Below, piece by piece: positions 1 through 64,000 of a stretch of 64,000 nucleotides of DNA (positions are counted from its first letter, which is position 1; the number at the start of each line of letters is the position of its first letter). Made by a program: the position numbers and the translations under genes. Origin of the DNA: Epithemia pelagica (Eukaryota > Protista > Bacillariophyta); assembly GCA_946965045.2 (NCBI GenBank), contig OX337236.1, positions 620,001-684,000 on the forward strand. Reading direction: 5' to 3'. A model generated the notes under the pieces. The model was not told the DNA's origin. It saw only the letters and a program-made list of their open reading frames with translations, and did no database searches.

Positions 1-402
1 TGTACATGCACGTATGTGTCGTAGGCCATAGCTATCGTTTCCGCCGTCATTCATCTGTCTTCATCCATCCTCGTTCGCCATCCTCTCTTTTGCCTGCATC
101 GATCCATTTGTCTTTGTCTTTCTTGATTGTCACCATGTCTACCAAGAGACTCAAGATTCCATGGATGGTTGCGATGGCGGCTGAGTTGATTGTTGCGTTT
201 GATGTTTGATTGTTTTGTTTTGTTTTGTTTTGACGAAGAGCTGTTTGTTGCGTTCGCACGCCATTGTCGTTGATTGTTTTGTGTTCGATGTTGAATGTTG
301 AATGCTCGTCAACGTCCAAGGATCATTCCACCAAAGCCCCCTACCGTGAGGATCCGAGTGCTTTTCAGCCAGAAAGTTCAGGATCTTTCTTGGGATCTTT
401 CT

Positions 403-599
403 TCGTGTATCCAATGTTTCCAGTCGTGTATCCGTTGTTTCCAAGATGTTCCCAGAGTCTCCAGTCGTGTGTCCGATGTCTCCATGTTGTTTCCATTTGA
501 TTCCACTTGTTTCCATTGTTTCCAGTCGTGTTCCCACTTGTTTCCGATGTTTCCAGTCACGCTTCCAGTTTTGGCGATATGTTTCCACTCGTGTTTCTA
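403..599. repeat. Degenerate minisatellite, about 18 units of 9-12 bp mostly ending in (T/G)TTTCC
   Basis: Recurring units such as agtcgtgtatcc, gttgtttcc, acttgtttcc, gatgtttcc; they explain the repetitive LETxxT translation of ORF 151..609(-). Confidence 0.7.
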
Positions 600-1493
600 G
601 AAAAGTCATTAAATATATTGTTTACCCCTGTGTCGTAGAGGACTCTAATTCATGTCATGGCAATAAATAATAGAGTGTGTGTGCTTCGCATCTTCAGAAA
701 CATATCATCACCACTTATTGGGAAAACTCAATGCTTATAGATCCTTATCCTTTTAATAGGAAACAGTCATTTTGGCCACTGGGAACAATATTCGTAGGTG
801 TCCCACTACTTGGCACTACTACTCGTAGTACTCGTACTCGTAGAGACCCAGCGATGCCGTTTGTCATTGGGTTCGCTTCGTTTTCTGGAAAGACACTAAA
901 GCTGACAGAACACATTGACGCACAGTGCAAGATGCCAGCAATCCCAGAAACGCAGGCCAGCCCTTTGTGTTCTTGGGGGGCTTGATCCTGCACCCAGGGG
1001 TGGAAAGGCTCGGACCCCCAGTGTTGGAGGGGTAAAGCCCACAGGTCTTGTCATTTTTTGTCAATGTCATTTTTTTGTCTTGCGTGTTGTTCTTTCGCCG
1101 TTCCGTGTTGCAAAAAGGAAGTGGTTCTCGATTCTCGAGAACCGAGAAATACGGGGTGGCGGTTTGTATCGATCGTGGGACTCCTGACTCGATTCGCAGA
1201 GACAGCTCGCAATTCGCATCAGTCGAAAGTCCATTGCTCAAGCGTCATGGAAATCATGGGGTCCAAACGAGATCCCTGAGTTCGTCATTGTTCATTTCGG
1301 AGTCAGGGAAGTTGTCGAAGCGATCAGCGGACATTCTACATTGTCTTCACGTAGCAAGCAGAAAGACACAAGACACGTGTTCCATGCACTGTGCACGATT
1401 ACAACATCATCAGTTTTTGGTTTTTGATCTCTTCCCTTCCCTCACAAAAACCAAAAAGTAAATCTTTAAAAGCAACGACACCACAACAAAACT

Positions 1494-2102
1494 ATGGCCA
1501 TCCAGAAACAAAGTCAACAACAACAGTCTCAACAACAACAAGAGTTGGAGGCTACTCAACCCACCACAACATCGGCTGTCAAGACAAGCTACAAAATCCA
1601 GTTATTCGATGCCAAACACTACGATAATGTCGAACACCAATGGGATAACAAACCCTTTGTCGTCGACAAGATGAGATCCTTCTTTGGGGCCGTCCGAGAA
1701 GAACGCATGGATAAAGTCATCAAGGCCAAGCGATCCAAAATTGCCAAACAAGGATTGTGGGATCCCGAAGGATTGGTCTTGACCGATGTCAGCAAACCTT
1801 TCAAAAGTAAGCTCTTGTTCAGCATCAACCAAGACTATTTTAACGAGTCGAAAATGGACCTTGAGCTCCCCGAAGACTTGCAAATCCAATTCATGTCTGG
1901 AATTTGGTTGTCCAAGGTGTATGTGGGTGAATATGGTCAGTTCTTGAACTGGGTGGACGATGCCATTGCTTATGTCAAGGACCGATACAACCGCAAGGTG
2001 GATGCCCATCGCGATTGGTTTGTGTATTATCCAAGTGCCTTGGAGATGCAAAAGCCAGAGGGTCAATCGGTTGTCACATTCTTCATCAAAGTGTCTGATT
2101 GA
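1494..2102 (+). CDS. 202-aa protein resembling the bacterial/archaeal 'hydrolase'-annotated GyrI-like family, with a Q-rich N-terminal extension
   Basis: Intronless ATG-TGA ORF. Blocks WDNKPFVVDKMRSFF, LVLTD, MSGIWLSKVYVGEY..F..W and WFVYY match my recollection of this prokaryotic family (W..K.F..D.V..FF / LSGKF.SKVYEGP...W / .Y.WY). Confidence 0.6.
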   Translation: MAIQKQSQQQQSQQQQELEATQPTTTSAVKTSYKIQLFDAKHYDNVEHQWDNKPFVVDKMRSFFGAVREERMDKVIKAKRSKIAKQGLWDPEGLVLTDVSKPFKSKLLFSINQDYFNESKMDLELPEDLQIQFMSGIWLSKVYVGEYGQFLNWVDDAIAYVKDRYNRKVDAHRDWFVYYPSALEMQKPEGQSVVTFFIKVSD

Positions 2103-2552
2103 GGACCGGTGCATGATGTTTAGATTTGGGACGCACTCCATGTTCAATTTCCAGTAGACAGCCTTTGCCTGATTGAAATCATTTTGTAGAATGATAGAAG
2201 AATAGTTTTGATTCTTTGGATAGAATTGAGAAGTTCTGCCTGTAGGTTGTCGGTAGCTTTGATTTGCTTGCTGTATTCTAATCTTTGAATGCACCCGTTG
2301 AGGGGTTTGCATGATCCGCTAAATAGCATCGATACTCGTTTCCTTCTCGGATGGATTTACAGTCTCTTCCAAAGTCCATTGGCATTTGGGACCGGTGGCG
2401 AGGAAGATCAAGGACTGGTAAGGTTCATGTGGACTGGTTTTCCTATTCCAACAGCAAAATTGCATAGCAACTGCATAGCAAACGTGCCAATGGTCAGAGA
2501 TTCCATCGACTGGTCTCTATCGTCTTGAGCGACACGTATGGATGGTTCGTCG

Positions 2553-4178
2553 TCAAGTGCAGGTAACGGGATCCACCGCCTGAATGGCGCGGTTCACAGT
2601 TTCGGAACTGCAGTGATCAAACCAGACGGCACATCGTGGTTGTTGCAGACTCAATTCCAGGCCCACTTGACTGAATTTACTACGACTCATGACCAGGCAC
2701 GTGGAATCGATCAAGACTTTGAGTTCGGCCCAAACCAGTCGGTAGGCGGACGCGTAATCCTGAAACTCCGTCGTTCGACTCTTGGCCAAATGCAAAATTT
2801 CCATTGACGCATTGGCCATGAGTATCTGGGTGTCGTCTTTTTGACCCCACGATTCAATCCGTTTCTTGGCCAAGACCGTGTCGGCCGCGACGTAAATGGG
2901 GGGAACCGCACTGGTCTCGTTGGAGGAGTGCTGGTGGTGGGCATGACAATGGTGGAACAAGGCTTGTTGCAGGGTCACGGCACACGAGTAAAAGCGTCGA
3001 AGATCTACAACGTGTCCATGCCGCGGTGGATCGTCCCAGGTTTCTCCGGGACCCGTCCGGATATGGACGGCAACATAGGGTTGTTGGTGGTGTGGAACAG
3101 CGGATATTACAACTACATCGTCCTTTTGCTTGGACTGTTGTTGGAGCAAGGCTTGTGCATCCTGTTTCACACGATCTGTGAATCGAAACAAGGACCAAAA
3201 GCCCCAATGAAAGAGTGACCGATTGTGCGATGGACAATTGGTCAAAGTACTACTAGTGTGTTGTTCTTGTTGGTCTTGTTGTTGTCGTTGACAATAAGTT
3301 TGGAAACAGGTACTGTTTCGCAAGACTGATTCATGTGTCATGAGATTGGTTTGAATTTCCACCATCCGTGGTGGTGGTTCCAGATCCTTGAGAGGTTGTA
3401 GTACCTGACACGGTTCCAACAAGAGGGGATGTTGTCGCCAGTCCATGGCCTGGATCTTTTGAATGTCGTGTGGTGTGGCTTGTGGTTGCTGCTGCTGCTG
3501 TTTTTGATCTGGAAGGAACGGGTTCTCCCATGCAAGGGACGCGTCGGCGGGTTCGAGAAACTGCAACATCAATAAGGGTACTCCTCCAGTCGTCGAGGAG
3601 TGTGGTGGTTGTGGTTGATTCCACCACCCATCCAACAGCAGGGTTCGATTGGTGAGCATGGCAATGTAAAACGTCATGACGACACCATACAAACGATCCC
3701 CCAAACCTCCACACGCCTCATTGGTTCGACACACCCATCGCACATATCGTGGCTGCTGTTGGTGATGCATAACGTATTCGGGTACTTGTGGTTGTTGTTG
3801 TTGTACATCCACTTGGATCCAACTGGGAATTTGATATGGCAGTGGAGCTTGTTTCTTCTTCTTCTTCCATCGTCGCGCGGTTGTTGTAGTAGTACTAGAG
3901 TGGGCGGTGGTATCCACAGTGGCACGGTTCCAATCCGAAACTCTTGGTATGCTCGTTCCAGTGGGCGATGGCCCTCCTCCAGCCAGTTTGGGGTCTTGGA
4001 CTCGCAGCAATAGATTCCAAGATACACAAATACAAGCAATCACAAGGAGGACGGCCATTAGCACGACGACCAGAAGAAGGAGCGTCATTTTCGTGGCCTT
4101 TGGTTGTGTTGCAGTAGCACCATGACGGCGGCGGCGAAGGGTTGTTCTTCGTTTTTGTTGTTGTTTCACGGCCGCCAT
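2553..4178 (-). CDS. Type II membrane fucosyltransferase-like glycosyltransferase (GT23/O-FucT-like GT-B fold), 541 aa
   Basis: Basic N-terminus then a TM helix (LLLLVVVLMAVLLVIACICV); motifs CGGLGDRL, YVAVHIRTG, IYVAADT, STCLVMSRSKFS. Confidence 0.75.
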   Translation of the reverse strand: MAAVKQQQKRRTTLRRRRHGATATQPKATKMTLLLLVVVLMAVLLVIACICVSWNLLLRVQDPKLAGGGPSPTGTSIPRVSDWNRATVDTTAHSSTTTTTARRWKKKKKQAPLPYQIPSWIQVDVQQQQPQVPEYVMHHQQQPRYVRWVCRTNEACGGLGDRLYGVVMTFYIAMLTNRTLLLDGWWNQPQPPHSSTTGGVPLLMLQFLEPADASLAWENPFLPDQKQQQQQPQATPHDIQKIQAMDWRQHPLLLEPCQVLQPLKDLEPPPRMVEIQTNLMTHESVLRNSTCFQTYCQRQQQDQQEQHTSSTLTNCPSHNRSLFHWGFWSLFRFTDRVKQDAQALLQQQSKQKDDVVVISAVPHHQQPYVAVHIRTGPGETWDDPPRHGHVVDLRRFYSCAVTLQQALFHHCHAHHQHSSNETSAVPPIYVAADTVLAKKRIESWGQKDDTQILMANASMEILHLAKSRTTEFQDYASAYRLVWAELKVLIDSTCLVMSRSKFSQVGLELSLQQPRCAVWFDHCSSETVNRAIQAVDPVTCT

Positions 4179-4626
4179 GACACTCTCCTTCGTTGGTTCC
4201 TTCCTTCGTTCCTGGTTTCTTCAGCCGAACACACCACAAGGCTATTGGATTACTCGCATGGAGCAATCAATCACCAAGACGTTCTCTCTTCGTAGAGAGC
4301 TTCATCTATCCAGATTCTCTTGCCGCCATTGCGATACACAAAGAAAAATGAGCGTGCCCCTCATTTGGGGGGTTTGCGAAAGAAATAAAAGGGGTTACAG
4401 AAGGGGCACCTCTCTTTTAAGGGGGTTTACGGGACTTCCATTCACGGACTTCTCGAGCAATCCCAGAACTTTTTTTCATCACTCGGGCTCATTCAAGTTT
4501 TCTTCTTGATGACGATGACGACAACCCAAAAAAGCAGCAGTAGACAAAACAATTTAACAACAACAATCCAGACAAAGAAGCAGCAAGACGACGACACGAC
4601 AACGACAAAGGCATTCACGAAAAAGG

Positions 4627-6368
4627 ATGGGAACCATGGACGATACTGTTGGTCATCCACGACATGAATACAGTCCAATCGGAGAGAGTGGAGATATCCA
4701 AGAGAATCTCGTGGAGGCAACCAGACAAACCGCACCATTTCAGCAACAACAGCAAGGCGAAGACGAAGAACGAGATCACCAACAACATGATCCAGATTCA
4801 GGTCGTTTGTCGGCGAAACGAATCGAACATCATTTTCGATGGATGAGTGTTTTGTTTGGAGCCAATCATGCCAGTGTCGTTTCCTGTTTGTCCTTGGCCA
4901 CGGCTCGGTTTGCGGCGGTGGGTGCATGGCAATCAGGAATTTTGTACACCACCTATGTCGCCTCGGCCCTCTTGGGTGCCACGGGTGTTGTCAAACACTT
5001 GGGAGGACGAAATGCCCTCGTGGCGGGTATGGGATTGTATTGTGCCTATGTCGCCGCCTTTTTACTGGCCACTCTCGTCAGTAATGTCACGCATCAACAA
5101 ACGGCAGCCTATGTCGGGGCCGCCATTGGAGGAGTTGGTGCGGGATTTCTGTGGACCGCGCAAGGTAAGACCAATATGAGTTTGTGTGTGTTTGTGTGCA
5201 TACCTGGCTCGTTTCGGGTGGTGACGGTTGCTGTGGTATGTCATTTGGCCACATGTGGGAAAGACACCCTCACACACCTTGTTTCGTTTGCTGTTGTCAT
5301 CACTGTTTGTTGTTGTTGTTGCTTGTTGTTGTTGTACAATGTATAGGTGCCTACTTTGCGGGAGCGGCACGACACCATGCACAGTGTTTGGGCCATGCCT
5401 TAGAAGACTCGACGAATCGATTTAGTTCCATTTTTGCCTTTTGGTACCTTTGTGAAGAAGTGGTTTTGCGGGCCAGTTCCAGTTTGGTGGGATCCAGTCA
5501 CTTTTTTGATTGGACTGTTCTCTTTGCTCTCTACTTTGTCGTGGCCCTGGCTTCCACGGTAGGCATGCTGGCCGTCCAACCCTTGTCCGAACAACCACAA
5601 CAAGACCCTTCGGACCTCAGCAATAGCCCTCCTACAGTCGAATCATCGTCCTGGTTGTCTCGTTCCACCACGGCCCTTCAACTCTTGGTTCAGGATTCCA
5701 AAATGAAGTACATGATTGGTCTCAATGCCACCTTTGGATTTGCCGCCGCCTTTTTGGGATCCTACATTAATGGCGAAGTCCATCCGGCCGTCTTTGGCAC
5801 GTCCAACAAGGTGGGTTTGTATACCGCCTGGCTGTCCATTGTGGCCACCGCCATGAGTACCGGCTTTGAATCGCTGGCCACGCGATACGGCAAGGGTTGG
5901 GTTCTCATGGTCGGATCAGTCTGTTTTTTTTGGGTGGCGGCGCCCTTTGTGATTTGGCCCAATGTCGAGGAGGATTGGACCGCCTGGGGCTTGCTCTTTG
6001 TGTATACCATGCAAGGGACGGGTCGGGCCACCTTTGAAGGCACGCTCAAGGCGGTCTTTGCCGACTTGTTTCAAGTGGAAAAAGAAGGCGCCTTTGCCAA
6101 TATTATTCTACAAAATGGATCCGCCAGTGCCTTGGGATATGCCCTGTCGTTTGGATTGCAGTGTCCGGAAGCAACCACGTATTGTGTCGTTTTTCGAGAT
6201 GGCAGTTTGCATCATGTCTTGACTTTTGAAGTACTTGTCATGGTTTCCAGTATCGTTGGTATTGTGGGGTATCTACGAGCCTCGCAAATTCATGAGCAAC
6301 AACAGCGAGATATGAGAGATTATGATCACTTGTCACCCACCAGACCAGACAATAACAACCTCGCCTGA
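4627..6368 (+). CDS. UNC-93-like MFS membrane protein; exons 4627-5164 and 5347-6368
   Basis: ORFs 4627 and 5184 join in frame through GT-AG intron 5165-5346 (CAAG|gtaaga...gtatag|GTGCC) to give GAGFLWTAQGAYF, a UNC-93-type motif; many TM helices. Confidence 0.85.
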
Positions 6369-6528
6369 TAAATCGTTCGAGGTACCTGTCGTTTTGACAC
6401 TGTTGGGAGTCGTTTGTATATACCTCTAAGGAACAACATAGTGAACCGAGGGAAAGAATACCAAGAATGACACACTGTTCCTAATGTAAACGTTTTAACT
6501 GTACAGTCCCTTTCCCATCTACCATTCC

Positions 6529-9500
6529 TTAACCAGTGTTGCCCATTCCATTGGCGACACCGGTAATGGAGATGAGGAGAGCATCCTTCAATGTCTTGTC
6601 TTCCTCCTTGCCATCCCGCAGGCGTTTGAGTGTTTCGGCCTGGAGGACATTGAGACAGTCCACATAGGGGTTCCGGACTGTGAGTTTGCGCAACAAAATC
6701 TTGTTGTTTTCCGACAGTTCCGAATGGTTGGTCAAGTCCAAGACGGCATGTTCCGTGTCCAAATGAGCTTGACGCACTTCGGTACCCAATTGCTTGGCCA
6801 ACTCTTCCTTGACCAAGACATTGTCGTAATGAGCGGCAATGGCGGGTTCTGATTTGACCAAGACCATTTCCACTACATCAATCATGGACCGGAAGGATCC
6901 CCATTCTTGGTACATTTGACGAAGCGTGGTGGCATCCTCACTCTTCAAAATTTGTCCCACAGCGTCTCCGACGCCCAACCAGGAGGGCAAATTCAATCGC
7001 GTCTGAGTCCACGCAAAGTTCCAGGGAATGGCTCTCAAACTTTCCACGCCGCCCGTAGCCTTGCGTTTGGCGGGACGGGATCCAATGTTGAGACTGGCCA
7101 ATTCCAATTCCGGTGTGGCAGACCGAAAGTAGGGGACAAATCGTTCGTCGCCCCGCACCACCTTGCGGTAGCCGGCACAACTGACATCCGACAATTGTTT
7201 CATCATGGCTCTCCAACTATCGAGCGGAGCCGGTCGATCCGTGAGCTTTTCGGCCAAGACGGCCGCCGTGTAAATATCCATGGTGCGTTCGGCGCGGTCG
7301 CCAAAGCCAAAGTTTTGGTTAATCATTTCACCCTGTTCCGTGACTCGGAATCGACCCTTGATGGTTCCGGGAGCGTGCGAGTTGATGGCAATAAAGGTTT
7401 GCGGATTGCCGCCCCGACCGACGGTACCACCCTTGCCGTGGAAGAACCACATGTTGACGCCAAATTCTTGGGCCAATTTCGCCAACTTTTCTTGGGTTTC
7501 GTATTGCGCCCAACTGGCCGCCAATCGACCGGCATCTTTGGCCGAATCGGAATAGCCAATCATGACTTCTTGCTGACCGCCAATAATGCCCATGTACACG
7601 GGCAGCGAAAAGAGGGTGCGCATGGTATCCGTGGCGCCTTCCAAATCACTCAGTGTTTCAAAGAGCGGGGCAATCCTTAGGGGTTTCTGGACGCCGGCAT
7701 CGAGTTGCAACAAGAGGACGGCCAGCACATCACTGGCACTGGTGGCGTGACTAATGACATAGGCGCCCAAACTATCGGCATGTTGTTCGGCAATCATTTG
7801 GAAAATGCCCAGGGTATCCACGGCTGTGGGAGAAAAGTATTCGGGATATTCATTCCAAACGCCGGGACGGACCAAGGGACGACGCGAGGCAATTTGGGTG
7901 GTGAGCCAATTCACCTTGGTTTGTTCGTCCCATTCGGCATAACTGCCCAATCCCAAGTATCGGGTAATGGAATCAATGGCCTCTCGGTGTTTGCCACTCT
8001 CTTGACGAACATCCAAGGGAATCAAGGTCAACCCAAAGGCGGACAAGTTTCGCATCAAATCCGTCAAGATGCCTTCGGCGGCAAATCCATTGCCCGTTTC
8101 TTCCAAGGAACGACGAATGGTTTGGAACTGTTCCATGAGTTCTTGTTTGGACAAGTAAATATCCTCCTCCGAAACAGCCGCTGGAGACGCTGCCGTTCCT
8201 CCCTCTTCAATCTTGGCCAATTCGTCTTCGGCCCACAATTGGGTTTGCAGCATCTTGTGGATCATGGGGGCCAAAAAGGCACGGTAGGGTTCCCGAGCCT
8301 CGTCTCCGACGACGGCCCGCACTTCGTCCGAACACGTGGTAATGGACAATTCACTTTCCAAGCGTCGCAAATCGCGTTGCAACAAGCTGGCAGCCTTCGC
8401 CCGATTGCGGAGACACACCTTGCGGGTCGTGTCGGGTTTGACATTGGGATTGCCATCGCGATCGCCGCCCATCCAACTGGCAAAGCGCACCGGTGTGGCC
8501 CCATCCGGCAAGCCCTTGCCCAAAAATTCTTGAGCCGTGGCATCGAGTTTGCGCAAAAACTGCGGCACCGTGTCCCACAAGACGGTTTCCACCACAAGAG
8601 TGCCCTTTTCGGCCTCGACTTCGGGCGTGGGTTTGGACCGATTCAATTCGTCCGACAACCAAATACTGGCCATTTCCGCGTACATGGCCTTGTTCAACTT
8701 TTCCTTTTCGTACGAGGTGGCAAAACTCGTGCGGTAATTGTCCGCCATGGTGAGAATTTCTTGAACGCGCTTGTTCTTGTTGATAATGGTCCGACGATTG
8801 ACTTCGGTGGGATGCGCCGTCAAGACATAGTCGACGGTTTGTGTCGTCAAGGCGCGCCAAATGTCCTCCTTGGAATGACCCTGTTCCAACAAGGCCGGCA
8901 AGACGCCGCCACAACTATCGGATTTGGGATAAAGGGCTCCAAAACTGACCCCAGCCTCGGAGGCTTCACTTTGTTGGTGCCGAATGCGTCGAATCCGATG
9001 ATGGGCTTCGGCGGCATTGGCCATGGCCAAAAAATGCGTAAAGGCACGACTAATGGTAAAGAGTTCCTTGTCTGTCAAGCTCGACACCGTCGAGGCCAAT
9101 TGACTAAAGGCGGCATCGGCCTCGGCCTTTTTGGCGCCGTCGCGACCGGCTCCGGCCTTGCGCCATTCCTTGGCCATGCCGCGCAAGGCTTCCACCTTGT
9201 CAAAGACGGGTTGGCCTTCGTGGTCACGCACCACTTGGCCCAACAAGTTGCCCATGACACGAACGTCATTGCGCAACAAGGGATGGTCACTGTTGGTGGC
9301 GTCCTGCGCCGACGAGGGAGGAAGTTCGTGCGATTGAGGTTCCAATAGAGAGGGATTCGGTTCTTCAAAGGACGACCCAATCCAACGTCGTTGCTGGGGT
9401 GCTCCGTCCAGGAGGACGCTAGACGAAGCCGCCAAGGGAGCCCGAGTGGACGACGATGACGACGACACTGCGGACGACAAGGCACCCGCAGCACGGTGCG

Positions 9501-9549
9501 AAGCCGCTCGTCGTAACGAGGCGGAAACGATTCGATGCGAGGTGTACAT
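6529..9549 (-). CDS. PEPC: Phosphoenolpyruvate carboxylase, about 1006 aa, with an R/S/A-rich mitochondrial-type presequence (PEPC2-like)
   Basis: Motifs LTAHPTE, SWMGGDRDGNP, PLFET, QEVMIGYSDSAKDAG, FHGKGGTVGRGG, LRAIPW and C-terminal xNTG. First ATG at 9549 (the track start at 9555 is TTG). Confidence 0.97.
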   Translation of the reverse strand: MYTSHRIVSASLRRAASHRAAGALSSAVSSSSSSTRAPLAASSSVLLDGAPQQRRWIGSSFEEPNPSLLEPQSHELPPSSAQDATNSDHPLLRNDVRVMGNLLGQVVRDHEGQPVFDKVEALRGMAKEWRKAGAGRDGAKKAEADAAFSQLASTVSSLTDKELFTISRAFTHFLAMANAAEAHHRIRRIRHQQSEASEAGVSFGALYPKSDSCGGVLPALLEQGHSKEDIWRALTTQTVDYVLTAHPTEVNRRTIINKNKRVQEILTMADNYRTSFATSYEKEKLNKAMYAEMASIWLSDELNRSKPTPEVEAEKGTLVVETVLWDTVPQFLRKLDATAQEFLGKGLPDGATPVRFASWMGGDRDGNPNVKPDTTRKVCLRNRAKAASLLQRDLRRLESELSITTCSDEVRAVVGDEAREPYRAFLAPMIHKMLQTQLWAEDELAKIEEGGTAASPAAVSEEDIYLSKQELMEQFQTIRRSLEETGNGFAAEGILTDLMRNLSAFGLTLIPLDVRQESGKHREAIDSITRYLGLGSYAEWDEQTKVNWLTTQIASRRPLVRPGVWNEYPEYFSPTAVDTLGIFQMIAEQHADSLGAYVISHATSASDVLAVLLLQLDAGVQKPLRIAPLFETLSDLEGATDTMRTLFSLPVYMGIIGGQQEVMIGYSDSAKDAGRLAASWAQYETQEKLAKLAQEFGVNMWFFHGKGGTVGRGGNPQTFIAINSHAPGTIKGRFRVTEQGEMINQNFGFGDRAERTMDIYTAAVLAEKLTDRPAPLDSWRAMMKQLSDVSCAGYRKVVRGDERFVPYFRSATPELELASLNIGSRPAKRKATGGVESLRAIPWNFAWTQTRLNLPSWLGVGDAVGQILKSEDATTLRQMYQEWGSFRSMIDVVEMVLVKSEPAIAAHYDNVLVKEELAKQLGTEVRQAHLDTEHAVLDLTNHSELSENNKILLRKLTVRNPYVDCLNVLQAETLKRLRDGKEEDKTLKDALLISITGVANGMGNTG

Positions 9550-10337
9550 GGTCAATCAATTTTGTGGATCAATTTTGATGACTGACGACGGGCATCTTGC
9601 ATTTGCAGTATTGGATCGCAAATGCATTCCCTCTTGTTACGTCATCATAAGACTATGACGTGGTGATGTCCGTGGGGAAGAGGTACACAAAAAGCCTTCT
9701 TCGTCGTTCTTCTTTTCATATATAGTGTAGTTTAGCTTGCACTTTTCCATGTCGCATTTGATCTACGACATGAAGGGTATCCCGCCGAAAGTTTTGTCTA
9801 CAGTAAAACGGCAAAGTAGTATACTGATGGACGCAGCGATGGACGGACTATGACTCGGAAGACGGAAGGGAAAGTCCTTCGTTTAGGAGTATCTTCGAGG
9901 ATCTTGGTGGATTCGAGAATCATCGAACTGAAGGTTCGACGTGCATCCTTATGGAATCCGGGAGATGGGAAAACTGCACCCACAAAAATTGCAACTACAA
10001 CCACTTTTTCTTGACACCTCGGTTCGACCAAGGGTCATGACGCGCTCGTCTTGGTCGTTACTATTGGATGTCCGTAGTAGAGAGGGAGGAGGATGACTAC
10101 TATTGAATACGCAATATAGCTATTTGTATCGTCGCGGAACGACGCGAGGAAAAGGGGGCAACTAGCAGCCATGGATGATCACCCTGACGCCATTCGACAC
10201 TATACGACGCCATGAACCAACGGTTCATATACCCAAGGGGTTGGACCGTCCACCATTGAATTCTCTTCTTCTCATGAGTGGCATTGCACATACGCCATGA
10301 GGGAAACGAATCCCATCCCTCTTTACCACAATTGTCG

Positions 10338-13300
10338 TTACCGATCACCGGCCCGAGCGGCCAATGCCTTTTTCAAATAAGCCTTGGTTTGGGGACACAA
10401 GCCCACAACTCCTGGATAGTCTTGCAACCACGAAAACGACTCGTTTGGTTGGACATACAAATGAACCAATTCCGTGAGGAATTGCGGATACAACTGATCC
10501 ATGTCCTGATGCAAGGAATGCCCACCACCACCAACATGCTTTTTGTGAGTGTCGATATCGTCCTTCCATTCGTGCTTGGCCTTGGATTCGGCATGCGGAT
10601 TGTGAATGACAAAGCCTTGTGGTACAATCCAAAATTTGTAGCGTAAAAATCGCAAGTGTTGAATGTACTCAATCTTGTTTTTGCCATACCCATGAAATCG
10701 TTCATCGTAGTAGGGCGACAGGGGGTGCGACGTGTCGTCTCGAGGGTTCGTGGCAGCCTCGTCCGGGTGTCTTGTGGGACACCAAGGAACCACGACATAG
10801 GGTTCATATCGGAGCGAATCTAAACACTCCAACGGCATGATATCATGAACCGTGGTTCCATTGGACAAGGAAATTGGTTGCTTTTTGTTGTACCATGCTT
10901 TGGACAGCCACTGAGAAGAATGAGTCGAGGAATGACCTTCCCAATTGTCCCGTCCTTGAAAGACACCACAAGTACCGTCGGGTTCGTTTTTACCCTTGTT
11001 CTTGTTCTTCTTGTTCATGACGCAATCGCGCAACTCTTCAAAGGAACGTGGCAAGAACGAGCTGTCGTGTCGTAACCGATGATAGCAGGCTTCTTCTTGT
11101 TGTAGTTGTTCTTCCTTGGAAAATGAACCATGACAAATCTTTTCAAAGGCTGGAACAATCAATGCCTCTTGGTGTTGTTGCGGCGCTTGTTGTTGTTCTT
11201 TGAACTGCTGACCACGGACTAGTCTCCGCAACTCCAAGGTGTGACGAATTTGGTCGGGCAAATTGTGCGATGGCACAAAGTCCACATCAACCAGGAGGAC
11301 ATGACTGGTTTGGACGGCATCCAACCCGAGATTGCGCAAATGATTGACGGGGTAGTACTCGGCGTCATTTTCCGCGTAGTGGTTCTCATTGGACGACACG
11401 TTGCGGGGTGGTGGTGGCAACACGTGCGTGACAATGTGGATTTGGGGACACGTGAGGCGCCAATCCTGAAGATGCTGTACTTCTTCTTGCTGCGCTTGGG
11501 TATGGGTCAAGACCAGTGCGGCGACAATGGGATCGGACCACCGACGACACGTTTCTTCCAGAATCCAGGCACGATCCAAGGTGGATTGCAACACCAAGGT
11601 AATTTCCACACGTGTCGTATTCGATCCACACTGGGACGGATACGACCATGCCCCACTCGTAGTCTCCTGGTTCTTGTCTGGTTTGGAATAATCCGCCAAG
11701 GTTCGTAACCGACGGTTTGGCTGTTGCCAGGATGCTTCGTCCGAAGGAGAGGGTACCATATCCTCTTCTTGTTGTACAGAGGTTTCATGTTTGTCATGGT
11801 GTGGGACGAGTTCCGTCATGGGACGGATCCGAAACACTGTTTCACCAGTTTTCGATGCGTGATTTCCGTCCGTCTTGCTGTCTTGCAACTGGCGGGTTTG
11901 ACTCGAATCAACATGATCCGTATCGTCTTGGATATCCTGTTGCTTTGCTTCATGGTTCATTTGATCCAACAATTTTTCTCGCAACACATCTTGTCGCTTG
12001 TCCTCGTTTTCTTCTTGTTGTTGCTCCTCGGTCACGTCTTTGCGCTCCAGTTCGTCCCCATTCCTGTGCTGGATGTTGTGCGTATCCTGGTTTTGCATAT
12101 GCTTTACCAACTTGTCTCGTAGGGCGTTTTGTCGCTCACGTTCGTCTTGTTCGTCCGGGTGCGGGTCTTGTGCGGGCTGCTTTACGGTTTCCTGTAGGTT
12201 GTTGTGGTTGATTTGCTGTTGATGGATCAATTGGTCTCGCAACCTTTCTTGTCGTTCGGCTTCTTCTTCTTCTGTGTCTTGCGTTTTGGATCCCTCCTCC
12301 TCCCTCATGTGTAGAGGCTTGGGCTGTTGGATCGTATCCTGGTGTTGTTGCATTTGATGCACCAGTTCTTGTCGCAACGCGTCTTGTCGCTCCTGGTCTT
12401 GGTCATCTTGTGGTTGTGGTTGGTCCTGGACCCCCGAATCTGCGGCTTGGAAATCCGCTCGAGGTGAATGTTCCTGACTCTCATGGTGGTTGGAGGTTGT
12501 GCCATCCTCCAGTGGGTGTTGTGGTTGTTGTTGTGGTTGTTGTTGTGAGTTGTCGTGTTGGCCCGTTGCTGCTTGCAACAATTGTTGTCGCAATTCTTCC
12601 TGTCGTCGTTGCTCGTGTTCCGCTTCCTCGTCCAAGGTTTTGTCATCCTGTGATGATTCATTCTCGGCTGGACCCAAACCTTGTTCCGTCTGGTCCATTT
12701 TCTTTTTCGTTTGGTGGTTGGCGTCTAGTAATTGTTGACGCAAGATTTCTTGTGGGTCCTCGTCGGGTTCTGCTGGTTGGGGTAACTGGTCCTCTTGCTG
12801 TTGTTGTTGTTGTTGTTGCAACTTTTGTCGTTGCCACTGTTGCAGTCGTTGCAAATCAAAGTGGGTGACAAACCGAGCTCGTTGGGAATTGCCTGGTGCG
12901 TCTTGGCTCACCGACTCTTCTTCTTCTTGTTGTTGGTCCGCAGTGTCCGAGTCATGGTTCGACGACGGCGTGTCCATCCAATGATGCAACAAGGCAGCGA
13001 CCCGAAATCCCGCGCCACTGGCTTGCTCATCCTGGTAGTCGATGCGTCGGGCGCGATCCAATGCCAGAGCTTGACTCGACAAGAGTTCGACTTGTGATTT
13101 GGATTGTTGTTGTTGTCGTCGTTGGTGCATCTTGAACAGCAAGGGATCGACAAACCACGTGTTGCGACCACCACCACCATGAGGTGAGGAGGCGTGCCAC
13201 CAGGGCAACCATGACGACCAAGACGATCCATCCGGATGGTACCCCGTCCGTACTGGGGAACGATCCTTGGACCGCAAAAAGTGAAGACCATGACGTCGGT

Positions 13301-13898
13301 GAAACGATGAGGATGAAAAAGATGACGAAGCCAACAGGAGCCATGCAATCCCAATCAGAACGAGTATCACCACCACCAAGCGTGCCATTCGTTCTCGTCG
13401 TAGGAATCGTAATAGTACTGGTTGTCGATGGGATCGTGTTCGTCCATGGAATTGTGGGTCGGCCCCATTATTCCAATGGGTCGATGACGACGACGACGAT
13501 GACGACGACAGCAACAAGGAGAAGGACGGACAACAGGAGTCCCCCACCCGGGCCGCACGACGACAAGTTCGTTTCCCAAATCGTTGCCAGGCGGTCCACC
13601 AGGTATGGGCTTTCCGTCTCTCCTGATGATGATGGAGGAGTTGTTGTTGTTGACCCCCCAACAAAAAGTTGAAACTGGCCGACGGTCGAGCATGAGACGA
13701 CGATTGGTGGTGATGGTTCTTGTCGTGTTTGCTATACGAGGACGTAGGATACTGAGAAGGATCATCCTCGGGGGATGGGTGGGGATCTCGCACAAAAATG
13801 GGAGACACGACAGCCGGTGGTGTTCTGATTCCGGATGGTTGGCTTCGTTTCTTGCGACGCGATGCCATGGGTGTGGTGGAGAAAGAGGAGGGCATCAT
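10338..13898 (-). CDS. Type II GT49 glycosyltransferase (B4GAT1/LARGE C-terminal-like) with a very long Q/E/D-rich repeat stem, 1186 aa
   Basis: TM LVVVILVLIGIAWLLLA; catalytic motifs ITLVLQSTLDR, YPVNHLRN, VLLVDVDFVPS (DxD), ALIVPAFE, YEPYVVV, YDERFHGYGKNK. Confidence 0.85.
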   Translation of the reverse strand: MMPSSFSTTPMASRRKKRSQPSGIRTPPAVVSPIFVRDPHPSPEDDPSQYPTSSYSKHDKNHHHQSSSHARPSASFNFLLGGQQQQLLHHHQERRKAHTWWTAWQRFGKRTCRRAARVGDSCCPSFSLLLSSSSSSSSSTHWNNGADPQFHGRTRSHRQPVLLRFLRRERMARLVVVILVLIGIAWLLLASSSFSSSSFHRRHGLHFLRSKDRSPVRTGYHPDGSSWSSWLPWWHASSPHGGGGRNTWFVDPLLFKMHQRRQQQQSKSQVELLSSQALALDRARRIDYQDEQASGAGFRVAALLHHWMDTPSSNHDSDTADQQQEEEESVSQDAPGNSQRARFVTHFDLQRLQQWQRQKLQQQQQQQQEDQLPQPAEPDEDPQEILRQQLLDANHQTKKKMDQTEQGLGPAENESSQDDKTLDEEAEHEQRRQEELRQQLLQAATGQHDNSQQQPQQQPQHPLEDGTTSNHHESQEHSPRADFQAADSGVQDQPQPQDDQDQERQDALRQELVHQMQQHQDTIQQPKPLHMREEEGSKTQDTEEEEAERQERLRDQLIHQQQINHNNLQETVKQPAQDPHPDEQDERERQNALRDKLVKHMQNQDTHNIQHRNGDELERKDVTEEQQQEENEDKRQDVLREKLLDQMNHEAKQQDIQDDTDHVDSSQTRQLQDSKTDGNHASKTGETVFRIRPMTELVPHHDKHETSVQQEEDMVPSPSDEASWQQPNRRLRTLADYSKPDKNQETTSGAWSYPSQCGSNTTRVEITLVLQSTLDRAWILEETCRRWSDPIVAALVLTHTQAQQEEVQHLQDWRLTCPQIHIVTHVLPPPPRNVSSNENHYAENDAEYYPVNHLRNLGLDAVQTSHVLLVDVDFVPSHNLPDQIRHTLELRRLVRGQQFKEQQQAPQQHQEALIVPAFEKICHGSFSKEEQLQQEEACYHRLRHDSSFLPRSFEELRDCVMNKKNKNKGKNEPDGTCGVFQGRDNWEGHSSTHSSQWLSKAWYNKKQPISLSNGTTVHDIMPLECLDSLRYEPYVVVPWCPTRHPDEAATNPRDDTSHPLSPYYDERFHGYGKNKIEYIQHLRFLRYKFWIVPQGFVIHNPHAESKAKHEWKDDIDTHKKHVGGGGHSLHQDMDQLYPQFLTELVHLYVQPNESFSWLQDYPGVVGLCPQTKAYLKKALAARAGDR

Positions 13899-14335
13899 GA
13901 TTGGTTCTTTCTTCTTTGAATCGATCGAGATGGAACCAAAGAGAGAAACAATGACTTGAAGAATACTCGTAGTAGTTGTTGTTGTGTGCCAAACTCAAAA
14001 AGGTAACACCAGCACCACTGCAGAAGCTGTGTAAAGTGCGGTTGGCAGACAATGCCCCTCTCGGCAGGCTCGTCGTGGCGTTGGGTTTCGTATAGGTCTG
14101 ATGATTGGTTCGTGAATGGAGGTGATGGATGATAAGAAAGGACATTCGAAGGACGAGATCTCATCCTCCTGCACCATTTTGGGACCCATCAAACGACGAG
14201 AGAGGAGAAGAGAGGAGACAGAAACCCTACCCGGATATTTAAAAATTGATGTGAGAAAAAAGCGCCATGCCACTCGTGACCGATCTTGCGGGACTGACGT
14301 GTGATGGATGATGGATGTGGATATGGATGATGCAT

Positions 14336-14494
14336 TGTCTTGTTCCAGTCGATACCTTATCCAACGTGCAAATTAAAAGATATTATAAGGCTAAACCACT
14401 AATGTAAGGATCCCCAAAATAGTAACCATGTAAACGGTAAAACCCCCAAAGATTTCCCATATCCGGGTTTTGTTCCCACGACCCGAATAAGACA
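14336..14494 (-). repeat. 3' LTR of element A (159 bp)
   Basis: Base-for-base identical to 20666-20824 by eye; 6-bp inverted termini. Confidence 0.97.
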
Positions 14495-14525
14495 GTCCCC
14501 GCAAAGTGTAGCTCACCCCGAGAAT

Positions 14526-17500
14526 TCACTTTGTTGTCCCCCGCGGTTGTGAGGGAGGTCCCCGGTCCCCAAATGCCGATGAATATGTGAACTGTGAGAT
14601 CAAGTTATTTCTTCGACTCTGGGGAAGCATCTTGGTAAACAAGTCAGCAATGTTGGTCTCCGTGTCTTCCTTGCCGACTCTGACGATTCCTGCGGCTGCC
14701 GCTTCACGGACCGAATGATAGTTGATGGCGTTGTGTCGCTTGCTCAGGATGGATGAAGGTATGCTGGTATTTTTGACAACGCCTCGATTGTCACAGAGAA
14801 TATTGGCCGGACCGACAACCGGAACACCGAACATTCGCAACTTATACCGCATCCCAACAATCAACTCTTTGGCGATTCTCATCGCCACGAATTCGCTCCC
14901 GAAACTGGATGTTTCCACGGTATTTTGGCGTTTTGAGAACCAAAGGATCGGAGCGTTCTGCAAGAACACCAATATGCCTGTGTGGGATCGACGCGTGACG
15001 ACATTCCCAGCGTGATCTGCGTCCACGAAGCACGTGATTTCCACCGGATTCCCAAGTGGTGTCGGCATGTCTGCTGGTACTTCTTCCGCTACGTCCCCGT
15101 AAAACTCTTTCCACTCTTCGATCGGTGTCTGCGCGAAACAACTCTCGTCTAGCTTCACTGTGACAGGGTCGAATACCATCTTGAGCTTCGGGTGAGATTT
15201 GAGGAATGAAAACACGCAATACACAGCTTCAAGATGTCCCTTCCGCGGATTTGCTAGATACTGTGACATGATCGAAACTTCCAAGTAGATATCCACGCGG
15301 CCAATCTCGACCGCCCATCTCAACACACCAATCAGCTGTTGGTACCGAGCTCTCATCTTATCATCCAGCTCCTCAGAGGTATCAAGCTCGGGCTTGTACG
15401 AAGTTTCGATTGGTACCCGCGCAGTTGTTTTGAGATGTTTTCCGTCCCCGTCTTCCAGCAACAATTGCTCCACCACTTTGATCGCATTATTTACGTACTT
15501 CTCGCTGGACATACCCCATGCCGTTCCCCCTGTGGGCAGGTTGTGTTGGTACACCTGCGCCCCCAGGTACGTGGTCGGTGGTCCGATACTCCCTTTCTTT
15601 ATCTTGTAATGGCGGTCTATCTCCTCAAACACTGGTTCAGGCTTGTGGCTGACAAGCAAGATGTCATCAACGTAAACTAAAATCAGCTCATAGTACGGTT
15701 CCCCATTGTCACGCCTTCGTTCCCGTCGTAGGACACATGGATCCGCCTTGGTATCAACATATCCCATGTCATAGAGAGTGCTCACCAGCGTCGCTCGCCA
15801 ACTGGCTCCCGAGGATTTTAGCCCGTAAAGCGCTCTTGTCATCACGCACACCTTCCCTTGAAACTCTGAACCCACTTCCGCTCCACCTAGGAACCAAATC
15901 TTCTCGCGACATGGCGCATTAAGGTAGGCATTTCCAATGTCACAAGCCAGTACGTCGAGGTCATTCAAGGCTGCGATTAGAAACGCTATCCGAATTGAAT
16001 CGCGACTCACAACGCTCGAATAAGTAAGACTTGATGGGGCATCTGTCATGTGCCCACCAGCCACCAATCTGGCTTTTCTCGTCAGGTCCATCTTCACATC
16101 GAAAACCATGTGGCACTTGATTTCCGTGTACCCTATTAGCTGTCGCCCTGCTCGCACCTCCGCAAGCACGAGATCGTCGCGAGCCTCCCAGGCCACCTTC
16201 ACGACTCCTAGTTCCTTCGCGATCGCGTCCCGCCAGAACGTCGTCCCCGTCTCTTTGTCAAACTGTAACGCCTCTTCCACGGAATGTGGCAGTCGCACCC
16301 CATACTTGTGTGTCAGTTTCCAATACTTTTTCTGCTTCTTCTTTTTCCCAACGACCTTGTTTATGATCCTTCGTTTGTGATTCATGACACGTGGCACCCA
16401 CCAGTGGAATGCCGGTTCCTGCTCTAACCCTTGTGCGACTATATATTCTGCTAACTCTATGGGGTATCCGTCCTTTGCTTCCCGAAGCGGTATCCATGAC
16501 TGACTCCCATCCTTCCATTCAATCGCAATTTCCCACCCTTTCGTCGTTCTTCTTGGTACCTTGTTCCCATTCTTGGACACTATGAAACCGTCGTCCTTCC
16601 CAACGGCGTCCCCGTTTTTCCTGTGCCCAATGATCTCGCTCATGATTGCGAACTGTCGACCTTGATCATCCAGCTGCGAATACAGCGACTCCGCAATGAC
16701 ATTGGCGGTGTATTCCTGGATGACACCTCCAGGGAAACTCACATCGTAAGCTCTACTGTCAAAGAGTGGATTCTTGTGCCTCGTTCCGATTGGTTTGCCA
16801 TCTAACCCTTTCTTCCTCTTCACTACCGTCCCGAGCAACGTTTCACCGCCAACGTCTAACTGGATTTGCGCCCCCAAGTAGTTGTCATACTCCTCGCCAA
16901 GGTCGTCCGCTTCTGGCTTCGGTTCCTGGATCATCTTCCCGTATTCTTCATCCGTCGGAATTACACCTTTTACTTGAGTGTCGTCCTCGACCGGTTCCTC
17001 TACGTCCTCCAAAAATCCTGGTCCCTTGCTCTCCCAATCCACAAAATTCGTATCGTCGAGGCGCTGCTCAACAATCAACCGGAACTCTTGAATCTTTGCC
17101 GTGATGGCTGGTTCCGCCTGTTCCTGCTCCGTCACATGTTGCACGGTTGTCCTTGCCAACACTTTTCCTGCTTTAGTGAGAATCCAATAACAAAGGTCGC
17201 TGCCAATTCGATGCGCTATCCCCAGCCAGAACCCAAGGTGACGATGTTCATCCGACGTATCGGCTTTGGTGTTGTCATGATACCAGACAATATCGAAAAA
17301 CTGGAAATCGATCCACTCCGAGATGTCGGGTGTCTCGCCTGTAAGTCGTTCTATGCCGCTGCGGCTGTCATGTCCCCGGGCGACGCGACTAAGTACACCC
17401 GACTCATGAACCAACCCATAATCCCACAGACGACGAGGAACCCGACAATCAACCATGCGGCGATGCCATCGTTGTTTGAGAAGCCCGATCTCTCGCTCGG

Positions 17501-18680
17501 CACGATGGTTCTGCTTGCTCGTGCCCTTTTCGGCCCATTTGAGGTCAATTCGATGGAAGCGGCTTAATTTCGTGAACTGCGTGGCGGCCCCCGTTTGCTC
17601 GCCGGCCAAATCCGCCGTCAGACCATCCGGAACCCCAACTTCATCAATAAAACGGGCCAATGCTTGGCCGACATGTGCCTTGGAAGCGAGTGGGTAAACG
17701 GCCGTGTACTGTCCGTCCGTGAATACTTGCGCACATTTGTGTCCCGAAAGTGATGTCGTTCGAGCGAAAAGCGTATCCGTATAGAACCGACTATTCAATC
17801 TATTCCGATGCAATGCCAAGTTGTCAACACGATATCGTCGCGTTATAGGCGTGACAGCTGTCCGGATACCCTGTTGGGTGGTGACGCGGAGGGTTTTCCG
17901 CGCGGTTTCCAACCCAATCTTCCATTTCTTGCTGAGATTTTCCGGTGAAACGGTCGAGTGACGGTCCGAGCCGAGACCGCCGACCGATCTGAGACTGTCG
18001 AGTCGCTGCCCCACGGCCACAGGATCGCATGCGCTAGAGACCGCGCCAATTTCGAGTGAGATCTCTTCACGTGCATCATCTAGCGGGCTACGATTGTGTA
18101 AGCTCAAATCCACACTTTTTGGGTCCCATAACTCTTGACGCGTCAAAGTCACCGCAGGTAAAGTCTCAATTTCATGCTTGGTAGGCGCGCGGGACTCAAA
18201 GTAAATAGTCGTCCCCTGTATCTCAAAGGGAATATATAACCCGTCGGCCGTGATGCCAAATCCTTCGTCCTCCTTCCTTGTGGGGTCATCGCGAACCACA
18301 TGCCCACAATACCGAATTTGATTTTGATTCAAGAGAGTCTTCTTTAGTGCGCTACCAAACCACAACATTTGGTGGCCGATTAAGATGTATTCTACTCCTG
18401 TACTTTTCTCTCGGATGCATGTGTCACATGTCGCTATCGGTACGTATTGACCTCCTACCTGTTGTCCCATAAAGTCACTAACCTTGCATTCCATTCCTGT
18501 TGTTTCCATGAGTGTCCAATTGACACCAGCGCAGGAGGTGTCTGCCATTGTATCCATTTCGTTGCATGCAACATCATTCCCATTCCCAGTGCTGATTCCC
18601 ATGTTTCCTATGCTACAATCCACCGTCTTGTCAGTGGTCACCTCACGCCTGGCCCCACAAGTAACCACTGATGCCTGGCG
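14526..18680 (-). CDS. pol: Pol of element A (protease, integrase, chromo-like segment, RT, RNase H), open from the codon right after the gag UGA
   Basis: PR EMDTMADTSCAG; IN FYTDT..LTADLAGE..QNHRAERE; RT KARLVAGGH, LYGLK, YVDDIL; RH FVDADHAG, VETSSFGSEF. Confidence 0.95.
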   Translation of the reverse strand, partial: RQASVVTCGARREVTTDKTVDCSIGNMGISTGNGNDVACNEMDTMADTSCAGVNWTLMETTGMECKVSDFMGQQVGGQYVPIATCDTCIREKSTGVEYILIGHQMLWFGSALKKTLLNQNQIRYCGHVVRDDPTRKEDEGFGITADGLYIPFEIQGTTIYFESRAPTKHEIETLPAVTLTRQELWDPKSVDLSLHNRSPLDDAREEISLEIGAVSSACDPVAVGQRLDSLRSVGGLGSDRHSTVSPENLSKKWKIGLETARKTLRVTTQQGIRTAVTPITRRYRVDNLALHRNRLNSRFYTDTLFARTTSLSGHKCAQVFTDGQYTAVYPLASKAHVGQALARFIDEVGVPDGLTADLAGEQTGAATQFTKLSRFHRIDLKWAEKGTSKQNHRAEREIGLLKQRWHRRMVDCRVPRRLWDYGLVHESGVLSRVARGHDSRSGIERLTGETPDISEWIDFQFFDIVWYHDNTKADTSDEHRHLGFWLGIAHRIGSDLCYWILTKAGKVLARTTVQHVTEQEQAEPAITAKIQEFRLIVEQRLDDTNFVDWESKGPGFLEDVEEPVEDDTQVKGVIPTDEEYGKMIQEPKPEADDLGEEYDNYLGAQIQLDVGGETLLGTVVKRKKGLDGKPIGTRHKNPLFDSRAYDVSFPGGVIQEYTANVIAESLYSQLDDQGRQFAIMSEIIGHRKNGDAVGKDDGFIVSKNGNKVPRRTTKGWEIAIEWKDGSQSWIPLREAKDGYPIELAEYIVAQGLEQEPAFHWWVPRVMNHKRRIINKVVGKKKKQKKYWKLTHKYGVRLPHSVEEALQFDKETGTTFWRDAIAKELGVVKVAWEARDDLVLAEVRAGRQLIGYTEIKCHMVFDVKMDLTRKARLVAGGHMTDAPSSLTYSSVVSRDSIRIAFLIAALNDLDVLACDIGNAYLNAPCREKIWFLGGAEVGSEFQGKVCVMTRALYGLKSSGASWRATLVSTLYDMGYVDTKADPCVLRRERRRDNGEPYYELILVYVDDILLVSHKPEPVFEEIDRHYKIKKGSIGPPTTYLGAQVYQHNLPTGGTAWGMSSEKYVNNAIKVVEQLLLEDGDGKHLKTTARVPIETSYKPELDTSEELDDKMRARYQQLIGVLRWAVEIGRVDIYLEVSIMSQYLANPRKGHLEAVYCVFSFLKSHPKLKMVFDPVTVKLDESCFAQTPIEEWKEFYGDVAEEVPADMPTPLGNPVEITCFVDADHAGNVVTRRSHTGILVFLQNAPILWFSKRQNTVETSSFGSEFVAMRIAKELIVGMRYKLRMFGVPVVGPANILCDNRGVVKNTSIPSSILSKRHNAINYHSVREAAAAGIVRVGKEDTETNIADLFTKMLPQSRRNNLISQFTYSSAFGDRGPPSQPRGTTK

Positions 18681-18683
18681 TCA
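18631..18683 (-). promoter_or_regulatory. Putative gag-pol readthrough signal: UGA-C, 9-nt spacer, 11-bp stem-loop
   Basis: Minus-strand RNA: UGA CGCCAGGCA UCAGUGGUUAC (19-nt loop) GUGACCACUGA. Confidence 0.65.
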
Positions 18684-20609
18684 CTCATATGCGCCGGCTC
18701 CGAATCTGCGTCCGTTGGTGCTGCCACGGTCGTTGCTACCGGGATTCTCGGTTCCCGCCGCACTACCAGCGGCATGTCCATTGGTACCTCCGCCGACAGA
18801 CGGGTCTGTGATGACCGATGGTGGCTCATTATTCTCATTCACGTCGACATTGCCGATGCCGCGTCCACTGGCAGCAGAACCGCGCCCCCAATCACCACCG
18901 CGCCCCCAATCACCACGTCCCCGCCCGTAGCCACGGCCGCGGCCACCACCACGGCCGCCACGATCACCTGAGCTGCGGAGCCGAGCTCGTTCCTGATGGA
19001 TGTACGCCTGTCCGGCGGGCCCAAGAGTGGCCATCTCCTGGGAAGTGAATCGGCGGCTGACGTCCGTGACGTCAACGCCGTAGAAGGTGAAAATACCGTT
19101 GTGCTGTTGGAGACCCGCAAAATTCCGTGGACGGGAAGCGGGTGACTGTTCGCCCGTGTGTGTTTCCGAGATAAACCGGTGCCGAGTGCCAGGACGTGTG
19201 CCACTGCCTCCGATGACATTCGGGTACAGTTCCGAGACTTCACGCGAGATATAGGCGATGGCGTCATCTAAATTAGACCTGTAGTTGCTTCGCACGGTGC
19301 TTTTTATGACGGCAAACTCGGCCGTTGCAATTCGGATGTTGTCCAGCAAGATCTTGACCTGATTTGCATTCGAGCGTCGATTAGGTGTCTCTTCGAGCGT
19401 GCGGAATGCACGTAGAAGCTTGGTAGAATAGGCGTCGAAGCTAAACGCTCTCTCGTTATGATAAAATACGGAACTAAGGATAGCTTCAGCCTTGTTGATA
19501 CGTTTCTCTTTCTGGCCGCCGCCATTGTAGTGTGCTACCAAGGCTAACCATGCCGCTCGACCGTTCTGGGATGCCTGGTAGGGTTGAATCCACGTTGCGG
19601 GTTGGTCGCGTACACGGTCACTAAGCAACCGGTACACTGCCTTGTTGTCTTCGTGAAAGAATGGTCCAGTCAGAGGGTAAGTGTACAATTCTTGCTCTCG
19701 GAGAGTTTGAAAGACGTGTCCAGGTTGAATTTCAGGCCTAATTACATAGTCGAGTGGGGCTTGTTGCTTCCCAATTATGTGGGACAAATAGGTAGGGAAT
19801 TCGCGAGACCAATCTTCCCATATCTCTTCCTTGAGGATTTCGGGCTTAATTTCCGGTGCCTTGTCAGTTTCTGCTTTAATTTCCATCTCGTCGAGGGCAT
19901 CCGAGAGTACCACTTGGTCGAAGTCGGCAGCAGTGATGTCACGCCTCTGTCTACGGGCCTTGGAAGCCCAAAAACACAGCCCTTGAAGATTCTTTACGAC
20001 GCTTGTTGGAAGGCTTATATTGTTCGGTCCAGGGCGTTTCTCCAACCTTGAAGCTAAGGACGTGACATCATCCTTACTCATTCGTCCGAAGGCGTGTAAC
20101 GAATTAAGACGTTCTATGTTTTCTAGTACTTGAATTTCGTTTGCGTTTGCCCCGCACACGGTCAATACCAGCCCGACTTGCGAAAGCGCGGGTGGTGGTC
20201 CTGCAGGCGGGTGCGGTATCGGGGGAGGTGGTGCACCACCATCGCCATCATCGCCGTGTCCACCACCACCACCACCGCCTCCTCCAGCGCCGCCGTCTCC
20301 TCCAGCGCCGCCGTCTCCTCCGTCTCCGCCGCCAGCGGGTGCACCTCCAGCGGTTTCGCCCCGTGTCGACACGCTTCTTGTTCCTCTCGTTCCACTACTT
20401 GAACTCCCGGCTCTATTACTAGAGCCGCCAGTACTTCCACCAGTGCCACCACCACTGGGGTTCCGTTCCGTTCCTGTTTTCCTCGCGGGCATCTTTCTAC
20501 TACCCGTATCCGTACTGGCTCCCCCCGCTGGGACAGCGGTTCCCGTTCCTTGCCCTTCGGGGCTTGTTTCCGGTGGATTCTTCGCCGTAGCTCTAGTATT
20601 CGTTACCAT
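18681..20609 (-). CDS. gag: Gag of element A, 642 aa; Gly-rich N-terminus and RGG-rich C-terminus
   Basis: Located between PBS and pol; blocks PLDYVIR, NGRAAWLALVAHY, NQVKILLD. First ATG at 20609 (20624 is GTG). Confidence 0.9.
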   Translation of the reverse strand: MVTNTRATAKNPPETSPEGQGTGTAVPAGGASTDTGSRKMPARKTGTERNPSGGGTGGSTGGSSNRAGSSSSGTRGTRSVSTRGETAGGAPAGGGDGGDGGAGGDGGAGGGGGGGGGHGDDGDGGAPPPPIPHPPAGPPPALSQVGLVLTVCGANANEIQVLENIERLNSLHAFGRMSKDDVTSLASRLEKRPGPNNISLPTSVVKNLQGLCFWASKARRQRRDITAADFDQVVLSDALDEMEIKAETDKAPEIKPEILKEEIWEDWSREFPTYLSHIIGKQQAPLDYVIRPEIQPGHVFQTLREQELYTYPLTGPFFHEDNKAVYRLLSDRVRDQPATWIQPYQASQNGRAAWLALVAHYNGGGQKEKRINKAEAILSSVFYHNERAFSFDAYSTKLLRAFRTLEETPNRRSNANQVKILLDNIRIATAEFAVIKSTVRSNYRSNLDDAIAYISREVSELYPNVIGGSGTRPGTRHRFISETHTGEQSPASRPRNFAGLQQHNGIFTFYGVDVTDVSRRFTSQEMATLGPAGQAYIHQERARLRSSGDRGGRGGGRGRGYGRGRGDWGRGGDWGRGSAASGRGIGNVDVNENNEPPSVITDPSVGGGTNGHAAGSAAGTENPGSNDRGSTNGRRFGAGAYE

Positions 20610-20650
20610 ATTCCTGTAGTTCACTTCGTTTACTTCCTCTCAATACCGCA

Positions 20651-20665
20651 GTGGGTCTGATAAAC
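20651..20665 (-). promoter_or_regulatory. Putative primer-binding site of element A (GTTTATCAGACCCAC)
   Basis: Abuts the 5' LTR; its complement reads like a tRNA anticodon arm (UGGGU CUGAUAA AC). Confidence 0.5.
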
Positions 20666-20824
20666 TGTCTTGTTCCAGTCGATACCTTATCCAACGTGCA
20701 AATTAAAAGATATTATAAGGCTAAACCACTAATGTAAGGATCCCCAAAATAGTAACCATGTAAACGGTAAAACCCCCAAAGATTTCCCATATCCGGGTTT
20801 TGTTCCCACGACCCGAATAAGACA
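20666..20824 (-). repeat. 5' LTR of element A (159 bp)
   Basis: Identical to 14336-14494. Confidence 0.97.
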
Positions 20825-21023
20825 GCATGTGGATCTTTTTCTGTTAGGGTATCTTTGTTCTTGTCGGACCGATCACACATCAAACGTTTATCTTTTTGAA
20901 CCATGCATCTCGTCCAAGTATTGACTGTTACAAGTTGGTGAAGAAGCACACTAACTACCAGCAAGAGCTTGAAATTCATACGGAAAGCAAGAGATTCGAC
21001 TCTGCTGTCAGCACCGTGTCCAC

Positions 21024-22823
21024 ATGGCATTCTTCCGTGGGTCGGCGATCCTCCTCCTGATGGGTATGGGAGGAGCTCGTCTTGTGATCACCTTGGCATT
21101 TCCAAACAATGGTGGTGGTCGAACGAGTCGGGGCTTCTTGTCCAGCCACCAGAGACCATCATTTGCCGGTGCGGCAACGATTCCTTCCTTCTTGCACTCT
21201 CCCGACCACCCCCCAACGACGTTGGCAGCAGCAGCACAACGATTGGAACCACATTCGGAATCGTCTTCTCCCAAGTCCAACAACAACAACAACAACACGA
21301 CCAAAAACGACGACTTGTCTAAATGGGCCCGACGGACCGCTCGAAAACGGCAACAAGTGGGAGCCCTATTGGACGAAATCCTGGAAACCCTTGTCCCAGA
21401 AACTTGGAAGGACGACGACAAGGACGACAAGCAGCCGCTCCTTCCCGGAGGATTGCCGTGGTGGAATGAAATACCCGTCTTGATGAGCGAATCTCCACGT
21501 GGGATGGATCCAAGTGTCGATTGGATTCGTTCGTCCCAACCAAACCATTCCACTAGCAACCAGACCCATCACTCCACACTGTCCAGCCACTCCAAGGACG
21601 ACACTTCCCACAGGCGTCGACACCAACGAGCCTTGCGCAAACAGTACGCCGTCGAGGCCTTTGTGCAGGTGGTACACCAAATCTTGGCGCCGACGGATCC
21701 CTCCTGGCAACCATGCGATGGACCGGACCAACCGTCCAAGTCCATACTACCCAACAACCACCGCAACCACCACCACAACCACAACAAGACAAGAATTGTG
21801 GTGGATGCCTGCTCGGGAGCCGGCAATTTGGCGCTTCCCTTGATCCAACACTGTTGTGTACAGCACCCAGACGGCGAGACTACTAGGGCCGTGGCCTCGC
21901 AAGTGTTGGCCATTGATGTCAATGATCGCGCACTGCAACAATTGCAGCACCGATATCGATATCAACAAAAAGAACAGCCAAACAAAGACCCACCAAACTC
22001 GGACCCCATTCGTCAAACAACACCAAACAAGTCCTTCTCATCATCATCAACAACAACAACAACAACAACTCGGGTACCGGAATTGCAAACGTGGTGTGCC
22101 GATTTGGCGTCTGTCACGTTGCCCGACGAGGCAGCCCTGGTGTGTTCCTTGCACGCCTGTGGGGCCGCCAGTGATTTGGCCCTCTGGTTGGCCACGCGCC
22201 ATGGGTTGCCCTTTGTGATCAGTCCGTGTTGTACCGCCAAAGCCTTGACGGTACGTCCCGACCCAAAGAATTTGGGTTCCACACCAACGACACGGACAAC
22301 TCCAAGCGACACCAACCACAACGACGACAAGGAGACGACAAAGGAGTTGGATATCGCAGCAACACAACGAAAACGACGATGGATGCCACCACCACCACCA
22401 CCACCACTCGACCAGGACTTGATGATGGTGTGGGACACCAAGGCCAGTCGTCAGCGCAGTGCCGCTCCTTCCGAGTTGATTCACTATCCTCGTTCGCGTT
22501 GGTTACGAACGACCTTGGAGCAAGTCATGAATCGAACCACGGACTCGGGTGCAGAGAATCTATTAGGTACGACACAAACGAGCGCCAGGACAGTGGAGGA
22601 CCAATACGCCCTCTTGGCCAAGGTGGCTGATGTTGGTTTGGGTCCGCAAACACCCCAAGAACAACGAATTCATCAACAACAAGCCAAATGGATCATTGAA
22701 TGCGATCGTCTAGTCCATGTTGTGGAAGAGCATGACTATCACGTCCAATTGTGGCGCATTCGCGGTCATGAAGGATATGGCAAAGCCGAACTCTTGGTGG
22801 GTATACCATCCTCGCCGCACTGA
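21024..22823 (+). CDS. Class I SAM-dependent methyltransferase (Methyltransf_32/GSTCD C-terminal-like), 599 aa, possible signal peptide
   Basis: IVVDACSGAGNL (motif I), VLAIDVND, CSLHACGAASDLAL, PFVISPCC. Confidence 0.8.
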   Translation: MAFFRGSAILLLMGMGGARLVITLAFPNNGGGRTSRGFLSSHQRPSFAGAATIPSFLHSPDHPPTTLAAAAQRLEPHSESSSPKSNNNNNNTTKNDDLSKWARRTARKRQQVGALLDEILETLVPETWKDDDKDDKQPLLPGGLPWWNEIPVLMSESPRGMDPSVDWIRSSQPNHSTSNQTHHSTLSSHSKDDTSHRRRHQRALRKQYAVEAFVQVVHQILAPTDPSWQPCDGPDQPSKSILPNNHRNHHHNHNKTRIVVDACSGAGNLALPLIQHCCVQHPDGETTRAVASQVLAIDVNDRALQQLQHRYRYQQKEQPNKDPPNSDPIRQTTPNKSFSSSSTTTTTTTRVPELQTWCADLASVTLPDEAALVCSLHACGAASDLALWLATRHGLPFVISPCCTAKALTVRPDPKNLGSTPTTRTTPSDTNHNDDKETTKELDIAATQRKRRWMPPPPPPPLDQDLMMVWDTKASRQRSAAPSELIHYPRSRWLRTTLEQVMNRTTDSGAENLLGTTQTSARTVEDQYALLAKVADVGLGPQTPQEQRIHQQQAKWIIECDRLVHVVEEHDYHVQLWRIRGHEGYGKAELLVGIPSSPH

Positions 22824-22993
22824 ATGAAGCGAATCAAAGCAATTTGTGACATGGACACTCAAACAAGGCTACCCCGACCAATGCTTGGAAAAGAATATCT
22901 ATTGGATGAGTTTAACTATCATTGTGAAAGGACGCTCCATCCCCAGAGCTACTCCACTGTACTTCTCCATACAAAAAAAGTGTTCAACCTTTT

Positions 22994-24055
22994 TTAAATT
23001 TCAGAAGCGGCAAGAGTGGACTGGCCCACTACGGATGGTTTGTACACAAAGTTGAAGCTGCAGTCATGCACATGGGCAAAGGTGGGGTTGCCACTGGCAC
23101 GGAGTTGGAAACACAACAAGGTTTCAAAGTCGGCATGCCACGTCTGGGCATGCTTGTACGACGGCACCTCTTCTTGGACCGGACCCCCCGTGGCGGCGAC
23201 CCGACCCACCACAATGGTGACGGCATCGGCATGGGCGTTGCAGCAGCATCGTGGATCGTCATCGTCATAGGGGCAGCACAACCCGCAACTGCGTTGCAAC
23301 CAACCCTCATGATCGCCACCCACAGCAATATCGGCCATGGATTCAAAGGACGTCATGGCCAGACCCGACGTGGCAAAAGGCTTGACGGTGAGATTCCGTG
23401 ACAATCTGGTTGACAAGGTCGCGGTCGGAAAGAGACAGTTGGTTGGCCAGACCCAGCAAGGAGAGTTGAGCTTCGGTAATGGCTTGATTGGCATAGGCCG
23501 TTTCGACGGGTCCCTGGCGGTTTAATCCACTGTGTTCCACAAAGGAGAAGGAACAATCCTTGGCACTGGCAAAGTTGGCAAAGCCAGACTTGCGGAGACG
23601 GTCGCACAGATCTTGTTCAAAGGCCTCATGAAGGCTGGCAACGTTGGTGGTCTGATGGGTGGCCCCAAAGCCAAGGGCATCCTTGTAGTATTGGACTTGG
23701 ACTTGCGCATTGATAAAGGCTGCTTCTTCCTTGTCCTGCTTGTTTTCCGTTGTGGTCCACCAAAATGAGTCGGCGGGAATGGTTGAAAATCCCCGAGCGT
23801 CCAAGCTGGCAATCTCTTTTGCCCCGCCGTGTCCAATCCCAAGGCATGGTTGTACGCGGCCACGACTTGCTGGGACACGTACTGGACTTGTTGGGGGCTG
23901 ACCATATCGTGAAGACCACCAATGACAATGCGAGTATTGTACGTTTCCGTGGCGGCACTGTCCAGAAAGCTCCCAATCGCGGAGCGGAGATTAAACTCGG
24001 CTGCGGCCGTGTAAGAAAGGAGAGATGCAAAGGCAAGGATTGAGATCTTATTCAT
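22994..24055 (-). pseudogene. Secreted protein with two internally repeated domains, split by two frameshifts
   Basis: Signal peptide MNKISILAFASLLSYTAAA at 24055. The repeat H..FE..LC..LR.SG...FA...DCSF.FV occurs twice in different frames; shifts lie at homopolymers 23817-23825 and 23375-23378. Confidence 0.7.
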
Positions 24056-24917
24056 GGTTCGTTCGTTTTGCTCTTGTCTTTCAAAAGTTACCCGGTTTGG
24101 ATTTGTGGCTTTTGGAAATTGTGAGCGCAATCCATTTGGAGAAGAGAACTGATTTGGAGAAGAGAAGTGTTGGCTATAGCGGACTCTTTGTCCGAGAGTA
24201 TGGTACTGTTCGAACGTGGATCTACACACTGTTTGGTGGTTCTCCCAACGTGGTGGGACCAGAGTACACCACGATCAAAGACAACCGGGTTGTTCGCAGT
24301 TTGTTGGTCTCATTGGTTGATGAAAACAACAACCAACTGTGAACAACACGGTTGTCGTTACGACGATTCACAGAGTTTCTGTTGGGGGTGGATTGGTATC
24401 GTGGGATAGAAAGCTGACAGATGCAATGCTTGGATTGGAGGATGACTGTGCCTTTCCCCATTTGGTTGGCCGACTACCAATCAACACAATCTCTTTCCCG
24501 TGATACGGGGCAATAAGTCCCTGCTCCTATACTCTACAGAGGTCCTGATTGGTTCCAATATGACGCCGTGACCTCTTCTTTTTGGAAAAAAATGATTAGA
24601 GGATCATCACACAACCCTGGGATGTGTGCAAGACAGTACTTTAGCGCTCTGATGGAGACAGTTCGGTTGCAGTCTCGAGGTAACCTGATTGCTCTCGAGG
24701 GTTTCGATTGTCAATTGATTTACGTTCGAAACTGTGGTTATCAAATTTGATTGGTGGATTACACTTTCCCACGGGACCACACATGGTTTCGATCGCTCTT
24801 ACCTGGACAAATAGAGGAGGTAGCATTTGGGATTACACATTTTATATACACTCCAGCTATCTACCTAGAAGCCGATACGATGCCACCTGTTTGAAACCAT
24901 AACTCTCTAGAAGTACT

Positions 24918-25712
24918 TTATTTCCTTTTATAGTATGGACAATGTTTTCTCCATGTTTTGAGAAACTTTTTCTCTGGTAGCGGTTGGGCGTCATCGCCCG
25001 ATATGAGTTGACGGATGGATACATGCAAGCCAGTGGCAAAGTCCTCCAACCCTGTATATTCCTTGGAGAGGGTGGCACAACCCCCACCTAGATTCAGACC
25101 CTGGTAAGCATCCATGTTCTTACAGTGGCCAGGATCCATACCTTGACAGAATATGATGCGCAGTATGAAATCAGGGTCATTTTGTTGGGGATAAAGTACC
25201 GTATACAGTTGCATGAGGCTTTGATTGGATTTGTGGAAATTGCGCGAGAGGAAAACGAGAACGACATTAGAGTGCCACAGGGAATGTCGAAAGTCCTTGG
25301 AGCAGCCAAGATTCTCTGAAATGGATGGATCAAGTTGATTCACAGGCGAGTCATCGCCCACCACAAAAAATGAGTATCTGTAAAGTTCCCTCAAGGTTCT
25401 CGTCAGCGGCAGGGCCAGATCTTCTCTATTGCCTTTGTCTCCTGACAAAACGAAGCAATCTTCACATTCACGACCTTGTTCTCTGCCATCAACGGCATCT
25501 TCAAGATAGATGAACTTTGACAACAGCCGCTCGTCAGTTGATTTTCTAGCATCCAAAAAGTTTGGACCTGTCAGATCTGGCAAGGTTGACGTTGAACACT
25601 CATTCTTTTCGATCTCATGGTCGTCATCAGTTGCTGAGTCAGATGATGCGACAGTTCCTGCCTCTATCTCCGTATCGTCAAAGAAAGCCGAACCGCTGAT
25701 GTCGTTCCCCAT
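24918..25712 (-). CDS. Standalone TIR-like domain protein, 264 aa, acidic N-terminus, MGNDIS myristoylation-type start
   Basis: TIR-like order CFVLS / REDLALPLTRTL / FFV / FRHSLWHSNVVLVFLSRNFHKS..SL.QL / RIIFC. First ATG at 25712 (25784 is TTG). Confidence 0.6.
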   Translation of the reverse strand: MGNDISGSAFFDDTEIEAGTVASSDSATDDDHEIEKNECSTSTLPDLTGPNFLDARKSTDERLLSKFIYLEDAVDGREQGRECEDCFVLSGDKGNREDLALPLTRTLRELYRYSFFVVGDDSPVNQLDPSISENLGCSKDFRHSLWHSNVVLVFLSRNFHKSNQSLMQLYTVLYPQQNDPDFILRIIFCQGMDPGHCKNMDAYQGLNLGGGCATLSKEYTGLEDFATGLHVSIRQLISGDDAQPLPEKKFLKTWRKHCPYYKRK

Positions 25713-26091
25713 TGGCAACGAGGATATGTGCTCTATTGATGGAATGCAGAGTTCAGAAAATCTTATTTCGCGCTGGGAATTCAAAATATATCTTTCAAAG
25801 ACCTATAATGTCTTATACTACGTAGCGTTTCATAGCATAGTATCTTAGCCGACGCCAGACGCAATAAAAGGAAGGGGCCAAAATCCGCGATCGGGATGAT
25901 TCGGGAGATATCTTGCGGCGTTGGACCCTTCCACCCCTCCAGTCACGTCGCCACGAAGACTATTTTTGGCTTATTCGCTGTTCTTTTTCTGGGTGTACTT
26001 GTACTTTGTATTGAGTCAAAAGAGGTTTTTTCAGAGGGGAGTGAAGAGGAGAGAAAGAGAGAGACTGGAGAACCAGCCTTTATTTTATTAG

Positions 26092-27762
26092 ATGGTAGAG
26101 GGAATCAGGAATGAGCAAAGGGGGGAACAGTTTTCCGACAAGGACGCCTCATCATCATCCTCTCAGCCAATAATAATACCCTCGACGACAACACCACCGT
26201 TGCCAGCAACCAACCAGACGAAGAATAATCCAGAACTTCCAGCCAGTCCGTTTTTGACAACTTCGGATATCATTCGTCATTTGAACAAAGCATTGGCAGA
26301 AACACCAGGACCACCACCTTCACAGTTGCTGCACAATGGCCCTGACAGTTTGAAAGGCGACCATGATTTGGAGGAGGAGGAGGACGACGACAATGATGAT
26401 GATGAAGCAGAAGTGAATTCTGCTCGACTTGACGAGCATCCGAAAAATGACCAATCGGCCTGGTCTCAATCATCTCCTCTTGCAACGTCTCAAGCAGCAC
26501 CTCAATTTGAGTTGCAACGTCGTTTACCGGATGGTTCGACGCGTCGTGTGACCGATTCCGAACAAGAGGCGGCCGATTTGGAGTCCAAATTGCAACAAGT
26601 GGCGGCTCAAATATCGCAATTGCCACCACCACTGCAATGGGAATGGATTCAATCGCAAAAGGCCTATGGCAATCAATTGTTTTCCGCCAAACACTATGCC
26701 CCAGCCATTGATGTCTATTTGACCTGTGTCATGATGACCAAAAATTTGCAAACCGAGACGATCCACAAGGAGAGCGGTGAGCCACAACAGTCGAGTGCCA
26801 ACTTGGACAGCAGTGACACGGAACCTCCATCCGAGTCAAGTGAATCCTTGTATCTGCCTACGGATCCGGTCGAGTACAATGTATTGTTTTTGCAGCTCAT
26901 GAACAACATGGCACAATCTGCCTTGCACTTGTCGTGGTATCACAAGGCGATTCAATTTGCCAATTTGGCCTTGGAAGAACTCCAACCACCAGAATCGTTG
27001 TCAGTGGCAGCGGAATCTGTAGTCCCAGTCGAGCTGTGGTTTCCCTTGGCCAAGCTGTATTTCAAACGAGCCAAGGCACATCGATTGCGTGGACACTATC
27101 GTCAAGCCAAACGGGACTTGGACGTGGCCGAACAGTATCTGGTGCAACAACCAAAACAACAACAACCAACGGCCCAGCAAAACTCGACAGGACAAGAGCA
27201 ACAACAAGAACCAATCGCCACCTCCCGTAGCTCCACGACAGTGGCTCTGCAGGAAATTGCCCGAGAACGACAATTGATTGTTCGACATGAAACCGAAGGA
27301 CGCAACAACCATCGACGACAACGACAAGGAATGCAACACTTACTGGGTGGTGGTGAAATCAAACGGGGCGATGATCGACAAAATCGGAAACAGGCATTTG
27401 TTCCAACCCAAACTCGCACGCAAACCAACCAAGGTTTGAAAACATCAACGACACCATTGTACGACGACCATGGACCAAGCCACGAAACGAGACAGAACCG
27501 CCGTGGCTATTCGTCTCTCAAGGCACCAACTCCAACCAAACGGCAAACCATGTCGCGAGAACACGGAACCAATACAACCGAGACGCAAATGGAGGAGGAG
27601 GACGATTCGTTGCGCCTGTCGTATTGGCAATGGTACATGATGGTGATTGGGAAACTTGCGGAAGAACTGCTGGTGTGGTTGGGGGACGAAGAATTTGTCG
27701 AACGGCGAAGAATCCAGCAACAGCAACAACAGGAATACGCGGACCGATGCAAACAAGCATAG
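26092..27762 (+). CDS. TPR-repeat protein (three co-chaperone-type TPRs), 556 aa
   Basis: KAYGNQLFSAKHYAPAIDVY; NNMAQSALHLSWYHKAIQFANLAL; KLYFKRAKAHRLRGHYRQAKRDL. Confidence 0.8.
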   Translation: MVEGIRNEQRGEQFSDKDASSSSSQPIIIPSTTTPPLPATNQTKNNPELPASPFLTTSDIIRHLNKALAETPGPPPSQLLHNGPDSLKGDHDLEEEEDDDNDDDEAEVNSARLDEHPKNDQSAWSQSSPLATSQAAPQFELQRRLPDGSTRRVTDSEQEAADLESKLQQVAAQISQLPPPLQWEWIQSQKAYGNQLFSAKHYAPAIDVYLTCVMMTKNLQTETIHKESGEPQQSSANLDSSDTEPPSESSESLYLPTDPVEYNVLFLQLMNNMAQSALHLSWYHKAIQFANLALEELQPPESLSVAAESVVPVELWFPLAKLYFKRAKAHRLRGHYRQAKRDLDVAEQYLVQQPKQQQPTAQQNSTGQEQQQEPIATSRSSTTVALQEIARERQLIVRHETEGRNNHRRQRQGMQHLLGGGEIKRGDDRQNRKQAFVPTQTRTQTNQGLKTSTTPLYDDHGPSHETRQNRRGYSSLKAPTPTKRQTMSREHGTNTTETQMEEEDDSLRLSYWQWYMMVIGKLAEELLVWLGDEEFVERRRIQQQQQQEYADRCKQA

Positions 27763-28231
27763 AGTGGTATTTGTCTGGGCGACCGTGGCGCGTCGGCTGT
27801 GGTTCCAAGCGATGCTACTGTGTGTCACACCGTGTCACAACAGAGCCACAACAGATGGGCCACACTGTGCCAGCAATCGCCACCACGACATGCCCAAAAA
27901 GTATACAAAGATGCTATTAGAGAAGAATGAATATAGGTGTTCTCAGTCTATAAACCTGTGCCAGGATACCCTGGCCTTTTACCGCTTCGGTTTATAACGT
28001 ATGGCCACAATCCAGATCGACTCATGTTCTTCTTCTTCTTGTTGGCGAACACCAACGACTGTTTCGCGTTTTCTTCTCGCTCGAAATACGACAACACCAA
28101 GAGATCAAATCATAACACACAAGACAACTCTTGGAGTATCGGGAACCGTGGTGTCGTTCCGGAACTCGACAATACAATCAATCTTCTACTATACTAGACA
28201 CAGCCAAACGACGACAACGACAGCAGAGGAA

Positions 28232-29731
28232 TTACAATTCCTCGTGACCAGCTTGTTGTGCTGGTTGCTGCTGTTTCTGTCGAGCCCGTAATTCTTGATT
28301 GGACACACGAGAGGGAGGCACATAGGTTCCATTGAGGGCTTGTTGGATATGAATCTTGTCCATTTCATCGGAACATAGTCCACACGTTAAGGAACAGACT
28401 TCGGCCATGAATCGTGGATTTTCCGTACATTGATTGTCATTGTCCCAAAAGGCACAATGTCCGGACAAATCAAAGCAGGTTCGTAGCGGAATGGCCATGA
28501 TTTGGGGCGACGTGGCATTCAAGACTTTGAATTGCAACAAGGCACTGTTTTCCGTCATTTTGTACCGTCCCGGAGAATCCTTGCGGGCATCGACGCGCTT
28601 GTCGCGAACGTACCATTCATGTGTCAAGCGTGTATAATGCCCCTTGATTTCGCCGGGATCCACATGCGAAAATTTCAAATGAGCCTTGGTGCGATCAATC
28701 CAATAAATTTCGACCGGATAATTGTGATAATTGACAAATTGCAGTTCGACTTGCACTCCGGACCAGACCCAATTTTGCAACTTGTCTCGTGAATTGGTTG
28801 TGATCGAGGCCCACTGGTCGTCAATCGATTGACCCTTTTTGCCCAAGAGAAAAATGGGTTGTGTCAAGGATTGACCCTTGGGCAACTTTAATTTTTGCGT
28901 CAGTTCATTTTGATTGTGGTAACGAATCATGACAGTTTGTAAAATATCTTCCCACCAAATGGATTGAGGAGACATGCCGGCAAAGGGAAAGGGAAAGACC
29001 ATTTCGTCCATGACATGTTCTTCCAAACGCGGATTGACGGCGGCAATCAAGACGTGGCGTTCCAAAACATCATTTTCCATTAACACGGTTTGAAATTGTT
29101 CCCAACTGACAATGTGCATTAACCGAGATTGCGCTCGTTTGACTTCGGGTTTTTCCTTGAGTTTTGGCTTGGGTCGTTCGTAAAACTGACGACCACCATT
29201 GTTAAAGAAATGAAAGTGAAAGCCACCCCCCTGACTTGTCCACTGTTGTTGTTGTTGATGATGATGTCGATGATGACCACTATTGTTATTGTTGGTATTG
29301 GGCACTCTTCCACTTCGATCGTATTGGCGACGAGAATTGGGATCACTCAAGACTTCAAAGGCCTGGACCACTTGTTGAAAGGCTTGAGCCGCTTCTTCTG
29401 CCGGAATATCAGGATTCTTGTCGGGATGGGTATCCAAGGCCTTTTTCCGGTAGGCACGTTTGATTTCCTGTTTCGATGCTTGACGAGGGACACCCAAAAT
29501 TTGATACAAATCCGACGAGGATTGTGCCGACACCAAGATTCTGAGAGTGACCGTGTCACGAAAGAGAAAAGACCCCGAAAGAGACTCGTCCACAAGTGAC
29601 CAACACAACCAACAATAGCCGATCCGGCGGATCAGCAACCCAAGAACGGATGCCGACATGACAAGAACAACCCGAAGATTCAAGGGATGACTACCGTGTT
29701 GGTTTGAATACATTCTCTTCATGGCCCTCAT
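28232..29731 (-). CDS. ER-lumenal DnaJ protein: J domain, VHL-beta-like domain, ShK domain, HEEL
   Basis: DLYQILGV..KKALDTHPDKN (HPD); LQFVNYHNYPVEIYWID; CFDLSGHCAFW...C..NPRFMAEVCSLTCGLC; C-terminal HEEL. Start Met uncertain. Confidence 0.85.
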   Translation of the reverse strand: MRAMKRMYSNQHGSHPLNLRVVLVMSASVLGLLIRRIGYCWLCWSLVDESLSGSFLFRDTVTLRILVSAQSSSDLYQILGVPRQASKQEIKRAYRKKALDTHPDKNPDIPAEEAAQAFQQVVQAFEVLSDPNSRRQYDRSGRVPNTNNNNSGHHRHHHQQQQQWTSQGGGFHFHFFNNGGRQFYERPKPKLKEKPEVKRAQSRLMHIVSWEQFQTVLMENDVLERHVLIAAVNPRLEEHVMDEMVFPFPFAGMSPQSIWWEDILQTVMIRYHNQNELTQKLKLPKGQSLTQPIFLLGKKGQSIDDQWASITTNSRDKLQNWVWSGVQVELQFVNYHNYPVEIYWIDRTKAHLKFSHVDPGEIKGHYTRLTHEWYVRDKRVDARKDSPGRYKMTENSALLQFKVLNATSPQIMAIPLRTCFDLSGHCAFWDNDNQCTENPRFMAEVCSLTCGLCSDEMDKIHIQQALNGTYVPPSRVSNQELRARQKQQQPAQQAGHEEL

Positions 29732-30074
29732 GTTCTCTCTCTCGCTCGCTCTGCGTAGGCGATGCCGAAAAAATGACCCCAGAATTGCCAGCCGTTATGG
29801 GGGTCATTCATGTGGAGAGACTCAAAAGCGACTTGTCTGGGGACGAACGAAGTTACGGGACTGAAAGTGAGACCCGAAAGACAGGAAGTTCATGGAATCC
29901 AGACGAAAGCGTTGGATCGAAGACGATGTAAATCGAAGTTGAATCCCACCACGTGGCATAACTTTCAGACCCGCACCCCGCTGTGTTGTTGTCTCACAAT
30001 TTTACAATCTCACAAAAAACAAACACAGTCTATCACCAACGTTCCAGAACCAATCCCATTCTTGCAACAACAAC

Positions 30075-30662
30075 ATGTTTCTCATTCATTCGTACCATCA
30101 CACTCCTGTTACCAGTCTCTTTGATGATTTGTTGGCCTTTGACTCCTGCAATGGACCAAGACTTTGCTTGAAACGAACCGCGGAGACCGAACCGCAAGAC
30201 GATGATGACAAGGCAAGCCACAGCAGTGAAAATCACGTTCGACTCTCGGTGGATGTTCCGGGTGTCAAACTTGCTGATTTGCAAGTCTCGGTCAAGGACG
30301 ATGAGGGGTCCATTCACATTGTTGGACATCGAACCGTCCTGGGCGCCGAGGGCAAAGTTGTCAAGCGATCCAAAATTGAAAAGCGTCTTTTCCTCAATCC
30401 TCAAACCACCGACGTGTCCCTACTCAAGGCCCATTTAGTGGATGGCGTCTTGACTCTGGAAGCACCCAAGAAGCCCAAGGTGGAAGCGCGCACCATTCCA
30501 ATTCTGGTTTCCAGTGAAGCACCAGTGGCAGCACCACAGCTCAAGGCGGCGACAAAGGCAACCGTTGAAACCGTGCAACAAGACACGAGCGCTGCGAATC
30601 CTCCAAAGGACAAAAAGAGCAACACTACCAAGAAGAATGAGGTAGAGCCGGAATCAAAGTAG
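30075..30662 (+). CDS. HSP20: Small heat-shock protein (alpha-crystallin domain), 195 aa
   Basis: VRLSVDVPGVKLADLQVSV...KAHLVDGVLTLEAPK; divergent from the DnaJ gene. Confidence 0.9.
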   Translation: MFLIHSYHHTPVTSLFDDLLAFDSCNGPRLCLKRTAETEPQDDDDKASHSSENHVRLSVDVPGVKLADLQVSVKDDEGSIHIVGHRTVLGAEGKVVKRSKIEKRLFLNPQTTDVSLLKAHLVDGVLTLEAPKKPKVEARTIPILVSSEAPVAAPQLKAATKATVETVQQDTSAANPPKDKKSNTTKKNEVEPESK

Positions 30663-31046
30663 CCGGTGTAACAAAGCTAAGCTGATTAGTGAATTTAAAG
30701 TCGGGCTTGAACTGTTTGAAAATGTGCTTCGGCATTCTCCTACATTCAAAATCTAGTGAGAACTTATAACTACAAACACCCGTCTCTGTAGAAATCATGA
30801 TAGAATTGGTGCACCCATTGCAACCATTCGACAAGTGTGATGCAAGAAAACAAACGGGGAACCATATTCATCGTTCACTCGCTTCACAGTCATTGGTCCC
30901 TCCTTTGGAACACAGCGTGGGTGGTTGAAAACGCCTTGAGCGGTCCGCAGTGTCCAACGATCATGACATTGCAAGAATCCATGATAAAATCAAATTTCTG
31001 TTTGTAAACAGCTTGTCCACGCTCTTTTTTTCTTCTTTTCTCTCTC

Positions 31047-32279
31047 TCAAAGTTCATTGAAATCCAATTCCAAATCTTTGAAAAAGTCATCGTCCATGGC
31101 GACATCTCCAATCAAGTCGTCGGCATTCATGGCCGTCATGGCGGCTTGGGTAATGGGATCGACTTCTTCGGCCGTGGGTGTATTCTTTTTGGAGGCAATG
31201 CCCTTTTTCTTGGGTTTGGCGTCGGTCGACGATTCCACCACCGCCTTTTCGTCCGCCTGTTGTTGCTGCTGTTGTTGTTTTTTGTTGCGTTTTTGTTGCT
31301 TCTTTTCCTTTTTTTCCAGGGATTCTCGTTTCTTTTGGGCCGCCTGTTCTTGTTCCAATTTTTGTTGGGCCAAGGCTTGTTGTTGGGCCTGCAAGTCTTG
31401 TTGCTTTAATTCTTGAATTTCGGCTGGTGTCAAAAACAATTCGGGATGATTGGTGGCCAAGGGATCGTCGACATCAAATTCCACTCCATCTGGTTGTTTC
31501 CCTCCATCGTCCATCCAGGGTTCGTAATCCACCACGACTTCTTCCACATCTTGCAAAATTTTGGTCGTGGAGGCCAAGGAGGGCAACTTGTTGCGTTTGG
31601 TTTGACTATTGCTGCCAGCAGTCGTACTAGTGGAATTGCCTTTTTCATCCTTTTGCAATTGTTCCATGAGTTGGGTAATTTCTTCTTCGACATCGGCCAC
31701 GGCCGTTCGGGGCGGAGCCACAGCCTTTTGTTCGCGGGCGGCAAAGCGTCGTTCCACGACGCGTTTCATTGGTGGTGTCAAGCCCGACGGATGATAGGAG
31801 GGAAATCCTTCCAAGGGTTTTTCTTCCGCTTCCTCCAAGGCATAATCATCTTCGTAGACAATCAACATTTGGGCCACATCTTGACACTTGTAATACTGGG
31901 CATGATCGACCGTTTTGTGAAGTTCCACCGGACAGGGTAAATTGACCAATTTGGCTGGATACGTGGCACCATCGCAGTGAAAATTCCACAAGGTCTTGTT
32001 GCGAGCCGTCGTGGGTTCACACGAGACGCCTTCCAAATCCCAAAACAAGTCGGATGCGGAGGACGACGACGCGGTGGTGGTGGGAGTCGTACTGCTGCCG
32101 CTCGTCGTGGCCGTGGTCGTCAATCGACTTCCTCCACCGCCCGACGACGGTGTGGGAGCCGTTCCCGAGGCGACCGAGTCTTCCAAATCTCTCATTTTTT
32201 CACGCAAGCGTTCCTCCAAGCGGGGTACCAAAATCCGTAACACCAAGGTCCGATCGCGAATGGGCGCTCGATCACTCAT
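31047..32279 (-). CDS. TAF7: TFIID subunit TAF7 (TAFII55 N-terminal domain), about 410 aa
   Basis: YPAKLVNLPCPVELHKT..YYKCQDVAQMLIV..SGLTPPM..V.ERRF; likely start MSDRAP at 32279. Confidence 0.9.
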   Translation of the reverse strand: MSDRAPIRDRTLVLRILVPRLEERLREKMRDLEDSVASGTAPTPSSGGGGSRLTTTATTSGSSTTPTTTASSSSASDLFWDLEGVSCEPTTARNKTLWNFHCDGATYPAKLVNLPCPVELHKTVDHAQYYKCQDVAQMLIVYEDDYALEEAEEKPLEGFPSYHPSGLTPPMKRVVERRFAAREQKAVAPPRTAVADVEEEITQLMEQLQKDEKGNSTSTTAGSNSQTKRNKLPSLASTTKILQDVEEVVVDYEPWMDDGGKQPDGVEFDVDDPLATNHPELFLTPAEIQELKQQDLQAQQQALAQQKLEQEQAAQKKRESLEKKEKKQQKRNKKQQQQQQQADEKAVVESSTDAKPKKKGIASKKNTPTAEEVDPITQAAMTAMNADDLIGDVAMDDDFFKDLELDFNEL

Positions 32280-33083
32280 GACGTTTCTGTTCCAGGTCAA
32301 ATAGTTTTGGTTTGATGTTTTTGCTGTTTGTCTTTTTGTCTTTTTGGCTTTTTGGATTCTAATCTCCTCTGCAAGATAGAGATTGGTGATCGTGGCTATA
32401 TATAGAGTGGAATGGATCAATCTCTCGTGTCGATGGGACCTTTCTCGAGTGTCTCGCCATCTTCTGGATGCTGCACCCACCACCCACGTTTCGCGCTGAG
32501 GTCGTGCCGACCATGGCACCCATTGCCATGCCACCGACCGTCCGTCCGTCCGTCCGTGGCGCGACTGGTGGTCGTGGTCCCACTATGTACACGTGTCCTC
32601 GCGCCTACCGGCACGTGTCTCACGAGTATTCTGCTTTAAGTATCTTACTTGTACTTTTCCTGTTTGTACTTACGAATACGAATAGACTACTACGCCAGCC
32701 ACGTGCCATTTGCGCGCCGTGACGACTCCTCTCTACTCGTAGTGATGCCCTATAGCAATGCCCCTATGAAAGTTAAGACCAAGACCAAAACGGAGGTGCG
32801 CCATACCAGTTTGTGGTCCCATTTTAGGGATTGATTCGTTCCGCAAAATGGATGCGTTAGAGGGAGTCGTTTTCAAGGACACGACAACAAAACAAAGACA
32901 ACAGAATCGAGTCAAGAGTATCATTGTTGTCGATCCGTTTGAGTAGTAGTAGTTCCGTGGGAACCAAACGCATTGATTGGAGAGGAGACAAACAGCCGAA
33001 GCAACAGCAGGAGCAGCAAACAAGAGATCTTTCTGCATCGTTGGCCAAAGTGAGCTAGGACGAGGACCCTATCCATCCGTATC

Positions 33084-36000
33084 ATGAGGGTGACGGCATT
33101 GGTGTCGTTGGTACAATGGTACATTGTGTCGTCCACGTGGGCAGCCGGTGGCGACGTGAATGCCCACTTGGCTTTGGCCGAAGACCCAGAGGCCTCGTTA
33201 GTGGACCACCAACAAGAGGACGACAAGGATGACAAGACGACCGCTGCGGACCAACCAGAATCGTTGTTGGAGGTGGGCCGTCGTCAATTGGACTGGATCC
33301 GATCCAAACCGAATGGCTTTGTCCATGAGCATTTTGACTTGCGACCCTACAATCCGGAGGATCCCAGTTCGCCCTTGGGCGTCTTTGCCGGCGCTGATTT
33401 GGCCAAGGGTGACTTGTTGTTTCGCGTGCCGCGCGAGTGTTTGATTGCCACCTACGACAATGATATTTGCGATACGGTGCAAGCCTTGGTGACGGAATTG
33501 GAATTGGGCAATGAATCGCGGTACGAACCCTACGTGTCTTATTTGCAACGACAAGCGCCGGGACAATTGCCCACGGCCTGGACCACGGCCGGTCAAGCCC
33601 TCTTGCAGTCCTTGTTGGGCGAGGGGGCCTTGCCACCCCGCGATGCCACGGCCGTCGACTGGGGCTGTCACAATGCCAATGATCCACCCCATGTCCAACA
33701 TGCGGCCATGTTGTTGATTCAACGGGGATGGGATGAATTGCTCATTCCCATTTATGACTTGTTGGGACATCGCAATGGCGAGTATTGGAGCAATACCAAC
33801 ATGGCACCGGGCGCTTCGGTACACGATCGGAGTCAACCAATCGAAGTGTTTGCCGCCCGCGATATTCGCCAGGGCGAAGAACTCTATGGTTCCTACGATC
33901 AATGCAATGATTGTGGCGGTCGGACCGATTCCTATGGCACGGCGGAAATTTTGCGCGATTATGGCTTTGTCGAAGACTATCCGCAAAAGTGGATCTTTCC
34001 CAAACAACGCATTTCCTTTTCGTTGGATTACACCTATACCAAGGACAGCAATGGGACAGTGGTGGAAATCCACACGGAGGATTTGCAACTGCATTGGCAT
34101 TCCGCTCCCCTCAAGGAACGTCATGTGCCCTTTTTTGCACAGCAAGTCGCACGCTTGATCGAATTTGGGCAAACAACCTTTTCGAGCCAAAACAAGCAGC
34201 ACGAATTGGGCATTCCGGATTTGGAATGGCGCTTGTTGGTTCAATATCATGCCGCACTCTTGACGGCCCTGCAAAAACTGGTCCAAGTCTCCTCGCCGAA
34301 ATCGAACCACGACAACAAAAAACCCAACACAACAAGTCCGGACCAGAGCCATAAGGATCGTCCTCACATGGTCGTTCCGAATCCTCGTCTCGAGTTGGAT
34401 CATGGACAACGTCAAGTGGACTGGGTCCGATCCATGGGGGGCTTTGTCAATAGCAAATTGGACATTCGACGAGCCAATCCCAACGATCCCACCTCCCCCT
34501 ACGGCGTCTATGCCACCCAAGAAATTGCCGCCCATGAACTGCTCCTGAGTATTCCCCGCGACTGCTTGATTACCAACCCCAATGACGATACCTGTGAATC
34601 CGTCGATATTTTGGCGCACGAATTTTACTTGGGTGACCACTCGCGCTTTGAACCCTACGTGACGTATCTGTTGGAAACCCAACCCTATGCCCAAGTCCCC
34701 GCCTTGTGGTCCCAACCCGCCAAACGATTGTTGCTTCGCATTGTCCTGGAAGGCAATATGGAGGATCTCGATGATGACGATTTGGATGACTTGATGGAGG
34801 AGGAGGATTTGCGCGTGGATTTGCCACCCCGACACTTGACGGATCCGGGATGGATTGGCTGTACCAAGTTTGAGGACCCCTCCACACCCCTGTTGCATCG
34901 CCATGCGGCCATGCTATCGCATCAACGAGGATGGGATGAAGTCATGATTCCCGTCTTTGATCTCATGAATCATCACAATGGACGTCAGTTTTTGAATACC
35001 CAGGAAAGTCATTCCATTCATGATACCAGCCAGGATGTGGAGGTGGAAACGACGCGCGTCATTGCGGCAGGAGAAGAATTGTATACCACCTACGATGGTT
35101 GTACCGATTGTGGCCGACGCACCTTTACCTATGGGACGGCCGAACTCTTTCGCGATTATGGCTTTGTCGAAGCCATGCCACAAAAATGGCTCTTTCCCCA
35201 ACACAAGATGCGCTTCACCTTGGATTACAAGTACGAACGTGACGGTTCCGTCCTGGACCCGAACGATTTGCAATTGCAATGGTTGGGCCGCGATCGTCCG
35301 GGACCCAATGCCCGCGAATTTTTGGAAGATCATGTCGAACGATTGCAAGACTTGCAAGCCACGGCATTGTCCTCCTTGGACTTGTATCCCACTCTGCCGC
35401 AATTTGAATGGGACTCCATTCGAGAATACCATGGCGCCTTGTTGACTGCTCTGAAAACGGCCCTTCAAGTTTTGGATCAAGAAGAACAAGCCGCTACCGG
35501 CGAAACCTGTCCCGATGGCAGCGATTCCTGTCAAGCGTCCGTGTCCAATGGCCGATACCATGCCTTGGACGAAATGTTTGACGACGAAGGTTACAATTCC
35601 TACGTGTGCAAGGTCGATTGGAGTTTTCCCACCTACGATCGCGTGGCGAAATGGAAATCGCAATATCAAAAAATCTTTTTTGTCGAAGACCCGCAAACGC
35701 ACGATGTCTGTTTTGAATTGGACAGTACCTATCAAATTTGTGGCTGTTATCGACCGCATTACCACGAAATGGGGACCCATTATCCCGCCAGTTTCTTGCC
35801 CCAACTCAAACGTGTCTTGTGGGTGGGTGGTGGAGATTCCATGTTGTTGCATGAAATTATCAAGTACAATCCCTCCTTGGAATTGGCCATTGGATTGGAA
35901 TTGGATCAAAAGGTAACGCGTGGTAGTTTCAAGTACTTTGGAACACAACCGCATTGGGACCGTCATGACAAGGTCCAGTGGTGGTATGGGGATGCGGCCA

Positions 36001-38024
36001 AGAGTCTCCTCATGCTCCCCAAGGAATGGTTTGGTACCTTTGACTTGGTCCTGGTCGATTTGAGTGAAACTGTCATGAGCAACTCGGTCACCAAGGAACT
36101 CGACATTATGGCCGCCCTTTCCTTGCTTCTCAAACCCGATGGTATCTTTATGAAGAATGAAATTTATTTTGATCATTTGCACGACCTGTTCAAGTACAGT
36201 ATGCATCTGCATGTGTACGATGTTCCCGTCTTGTGCTCGCAATCCTTCATCTTTGGAAGCAACTCGATTGACTTTATGAAACAAAAACTTACCAATCACG
36301 GAACCAAGGACAATCTTGTGTTCAAGCCCATTGACGAGCTTGACAATCGATACTTTGAAGTGCACGAGTATGGAATGAACCCGTATCCGGCTCGTCATTG
36401 TACCGATGAAGCCAATGAACCCGAACCCCAAGAACAAGAAAGCAGTCCGGGTATTCTCATGATCTTGGAAGCCGAGAACGTTGCATTCAAAGGTTTGGCG
36501 TCGATTAATAAAGTATCCAAGCTCGTGGAAAAGACATTAAAGAAGGATGGTCTTACCGTTGTTTCCTCCTTCACGTCCGAATCGGCAGCCACTGTAGTGT
36601 TGGAGGAAGGATATGTGATTGCCCGTACCTGGCCAGAGAATAATTATTGTGCCTTTGACCTTCACTTGTGGAGCAGCTTTGCCAAGATGGAAACCATCAA
36701 GAATTCCTTGATTGAAGCCATGGGCAGCAGTGGACCTCAGTCTTCGTCAGCCTTCCGTATCGTCGCAGGTGGTATGTATGGAATTGGCACATGGAAGAGT
36801 GACAGCACAAGCCGTGGACCCAAGTTGCCGCAATGCGAAAAGGTTGAAGAGGGCCCCCAACGGACCATTCCCATGGACGACAGTCTTGTCCGATCTGTGG
36901 TAAAGGAAAGTTTGGAGTTGGTCATGGAAGAAAATGTCGTGGCCACTGTTCTTTGTGGACCTGAGAGTAGCACCGGGTGTAGCAGCATTGAAGTTGCATC
37001 GCAGCATGCCAAGGTTGCCAAGGTTGTTCCTTTGTGGACCTGCGACGATATTGCGGGCGGAGTGGAGTTCCAACAAGACAGTGGCACTCGCAAGTTTGCT
37101 TGTGAAAAAGAAATGATCAAGACTCTCGAAGACATTGCGTCTGCCAAGAAAAATGTCGGTGTCGTGATTGTCGACCCAAGTACCGAATATGCCATGGCTC
37201 AAATTATGTACAAGATTGCGTCTCGCGGCAAGTACAAGAAAATGTTTTCCGACAACCTTTTGGTATTGGCTCCCATCCTGGACAGTGAACGTGATGGATG
37301 GCGTCGCGTCTTTGTGGACCATTTCCGTGAAATTTATCACCAAATGCCCCTGTTCCGCTCCGAGGTGCTGTACAATACCACTTCAAGTAGTTTGGAAATG
37401 GAAACATTTTTGGCTGGAGACGAGACGTTCATTCAACGTGTGAATGATGTCACCACCGCTGTGGAAGAAAGCACGGGCTTGGTTGGTGAGACCCGCATGT
37501 TTGAGGGTGGGCGTTTCCGTACGGTCAAGAACCCCAATCCCAAAGTGTTTGCTTTGCCAGGCGACTACGACCAAAGTGGCCCCTTTGAGCAGTGGACCAC
37601 TCAACAGGCCTTGGCACAACAGACTGTCTTCCAGTTTGAGGTATCCAAGGTAGAAGGAAAGGAATCGATCCAAACAATATTGGATTCGGTACTTGACAAG
37701 ATGGCGATTAAAACCAATGATGCTGCTCGCGGATTTATGGATATTGGTGATGGCTGTGTCGTCTTTAGTGAGCTAAAGGGAGGAAGTGTTGTCGTACTGT
37801 GGGATGGACAAGCCAACATTACCGTCAATCTTTTCCAATTCCAACAGGGCGCCGGATTCTTTACCAAATTCGCCGACGAGTTTGCCAAGACGTCCCCCTT
37901 TACGAAATTGATGCTCCGAGACGAAATGCCACGTGGCTATGGACGCGTGGTCAATTTCTCCCAGGATATTGGAGAACGTCTCGATCCCACCTGGTCCTTG
38001 AGTGTGGTCAAGAGCGTGAAGTAG
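33084..38024 (+). CDS. Secreted fusion of two LSMT-type SET domains, a spermidine-synthase-like aminopropyltransferase and degenerate AdoMetDC-like domain(s); putative long-chain polyamine synthase/methylase, 1646 aa
   Basis: Signal peptide; PIYDLLGH..ELYGSY..RDYGF and IPVFDLMNH..ELYTTY..RDYGF; KRVLWVGGGDS, ELDQKV, DLVLVDLSE; VVLEEGYVIARTWPENNYCAFDL. Confidence 0.88.
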   Translation: MRVTALVSLVQWYIVSSTWAAGGDVNAHLALAEDPEASLVDHQQEDDKDDKTTAADQPESLLEVGRRQLDWIRSKPNGFVHEHFDLRPYNPEDPSSPLGVFAGADLAKGDLLFRVPRECLIATYDNDICDTVQALVTELELGNESRYEPYVSYLQRQAPGQLPTAWTTAGQALLQSLLGEGALPPRDATAVDWGCHNANDPPHVQHAAMLLIQRGWDELLIPIYDLLGHRNGEYWSNTNMAPGASVHDRSQPIEVFAARDIRQGEELYGSYDQCNDCGGRTDSYGTAEILRDYGFVEDYPQKWIFPKQRISFSLDYTYTKDSNGTVVEIHTEDLQLHWHSAPLKERHVPFFAQQVARLIEFGQTTFSSQNKQHELGIPDLEWRLLVQYHAALLTALQKLVQVSSPKSNHDNKKPNTTSPDQSHKDRPHMVVPNPRLELDHGQRQVDWVRSMGGFVNSKLDIRRANPNDPTSPYGVYATQEIAAHELLLSIPRDCLITNPNDDTCESVDILAHEFYLGDHSRFEPYVTYLLETQPYAQVPALWSQPAKRLLLRIVLEGNMEDLDDDDLDDLMEEEDLRVDLPPRHLTDPGWIGCTKFEDPSTPLLHRHAAMLSHQRGWDEVMIPVFDLMNHHNGRQFLNTQESHSIHDTSQDVEVETTRVIAAGEELYTTYDGCTDCGRRTFTYGTAELFRDYGFVEAMPQKWLFPQHKMRFTLDYKYERDGSVLDPNDLQLQWLGRDRPGPNAREFLEDHVERLQDLQATALSSLDLYPTLPQFEWDSIREYHGALLTALKTALQVLDQEEQAATGETCPDGSDSCQASVSNGRYHALDEMFDDEGYNSYVCKVDWSFPTYDRVAKWKSQYQKIFFVEDPQTHDVCFELDSTYQICGCYRPHYHEMGTHYPASFLPQLKRVLWVGGGDSMLLHEIIKYNPSLELAIGLELDQKVTRGSFKYFGTQPHWDRHDKVQWWYGDAAKSLLMLPKEWFGTFDLVLVDLSETVMSNSVTKELDIMAALSLLLKPDGIFMKNEIYFDHLHDLFKYSMHLHVYDVPVLCSQSFIFGSNSIDFMKQKLTNHGTKDNLVFKPIDELDNRYFEVHEYGMNPYPARHCTDEANEPEPQEQESSPGILMILEAENVAFKGLASINKVSKLVEKTLKKDGLTVVSSFTSESAATVVLEEGYVIARTWPENNYCAFDLHLWSSFAKMETIKNSLIEAMGSSGPQSSSAFRIVAGGMYGIGTWKSDSTSRGPKLPQCEKVEEGPQRTIPMDDSLVRSVVKESLELVMEENVVATVLCGPESSTGCSSIEVASQHAKVAKVVPLWTCDDIAGGVEFQQDSGTRKFACEKEMIKTLEDIASAKKNVGVVIVDPSTEYAMAQIMYKIASRGKYKKMFSDNLLVLAPILDSERDGWRRVFVDHFREIYHQMPLFRSEVLYNTTSSSLEMETFLAGDETFIQRVNDVTTAVEESTGLVGETRMFEGGRFRTVKNPNPKVFALPGDYDQSGPFEQWTTQQALAQQTVFQFEVSKVEGKESIQTILDSVLDKMAIKTNDAARGFMDIGDGCVVFSELKGGSVVVLWDGQANITVNLFQFQQGAGFFTKFADEFAKTSPFTKLMLRDEMPRGYGRVVNFSQDIGERLDPTWSLSVVKSVK

Positions 38025-38783
38025 GAGTGAAACGAGTGGGAAGGTCATTCAATCATGGGAAAACAAACAGGACGGGGTGCACGTAGAGAACCGGAAATGC
38101 ACGACAACCATGGATGGTACACCTAGTCCATCTCCAAAAAGAAAAATCAAACTACCTAGAAACTAAAAAGTGTTATATGTAACCGTATAGGGCCTTGCCC
38201 TTAGACTTGAGGACAGGAAACGAAAAAATTCGAATGCGGCAATTACCACGATACGATGTAGTATAGAGGTCGCCAATGCATTTGAGTTGTAGCACCATTG
38301 ATAGATTTTGTTTTGCGAAGTACCTTTTTCATCCTGATGACACTTCATTTGCACCAGCTATCTAGCCGACAAGGTAGCTAGCAATAGTCTAGCTAGTCTA
38401 TTTGCCGCAGCACAAGGCAGATTGTCCCCTCTAAATTAAGGCACCTAAGTTTTGCCTATCGAAAATAGAAACCACCAAAGTTTAGGTAGACCGACTGCTA
38501 CCATACAATCATCACCTCCCAGCGAGGTTGCCTTCTATTCTGTAATTAGATACTAGAACTATCTCGCTGGGGGTTGTTGTATTCATGAAAAACCTTTTTA
38601 CAATCATCCGTGGCATATTATTGCTACAAATGCGATTTGTTGGAAAGAGGAACAAATTGTTACGACAATGCGTCGAGAAACCGTTTCTTGCCCACTTCAT
38701 GATAATGGAGTGATGAGTTACGCTCATGAAATTGCAAATTCAATCGCAAAAACAAGCCACCACCACCATCTTCTTCTTTTACC

Positions 38784-39551
38784 ATGTTGGTTTCCCTAGT
38801 TGCCGTGTTCTTTTTCACTGTCGTTGCACCGATGTCCACCGTCGTTGTTACCGCGGAGATTCAAGGCAACGTCACCAGGGCGGAAATCACTAACAAGGCC
38901 GAATGTTCCGTTTCTCGCGCTACATGTAGGACCTGTACTACGGGCGGCCACAATAGCCGCCCGCTACGTCGCACCGCCGTCCGATGAAATGGTGGTGTCC
39001 GCGGCGCGCGTCGTCGCGATCTTTCGAGCGACGGCAACAAAAAGAGAGTTTTGAAGGGCTCGAAGAAGGACTCGAAGAAGGGCTCCGATGAGGGCACGGA
39101 CTCGGACAGAGGTCTGGCTGGAAAACAGGTTGAAGGAACATTGCAATTTGATTTCACAGAGGAAAAAAACTCTTTCGACCCCTCCAACGGCAACGTTCCG
39201 GCAAATGCAGGTCCCCAGCCTTTGACTGTTGTGAGTGATCCTGATGTCCAGGGCTTTGTGGAATTCGAATTTTTTGATACATTTTCTGGCCTTTTGGTGG
39301 ATATCGATGACACCAATATTACCATCCAGCAACCCATTGTCGATGATACTGGAAATGCCAACTCGTGGGAGATTATCTTGGATTTTGAAGATTTAGACAA
39401 GATTAAGGATGTGATTATTGTTTCCGATACATTTGACGGTGGAGTTACGGTCAGTTTCACCGACACGACCATCACCATCTTGTCTCCGGATGTTGATTTT
39501 TTTCTTGACGGTAACGACGAAGTCACCCTTGCCGTTGCAGTTGGAAATTAA
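38784..39551 (+). pseudogene. Secreted protein (signal peptide, RxL-KxxK stretch, acidic beta-rich domain) interrupted by an in-frame TGA at 38985-38987
   Basis: ORFs 38784 and 39051 share a frame and only one TGA separates them (GTC CGA TGA AAT GGT). Confidence 0.6.
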
Positions 39552-39758
39552 ATAGAGTGAGAAGTGAAAAGTAAGTTCGAAGACACGAGGAAGACAAAGA
39601 GTGGATAACATCTTATATCGAAGCGAGAGAGAGAGAGACAGAGAGAGGCCATGAAAGATAGATTGATAAAAAGAATGATGCCGGCCATTCCAATATTGCG
39701 TCATAAACACAAGACTACAATAAATACAGTGTCTATTATCCAGCAGTACGTTGTACCT

Positions 39759-40142
39759 TCATATAGGACAATTAAAGACCGGTGTCGCGGCTGGGCAATT
39801 TTTCCAAGTTTCTGGTTCGTTTGTCGTCAGGACACCACCAAGGGAAGAAGAGGAGGAGGAAATCAAGGGAGCCGTAGCTGTGTTAGTGTGAGTCGTCGTT
39901 GTTGTGGTTGACAGAGGATCACCTTCGGATAGGGTGTGGTGGGTGATGGACGGTGCCAGGAGCATGGTGGAAGCAGCAGCGACCACATCGGCAGAAGGTG
40001 GGAGAGGACCCATGGTGGACGACTCCTCTTGCACAGCATCATGGACGAGCTCTTCTTCTTCGGAGGGTGGCAAGACGCCCAATCCCTCCAAAGACGGTGG
40101 AGGAGGAGGGGACGGAAGGATCATCGTGTCTGTGGAGGACAT
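39759..40142 (-). CDS. Short low-complexity (P/S/T-rich) ORF, possibly a gene fragment
   Basis: ATG start and N-terminus-like composition; no recognisable domain. Confidence 0.25.
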   Translation of the reverse strand: MSSTDTMILPSPPPPPSLEGLGVLPPSEEEELVHDAVQEESSTMGPLPPSADVVAAASTMLLAPSITHHTLSEGDPLSTTTTTTHTNTATAPLISSSSSSLGGVLTTNEPETWKNCPAATPVFNCPI

Positions 40143-40627
40143 GGATCACAAATACAGGTGATCAAAACATGGAACCGAAAACGACAAAGAGTGTAGGATA
40201 TTTCACCACACACGGTTGCAACTATCATGAAGGAGGAGGGGAAAAGGCATGTTGTGAGTGATCATCATGCAAGAAGGATCAACCATATTATGTATCGAAC
40301 TCAGAACTCGGGTACGTTCGCATCCTCGCACAATCACACAGTTTGTGTATCTCGTCTCTCCTTGGAACCTCGGCAAGAATTAAAAATGAGAGATCGGAGG
40401 ATGTTGCCCTCACTGCCGCTCGCCTGACGTGTGTACTGCATAATAGTCTATACTCAACGGATATCTAAAACCATTTCGAATATTGCCCCAAATGATGGCA
40501 CGCTCTCTTTTCTTCGCTGATTGCTTCCTTCACTTTTTGTGTCAACAGAAGCAAACCATCGGGTTGTGTGGGTTGTGGCTGAAGTACAATCTATCAATCA
40601 CGTCTGTAAAAGAAGCAAAAGCAAAGG

Positions 40628-42830
40628 ATGGGAAGACCCACCCATCGATTGCTCGTACGTGTTGTTGGTTTACTCGTCGTCGTATCAATTCTATCGTCCT
40701 ATGAGTACCTATACAGAACCAGGGGATTGGTTCAATCTAGATCCAGTCTGCAAGCAAGCAACTCGCGAGAACATCTCGAGGCACATAAAGGGCACAAAAA
40801 GGGTTTTACAAAGGATACTGTGGACAGTTTGTTGGAACAGTTTGACGTGGCAAGAAACAAGTTCCTGGACCAATTGGCGATGGATTATGGACCCGAAAAT
40901 GTTCCTCTCTTGTTCCAGGAGAATACAACAACAACAGCCAATGGAACGACGACACGGTCTGTGACACGGTCCGTCTTTCAAGCCTCTCCACTCTCTTGGG
41001 GTCGCTTGACACGCAAGGTGGCCCGCAAAATCCTCCAAGCACTCCTGTCACAAACACCGCAACCCTTTACATGGGACGGCTGCACATGGCAATTTCGTTC
41101 ACGAATCCTTCACCGCCATATTGGATCAGGGTGCCCGTCCCCTGTTCCAAGCCGCCGGATTGGACTTTCGGGCCATAAACTTTGGCATGGGCGGGGCCTC
41201 CAGTGGTATGGACATTGCCAGTTGTACCAAGGAAATTTTTGGAACAAATGTCGATGCCTTGTTGTGGAACTACGGAATGACGACCACGGTAAGAGAAGGA
41301 CAAATCAACGAGACTGGTGTAAAACTCGTGTCCAGAGACTTGTGTCTCATGGCTGATGCATGGACTCTCACTGTGTGATCCTCTCGCCGGCTTGATATAG
41401 GGTTCCCATGACCACGGAAAGGTGGAATTGTTTTTTCATCGGGCGTCCTTGCTTCCTTCTCGGCCTGCATTAATGGGAATGGAAATGCGAGACTCGTGGC
41501 AAGAAATTCTAGAAAGCATGGAACCATTGGGTCCCGCCACTGTTGTCATGGATCCCGATCCAGTGTTCCAGGCCATTCCCGACACGTTGGGGAAAACAAT
41601 GGAACAAATTGCGCAAATGCCACCTTTGATTCGCTCCTTGAAATGTGGCAAGGGGATCGAAAAAGGAGAACCCAGGTGTTCGCACGAGAAATTTACCAAA
41701 CTGGACGACCTTCCCGACAATAATGCATGCAATGATCGGGATGGGAAAACGTCCTGGCATCCTGGTTGGTACGTGCGGTTGTCTTGAACTGCCTTGTCGT
41801 TTGTATATGGTTTGTGCACAGGAGCAACTCATTTTGTAAACCCTCAATTTTGGTAGGAAATGGCATGCCCTGCATGGCAATCTACTGACCCTGTTTTGGA
41901 TGGAGATTCTCTGTGACGCGCTACATTGGATTCATCATCACCACCAACAACAACAATCTGCAGGGGTTTTGGAACAGGACCACCTGCAACTCCTCGTGAC
42001 TCATCTCGAAAACCTGGAAGAAGACGAGTATCGACCCTTGACAACCAACCGCAATGCCAGTCATGTTCAGTTTGTCGACCCAGCTTTGGATGCCATTTCC
42101 GACATTGCCAAGGAACTGATTTATTGGAATCCCAATCTGTGCCATACTGCGCGACTGCCCTCCGACATTCGATCTCGGGGACTCTTATTGGTTGAATCGG
42201 AACTCCCGAGAGGGGATCGATACGACGACGACGACGACGAGAAGATTTATGACAATCAAGGAGTGGATCTGGCCCAAGTACGCTGGACGAAAAACACGCG
42301 TATGCCCTTGACCAGTGATCGAGGACAGTACCTCGAAAACTGTCACGACGTTCGGACACGAATCGACTATGAAGACTTTTTTGTCGTGAATAGTGTGGAT
42401 TGGTCTAGGTACATTGCTTCTCCCGAATCCATTGGAGAAATCTCATTACCTGGATACTACCACTGCCCCAACAGCCTGGAAGGGATACATTGCAATCTGC
42501 CTGGCGTCGTGTCGAGGTTGGCACTGTGGCAAAGGAGTCGTCAATTTACGGCATCTCACAAACGACAACAACAATCATCACGAGAAGAATCACCACAACA
42601 ACAACAAAAATAATAATAATACCAGGTTGGCCATGACAGTCAATGGCATTCCGGTGGAGGGATATTCGCCATTTGGTGGCAATCGTCCAAGTGAACATGG
42701 GTGTGTCTTTTTGAAAAATTCGGCCGGGGGACATGAATGGATGCCGAATGACCAAGGACGATATGAACTTGGGGCCAAGACACTGCATGCCGAGGACCAT
42801 GTTCGTCTCGTGTCCATTGTGATATGGTGA
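40628..42830 (+). pseudogene. Type II membrane SGNH/GDSL-like hydrolase relic; introns 41289-41400 and 41769-41856; frameshifts near 41075 and 42410
   Basis: TM LLVRVVGLLVVVSIL; blocks AAHGNF, FRAINFGMGG, WNYGMT and HPGWKWH (formed across intron 2). The catalytic GGHS block expected after PFTW is missing. Confidence 0.7.
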
Positions 42831-43149
42831 CGATCCAGAAACTAGAGATGATTTGGGAGTAATGGCATCGTGAGATCTACTCCTACTTTATAGACCACTC
42901 GGGTCTTGTATTGTACCTTATACTCTTTCAAATGGAGTTGTGGTACCATTTTATGCATTCCTAGAGAAGGCTTCTGTACGTAGTCTCTGTAGAGGGATGA
43001 TAGATACTACATTAGACATGACATGGGATTATAGGCTTCCTACAATGTTAGGTAGAGCGACTCTACTCGGGACTCGGGAGTTAGATCGCCACGTATCCGG
43101 GACTGACATCTGTGGTGTGGTCCTCCATCCATCAAAATCCAAGAGACAT

Positions 43150-44760
43150 ATGAGTGAAAGGAGAGAGGCATTGCCATTGTCGTCGGATCCCACTTCCACT
43201 TCCACTGGTGGTGGTGGTGGTCATCCTCGTCGCAATCTAGGACGATCGGCTCGTCGTCGACGAAAAAAGCACTTGGAATTGGAACAACTCGAACGGTCCC
43301 TGTTGTTGTTGGGAGGAACGACGACGACGGCGCCCAACGACGACAAGAAGACGAAGGAGGTCCGCCACGAATTATTGTCGGGGTCATCCTCCTTGTCTGT
43401 CGATCGCCACTGGGGTGGATCTCGTATTGCTCACTTGCGACACGAACGACCCACACAATGGAAGTCACCGCAAGATCCAGTCGCCTTGCAACGTCAATTG
43501 GGCTATGTCCCTGGCAATGCCATTGCCGTTGCCACACGGCTGCAAGATTTGTATCCCTCCTCCCCGAACAATAACAACAACAACAGTCGTCACGGTCCTC
43601 CTCCTCTTTTATGGCCAACTACTACGAATAGCAGCGATTCCGCCTCGTCCCAACAACCGTTTCAATTGCTGGCCACGGATACTCCCGAAACACCCGTTGT
43701 AGTCCAATTGTATCCCTTGGCATGGCGCAAGGAACATGGTGGAGGTAAGGCTCAAGGATGCTCGTTCAAGAGTCGCAAACGAAAACGATGGCAACAACAG
43801 CCTTTGGATGACAACAACAAGAACAACAGCAAGACTGGTAAGGAGGAGGACGATACCTGCCATTCCACAAAAGAGACAGATGCAGGAAACGACAACGACG
43901 ACGACAACCATAATGTACCGGTCCAGGGTACAACGTCCAACGATTCGAGCGTCCCGGACCATGAAACGGACGACCCTCCCTACAATGACCAGGAAACTAC
44001 TACTCCTACGAATACTAATAGTAGTACCGTGGTGGTGGTGGAACCCTTTCCGACCATGTATTGGTTGACGCATCCCTTGCTCAAAGTGTGGGTCTCCCAA
44101 TTAGAAGTCCAAGGGATGGGTGTGGAATTTCAAGAACGATTGAATCAAGACGAACCCAGTTTGCAGCGCATGTATCGCGCCCATCAAGCCTATGGACACG
44201 AACGGTTGCAACTCCTTCTTCTCCCTACTACCACTCCTCCTCCACTGATGGTATCGTCGTCGTTGCAACAACCACAAGAAGAAAAAGAGGGAGAACCAGA
44301 GGGAGAACCTACGGACCGACGACAAACTGCTCACGAAAAGGACCAGGACAATGGTATGTCACCTCCCAATGGTTCTTCCTCTGCCCACAATGACAGAATC
44401 ACCCATCCCAACAACCCAATCACCCACCAACAGCAGCAGCAACAAGAACAACCACAAGCAGAAACGGAGGACGACCATCCGGACGAATCGATTCGTCGTC
44501 GTTGGTCCAGTCGTTTGGAGAATTTGGGCATTGCGGGGATTCGGAATTTTGCCGCCGTCAAGTGTTTGCATGCTCATTGTGCGCATGTCCTGAGTGGAGG
44601 AGCGGGAAGTCAGGACAATGTGGTGGGACACTGGGTCGTGGAAGCCCTCCGACAACGAATACTCCAACAACAAACACAAGCACGAGCACAAACGGGCGTC
44701 GTCGTCGAGGCCCCGGTTCACACGACGACGACGACGACGACGAACAAAGCCAACCCATAG
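43150..44760 (+). CDS. DUF501-family protein with long low-complexity insertions, about 536 aa
   Basis: RQLGYVPGN, PVVVQLYPL, EPFPTMYWLTHP, GIAGIR..VKCLHAHCAH, NVVG. Probable start MSERRE at 43150. Confidence 0.8.
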   Translation: MSERREALPLSSDPTSTSTGGGGGHPRRNLGRSARRRRKKHLELEQLERSLLLLGGTTTTAPNDDKKTKEVRHELLSGSSSLSVDRHWGGSRIAHLRHERPTQWKSPQDPVALQRQLGYVPGNAIAVATRLQDLYPSSPNNNNNNSRHGPPPLLWPTTTNSSDSASSQQPFQLLATDTPETPVVVQLYPLAWRKEHGGGKAQGCSFKSRKRKRWQQQPLDDNNKNNSKTGKEEDDTCHSTKETDAGNDNDDDNHNVPVQGTTSNDSSVPDHETDDPPYNDQETTTPTNTNSSTVVVVEPFPTMYWLTHPLLKVWVSQLEVQGMGVEFQERLNQDEPSLQRMYRAHQAYGHERLQLLLLPTTTPPPLMVSSSLQQPQEEKEGEPEGEPTDRRQTAHEKDQDNGMSPPNGSSSAHNDRITHPNNPITHQQQQQQEQPQAETEDDHPDESIRRRWSSRLENLGIAGIRNFAAVKCLHAHCAHVLSGGAGSQDNVVGHWVVEALRQRILQQQTQARAQTGVVVEAPVHTTTTTTTNKANP

Positions 44761-44995
44761 TTCTAGAGAGAATTCCATGTGCATCTCGTAACTCACAGTT
44801 TCCAAAACTTGGACGTTATAGAAAGAGCAGACACACCTAATAGCCATATCAAGCGTCAACTTTCTCTATCGTCATTAGGTCGCTTTTGAGTAGCTTTTGA
44901 GAGATGGCACGAAGCGTGACACTCGAACAATCACAATGACACTAAAGCCGCAGCGCCCTTCCGATGTAAGAGACTCGAGACCATGAGATGACAGA

Positions 44996-45283
44996 ATGAG
45001 ACGAGATACGGTATCCTACAACAAGCATCGGGGTCTCTACCAGTACTCATATCCTCGTGCCCCCACACCGTCCCACTGGACAGCCCGACTGTTTTCCTCG
45101 TCGTTCCATCCGTCATTCCAGTATCAGCAGCAGCCGCAGCAATATCGATTCCCTCGTCCAACAGCCAAGCAGAACTACCACCACAGCACTTGCGTACGGT
45201 TCTTTTCCAGCTCTTAAAACGTGTCCGCGTACGAAAAGGCAAGTCCTTTGGGTTGCTGGTTTTGATTTGGGCCGTGTACTATG
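44996..45283 (+). pseudogene. 5' part (signal anchor) of a GT90 gene cut by element B; start codon uncertain
   Basis: Frame LLKRVRVRKGKSFGLLVLIWAVYY continues into 51473 as GTVHSWVYRL once the element and one TSD copy are removed. The nearest ATG (44996) is in another frame; a 45011-45210 intron would restore it but is speculative. Confidence 0.6.
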
Positions 45284-45498
45284 TGTGAGGTTATGCGCGA
45301 TATCCCCGGGATCTCACCCAGGACTTTATGCTGACGCAATCTACTCTTCATCAGAGACTCCTCTTTCATGCAATACACAAGACTCATTTAGGAACGACCC
45401 ATCCATCGAAATTATCCGCGAATATTATTTCATACGATCAAATTAGGAATAACTAAAGTCATTAGTAAACTCACAATTTCGAAAACATACAGATCTCA
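45284..45498 (+). repeat. 5' LTR of element B (215 bp)
   Basis: Identical by eye to 51253-51467. Confidence 0.97.
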
Positions 45499-45511
45499 GG
45501 TTATGAGCCCA
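45499..45511 (+). promoter_or_regulatory. Primer-binding site GGTTATGAGCCCA, complementary to the anticodon arm of initiator tRNA-Met (half-tRNA priming)
   Basis: Complement is UGGG CUCAUAA CC, directly after the LTR CA; same type as Drosophila copia. Confidence 0.85.
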
Positions 45512-45632
45512 AGTGTATTGCTCTGTTTGAATGGCCGTTTGACTGAGTAACTACGCGTTAACCTCGTTTTTAAGTTGTCTTTGAAATTGCTAAGTTCTCA
45601 CCATTGTTACCACTCGGTTTCAAGCTCAAGCA

Positions 45633-46970
45633 ATGGATGCTGAAGCTGCTAACGCTTTGGCTCAAGCCATTCAGGCTCTCGCAGCTGCGATTCCTGGTCC
45701 TCCTCCCGCAGCGGCCGCTGCTCCCGACATGGTTTCCCCGTACGAGGGAGGCACACTTGACCTCACGTCTCGCACAGGCACTGGCTTGTTCCGCGCTGGA
45801 TGTGACCCGCTGGACAGCAAGTTCACCGGGAAAGTTGAAGATCTACATCTATTCCTAGCCGACCTACGTACTCGCGTTGAAACCTGCCATTGGAATTCGG
45901 CGACTCACGGAATTTTGGATGTTGCAGTTGGTGGTACGACCTTCAAGTTACTCGACGATTACGGAAAAGTGACCGAAGCTCAAGTTGAAGCTGCTCGTAT
46001 CACGCGCTCTACTGCGTCACACCGTACAAAACAAAACGCTCAAATGATGTACGAATGCCTCATGGCATCCATCACCGACGAAGCCAAGTCCGCCCTTGCA
46101 TCACGTGGTGACGTCGATTTCAATAATGATGGACCCAAGCTCTTCTACCACTTAGTGTCCGAGCTTTTCACTGCGACATTCTCCAACGCACAAGCTACGA
46201 GAGATAAATTGTCCGAGTTTCACCCACGACGCTTTAAGTACGACGTAACCCAAGTGAACAATTTCATCCGTTCAGCCATCAAGACCTTGAAGGCTGCCTC
46301 TGCGACTGGTGGATCTATTACCGATCAAGAAATCTTGTATTTCCAATTCAAGGCCTATAAGAAAATCAAGGCTCCTGCAGAATGGACGTCTCACATTTTG
46401 TTTTTGGAGGCCAAAGCGTCCAGCACTCCAACCTACGCTCCAGATACGCTCTACAACGAAGCGCAAGCCAAATACAACAACTTGGTGAATTCTGGACTCT
46501 GGAAACCGTCCGATAAAACACCAGAGGAGCAAACCTTGGCAATGGTTGCTCAACAATCCAACAAGTCGTCTTCTGGTACCAAGTCAAACAAGCGCAAAGC
46601 GGAATCCAAGACCTCAGACGGCGACAAAGATAAGAAACAGCCTCCTTTTGCTCATAAGGATGGCCAACTCGGTGATTCTAAAGAATGGAATGGGAAAACC
46701 TACTACTGGTGCCCAGCGAACCACAAATACTCCCATTGGCACACGCACAAGGTAGAGGATTGCAACACCTACAAAAAGATGAAAGCTGGAGGCAGTGGCA
46801 AAAAGAAGGAAGCACCTAAAAAGCAAATTGGTTCCGGTGTGGCTGCCGAAGTTGCTGTCGATGTGGACAAGCTCAAAAAGGGAATGGCCGCAATCCTTCC
46901 TGGTGGTGAGTTTGATACTGATGATTTGGCCGATGCTCTTGCAGCCATCATCAAGAATGGCAGTGAATGA
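45633..46970 (+). CDS. gag: Gag of element B, 445 aa
   Basis: ATG-TGA ORF after the PBS, with a C-terminal Cys/His cluster YWCPANHKYSHWHTHKVEDC. Confidence 0.9.
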   Translation: MDAEAANALAQAIQALAAAIPGPPPAAAAAPDMVSPYEGGTLDLTSRTGTGLFRAGCDPLDSKFTGKVEDLHLFLADLRTRVETCHWNSATHGILDVAVGGTTFKLLDDYGKVTEAQVEAARITRSTASHRTKQNAQMMYECLMASITDEAKSALASRGDVDFNNDGPKLFYHLVSELFTATFSNAQATRDKLSEFHPRRFKYDVTQVNNFIRSAIKTLKAASATGGSITDQEILYFQFKAYKKIKAPAEWTSHILFLEAKASSTPTYAPDTLYNEAQAKYNNLVNSGLWKPSDKTPEEQTLAMVAQQSNKSSSGTKSNKRKAESKTSDGDKDKKQPPFAHKDGQLGDSKEWNGKTYYWCPANHKYSHWHTHKVEDCNTYKKMKAGGSGKKKEAPKKQIGSGVAAEVAVDVDKLKKGMAAILPGGEFDTDDLADALAAIIKNGSE

Positions 46971-47058
46971 CTGCTACCCTCATGGGATGCATTCATGGCA
47001 TTTTGGCCGTTTGTTGTTTTTCTTACGATCAAAATGAGTATTGTCGCGTTCCATGAGG
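46968..47058 (+). promoter_or_regulatory. Putative gag-pol readthrough signal: UGA-CUG, 7-nt spacer, extended stem-loop
   Basis: 46978-46990 CCUCAUGGGAUGC pairs with 47046-47058 GCGUUCCAUGAGG (13 bp, 2 GU); inner helices AUUCAU/AUGAGU and UUUGGCCGU/ACGAUCAAA. Confidence 0.7.
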
Positions 47059-50000
47059 TTCTGTCATGGGTCAAGTGGATTGGGAAACTTTTCTCCGCTC
47101 GGACCAAACCATTCAAAGTCGCCAACAAGCCTTTTCGGCGTCGTCCGCCCCGAACTCGAATCCACAAATCAAGCGTGGGCCACCGTCTTCCAGTTGATAT
47201 CACCATCAAATTGCCCCGTATATTGTTATGTCTCGCGGTGCTACAAATTGACCAAAAGATTCGGTGGATTGTTGTAAATCAATTGCCGCAACCTGGCAAA
47301 ACCAAGTCCTTCCATTTCGCTGACATCGATTGTTGTATCGAAACATCACGAATTCGAGGGAGAACCAAAAAGAAGTCGTTCTTCCGCCAAGCTCAACAAC
47401 TGATATCCCTCTTCACCTTAAACAAAAATCTGTTAGTTGACTTGGCCATGAATGGAACGAATGTACAAGGCCAAGACGACAAACCTCGTACCTCCATATT
47501 CGATTCCGATGCCGACAAGTTCCTGATCGACTCAGGAGCGTCACACCATTTGTGGAAACAACGCAAAGCTTTCTCCTCCTATCGTTTGCTGACAAGAGAA
47601 GAAAGAAAACAAGAAGCATTGCTGGGAGTGAATGGCGAAACTGTCATGCCTCTTGGAATAGGCACAGTCCCCCTCAAGTTAGAAGACGATCTCAACGACA
47701 TCCATGTTATCGAATTAAGAGATGTACGGCACTTACCTTCTGCCCCACTCAATATCATGGTCCCACAAGTCTTTGTGCGCCAGCGTCGCGAGGAAGGAGA
47801 CACTCGTGCTCGATGCTCCATCGACGATTCATGCATTGAGTTAGAATGGTTGAGTACAAAGGATCAAGTGGTGAGCAAATACGTACCACTCAACAAGAAC
47901 AACGTCGGTATGTGTTTTACCGCCCCTGGTTTTCGTCATTTCCGTGCCTTCATGGCTCTGGCAATGCCTGCCAATCAGATCTCAGACTCAGAAGACGAAG
48001 ATGATCCTGAGCGTCCGCCTCCTGATCCTCCGCCCGACGATGAAAATAAAGAGCCACAGCCGATCCATCCAATCCGGTCGCCACCATCCGAGGGAGTGAC
48101 CACCGATTTCACCACGGATCCAAATGTCCTGCCACCCATAGTGGAAGACGAACCATTATTGCGCTCAGACCAAGACCTCCTGATGCAATATCACGAGCGA
48201 TTGGGTCATTGCTCTTTTCAACAACTGAAACAATTGGCAGAAAAAGGCGTGATCCCAAAACGGTTAGCAAAGGTTGCGCCTCCCAAATGCCCCAGCTGCC
48301 TTTATGGGAAAGCGCACAAGAAACCTTGGCGCACTCACAAGGTGGATCCAAAGATTCGCACATCAACTGTCCCTGGCGCAGTCGTGAGTATGGACCAGTT
48401 GGAATCCCCAGTCCCTGGTCTCGTACCAATAGGAAAGGGTCAACCAACCAAGAAACGATTCAAAGGAGCAACGGTGTTTGTTGACCATGCCTCCGATTTG
48501 ACTTACGTGCATTTAATGCACGGCCTTACCACCGAAGAAACCTTGGAAGCAAAACACGAGTTCGAAAGATTCGCGCAACGGCATGGTGTTACCGTCCAGC
48601 ATTATCATTGTGACAATGGACGATTCGCAGATAAGGAGTTTATCAACGATGTCAAAAACGCACTCCAAACAATTTCTTTCTGTGGCGTGGGAGCCCACCA
48701 CCAGAATGGGATCGCGGAAAGGCGAATTCGCGACCTCACCGAAAGCGCGAGAACGATGATTCTTCATGCTGCTCACAGATGGCCGAAAACCATCACAGCA
48801 AACTTGTGGCCACAAGCGGTAAAGCATGCGACGAACATTCGCAATGCACTCCCACGCAACAACAAAACAAAATCTCCCATCTCCATCTTTTCAAACTCTG
48901 ATGTGGAACCAAACACTAAACACTTCCATCCTTTTGGTTGCCCCGTTTATGTGCTCCAAGCTCCACTCCAGACAGGAAGCCCTCACCCCAAATGGGCAGA
49001 ACGATCTCGAGTCGGTGTATTGTTGTGTCACTCGCCCCATCATGCTGCTTCTGTTCCTCTCATCTTGTCTACGCAAACTGGGCTCGTAAGCCCACAGTTC
49101 CATTGCGTGTATGACGACAAATTCGAGACGGTGAAGAACGAACAACATGATACAAGCATTTGGAAGCAAAAGGCGTTAGTGCACAAAGGAGATGAAAATA
49201 GATCTGACCATCTGATCTCGCGTCCCTTGCCACGACGATCACGCACACAGCAACAACAACGACAACAAGAATCCAACTTACCCAACTTTGGGAACAACAT
49301 CCCTCAAGCCTTGCTCGAATTACCCGATCTCTTGACGGGTACAATTTCGCAAATACCTGCTGACGATTCAGCTCCTCTTCCTGATACTGAACCCGAGCCA
49401 CAGATAGCTCCTGTTCCTCCAGAAGAGACTCCACAACCATACCCAGTGGACATTGCCCCCACAGGGCAAACAAGGACCGGTCGACAAGTGCGTCCTCCTT
49501 CCCGATTGTCGTTGATTGCGTACCATTGTTGTTTCATGGCTCAGGATGTGGCCAAGACTTTGGCCGACTATCATCCTTTGGCACTGCTGCAGATGATGAG
49601 CACCGCCGCCATCAAGCCCGATGTTATGCCCTTGCATATCGCTCTCCAACAAGAAGATTGCGATAAGTTCATCCAGGCCATGGTGAAGGAACTCAAGCAG
49701 CACGCCGAATTGAAGCATTGGAAGATTGTGCATAAGGCTCAAGTTCCGCCCAACGCAAAACCAATCCCCATGGTTTGGTCGTTTATGCGCAAAAAGGACC
49801 CAGCTGGAGCAATCATCAAATGGAAAGCTCGCCTCTGTGCTGGAGGCCACAAACAGGTTTTTGGTGACACCTACTGGTCCACCTTTTCCCCTGTTGTTGC
49901 ATGGCCAACCGTCCGGTGCATCTTCATCCTGGCGTTGATTTTGGGATGGGACATGCGATCAATCGACTTCATTATGGCATATACTCAAGCCAAGGTGAAG

Positions 50001-51257
50001 ACAGACATCTTCATGCAATTGCCAAAAGGTACAACCTTGCCTGGTCTTGACCCGAATAAACACTTGTTGAAACTCCAACAAAACTTGTATGGCTTGAAAG
50101 ACGGCCAAGTGACTTGGCATGAGCATATAAAGGATGGACTCCTCAAGCAAGGATTCAAACAATCCAACGTTGATCCCTGTCTCTTCACAAAGGGCGTCGT
50201 TCTTCTCGTCCTGTATATTGACGACGCAGCCTTCTTCTCTCCGGATCCGAAAGCCATCGACCAAGAAGTAGCACTGCTTCAAAAGTCCTTTGACCTAACA
50301 GATGATGGGCCACTGTTGGACTATCTTGGAGCTCGATTCATTCGACACGAAGATGGGCGCGTTGAATTGCAACAACAGAAGTCAATCGACAACTGCTTGA
50401 ATCATCTTGGTCTGGGCCTCTCTCAAGAAAATGTCAAAATGCATGACACTCCAGCCGAAGCCAATAAGATCCTACACGCGGATTCTGATGGCCCCACTCG
50501 GAAGCAAGACTGGAACTACCGTGCTGTGATTGGTTCCCTCAATTATCTTCAAGCTATGTCCCGCCCGGATCTATCCTATGCTGTACATCAATGTGCTAGG
50601 TTCTGTAACGATCCTAAGCTATCCCATGAGGTTGCAGTCAAACGAATTTGCCGCTATCTACGTGCGACCCGTGATAAAGGTCTGTTTTTCCGACCGAATG
50701 TTCGCGAAGGATTCAAGTGCTACGTGGATGCTGATTGGGCTGGTAATTGGAACAAAAACAGGCCCAACGACCCTGCTGGTGCGCTCTCGCGCACAGGCTA
50801 CGTTATTATGTACGCCGGTTGTCCGTTGGTATGGGGATCCAAGATGCAATCATTGGTAGCGCTTAGCACAACCGAAGCAGAGATTATTGCCCTCTCAACA
50901 GCCCTACGCGAAGTCATTCATCTCCAGAATCTCTTAGAAGAATTACGTGACTCTGGATTTCCTATTCCCTTCTCCAAGGCACAAGTTCAATGTCGCACTT
51001 TCGAAGACAACGCTGCTTGTATAGAAGTTGCTACGTCAGAGCCTAAGATTCGACCACGAACCAAGCATCTTGCCGTCCGTCTTTTTCACTTCCGCAGTCA
51101 TGTTGAAAATGGGCGTATTGCCATCGAACATGTGCCCTCCCAGGACCAATTGGCTGATATCTTTACCAAACCATTACCTCGGGATTCGTTTCGCCGTTTA
51201 CGGGATCGATTGCTTAATTGGTCTCCCGATCCGATTCCGCAGCACGAGGGAGTGTGA
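46971..51257 (+). CDS. pol: Pol of element B (PR-IN-RT-RH), in frame with gag from the codon after the UGA; first ATG at 46995
   Basis: FLIDSGASHH; HERLGH..CPSC; DQLES, DNGRF, QNGIAERRIR; KARLCAGGH, LYGLKD, YIDD; YVDADWAG, ALSTTEAE. The stop lies inside the 3' LTR. Confidence 0.96.
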   Translation: MLPSWDAFMAFWPFVVFLTIKMSIVAFHEVLSWVKWIGKLFSARTKPFKVANKPFRRRPPRTRIHKSSVGHRLPVDITIKLPRILLCLAVLQIDQKIRWIVVNQLPQPGKTKSFHFADIDCCIETSRIRGRTKKKSFFRQAQQLISLFTLNKNLLVDLAMNGTNVQGQDDKPRTSIFDSDADKFLIDSGASHHLWKQRKAFSSYRLLTREERKQEALLGVNGETVMPLGIGTVPLKLEDDLNDIHVIELRDVRHLPSAPLNIMVPQVFVRQRREEGDTRARCSIDDSCIELEWLSTKDQVVSKYVPLNKNNVGMCFTAPGFRHFRAFMALAMPANQISDSEDEDDPERPPPDPPPDDENKEPQPIHPIRSPPSEGVTTDFTTDPNVLPPIVEDEPLLRSDQDLLMQYHERLGHCSFQQLKQLAEKGVIPKRLAKVAPPKCPSCLYGKAHKKPWRTHKVDPKIRTSTVPGAVVSMDQLESPVPGLVPIGKGQPTKKRFKGATVFVDHASDLTYVHLMHGLTTEETLEAKHEFERFAQRHGVTVQHYHCDNGRFADKEFINDVKNALQTISFCGVGAHHQNGIAERRIRDLTESARTMILHAAHRWPKTITANLWPQAVKHATNIRNALPRNNKTKSPISIFSNSDVEPNTKHFHPFGCPVYVLQAPLQTGSPHPKWAERSRVGVLLCHSPHHAASVPLILSTQTGLVSPQFHCVYDDKFETVKNEQHDTSIWKQKALVHKGDENRSDHLISRPLPRRSRTQQQQRQQESNLPNFGNNIPQALLELPDLLTGTISQIPADDSAPLPDTEPEPQIAPVPPEETPQPYPVDIAPTGQTRTGRQVRPPSRLSLIAYHCCFMAQDVAKTLADYHPLALLQMMSTAAIKPDVMPLHIALQQEDCDKFIQAMVKELKQHAELKHWKIVHKAQVPPNAKPIPMVWSFMRKKDPAGAIIKWKARLCAGGHKQVFGDTYWSTFSPVVAWPTVRCIFILALILGWDMRSIDFIMAYTQAKVKTDIFMQLPKGTTLPGLDPNKHLLKLQQNLYGLKDGQVTWHEHIKDGLLKQGFKQSNVDPCLFTKGVVLLVLYIDDAAFFSPDPKAIDQEVALLQKSFDLTDDGPLLDYLGARFIRHEDGRVELQQQKSIDNCLNHLGLGLSQENVKMHDTPAEANKILHADSDGPTRKQDWNYRAVIGSLNYLQAMSRPDLSYAVHQCARFCNDPKLSHEVAVKRICRYLRATRDKGLFFRPNVREGFKCYVDADWAGNWNKNRPNDPAGALSRTGYVIMYAGCPLVWGSKMQSLVALSTTEAEIIALSTALREVIHLQNLLEELRDSGFPIPFSKAQVQCRTFEDNAACIEVATSEPKIRPRTKHLAVRLFHFRSHVENGRIAIEHVPSQDQLADIFTKPLPRDSFRRLRDRLLNWSPDPIPQHEGV

Positions 51258-51467
51258 GGTTATGCGCGATATCCCCGGGATCTCACCCAGGACTTTATGC
51301 TGACGCAATCTACTCTTCATCAGAGACTCCTCTTTCATGCAATACACAAGACTCATTTAGGAACGACCCATCCATCGAAATTATCCGCGAATATTATTTC
51401 ATACGATCAAATTAGGAATAACTAAAGTCATTAGTAAACTCACAATTTCGAAAACATACAGATCTCA
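51253..51467 (+). repeat. 3' LTR of element B (215 bp)
   Basis: Identical to 45284-45498. Confidence 0.97.
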
Positions 51468-53086
51468 CTATGGGACCGTTCACTCCTGGGTGTACCGTTT
51501 GTATTCCAGTTCAAGCAGCAGCAGCAGTGCCGAGACCGAGCATACTGTCCCTTTTCCCACAGCCGGAGACCTTTTTCTTTTGGACAGTTTGGCACACAAT
51601 CGATCGCAACGGTTTTCCTCTGTAGAAGAACGAGTTCGTGTCTACATGGGAGACTGGTATTGGCCACCCTGTCACCCCCACGACGATACCGTGGGATATG
51701 CCTATTCCGACGAGACACTCGAGGATGGAACCACCACGACAAGGACGACAAGTACTGTAGTATCATTGACACGACAACGATTTCACCATAGAAACAACGC
51801 AAGTGCACCGTTTTTTCGTCTCGTGGTACAGTCCAATCCAGCCTCGCGACAAGTCTTTTTGGCCCAACGACAGGACTTTGTGGGAACGGATGGGAGTAAC
51901 AATTCATTGGTCTGTACGCAACGCTTTCCAAACGACAAGCGCATTCAACGAGAATGTTCCGATGTCCAATCCTCCGTACCGGCACCCTTCCTGTATTCGG
52001 CAGTTCAGGACCACAACAACAACAACACGAGGATGAGTCGACAGGTTCCCATTTTGTTTCGATTTGGGGATCGTTCAGCCTATCAAACCATGCCCACCTT
52101 TCAAAAATGGCGACCCGTAACACTATCCGACACTGCTGCTGCTGCTGCTGCTGCTGCTGCAAGTGACGACAATAAGACACTGTGTCGAGCCCATGGTTCC
52201 AATCCTCCTACTGCTACTACGATTCCGAAAGCAAACGAGGAGGATGGTGTTGTATTGTTGCCACCCATTGTCTGGCGATTGAATTGGGCTCGTCATTTTG
52301 GTGCCATTGCCACGCTTTCTCATCACGATATTCCCTGGAACGCCAAACGCAACCAAGCCGTCTTTCGTGGCATCTTGTCCGGTTGGGGGGACGGCCCACC
52401 AACTACACATATCAATCCGCTCGCTCAGTGTCACGTTTATCCACGATGTCACTTGGTCTGGTTGTACCACAATTCGACTCTGGTCAATGCCAAATGAACG
52501 GGCATTCCCAAGAATCGAATCCAACCCTCCATCCACGGCGTGTCCTTGGTGGGTGACAAATTGTCCTTGGCACAACTCTTGCAATACAAAATGATTGTCT
52601 TTTTGGAAGGCAATGGTACGCACGCACACCGGAAAACCCGGCACTCTGCAATGCGGAGGGACCAAGTTGTTTTGGAATGCGTGGAGGGGCATGCTCATAG
52701 TACCTGGCGTTCTTCTCTCTCTTGTGTGTGTTTGTTGTTGTTGTTCGTTTCTTGTGTGTTTGCGTAGATTTGTCTTCTGGTGAAAGTGGGGATTGGTCTC
52801 GCGAAGTGTCGTCCTCATGCCTCCACCCACCAAATTGGGATGGGCCATGGAACACTTGCTGCAACCCTACGTGCATTATGTCCCCATTTGGGCCAATTGT
52901 TCCAATGTCGAACAACAAGTCCAATGGGTTTTGGATCATGACGACCAGGCCCAAGCCATTGCCCATCAAGGATCCCTGTGGATTCAAGACTTGGTCCTTC
53001 ATCCGCAGGCCGCCGCGGACGATCAAGCCATTTTTCGACTCGTGTTGCAACGCTATGCCCGGCATTTTCGGGCCACCGAACAATAA
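51468..53086 (+). pseudogene. GT90 (CAP10/KDELC-like) glycosyltransferase relic, 3' part; intron 52616-52767, nonsense TGA 52495-52497, frameshift near 52783
   Basis: FSSVEERVRVYMGDWY; AVFRG; LLQYKMIVFLEGN|D; SRSVVLMPPP..WAMEHLLQPYVHYVP. Confidence 0.85.
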
Positions 53087-53367
53087 AGACCAAGGCACGC
53101 TTCATTCAATGAAATGTTCCTTGTCCAGGACGTGGAACACGAACTCGTTTCAATTCTTCAGCACCAACCGAAAAGTGAGCGGCCCTGGATCTAACCCTCA
53201 CCAAGTGCTTCGGCAACCCTGAACATATACTAAAGAACAACAGCTTCACCAGCAACGAGAAGATGAAGTCAACTTCAGGTGAAAACAGAAAAACTAATGC
53301 GTTCGAATCTTAAATGGCAAAGAACCGCTTCCGGATCTGCAAGACAAAGAGTTGATGCATGTATCCA

Positions 53368-55607
53368 TCATTCGTTTGAAGTTCGCAATGTCTTCAGGAT
53401 TTTAAGAGCTTCATCCAGCTTGCCAATCCTTTTTTTCGTTTCTTCAAACTCCTGTGTTACATGATCAGGCACCTCGAAAAACGGCTCAAGTTTGTCATCG
53501 GGCACAGCCAGTAAAAGATTTTCTACTTCCTTCGCAATGCCTTCCATCATGCTTCTGCATAACATGGGAACATGGTCAACGAAACGACGAACTGCAATTT
53601 TTCCGTACCCGGCCAAGACAATTTGAAGATCTCCTGACACAAGGTCGGTGATGGATGTGGGTCGTCGTTCTGTAAACGTAGCCTTAATTATTGTCCTGAC
53701 TGTGTTCATAGGGGTAGTAGTATTGCATTGCAAATTCAGAGCATTTTCAAGCGCACTCTCGAGACTTTCCGTAAGGTGACGTAGAATTTCCTCGGACAGT
53801 TCGTCTTGTTGAGTGAATGGTAACTCGTTGACTGACAGAAAATCATTAACTTTCGACAATGTTTCTTTGAGTGTGAAATCCATTGCCGCGTTTGTTTGCT
53901 CTTTCAATAAGTTCGTCAAATATCCAAAAGGGGAAACATTTGCTTTTCGGCCACTGAAATGCAAACAGTTCTGAGCAGCGCAGCAGTGTCTTTAACCAGC
54001 TGACGCGCGGGCTCCCCCCATTCTTCCTCAACGAGACGGCGCACAATGGACTTGAACAGAACATCGTCTAGAAATATCGGTTGTCTGAAACCCATGTGTT
54101 GCTTGACAGGCTCGTGCAACCATACAGAATCCCTCCGCACTGTCTGTGTCGGAGGGATTGCCTTGAGCTCAACCCGCTCATTATTCTCCCTCTTCACGAA
54201 AACGCGCCCTCCTTCGACGATGACTTCGGAGCTTGGTTCGGCCGTCGGCTTATATCCACTCACTGTATACGTGTCGTTGAAAACGTTGTCTTGGACAATT
54301 GCCTTCACCTTACCTTTCACCAGAGTGGACCCGACATAGACTTGAGCATCGTCCCCCTCGCGAGGGCGATCAATAGCTGCCAATCTTGTTGAGCTTAAAG
54401 CAGCCTTAAACTCTTTAGTGTTCTCACTTAACTGGGCGTTCAAAGATAATTCGTCCCTATCGTTGCCATCAAAACGTTTCGTCAATGCCTCTCGGTAATT
54501 ACGAACAATATCAAGAAACCTGCGTAGGCGCTCTGAAGCAGACTTTGACATTGTTCCCCTGGTCAAAAGCTTTTCCTTTGCCTCTTCTCGCTTCTCTTGG
54601 ATTTCGGTAACAATGCTTTTAAAGCTGTTTAGGATTAAGTCCTTGAGAAGGGCGCCAAGCTTCTCTCTCAGCTTCGCCGTTCCTAGCAACGACCGATCGC
54701 CAATTGTTTTCCATGGATCTCTCTCTGCAAAGAAGTGTTCTTCCTTGCTGAGACCCTCTCTGATGGTAACGTTTTTGTCCAGATCCGATTGCCCTCTGCC
54801 CTTCACCATATGGAAGCCGTGTTCGAAACCATCAGTTTTCTTTCCGAGAAGCAAGTCCACAACAGCTCCTTCAGCTCCCTTATCGACTAAATCCGGCTTT
54901 GTGAGCACTGGTAAGGTTCTGCGTGTCTGCGGATCTGCCTTCTTTGCATCTCTCATTATCTGGGAGTTGTGGAAATCAACATTGGAGGGGTGGACAGCCA
55001 AGATTACACACCGGTCGTTCTTTAGATATTCATCAATCAGGGCCTGAATGTCTGGTGACAACGTTTCACTCTCTCCTTTCCCCGTAGCACGGACGATACC
55101 CGGAAGGTCGATCAGCGTAAGGTTGGTACAGTCAGGAGAATATATTTCCACATCCACAACGTCTCTGGAAACTTCCTTCTCGGTAGTGTTGATAATGTGC
55201 TGCTGGGCTTGGGCGATGCTTTGATGGATTTGGTTCCAAGCTTGTTTGTCCAAAGTGATTGGTGTAAAATTATCCTCACGGTAAGTATTGTCCTTGAACC
55301 TGAGACCAATCTTGGCTTTCCACGAACTGGACTTCTTCATCTTGATCATGATAGGGCAGCGAGTGGTCAATTCCGCAGAGCTTGGGAGTTCAATCTCAGC
55401 AATGTTTGAAAGAAGGGCACTTTTTCCACTGCTGGTGTCACCCATGACAGCAATCATTGGCAATTCAATGTATTTGTCAAGCCCACATTCCACCATCCTA
55501 TCAATAACAGACCGCATGCCTTCCGCGAACATATCGTAGTCCTTATTTCCTTCAAGAACGACAACGTCGCTGTCGAATTCTGTTTTCGTAGAGCGGAAGA
55601 GCCCCAT
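53368..55607 (-). pseudogene. Mx/dynamin-like large GTPase (GTPase, middle, GED), about 745 codons, one frameshift near 53920
   Basis: G1 VMGDTSSGKS, G2 TTRCP, G3 LIDLPG, G4 LTKPD. The C-terminal helical/GED-like part is in ORF 53368..53964, which overlaps in another frame. Confidence 0.85.
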
Positions 55608-56028
55608 TTCTTAAGTAGCCGCTTTTGTACTCGTGGGGATCAACAAGATTATGAGCCTTGTTAATACAATGCAGGTTTTTCGTGTCCCTTGACATCAAGC
55701 TTTGATGCGAATCCGTAACCATTTCCTTCAAGATTTGGTGTGAAAGTATCCAGCTGCCAAGCTCTCCGTTAGATTCAAGCTTTGGATTGAAAAGGTAAAC
55801 AAACTGACACAAGTTTCCCACCAAATCCCGAAACAAGATTCCCCCCAGACTGACTCATGTATTCCGCGAACGAGCACGTGAAAAGTTCCCTCGATCCGTC
55901 ACTCTCTCATTGAAAGTGAGTATGGAGAGTTCAGCTCTCAATCGACGGATAGGAGCAGATGGTTTTCGTCGCTGACACGGATTCAGATTCAAACGCGCCA
56001 GCTTCACTCACCACAAATGTCTCTTGTT

Positions 56029-57402
56029 TCAGTCTCGGGAGGCTTCCTGGTTCTCCTTCAAATAGTCTCCCAACCGAACTCGTACCTCCTCATCATGAAG
56101 TCTTCGTCGTTCCACCAAATCATCCCGAGTCAACAGGGACGCATCTTTCGCGACATCGAGGTCCTTCTCGTTTCCAGTTCCATTCGTGTCACGAGTGTCG
56201 TGCCTATTGCCCCATTTAGGAGGGGGACTCAACTTCTCCAACACCTCGATGCATTGAGTTGCCGTTGTTCCAACTCGATACCCCGTCTCAATCAAGGGTT
56301 TTGTGACTTTCATGTGCTGTTGCTGTGCGTGTTCCCATTGCAAGGCATGTTCGTGTACCTGGTCGGCATTGGCCACGGACGGTTGGAGTAAATTGCAAGC
56401 CACTTCCCATTGTTGATTGGCATAGGGGAGGGACAAGGCTTCGACACCAGGCAATCCACCTGGATTGCGACCTCGCAACTGTCGCGTCAGGGAATGTGCC
56501 AATTGTTTTGTGGTCGTACCAGTCGTTGTGGCATCCTGAGGATACAAGCGCAAATTGTAATTTTCGACAAACTCCAACGGGGCACCGACCGTGGCAATGT
56601 TGCTTTGCGCCGATTGGTGGTTGCTCGACTGGGAGGACGTCTTCTTCTTCTGGAGGTTGTTGGTCGTGGTTTCCTGGACCGTGTCGTTTCCTTCGTGCAA
56701 TCCTCCCGATTGGAAAAAGCGCGTCTTTTCTCTTCGCACTTGTGCCAAGGACATGCCGTGAGGATGCGCCGTACCATAGTAGTACACGCCTTGGACATGA
56801 GGTTCCATGGCCTCTCCAATGCATCGTGCGGCCCATCCGCTCGGTGTCGTAGGGACAAACCCTGCTGTAGATGTCGTATCCCCTTGTTTGTCGTCAAGCT
56901 CACGAGCTTCCCATGTATCTTCACCATTCGCGGTTTGACTACCATCCTCCACCACGAGAGGCATGACGGACACATGATCGACCAAGCCCACAAAGGGATG
57001 GGCATGCGATTCTTCCTCGTGGGACGTCTGTTGATCGCTAGACGACGCTGTGGACAATTCTTTCATGGCTTGCACCGCAAGAAAAGACGCCACTTGTGCC
57101 ACTTGAGGAGCCGTACCGGCCAAATGAAAGGAGGATCGATTGTAAATGGGATCGGCGTAGGCATGCACCACAACCACCACATTCGATGACGACGACTCTG
57201 TCGTCGGCATGTTGTTGGAACGCAGGCCTCCTCCTGGAGTGTTGGTTGGATTCCAGGAATGATCCAGACAGTCACGTTGCGCCAGTTGCAAGAGTCGCAA
57301 CAACAGGGATTTGTGGTGATGGTGACCTCCTGCCGAAACATAAATGTTACAGCCGACCCAACCCGAATACTGCGCAACGACACTGGATGCAAGGTTCATC
57401 AT
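56029..57402 (-). CDS. Glutamate formiminotransferase-like protein (no cyclodeaminase domain), about 457 aa
   Basis: GCNIYVSAG, YADPIYNRSSF, HPFVGLVDHVSVMPL, TVGA..FVENYN, GLPGVEAL, EVACNLL. First ATG at 57402. Confidence 0.85.
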   Translation of the reverse strand: MMNLASSVVAQYSGWVGCNIYVSAGGHHHHKSLLLRLLQLAQRDCLDHSWNPTNTPGGGLRSNNMPTTESSSSNVVVVVHAYADPIYNRSSFHLAGTAPQVAQVASFLAVQAMKELSTASSSDQQTSHEEESHAHPFVGLVDHVSVMPLVVEDGSQTANGEDTWEARELDDKQGDTTSTAGFVPTTPSGWAARCIGEAMEPHVQGVYYYGTAHPHGMSLAQVRREKTRFFQSGGLHEGNDTVQETTTNNLQKKKTSSQSSNHQSAQSNIATVGAPLEFVENYNLRLYPQDATTTGTTTKQLAHSLTRQLRGRNPGGLPGVEALSLPYANQQWEVACNLLQPSVANADQVHEHALQWEHAQQQHMKVTKPLIETGYRVGTTATQCIEVLEKLSPPPKWGNRHDTRDTNGTGNEKDLDVAKDASLLTRDDLVERRRLHDEEVRVRLGDYLKENQEASRD

Positions 57403-57787
57403 CCTGGTGTGTGAATGTTGTTTTTTGTTTTGAGGCGCCAGAATATGGACATCCACCACCAACGATTTCCTTGACCGTCACTTTAACGTTCGCTACGAGA
57501 TTGTCTTAGGGAGGATGCTGATACTTCGTCAACTTGCTCCATGGTCTTTCCAACGCATTGGGGAGGCGCAGAAAAATGAGTGGAAACACGTACGTGGAAA
57601 GGCCGTATCGCAGAAAGGTCTCTATTGGGTCGCTTTGGATACGTACAATCTACCTTTGCTAGCTCACAAAAACACAAAACAAAGGATGTATCCATCTATA
57701 TTAGGAGTATGTAGGTAGACCACACTATCGTCCAAGATGAAAACGAGCAAAGACTCCACTAGTTCCCACCTGTTCGTTTGCTGCTGA

Positions 57788-59854
57788 CTAGGGCGTGGTG
57801 GTGGTAGCCGTGACGGTGCTGCTGGCGGCCGTTGTGGTGGAGGGGGAATCGGCCGGAACGGCGGCGGCCGTCGTGGTTTGCCACACGTGCACATCGGATC
57901 CAAAAAAGATTTCCTCCAAGGCCTGAATCAAGGCTTGGACCTGTTCGGGTGTCGTATCGAGGTAGGGAGCAATGCGGAATCCCCCACATCGAGCTTGCAA
58001 AACAATTCCATACTTGCGTTCCAAATGCTGCGCCACTTGCACCAATTGTTTGGGCGACAAGCGTGCTGGATGATGTTCGTAATGGGGCACAGGAGCAGGA
58101 TGGTGCGGGTCCGTAGTGTGCAATGGTGTGGTGGGCGGCGACAATTTGTTGCGGGAGGGAGACCGTGCGGCCAATTCTTGGGCGGCCGTGACATGTTTGT
58201 GGACCAGGTAGGGTGGTGGTTGAATGCCAATCAAATGATAGGCATGTGGTTGTGATGGAATCACAAAGCCATGATCATGACACCATGCCAAGAGTGGTTG
58301 CATGCGTTGTTTCAAGATTTCTTGTGCCGTGGCCACCACCTGGTCCTGGACCAATTCCCGCAGCGAGGCTTGCAGCATGGGCATGAGGAGAGGATTGGCC
58401 TTGCCGCCGGCATCAAATTTACGAGCATTGGCAAAATAGGCTTCGGGATAGTATCCGGAATGGGGATCCATGAAATGTCCTCGTGTCGCGGCATTTTCGT
58501 AATAATCGGTTCCCGTCATGTCCCGACCCCGTTCGTGTTGATCCAAGGGCAACCAGGTATCGTGGACACTGGGATGCAAATAGACCAAACTCGTTCCAGC
58601 CGGTCCCCGCAACCACTTGTACGTACTACAGGCCACCATGGTGGGTTCAATGTCTTGCACGTTAATGGAATTCATGACCCCGACGGCTTGGGTGGCATCG
58701 ACAATGAGAGGAATGTGTCGCGAATGACACACTTTGCCAATGCGGACCAAATCAATCAGGCGTCCATCGGCCCAATGCAAGGGAGGGACCATGACGGCTT
58801 GAATGGAATTGTGCGAACTAAATCGATTCAAATGCTCCAAAATCGATTCCGTCCACGTTCGATGAGGATTGCCATATTCGTCTTCGGGGTAGGGCACCAC
58901 GTGGAGAGACCACGTCACGGCTGAACTATTCGTACTAGTACCAGTACTGTGAGGATCGTAATAGTGGTAGTGGGGAGTTGAATGGTGTACCGAAGACGAC
59001 GATGAAAAATGAGGCGATCGAGACCGTGGTGGGGAATGATGCTGAGGAGTGGCCATGTGAGAGGCATGATGGGGAGCATGATTGTGTTGTTGTGGTTGTT
59101 GCTGCTGCTTTTCGGAGGATGATAGAATGGCTGGGGACGAGGCCGCCGTGGCCAAGGATCCAGATGATGCCGTGGGTGGAATGCGTTTGCGACTGCGATT
59201 GCAAATTTCTTGCCATGGATAAATGGCCGATGGATACTGATCTTGCAAAACCAAGATTTTGGCCTGACGACGATGATCCTCGCCATTGGAGGAAGAAGAA
59301 TGCTGATGATGTTGTTGTTCGCGATGTTCTCGGTGTTCTCGAATCACTTGTTGCTGATACAATCGTGCAATATTGTGTGCGGCCAATGTAATGGCAAAGG
59401 CTGTACTGGGCATGACAGCGATATTGGTATTCGTGCCCGTTGTCGCCGTATCTCCAATCAATTGGGCAAACAAGGATCGGACCTCGGCTTCTTCCGAGAC
59501 AGCCACCATTTTCCAAGGAGGACGGTGCAAGGCTTCCATACCAGCTTGTTGGACGGCCGGCGAAAATCGACCTTGACCCGCATTGTTAAAATAAATCTTG
59601 CCGCCATCGTCCTCACTGGTCGTATTCTTGACGACGTGGAAAGGTGGTGGTTCGCGTTGCACTGTATCGCGTGCTACTACTGCCACTGTGTGATCCGGAC
59701 CATCTTGTGTTGCAGTCTCGTCTTGTTCATGATTCAGTAATGGTTCCTCCGGAGACAAGACCGGTGTGGATCGTGAACGAGATTTGCCTCCCCAACACGA
59801 AAGGAGACACCAAATTCCACCCATGGCAAGAATGGCTGCGGCGGTAACCAACAC
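57788..59854 (-). CDS. PLP-dependent class V aminotransferase (cysteine desulfurase/selenocysteine lyase-like) with an N-terminal hydrophobic segment; start uncertain
   Basis: YFNNAG, LIVDATQAVG, CSTYKWLRGPAG (PLP lysine), RKFDAGG. 59854 is GTG; first ATG at 59824. Confidence 0.85.
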   Translation of the reverse strand: MLVTAAAILAMGGIWCLLSCWGGKSRSRSTPVLSPEEPLLNHEQDETATQDGPDHTVAVVARDTVQREPPPFHVVKNTTSEDDGGKIYFNNAGQGRFSPAVQQAGMEALHRPPWKMVAVSEEAEVRSLFAQLIGDTATTGTNTNIAVMPSTAFAITLAAHNIARLYQQQVIREHREHREQQHHQHSSSSNGEDHRRQAKILVLQDQYPSAIYPWQEICNRSRKRIPPTASSGSLATAASSPAILSSSEKQQQQPQQHNHAPHHASHMATPQHHSPPRSRSPHFSSSSSVHHSTPHYHYYDPHSTGTSTNSSAVTWSLHVVPYPEDEYGNPHRTWTESILEHLNRFSSHNSIQAVMVPPLHWADGRLIDLVRIGKVCHSRHIPLIVDATQAVGVMNSINVQDIEPTMVACSTYKWLRGPAGTSLVYLHPSVHDTWLPLDQHERGRDMTGTDYYENAATRGHFMDPHSGYYPEAYFANARKFDAGGKANPLLMPMLQASLRELVQDQVVATAQEILKQRMQPLLAWCHDHGFVIPSQPHAYHLIGIQPPPYLVHKHVTAAQELAARSPSRNKLSPPTTPLHTTDPHHPAPVPHYEHHPARLSPKQLVQVAQHLERKYGIVLQARCGGFRIAPYLDTTPEQVQALIQALEEIFFGSDVHVWQTTTAAAVPADSPSTTTAASSTVTATTTTP

Positions 59855-60418
59855 CGCACTTGTCGAATTCGATGCTGTGAGTGTGGTCGTCCACGTGGTT
59901 GCAAAGGCGCTTCAAACACGGCACCACAAACGAATGAAGAGATGAATGGATAGCCTCGAACGGGCAACTAATTGCGACTCTTGCTTCTTTTTCTGGTTTT
60001 CGTTGTCACTTTTTTCTCTCTTTTTACAACGAGCAACAGAGTCTCGACTTTGCGAAGCAATCTGTCACGGAGGTTCGAGTTTGTTGGTTCGATTGCAACA
60101 AGCGAAGGCCATTCAACCACAGATCAAAGACAAAAATGGCTTCGCGATCTTGTTCGGATCTTTAGGGGTCGGTCGCGGATTTTTGGACGAGATAGTCTGT
60201 TGGGGAAATGACCTCACCGCGCTCACACAACCCTCTTTCACATAGAACTCCTCCATCAACAACAACATCAACCCAACCAGGACGAAGACTACTCCTACTA
60301 CAGTTGTAGTGTTGCGGTATCTCGCGACTGCGCGACAGAGTTTGGCCTATAATACAGTCTCACAACAACAACAGGGGGGCAGATTTCTGTGTCTTGTGTG
60401 TGTTTTTGTGGAGATTAC

Positions 60419-61246
60419 CTACACCACATCATCGTCGGCACACCAATAATTGTCGCCGTAATCATAGGTCAATTCTTCCCCGGGTAGAATATCCCGCTCG
60501 GCGACAAACCAAATGCGTGGTTGTCCCGACAAGCCAACGGGCAAACTCTTGGGTCGGAGATTGGGCTGTCCATCATGATTGAGAAACCGCGTCCACGAAC
60601 TGACATATTCGTCTTCGGCGTCGACAAACACCGTCGTGGCGTGTGTAATGGGGTCGGTCGCTACACCGTACAAGTAGGTGCCCGTCAGGGTTTGACCACG
60701 CTCCATGCGGGACCGTGTCCAGGCACGGTCCGTCTCGGTTTGCAAATGGGCGTTGGACGGCGTATAGAGGCGATCGGTTTGGGCCACGGACAAGATTTCC
60801 CCGGTATAATCGCCCACGGTCGTACCGGCGGAAATCACCGTGGTGGTCACCACGCCCAGGCCCTTGCCCGCAAAGGCTTGCAACTCCAAATGATCCGGCA
60901 AGCTTTGACGGGCGGGAGTATTCATGGGGATGGTGGCGGCAGTGGCGGCGTCCGAAGCAGTCGTTGTGGTAGAGTGTGCTCCTTCTATTGTGTCGAGATT
61001 GTCTCTATCGTTGGTCGGCGTCGATGGCTGTGTCGTCAACGGTGAAAGAATGACATTCTGGCCGAGACTGTCGAGGTAGGTGTTGGGCATCGCGTAGTGT
61101 CTGGAACGTCGATGTCTCTGTCGATTGGTACTACCACTGGTTATCACAAACGCCAACGAGGTTTGGTTCCCAACGAGCCAGACAAGAGACAAGAGCCACT
61201 GGCACATTGGCCGTCGTCGGCGTGTCGAACTCATGGGACGTTTCAT
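60419..61246 (-). CDS. Small SET-domain methyltransferase with a signal peptide plus SLAF motif (possible plastid targeting)
   Basis: GKGLGVVT, GDYTGE, WTRFLNHDGQPN, DILPGEELTYDYG; N-terminus WLLSLVWLVGNQTSLAFV. Confidence 0.8.
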   Translation of the reverse strand: MKRPMSSTRRRRPMCQWLLSLVWLVGNQTSLAFVITSGSTNRQRHRRSRHYAMPNTYLDSLGQNVILSPLTTQPSTPTNDRDNLDTIEGAHSTTTTASDAATAATIPMNTPARQSLPDHLELQAFAGKGLGVVTTTVISAGTTVGDYTGEILSVAQTDRLYTPSNAHLQTETDRAWTRSRMERGQTLTGTYLYGVATDPITHATTVFVDAEDEYVSSWTRFLNHDGQPNLRPKSLPVGLSGQPRIWFVAERDILPGEELTYDYGDNYWCADDDVV

Positions 61247-62253
61247 GGTGTTATTCCGTGCCAATCACCACACGCCGAGTTTCCGGTACTGTCTCTCGAC
61301 GAAATGAATGAATGAGCGTGCGAATAGTAGGTCCAAGTCCAATGACAAGGCTTCCAACACTGGCATCCAAAACAGCAATGTAGAGAATAGAGACTGTTGT
61401 CGTCGCTACCCTCGATTGTGGTCCAGTCGTCACAACAAACCACATGGACACTCGGAATTCTGTGCCATCAGTGATGTATCATGAAAAAAGATGGTTCTTC
61501 TTGCGAGTATGTGTCTGGTGCGACCAAAATGGGTCGCACTTCAAATGACGTCACCCATCACCCAACACCATCATTTTTTATGATTACGTTTTACGTTAAC
61601 CTATTCTCGTTTCGACACACTGTCCAGGATTGGCATGTCGACTGTCGACTACCTCCACCTCTAGGAGTATTCGACAAACCAACCATGCGTTGTTCGACAA
61701 CAACCAGAAGAATGTGATAAGCCGAGTGCGCATACTACTCTCTGCCGGGCGGATGCCTACTCCTGGATCATCGACAACATTGCGCGATTCCAGAAAGAAT
61801 GCTATACACTATACTCCGTTGCCGTATTCACAAGGTTGACTCCCTGGTGAGAATGTGTAAATCATGGCTCTCTTTCGGATCCAGAATCCAATCGCTTTCT
61901 CCTTTTTGGTGGATCCCCCAAAAACTAGACTTGGGAGACAAAGAACGATGCCGTGTCTAGCTGTTTCGTTCCTTGGAATGCCAAAATAAAGAGTAACGGC
62001 GCAGACGACGCCTTGCCACAAACAAAAACAATCACATGTTCTAGCAAGTTGCAGTACACCCTCGAGTGGGGGAGGCCTTGGCGATCCCAACGCAGCCACC
62101 ATCGCTACCGGCGGAGCAAGACGTATCGAATCGATACACCAAGAACAACAAAAACTGCAAAACGAGTGGAACGATTCGACGGTTCGCTCACCAAAAAGGG
62201 TTCTTGCCATGGACAAAAAAGCAAGTCCTGCACAAAACAGTAGTGCCACAGCA

Positions 62254-63656
62254 TTAGAGGGACTCCATGTCGTCTTCCAAACCCCCACCACCACCATTAC
62301 CCCATTCTTGACGCATCTGGTCCTCTTCCTCTTTGTCATCATCATCCGATTCGAACAAGTCTTGAAACAACAATCGTTCTTCCTCCTCGGTGCCACCAAA
62401 AAGGGGGATGAACGCAAGGTTGTTCCTCATAGCATTGTATTCACTGGTACTACTAGTGGACAATGACAACATGTTTGTTGGGGTCGTTGTTGCTGTCCCC
62501 ATGGTAGAAGACAAGGGCTGGTTGTACATGTTATCCATGGATGGTACTGCTGCTGTTGTTGCAGTAGAGTCTGGATGGTGGAAGGAAGGGACGATACTTC
62601 GAGACCTTTTGGGGTTTGGTTCGGCCAGATCCGCGTCCGTTTCGTGTTGTTCTTGTTGTTGTGGTTCCAGCTGTTCCAACGACCAGTTGGCATTTGGTCC
62701 TGGCGCCAAATACTGAAGCCTTGTTTCTTGTGTTTCTCGGGACGACGAGGCACCTGTGGGAGGGTATTGATGTGTAAATGGCTCTGTAGGCGGATGAACA
62801 TTGGGCCACGAGACGGTACGTCGCGCCGGTCGTTTCTTGGTGCTGGGAGACGCCGCAGCGTCCGGTACCTCACTGGCACTGGCCCGTCGCTGCTTACTGG
62901 CCACGCGACTGCGGAGAAACGTACTGCTGTTATTCGTATTCGGGGAAAAGTGGAAAGGCACCAAGGATCGTGGCCGCCGTGCTGGTTTTTGTGGTGTCGG
63001 TTGTTGTTCTTGTTCTTGTCGAGGAGAACCAACGGTGAATGACTCATTTTCTTCTTCTGGTCGTCGTCGTTCCAAACTCTGCTGCTGCTGCTGTTGTTGG
63101 TGCTGGTTTTGCTTGGAGCTGCGGGCCGCCACCATGTCGCGAAAGGCATGACTGCATTTGCGATGCACCTCCTTCTCGTTCAAGGGCACGTACGTGTGGG
63201 TGTCGGTGGACCATTTCAAAAAGCGACCGCCACTTTGACGAATGGTATTGGCCACCGTTTCAATCATTTCGCTCTTGGCCAAGCGGTCGGGAGCCTCCAT
63301 GTACTGGGCCAAATACAGAGACAAAAAGACGCGCATGCGACGATTGCCAATATTGTTAAAGGCCGACTTGTCTCGTCGACACAAGACATCGTACGGGCCA
63401 ATGACAACGCTGCTGCTCGAATGGGCGGTTGTCGTACTCCTCGGGAAGCCGCAGCAGTGGCAACCACCGGTGTGGAGCCATGTTCCTCCTCCGGATCATC
63501 CTCTCCGGTAACACTGGTCGGTGTACCGGTACGGCTTGGATCCTCCGTGACATTGTTGTGGTTCTTGTTGTTGTCGGCAGCAACTTTGAGTACTGCTGCT
63601 GAACGGTCCTGCTGTACGGTTTGTGCCTGGTTCGTTTGCTCGGTGGATCCGGACAT
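62254..63656 (-). pseudogene. DUF6824-like diatom family protein with an apparent frameshift near 63440
   Basis: GPYDVLCRR..NIGNRR.R..Y..K..I..GGRFL..RKCSHAFRD. That frame has a stop at 63498 and no ATG; the upstream ATG (63656) is in another frame. Confidence 0.6.
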
Positions 63657-64000
63657 TGAGGATTCCAACAGTCTCTGCCCAACTACGAGTTGCTTGTGGG
63701 TATCAAGGAGAAGTCGTCAAGGGTGTCGTTATTGTTGTTGCTCTTCTTATTATTATTCTTATTCTTCTTTTGGATGTTGGTGTCGAAGAATTTGTGGTGT
63801 CAAACGACAAAAGAGGCTTGTGAGATTCCGTAGATTCGTGGATGGATACAAGGGTGATGGTGTTTTCGATGGTGGGTCTCGGGGTTTTGTGAGAAATCTT
63901 GTGGAACTGATTGGAACTGTCGGAGGAATACAATCGATCATCCTTTAAGTGGTACGACTTCGCATTTGAAACGACCGTCTCCTCACCAATGAAATTGTAC

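Follow-up and report, generated by a model that had tools for sequence, protein, structure and literature searches.

In a 64,000-nucleotide stretch of the genome of the diatom Epithemia pelagica (contig OX337236.1 of assembly GCA_946965045.2, positions 620,001 to 684,000; hereafter the window), a retrotransposon termed Element B carries gag and pol in a single reading frame which is interrupted by one UGA codon. How, then, is the Pol protein of this element produced? A first-pass annotation of the window proposed that stop codon readthrough sets the Gag:Pol ratio and that an extended stem-loop just downstream of the UGA stimulates it. Programmed UGA readthrough yielding a Gag-Pol fusion, with the stem as stimulator, is indeed the best reading of the junction and, judged from sequence, probably the correct one.

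Organization of Element B

Element B spans positions 45284-51467 of the window; the coordinates of its features and of a second element, Element A, are listed in Table 1. It combines LTRs with TG...CA ends and a target-site duplication with the PR-IN-RT-RH order and the RVT_2 domain that define the Ty1/copia group (Pseudoviridae), and it is an intact, recently inserted LTR retrotransposon of this type from a raphid pennate diatom. The domains Pol_BBD (protease region), gag_pre-integrs, an integrase SH3-like domain and RVT_2 were identified in pol, which terminates with a TGA at 51255-57 inside the 3' LTR. The gag gene of Element B gave no Pfam match; its C-terminal motif, GEFDTDDLADALAAI...E, is common to related families. 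The junction reads GGC AGT GAA TGA CTG CTA CCC TCA TGG, exactly as annotated in letters and position, and gag (45633-46970) and the ORF that extends to 51257 share one frame with this single stop between them.

The surrounding window is gene-dense diatom nuclear DNA, and a phosphoenolpyruvate carboxylase encoded there shares 79% identity with its Epithemia clementina counterpart; the named relatives found were all diatoms. No tRNA genes were found in the window. Element B is contained in three sequencing runs of one study, which are apparently genomic DNA assemblies with contigs of up to 0.5 Mb. In these three assemblies, family variants, a 271-nt tandem duplication and the LTR junction were seen, and no splice joint, which in apparently genomic DNA is uninformative about the RNA.

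Table 1. Features of Elements B and A in window coordinates
Feature	Position	Strand	Remarks
Element B, target-site duplication CTATG	45279..45283 (5' copy); 51468-51472 (3' copy)	+	
Element B, 5' LTR	45284..45498	+	TG...CA ends; 100% identity with 3' LTR
Element B, gag ORF	45633..46967	+	445 aa; stop codon to 46970
Element B, candidate recoding context GAA UGA CUG	46965..46973	+	UGA 46968-46970; -1 codon Glu; +4 = C
Element B, spacer between stop and stem	46971..46977	+	7 nt
Element B, pol ORF, counted from the codon after UGA	46971..51257	+	1428 aa; PR-IN-RT-RNase H order
Element B, extended stem-loop	46978..47058	+	basal 13-bp helix 46978-46990 / 47046-47058
Element B, most hydrophobic 19-aa stretch of pol	46989..47045	+	Kyte-Doolittle mean 1.90; coded within the stem-loop
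Element B, extra 2 bp atop the basal helix	46991-92 / 47043-44	+	
Element B, first in-frame AUG 3' of the stop	46995..46997	+	rival start; within the stem-loop
Element B, inner helices	46999-47006 / 47029-47036 and 47008-10 / 47025-27	+	
Element B, basic motif KPFRRRPPR	47127..47153	+	frame 0; kept in related families
Element B, 3' LTR	51253..51467	+	TG...CA ends
Element A, very divergent Copia element	14328..20825	-	168-nt LTRs, 98% identical
Element A, in-frame GAG UGA CGC	UGA 18681-18683	-	
Element A, 13-bp helix	18659-18671 / 18631-18643	-	9-nt spacer

Conservation of the UGA codon

A sense codon in the family consensus would have spoken against readthrough according to the first-pass annotation; however, TGA is present in all ten genomic copies of the B family (87-100% identical), followed by C in nine and by T in one. 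Pattern searches in which the stop was left as NNN, so that any codon could match, likewise recovered TGA in 10/10 copies of the Element A family and in all 41 copies of a third, large clade, the CAA clade, whose context is GAR TGA CAA CNA RAC CCG. Neither a sense codon nor another stop was found at the junction in any of the 61 copies checked (B 10, A 10, CAA clade 41).

The same arrangement recurs in more distant relatives. A search with the PR-IN protein of Element B gave 118 matches in the genome, and in every intact family inspected among them TGA bounds pol upstream and is preceded in the same frame by a gag ORF that measures 412-510 aa from its ATG, with contexts such as GAA TGA CTC (L020), GAA TGA CAG (L034) and TCC TGA CGG TTA (L060). 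Beyond this genome, ten contigs of marine metagenomes and further assemblies (from ENA, with Tara, and from JGI, Logan and one NCBI assembly) contained relatives with 37-67% identical pol; these represent eight families, all of which have gag-TGA-pol in one frame. A metagenome scan with a narrow profile yielded ten loci, three of them informative, and added the gag-TGA-pol families L075, L076 and L078, whereas a 14-family profile was too diverse; the junction of L076, GAA TGA CTG CTA, is identical to that of Element B. The gag stop is UGA in 18/18 families first examined and in 21 with the three later ones, and gag and pol share a frame in all of these. Overall, a single-frame gag-UGA-pol structure is present in 21 of 24 related families, which come from this genome and from contigs of marine metagenomes and whose proteins are 25-67% identical to those of Element B. 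The exceptions are L071 and L072, in which gag and pol overlap in the -1 frame, and L073, which has one fused ORF with a CCHC knuckle. In L071, the sequence G_GGA_AAC lies immediately 5' of the gag stop, and the L071/L072 pair adjoins the B-containing clade in the tree, amid UGA families. Widely distributed as the arrangement is among Copia elements of this diatom and on marine metagenome contigs, its proposal as a general strategy was overstated in view of these three families.

Since the families are related, these counts do not represent independent events; the terminal branches of the tree are mostly 0.1-2.2 changes per site long. A single transition would convert UGA to UAA, yet UGA has been kept across the diverged lineages, which argues that it is held by selection. 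At the end of pol, these elements use various stops (TGA 4, TAA 4, TAG 2). On this genomic record, the junction UGA of Element B is not an artefact of decay.

The nucleotides around the stop are less uniform. In 14 of 18 families, a GAR codon precedes it. A C at position +4, which had been annotated as a shared feature, is also present in 14 of 18; it is, however, not universal and discriminates only weakly, as it also follows six of ten pol stops. Motifs known to be leaky, namely CUA, CGG, CAA-CCA and CAA-UUA, occur among the families, and the core GAA-TGA-CT is common to B, L076, L020, L061 and L065. The CAR-YYA hexanucleotide (tobamovirus type I) is absent from Element B, which has CUG-CUA, and present as CAA-CCA and CAA-CUA in other families of this genome and as CAA-UUA in L064.

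RNA structure downstream of the stop

The annotated 13-bp helix of Element B, which begins 7 nt past the stop and closes a 55-nt region with two further helices, was confirmed by folding with RNAfold. It consists of 11 Watson-Crick and two G-U pairs, and the junction has a minimum free energy of -35.5 kcal/mol (z = -3.8) that was equalled by none of 200 shuffles. Among 136 windows of 100 nt along the element, the junction is the most stable (empirical p = 0.007), and an uninterrupted helix of at least 13 bp at this position arose in 5/300 shuffles. With 13 bp at a distance of 7 nt, the helix falls within the range of about 12 or more base pairs in a stable stem 7-8 nt past the stop that characterizes viral signals; the likeness to extended 3' structures of RNA viruses suggested by the first-pass annotation is thus borne out, as both spacer and stem length match the signals of Firth et al. 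2011 (PMC3159437).

The helix is conserved among relatives. The 5' arm of B, L020, L061 and L065 lies in the same codons (positions 11-23 counted from the U of UGA) and the 3' arm codes for a homologous peptide (IVAFHE / IVAYHG / IVIYHG), so that the register of the helix is given independently of the fold. When pairs were counted by register, with the codon alignment as anchor, 50 of the 52 cells of the four families pair, compared with 13-31 of 52 after a shift of the partner by 1-3 nt, and at eight of the 13 positions both sides changed while pairing was kept. The covariation check recommended by the first-pass annotation thus came out in favour of the stem, which carries compensatory substitutions between relatives. 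RNAalifold returned no structure for the B-clade junctions when these were simply aligned with MAFFT, which misplaced the 3' arm of L061 across loops of unequal length. The hairpin of L076 also begins at position 11.

A different design is found in the CAA clade, in which three tandem hairpins follow the stop, the first at a distance of 9 nt. Here, 85% of the cells pair versus 32-52% in slid registers, and 15 compensatory cells were counted compared with 7.1 +/- 1.9 in shuffles, a number reached by 0/500. Across 18 families, the junction is more stable than control windows of the same elements (Fisher p = 3e-7), with p < 0.05 in eight and z below 0 in 16 of them, and the 5' arm begins 7-9 nt past the stop in B, L020, L061, L065, L076, the CAA clade, L034 and Element A. 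When folding was compared with control windows, notable downstream structure was absent from the UGA families L063 and L064. Elements A and B have in common the UGA, the C at +4, the single frame and a 13-bp helix, which follows the stop after 9 nt in A and 7 nt in B; the overall fold is weak in A (z = -0.7 to -0.9).

Coding signal downstream of the stop

The region behind the UGA is maintained as coding sequence. In the 360 nt past the stop, frame 0 contains no stop codon, versus 1-12 in each of the other frames, in the 15 of 18 families that were scored. In the B family, an excess of third-position changes is clear from about 47120 on, and the variable sites between 47121 and 47540 fall on codon positions 1, 2 and 3 in numbers of 34, 26 and 76, which reflects coding constraint in frame 0. 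The earliest clear conservation at the protein level past the stop of Element B is the KPFRRRPPR motif, which L020, L061, L064 and L068 also have in frame. Around the junction itself (46905-47120), third-position variability is 0.08, lower than in gag (0.21, p = 0.009) and farther downstream (0.46, p = 1e-10), in copies that look mosaic and with an uneven baseline. The low variation at the junction of the B family is at most supportive, as it may partly stem from mosaic or recombinant copies, and variability in gag, too, is below that of PR-IN.

The first in-frame methionine varies in position from residue 8 to beyond residue 90 across families, and a conserved start is therefore lacking; in B, L020 and L061, an in-frame methionine is located 9-10 codons past the stop. 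Each of the 15 scored families encodes a transmembrane-like hydrophobic segment within the first approximately 60 residues past the UGA. In every one of these elements, this segment has the highest hydrophobicity of all 19-aa stretches scored, in Element B it is encoded by the same nucleotides as the stem-loop, and in several families it is followed by a basic motif of the RRRPPR type. It could be speculated that readthrough appends a membrane anchor or protease pro-region which is specific to Gag-Pol, with an efficiency that perhaps tracks the state of the host, such as temperature or nutrient stress; we regard this as a rather unlikely possibility, and the suggestion of the first-pass annotation that the ratio is host-tunable is unsupported. 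Readthrough of the alphavirus opal codon is responsive to host state, and stress activation of diatom Copia elements is known. If readthrough were host-responsive, this stress activation would be coupled to translation.

Proposed mechanism and alternative explanations

The anatomy and conservation of the junction, the covariation of its stem and the coding constraint downstream are observed, whereas the occurrence and efficiency of readthrough and a stimulatory effect of the stem are inferred. According to the proposed mechanism, the full-length RNA would be translated to Gag, with termination at the UGA at 46968-70. In a minority of ribosomes, a near-cognate tRNA would decode the UGA and translation would proceed in the same frame, thereby producing a Gag-Pol fusion; because such events would be rare, a high Gag:Pol ratio would result. 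A basal leakiness is expected from the context, that is, the GAA (Glu) codon 5' and the C 3' of the stop. With the UGA in the A site, the 13-bp stem 7 nt downstream would be positioned at the mRNA entrance of the ribosome and may thereby increase readthrough. Extended stem-loops are known to raise readthrough in alphaviruses, furoviruses and tobraviruses (PMC3159437).

Pol might also be made without decoding of the UGA, either by reinitiation or an internal start at a downstream AUG (46995 in Element B) or from a separate, internally promoted transcript, as from the minor junction promoter of the Candida albicans element Tca2. The AUG that B, L020 and L061 share 9-10 codons past the stop keeps a downstream start in consideration for the B clade, and a non-canonical bypass is conceivable in view of Tca2, whose junction by itself did not support readthrough in a yeast reporter and contains a minor promoter (PMC2194720). 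However, the Pol protein of Tca2 tracked the LTR promoter rather than the junction promoter (PMC2194720), and neither the frame of gag nor a stop-free spacer is needed by such routes, whereas the 21 UGA families without exception have gag and pol in frame and frame 0 stays open for 360 nt in the 15 scored families while the other frames do not. In addition, the first in-frame methionine is scattered from residue 8 to none within 90, and selection specifically for UGA would have no role if the codon were bypassed. Bypass is consequently considered quite unlikely. The AUG inside GAAUGA was rejected as a coupled restart, as it is out of frame and missing where the preceding codon is GAG, and no conserved start codon for termination-reinitiation was found at or beside the stop among the families. 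The removal of the stop from the pol mRNA by splicing has a precedent, since in Drosophila copia, as in Copia elements of plants, the Gag:Pol ratio is set by splicing, and the window copy of Element B contains GGTGAGT at 46908-46914. This GTGAGT-like site at 46909 was discarded as a splice donor because it is unconserved in the B family, where the donor GT reads GC in seven of ten copies (GCGAGT / GCAAGT). Moreover, an intron need not remain open and in frame, as the stretch past the stop does in the 15 scored families, and the B family shows frame-0 coding constraint there; splicing is thus very unlikely. Reinitiation, an internal promoter and splicing are all disfavoured by the same fact, namely that none of them needs the frame or the openness to be kept.

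Two further alternatives accept that the UGA is decoded. Readthrough may be real and the stem-loop not its stimulator, if UGA-C is leaky enough by itself and the structure serves packaging, dimerisation or a folding pause. Consistent with this, L063 and L064 have the UGA and lack notable structure, the UGA CAA UUA of L064 corresponds to the tobamovirus-type motif that is active without structure (PMC3159437), and the structures vary by clade between one long stem and three tandem hairpins. On the other hand, the distance of 7-9 nt between stop and 5' arm matches that of experimentally proven stimulators and the additional folding stability is confined to the junction, so that a stem without stimulatory function appears unlikely, if worth keeping in mind. 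Decoding of the UGA as selenocysteine would agree with the exclusive use of UGA, with the stem-loop just downstream and with the presence of selenoproteins in diatoms. However, a permissive Rfam scan (E up to 5) of the whole element gave no SECIS-like match, although diatom SECIS elements could escape the Rfam models. In addition, the 3' UTR is tiny, with less than 215 nt of LTR, and the pol genes of B, L061, L070 and A likewise end in UGA. Selenocysteine insertion is therefore extremely improbable, and programmed readthrough stimulated by the stem remains the preferred reading.

Implications

If confirmed, in-frame UGA readthrough would be a defined means of controlling the Gag:Pol ratio in diatom and other marine Copia elements, in contrast to the Copia elements of plants and Drosophila, which use splicing, and to Ty1, which uses a +1 frameshift. 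The approximately 20 naturally diverged, covarying cassettes comprise several designs, including a long stem, hairpins in tandem and a structureless CAA-YYA, and could serve the study of eukaryotic readthrough beyond animals, fungi and plants. They are also possible tools for low-level expression in diatom engineering. For annotation, such elements should not be split or dropped as "broken". The general picture of recoding is unchanged by these results.

Comparison with known recoding systems

Close structural parallels are found in RNA viruses. Firth et al. described signals composed of UGA-C, a spacer of 7-8 nt and a stem of 12 or more base pairs, which stimulate readthrough 3-14-fold in alphaviruses (PMC3159437). 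As in alphaviruses, furoviruses, tobraviruses and pecluviruses, the junction of Element B combines UGA-C and a 7-8 nt spacer with a basal stem of at least 12 bp that closes a large, poorly conserved loop; further similarities are the total length of about 90-140 nt and compensatory substitutions, and synonymous variation may be reduced as well, to judge from mosaic-looking copies (PMC3159437). In contrast to the viral signals, the present one is located in a nuclear LTR retrotransposon, would produce Gag-Pol instead of a replicase or coat extension and is known from sequence. Murine leukaemia virus resembles the situation proposed here in that readthrough of an in-frame stop fixes the ratio of Gag to Gag-Pol, with a structure 8 nt downstream of the stop. 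However, this virus uses UAG-G and a compact pseudoknot, whereas the diatom and related families have UGA, mostly followed by C, and stem-loops; in all 18 families first examined the gag stop is UGA and not the UAG of the gammaretrovirus type.

Among retrotransposons, the Ty3/gypsy elements Tj1, Tcry1 and Tosmo1-3 of fission yeasts possess a strictly conserved GAA-TGA-CT(A/G) between gag and pol; the authors invoke effects of AA before the stop and of C at +4 and cite the stop of Tj1 as essential (10.1101/2022.12.06.519325). Element B shares the in-frame TGA and the same 8-nt core with these elements, which belong to another superfamily and are found in another host kingdom, and for which a downstream structure is not described in that paper (10.1101/2022.12.06.519325). 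The Tca2 / pCal element of C. albicans is a member of the Copia superfamily with an in-frame gag-UGA-pol arrangement and a predicted 3' structure; it differs from Element B in that the structure is a predicted pseudoknot, the mechanism was termed "non-canonical" and a single family is concerned rather than a radiation (PMC2194720). Tca2 is the one gag-UGA-pol Copia element that has been tested, and its junction alone did not confer readthrough in Saccharomyces cerevisiae (PMC2194720).

In diatoms, Maumus et al. 2009 noted that CoDi Copia elements show "one or no stop codon/frameshift between gag and pol" (PMC2806351). By description, the CoDi elements of Phaeodactylum tricornutum and Thalassiosira pseudonana belong, like Element B, to the Ty1/copia group, and their gag and pol are designated ORF1 and ORF2; stop identity, frame, context and RNA structure were not analysed in that paper, and readthrough was not proposed (PMC2806351). 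In a literature search, no study of diatom elements came up in which the identity of the stop, the frame or the structure is analysed or readthrough is suggested. The description of the strategy as undescribed in the first-pass annotation nevertheless went too far, as a gag-pol stop had been noted in CoDi elements and readthrough or the UGA is known from the fission-yeast elements and Tca2. Gag-pol readthrough, the combination of UGA-C with a stem-loop and the GAA-UGA-CU core are thus all known elsewhere, and the present junctions document such an arrangement across a whole radiation of marine Copia elements.

Hydrophobic segment downstream of the UGA

The region immediately downstream of the in-frame UGA, which separates gag and pol, encodes a transmembrane-like hydrophobic segment within the first ~60 residues in 15 of the 15 families scored. 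The maximum Kyte-Doolittle value over 19 amino acids was 1.73-2.36 for this segment, whereas the other parts of gag and pol that were scored reached 1.55 or less in these families. In several families, the segment is followed by a basic RRRPPR-type motif. The hydrophobic segment would be carried by the readthrough product only. At its other end, the pol frame of element B, the Ty1/copia-type LTR retrotransposon studied here, stops (GTG TGA) just after the 3' LTR has begun, and the coding sequence therefore extends into the LTR.

Features and their locations
Feature	Location	Strand	Details
Transmembrane-like segment, element B	window 46989-47045	+	Kyte-Doolittle, 19-aa stretches
Pol stop, element B	window 51255-51257		
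271-nt repeated piece	window 47485-47755		threefold copy at G000:C6:1617732-1618564
Element A	window 14328-20825	-	
1646-aa ORF	window 33084-38024	+	SET, spermine/spermidine-synthase and S-adenosylmethionine-decarboxylase domains
-1 gag/pol overlap	L071:1767-1815		slippery heptamer G_GGA_AAC immediately 5' of gag TAG
-1 gag/pol overlap	L072:2016-2121		

Variation among copies

A comparison of window positions 45633-48180 with loci L002-L007 revealed that gag and the junction are far less variable between the genomic copies of element B than the spacer/PR region; third-position variability is 0.21 in gag and 0.41-0.55 in the spacer/PR region. The copies look mosaic, and this contrast suggests recombination between sublineages. 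In one copy on contig 6, 271 nt of spacer/protease sequence are present three times in tandem, as seen from three adjoining matches, and the corresponding joint, 271 nt backwards, is also found in sequencing runs, apparently of genomic DNA, that contain element B. L067 (JGI 3300060725) appears to be the same element as L068 in circularly permuted form: on a single contig, pol comes first and gag lies downstream. Such an order would be compatible with a circular form, with a tandem copy or with a contig assembled across an LTR.

The family of element A, the divergent Copia element of the window, looks recently active, because at least seven copies share 99-100% identity in a 701-nt stretch of the junction region. 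The window also contains an ORF whose domain combination represents an unusual fusion.

Relationship to families with a -1 frame overlap

The pol of element A is extremely divergent from that of the other families and forms a very long branch in the tree. In this tree, the clade containing element B adjoins L071 and L072, two related marine Copia families that have a -1 frame overlap of gag and pol in place of the in-frame UGA.
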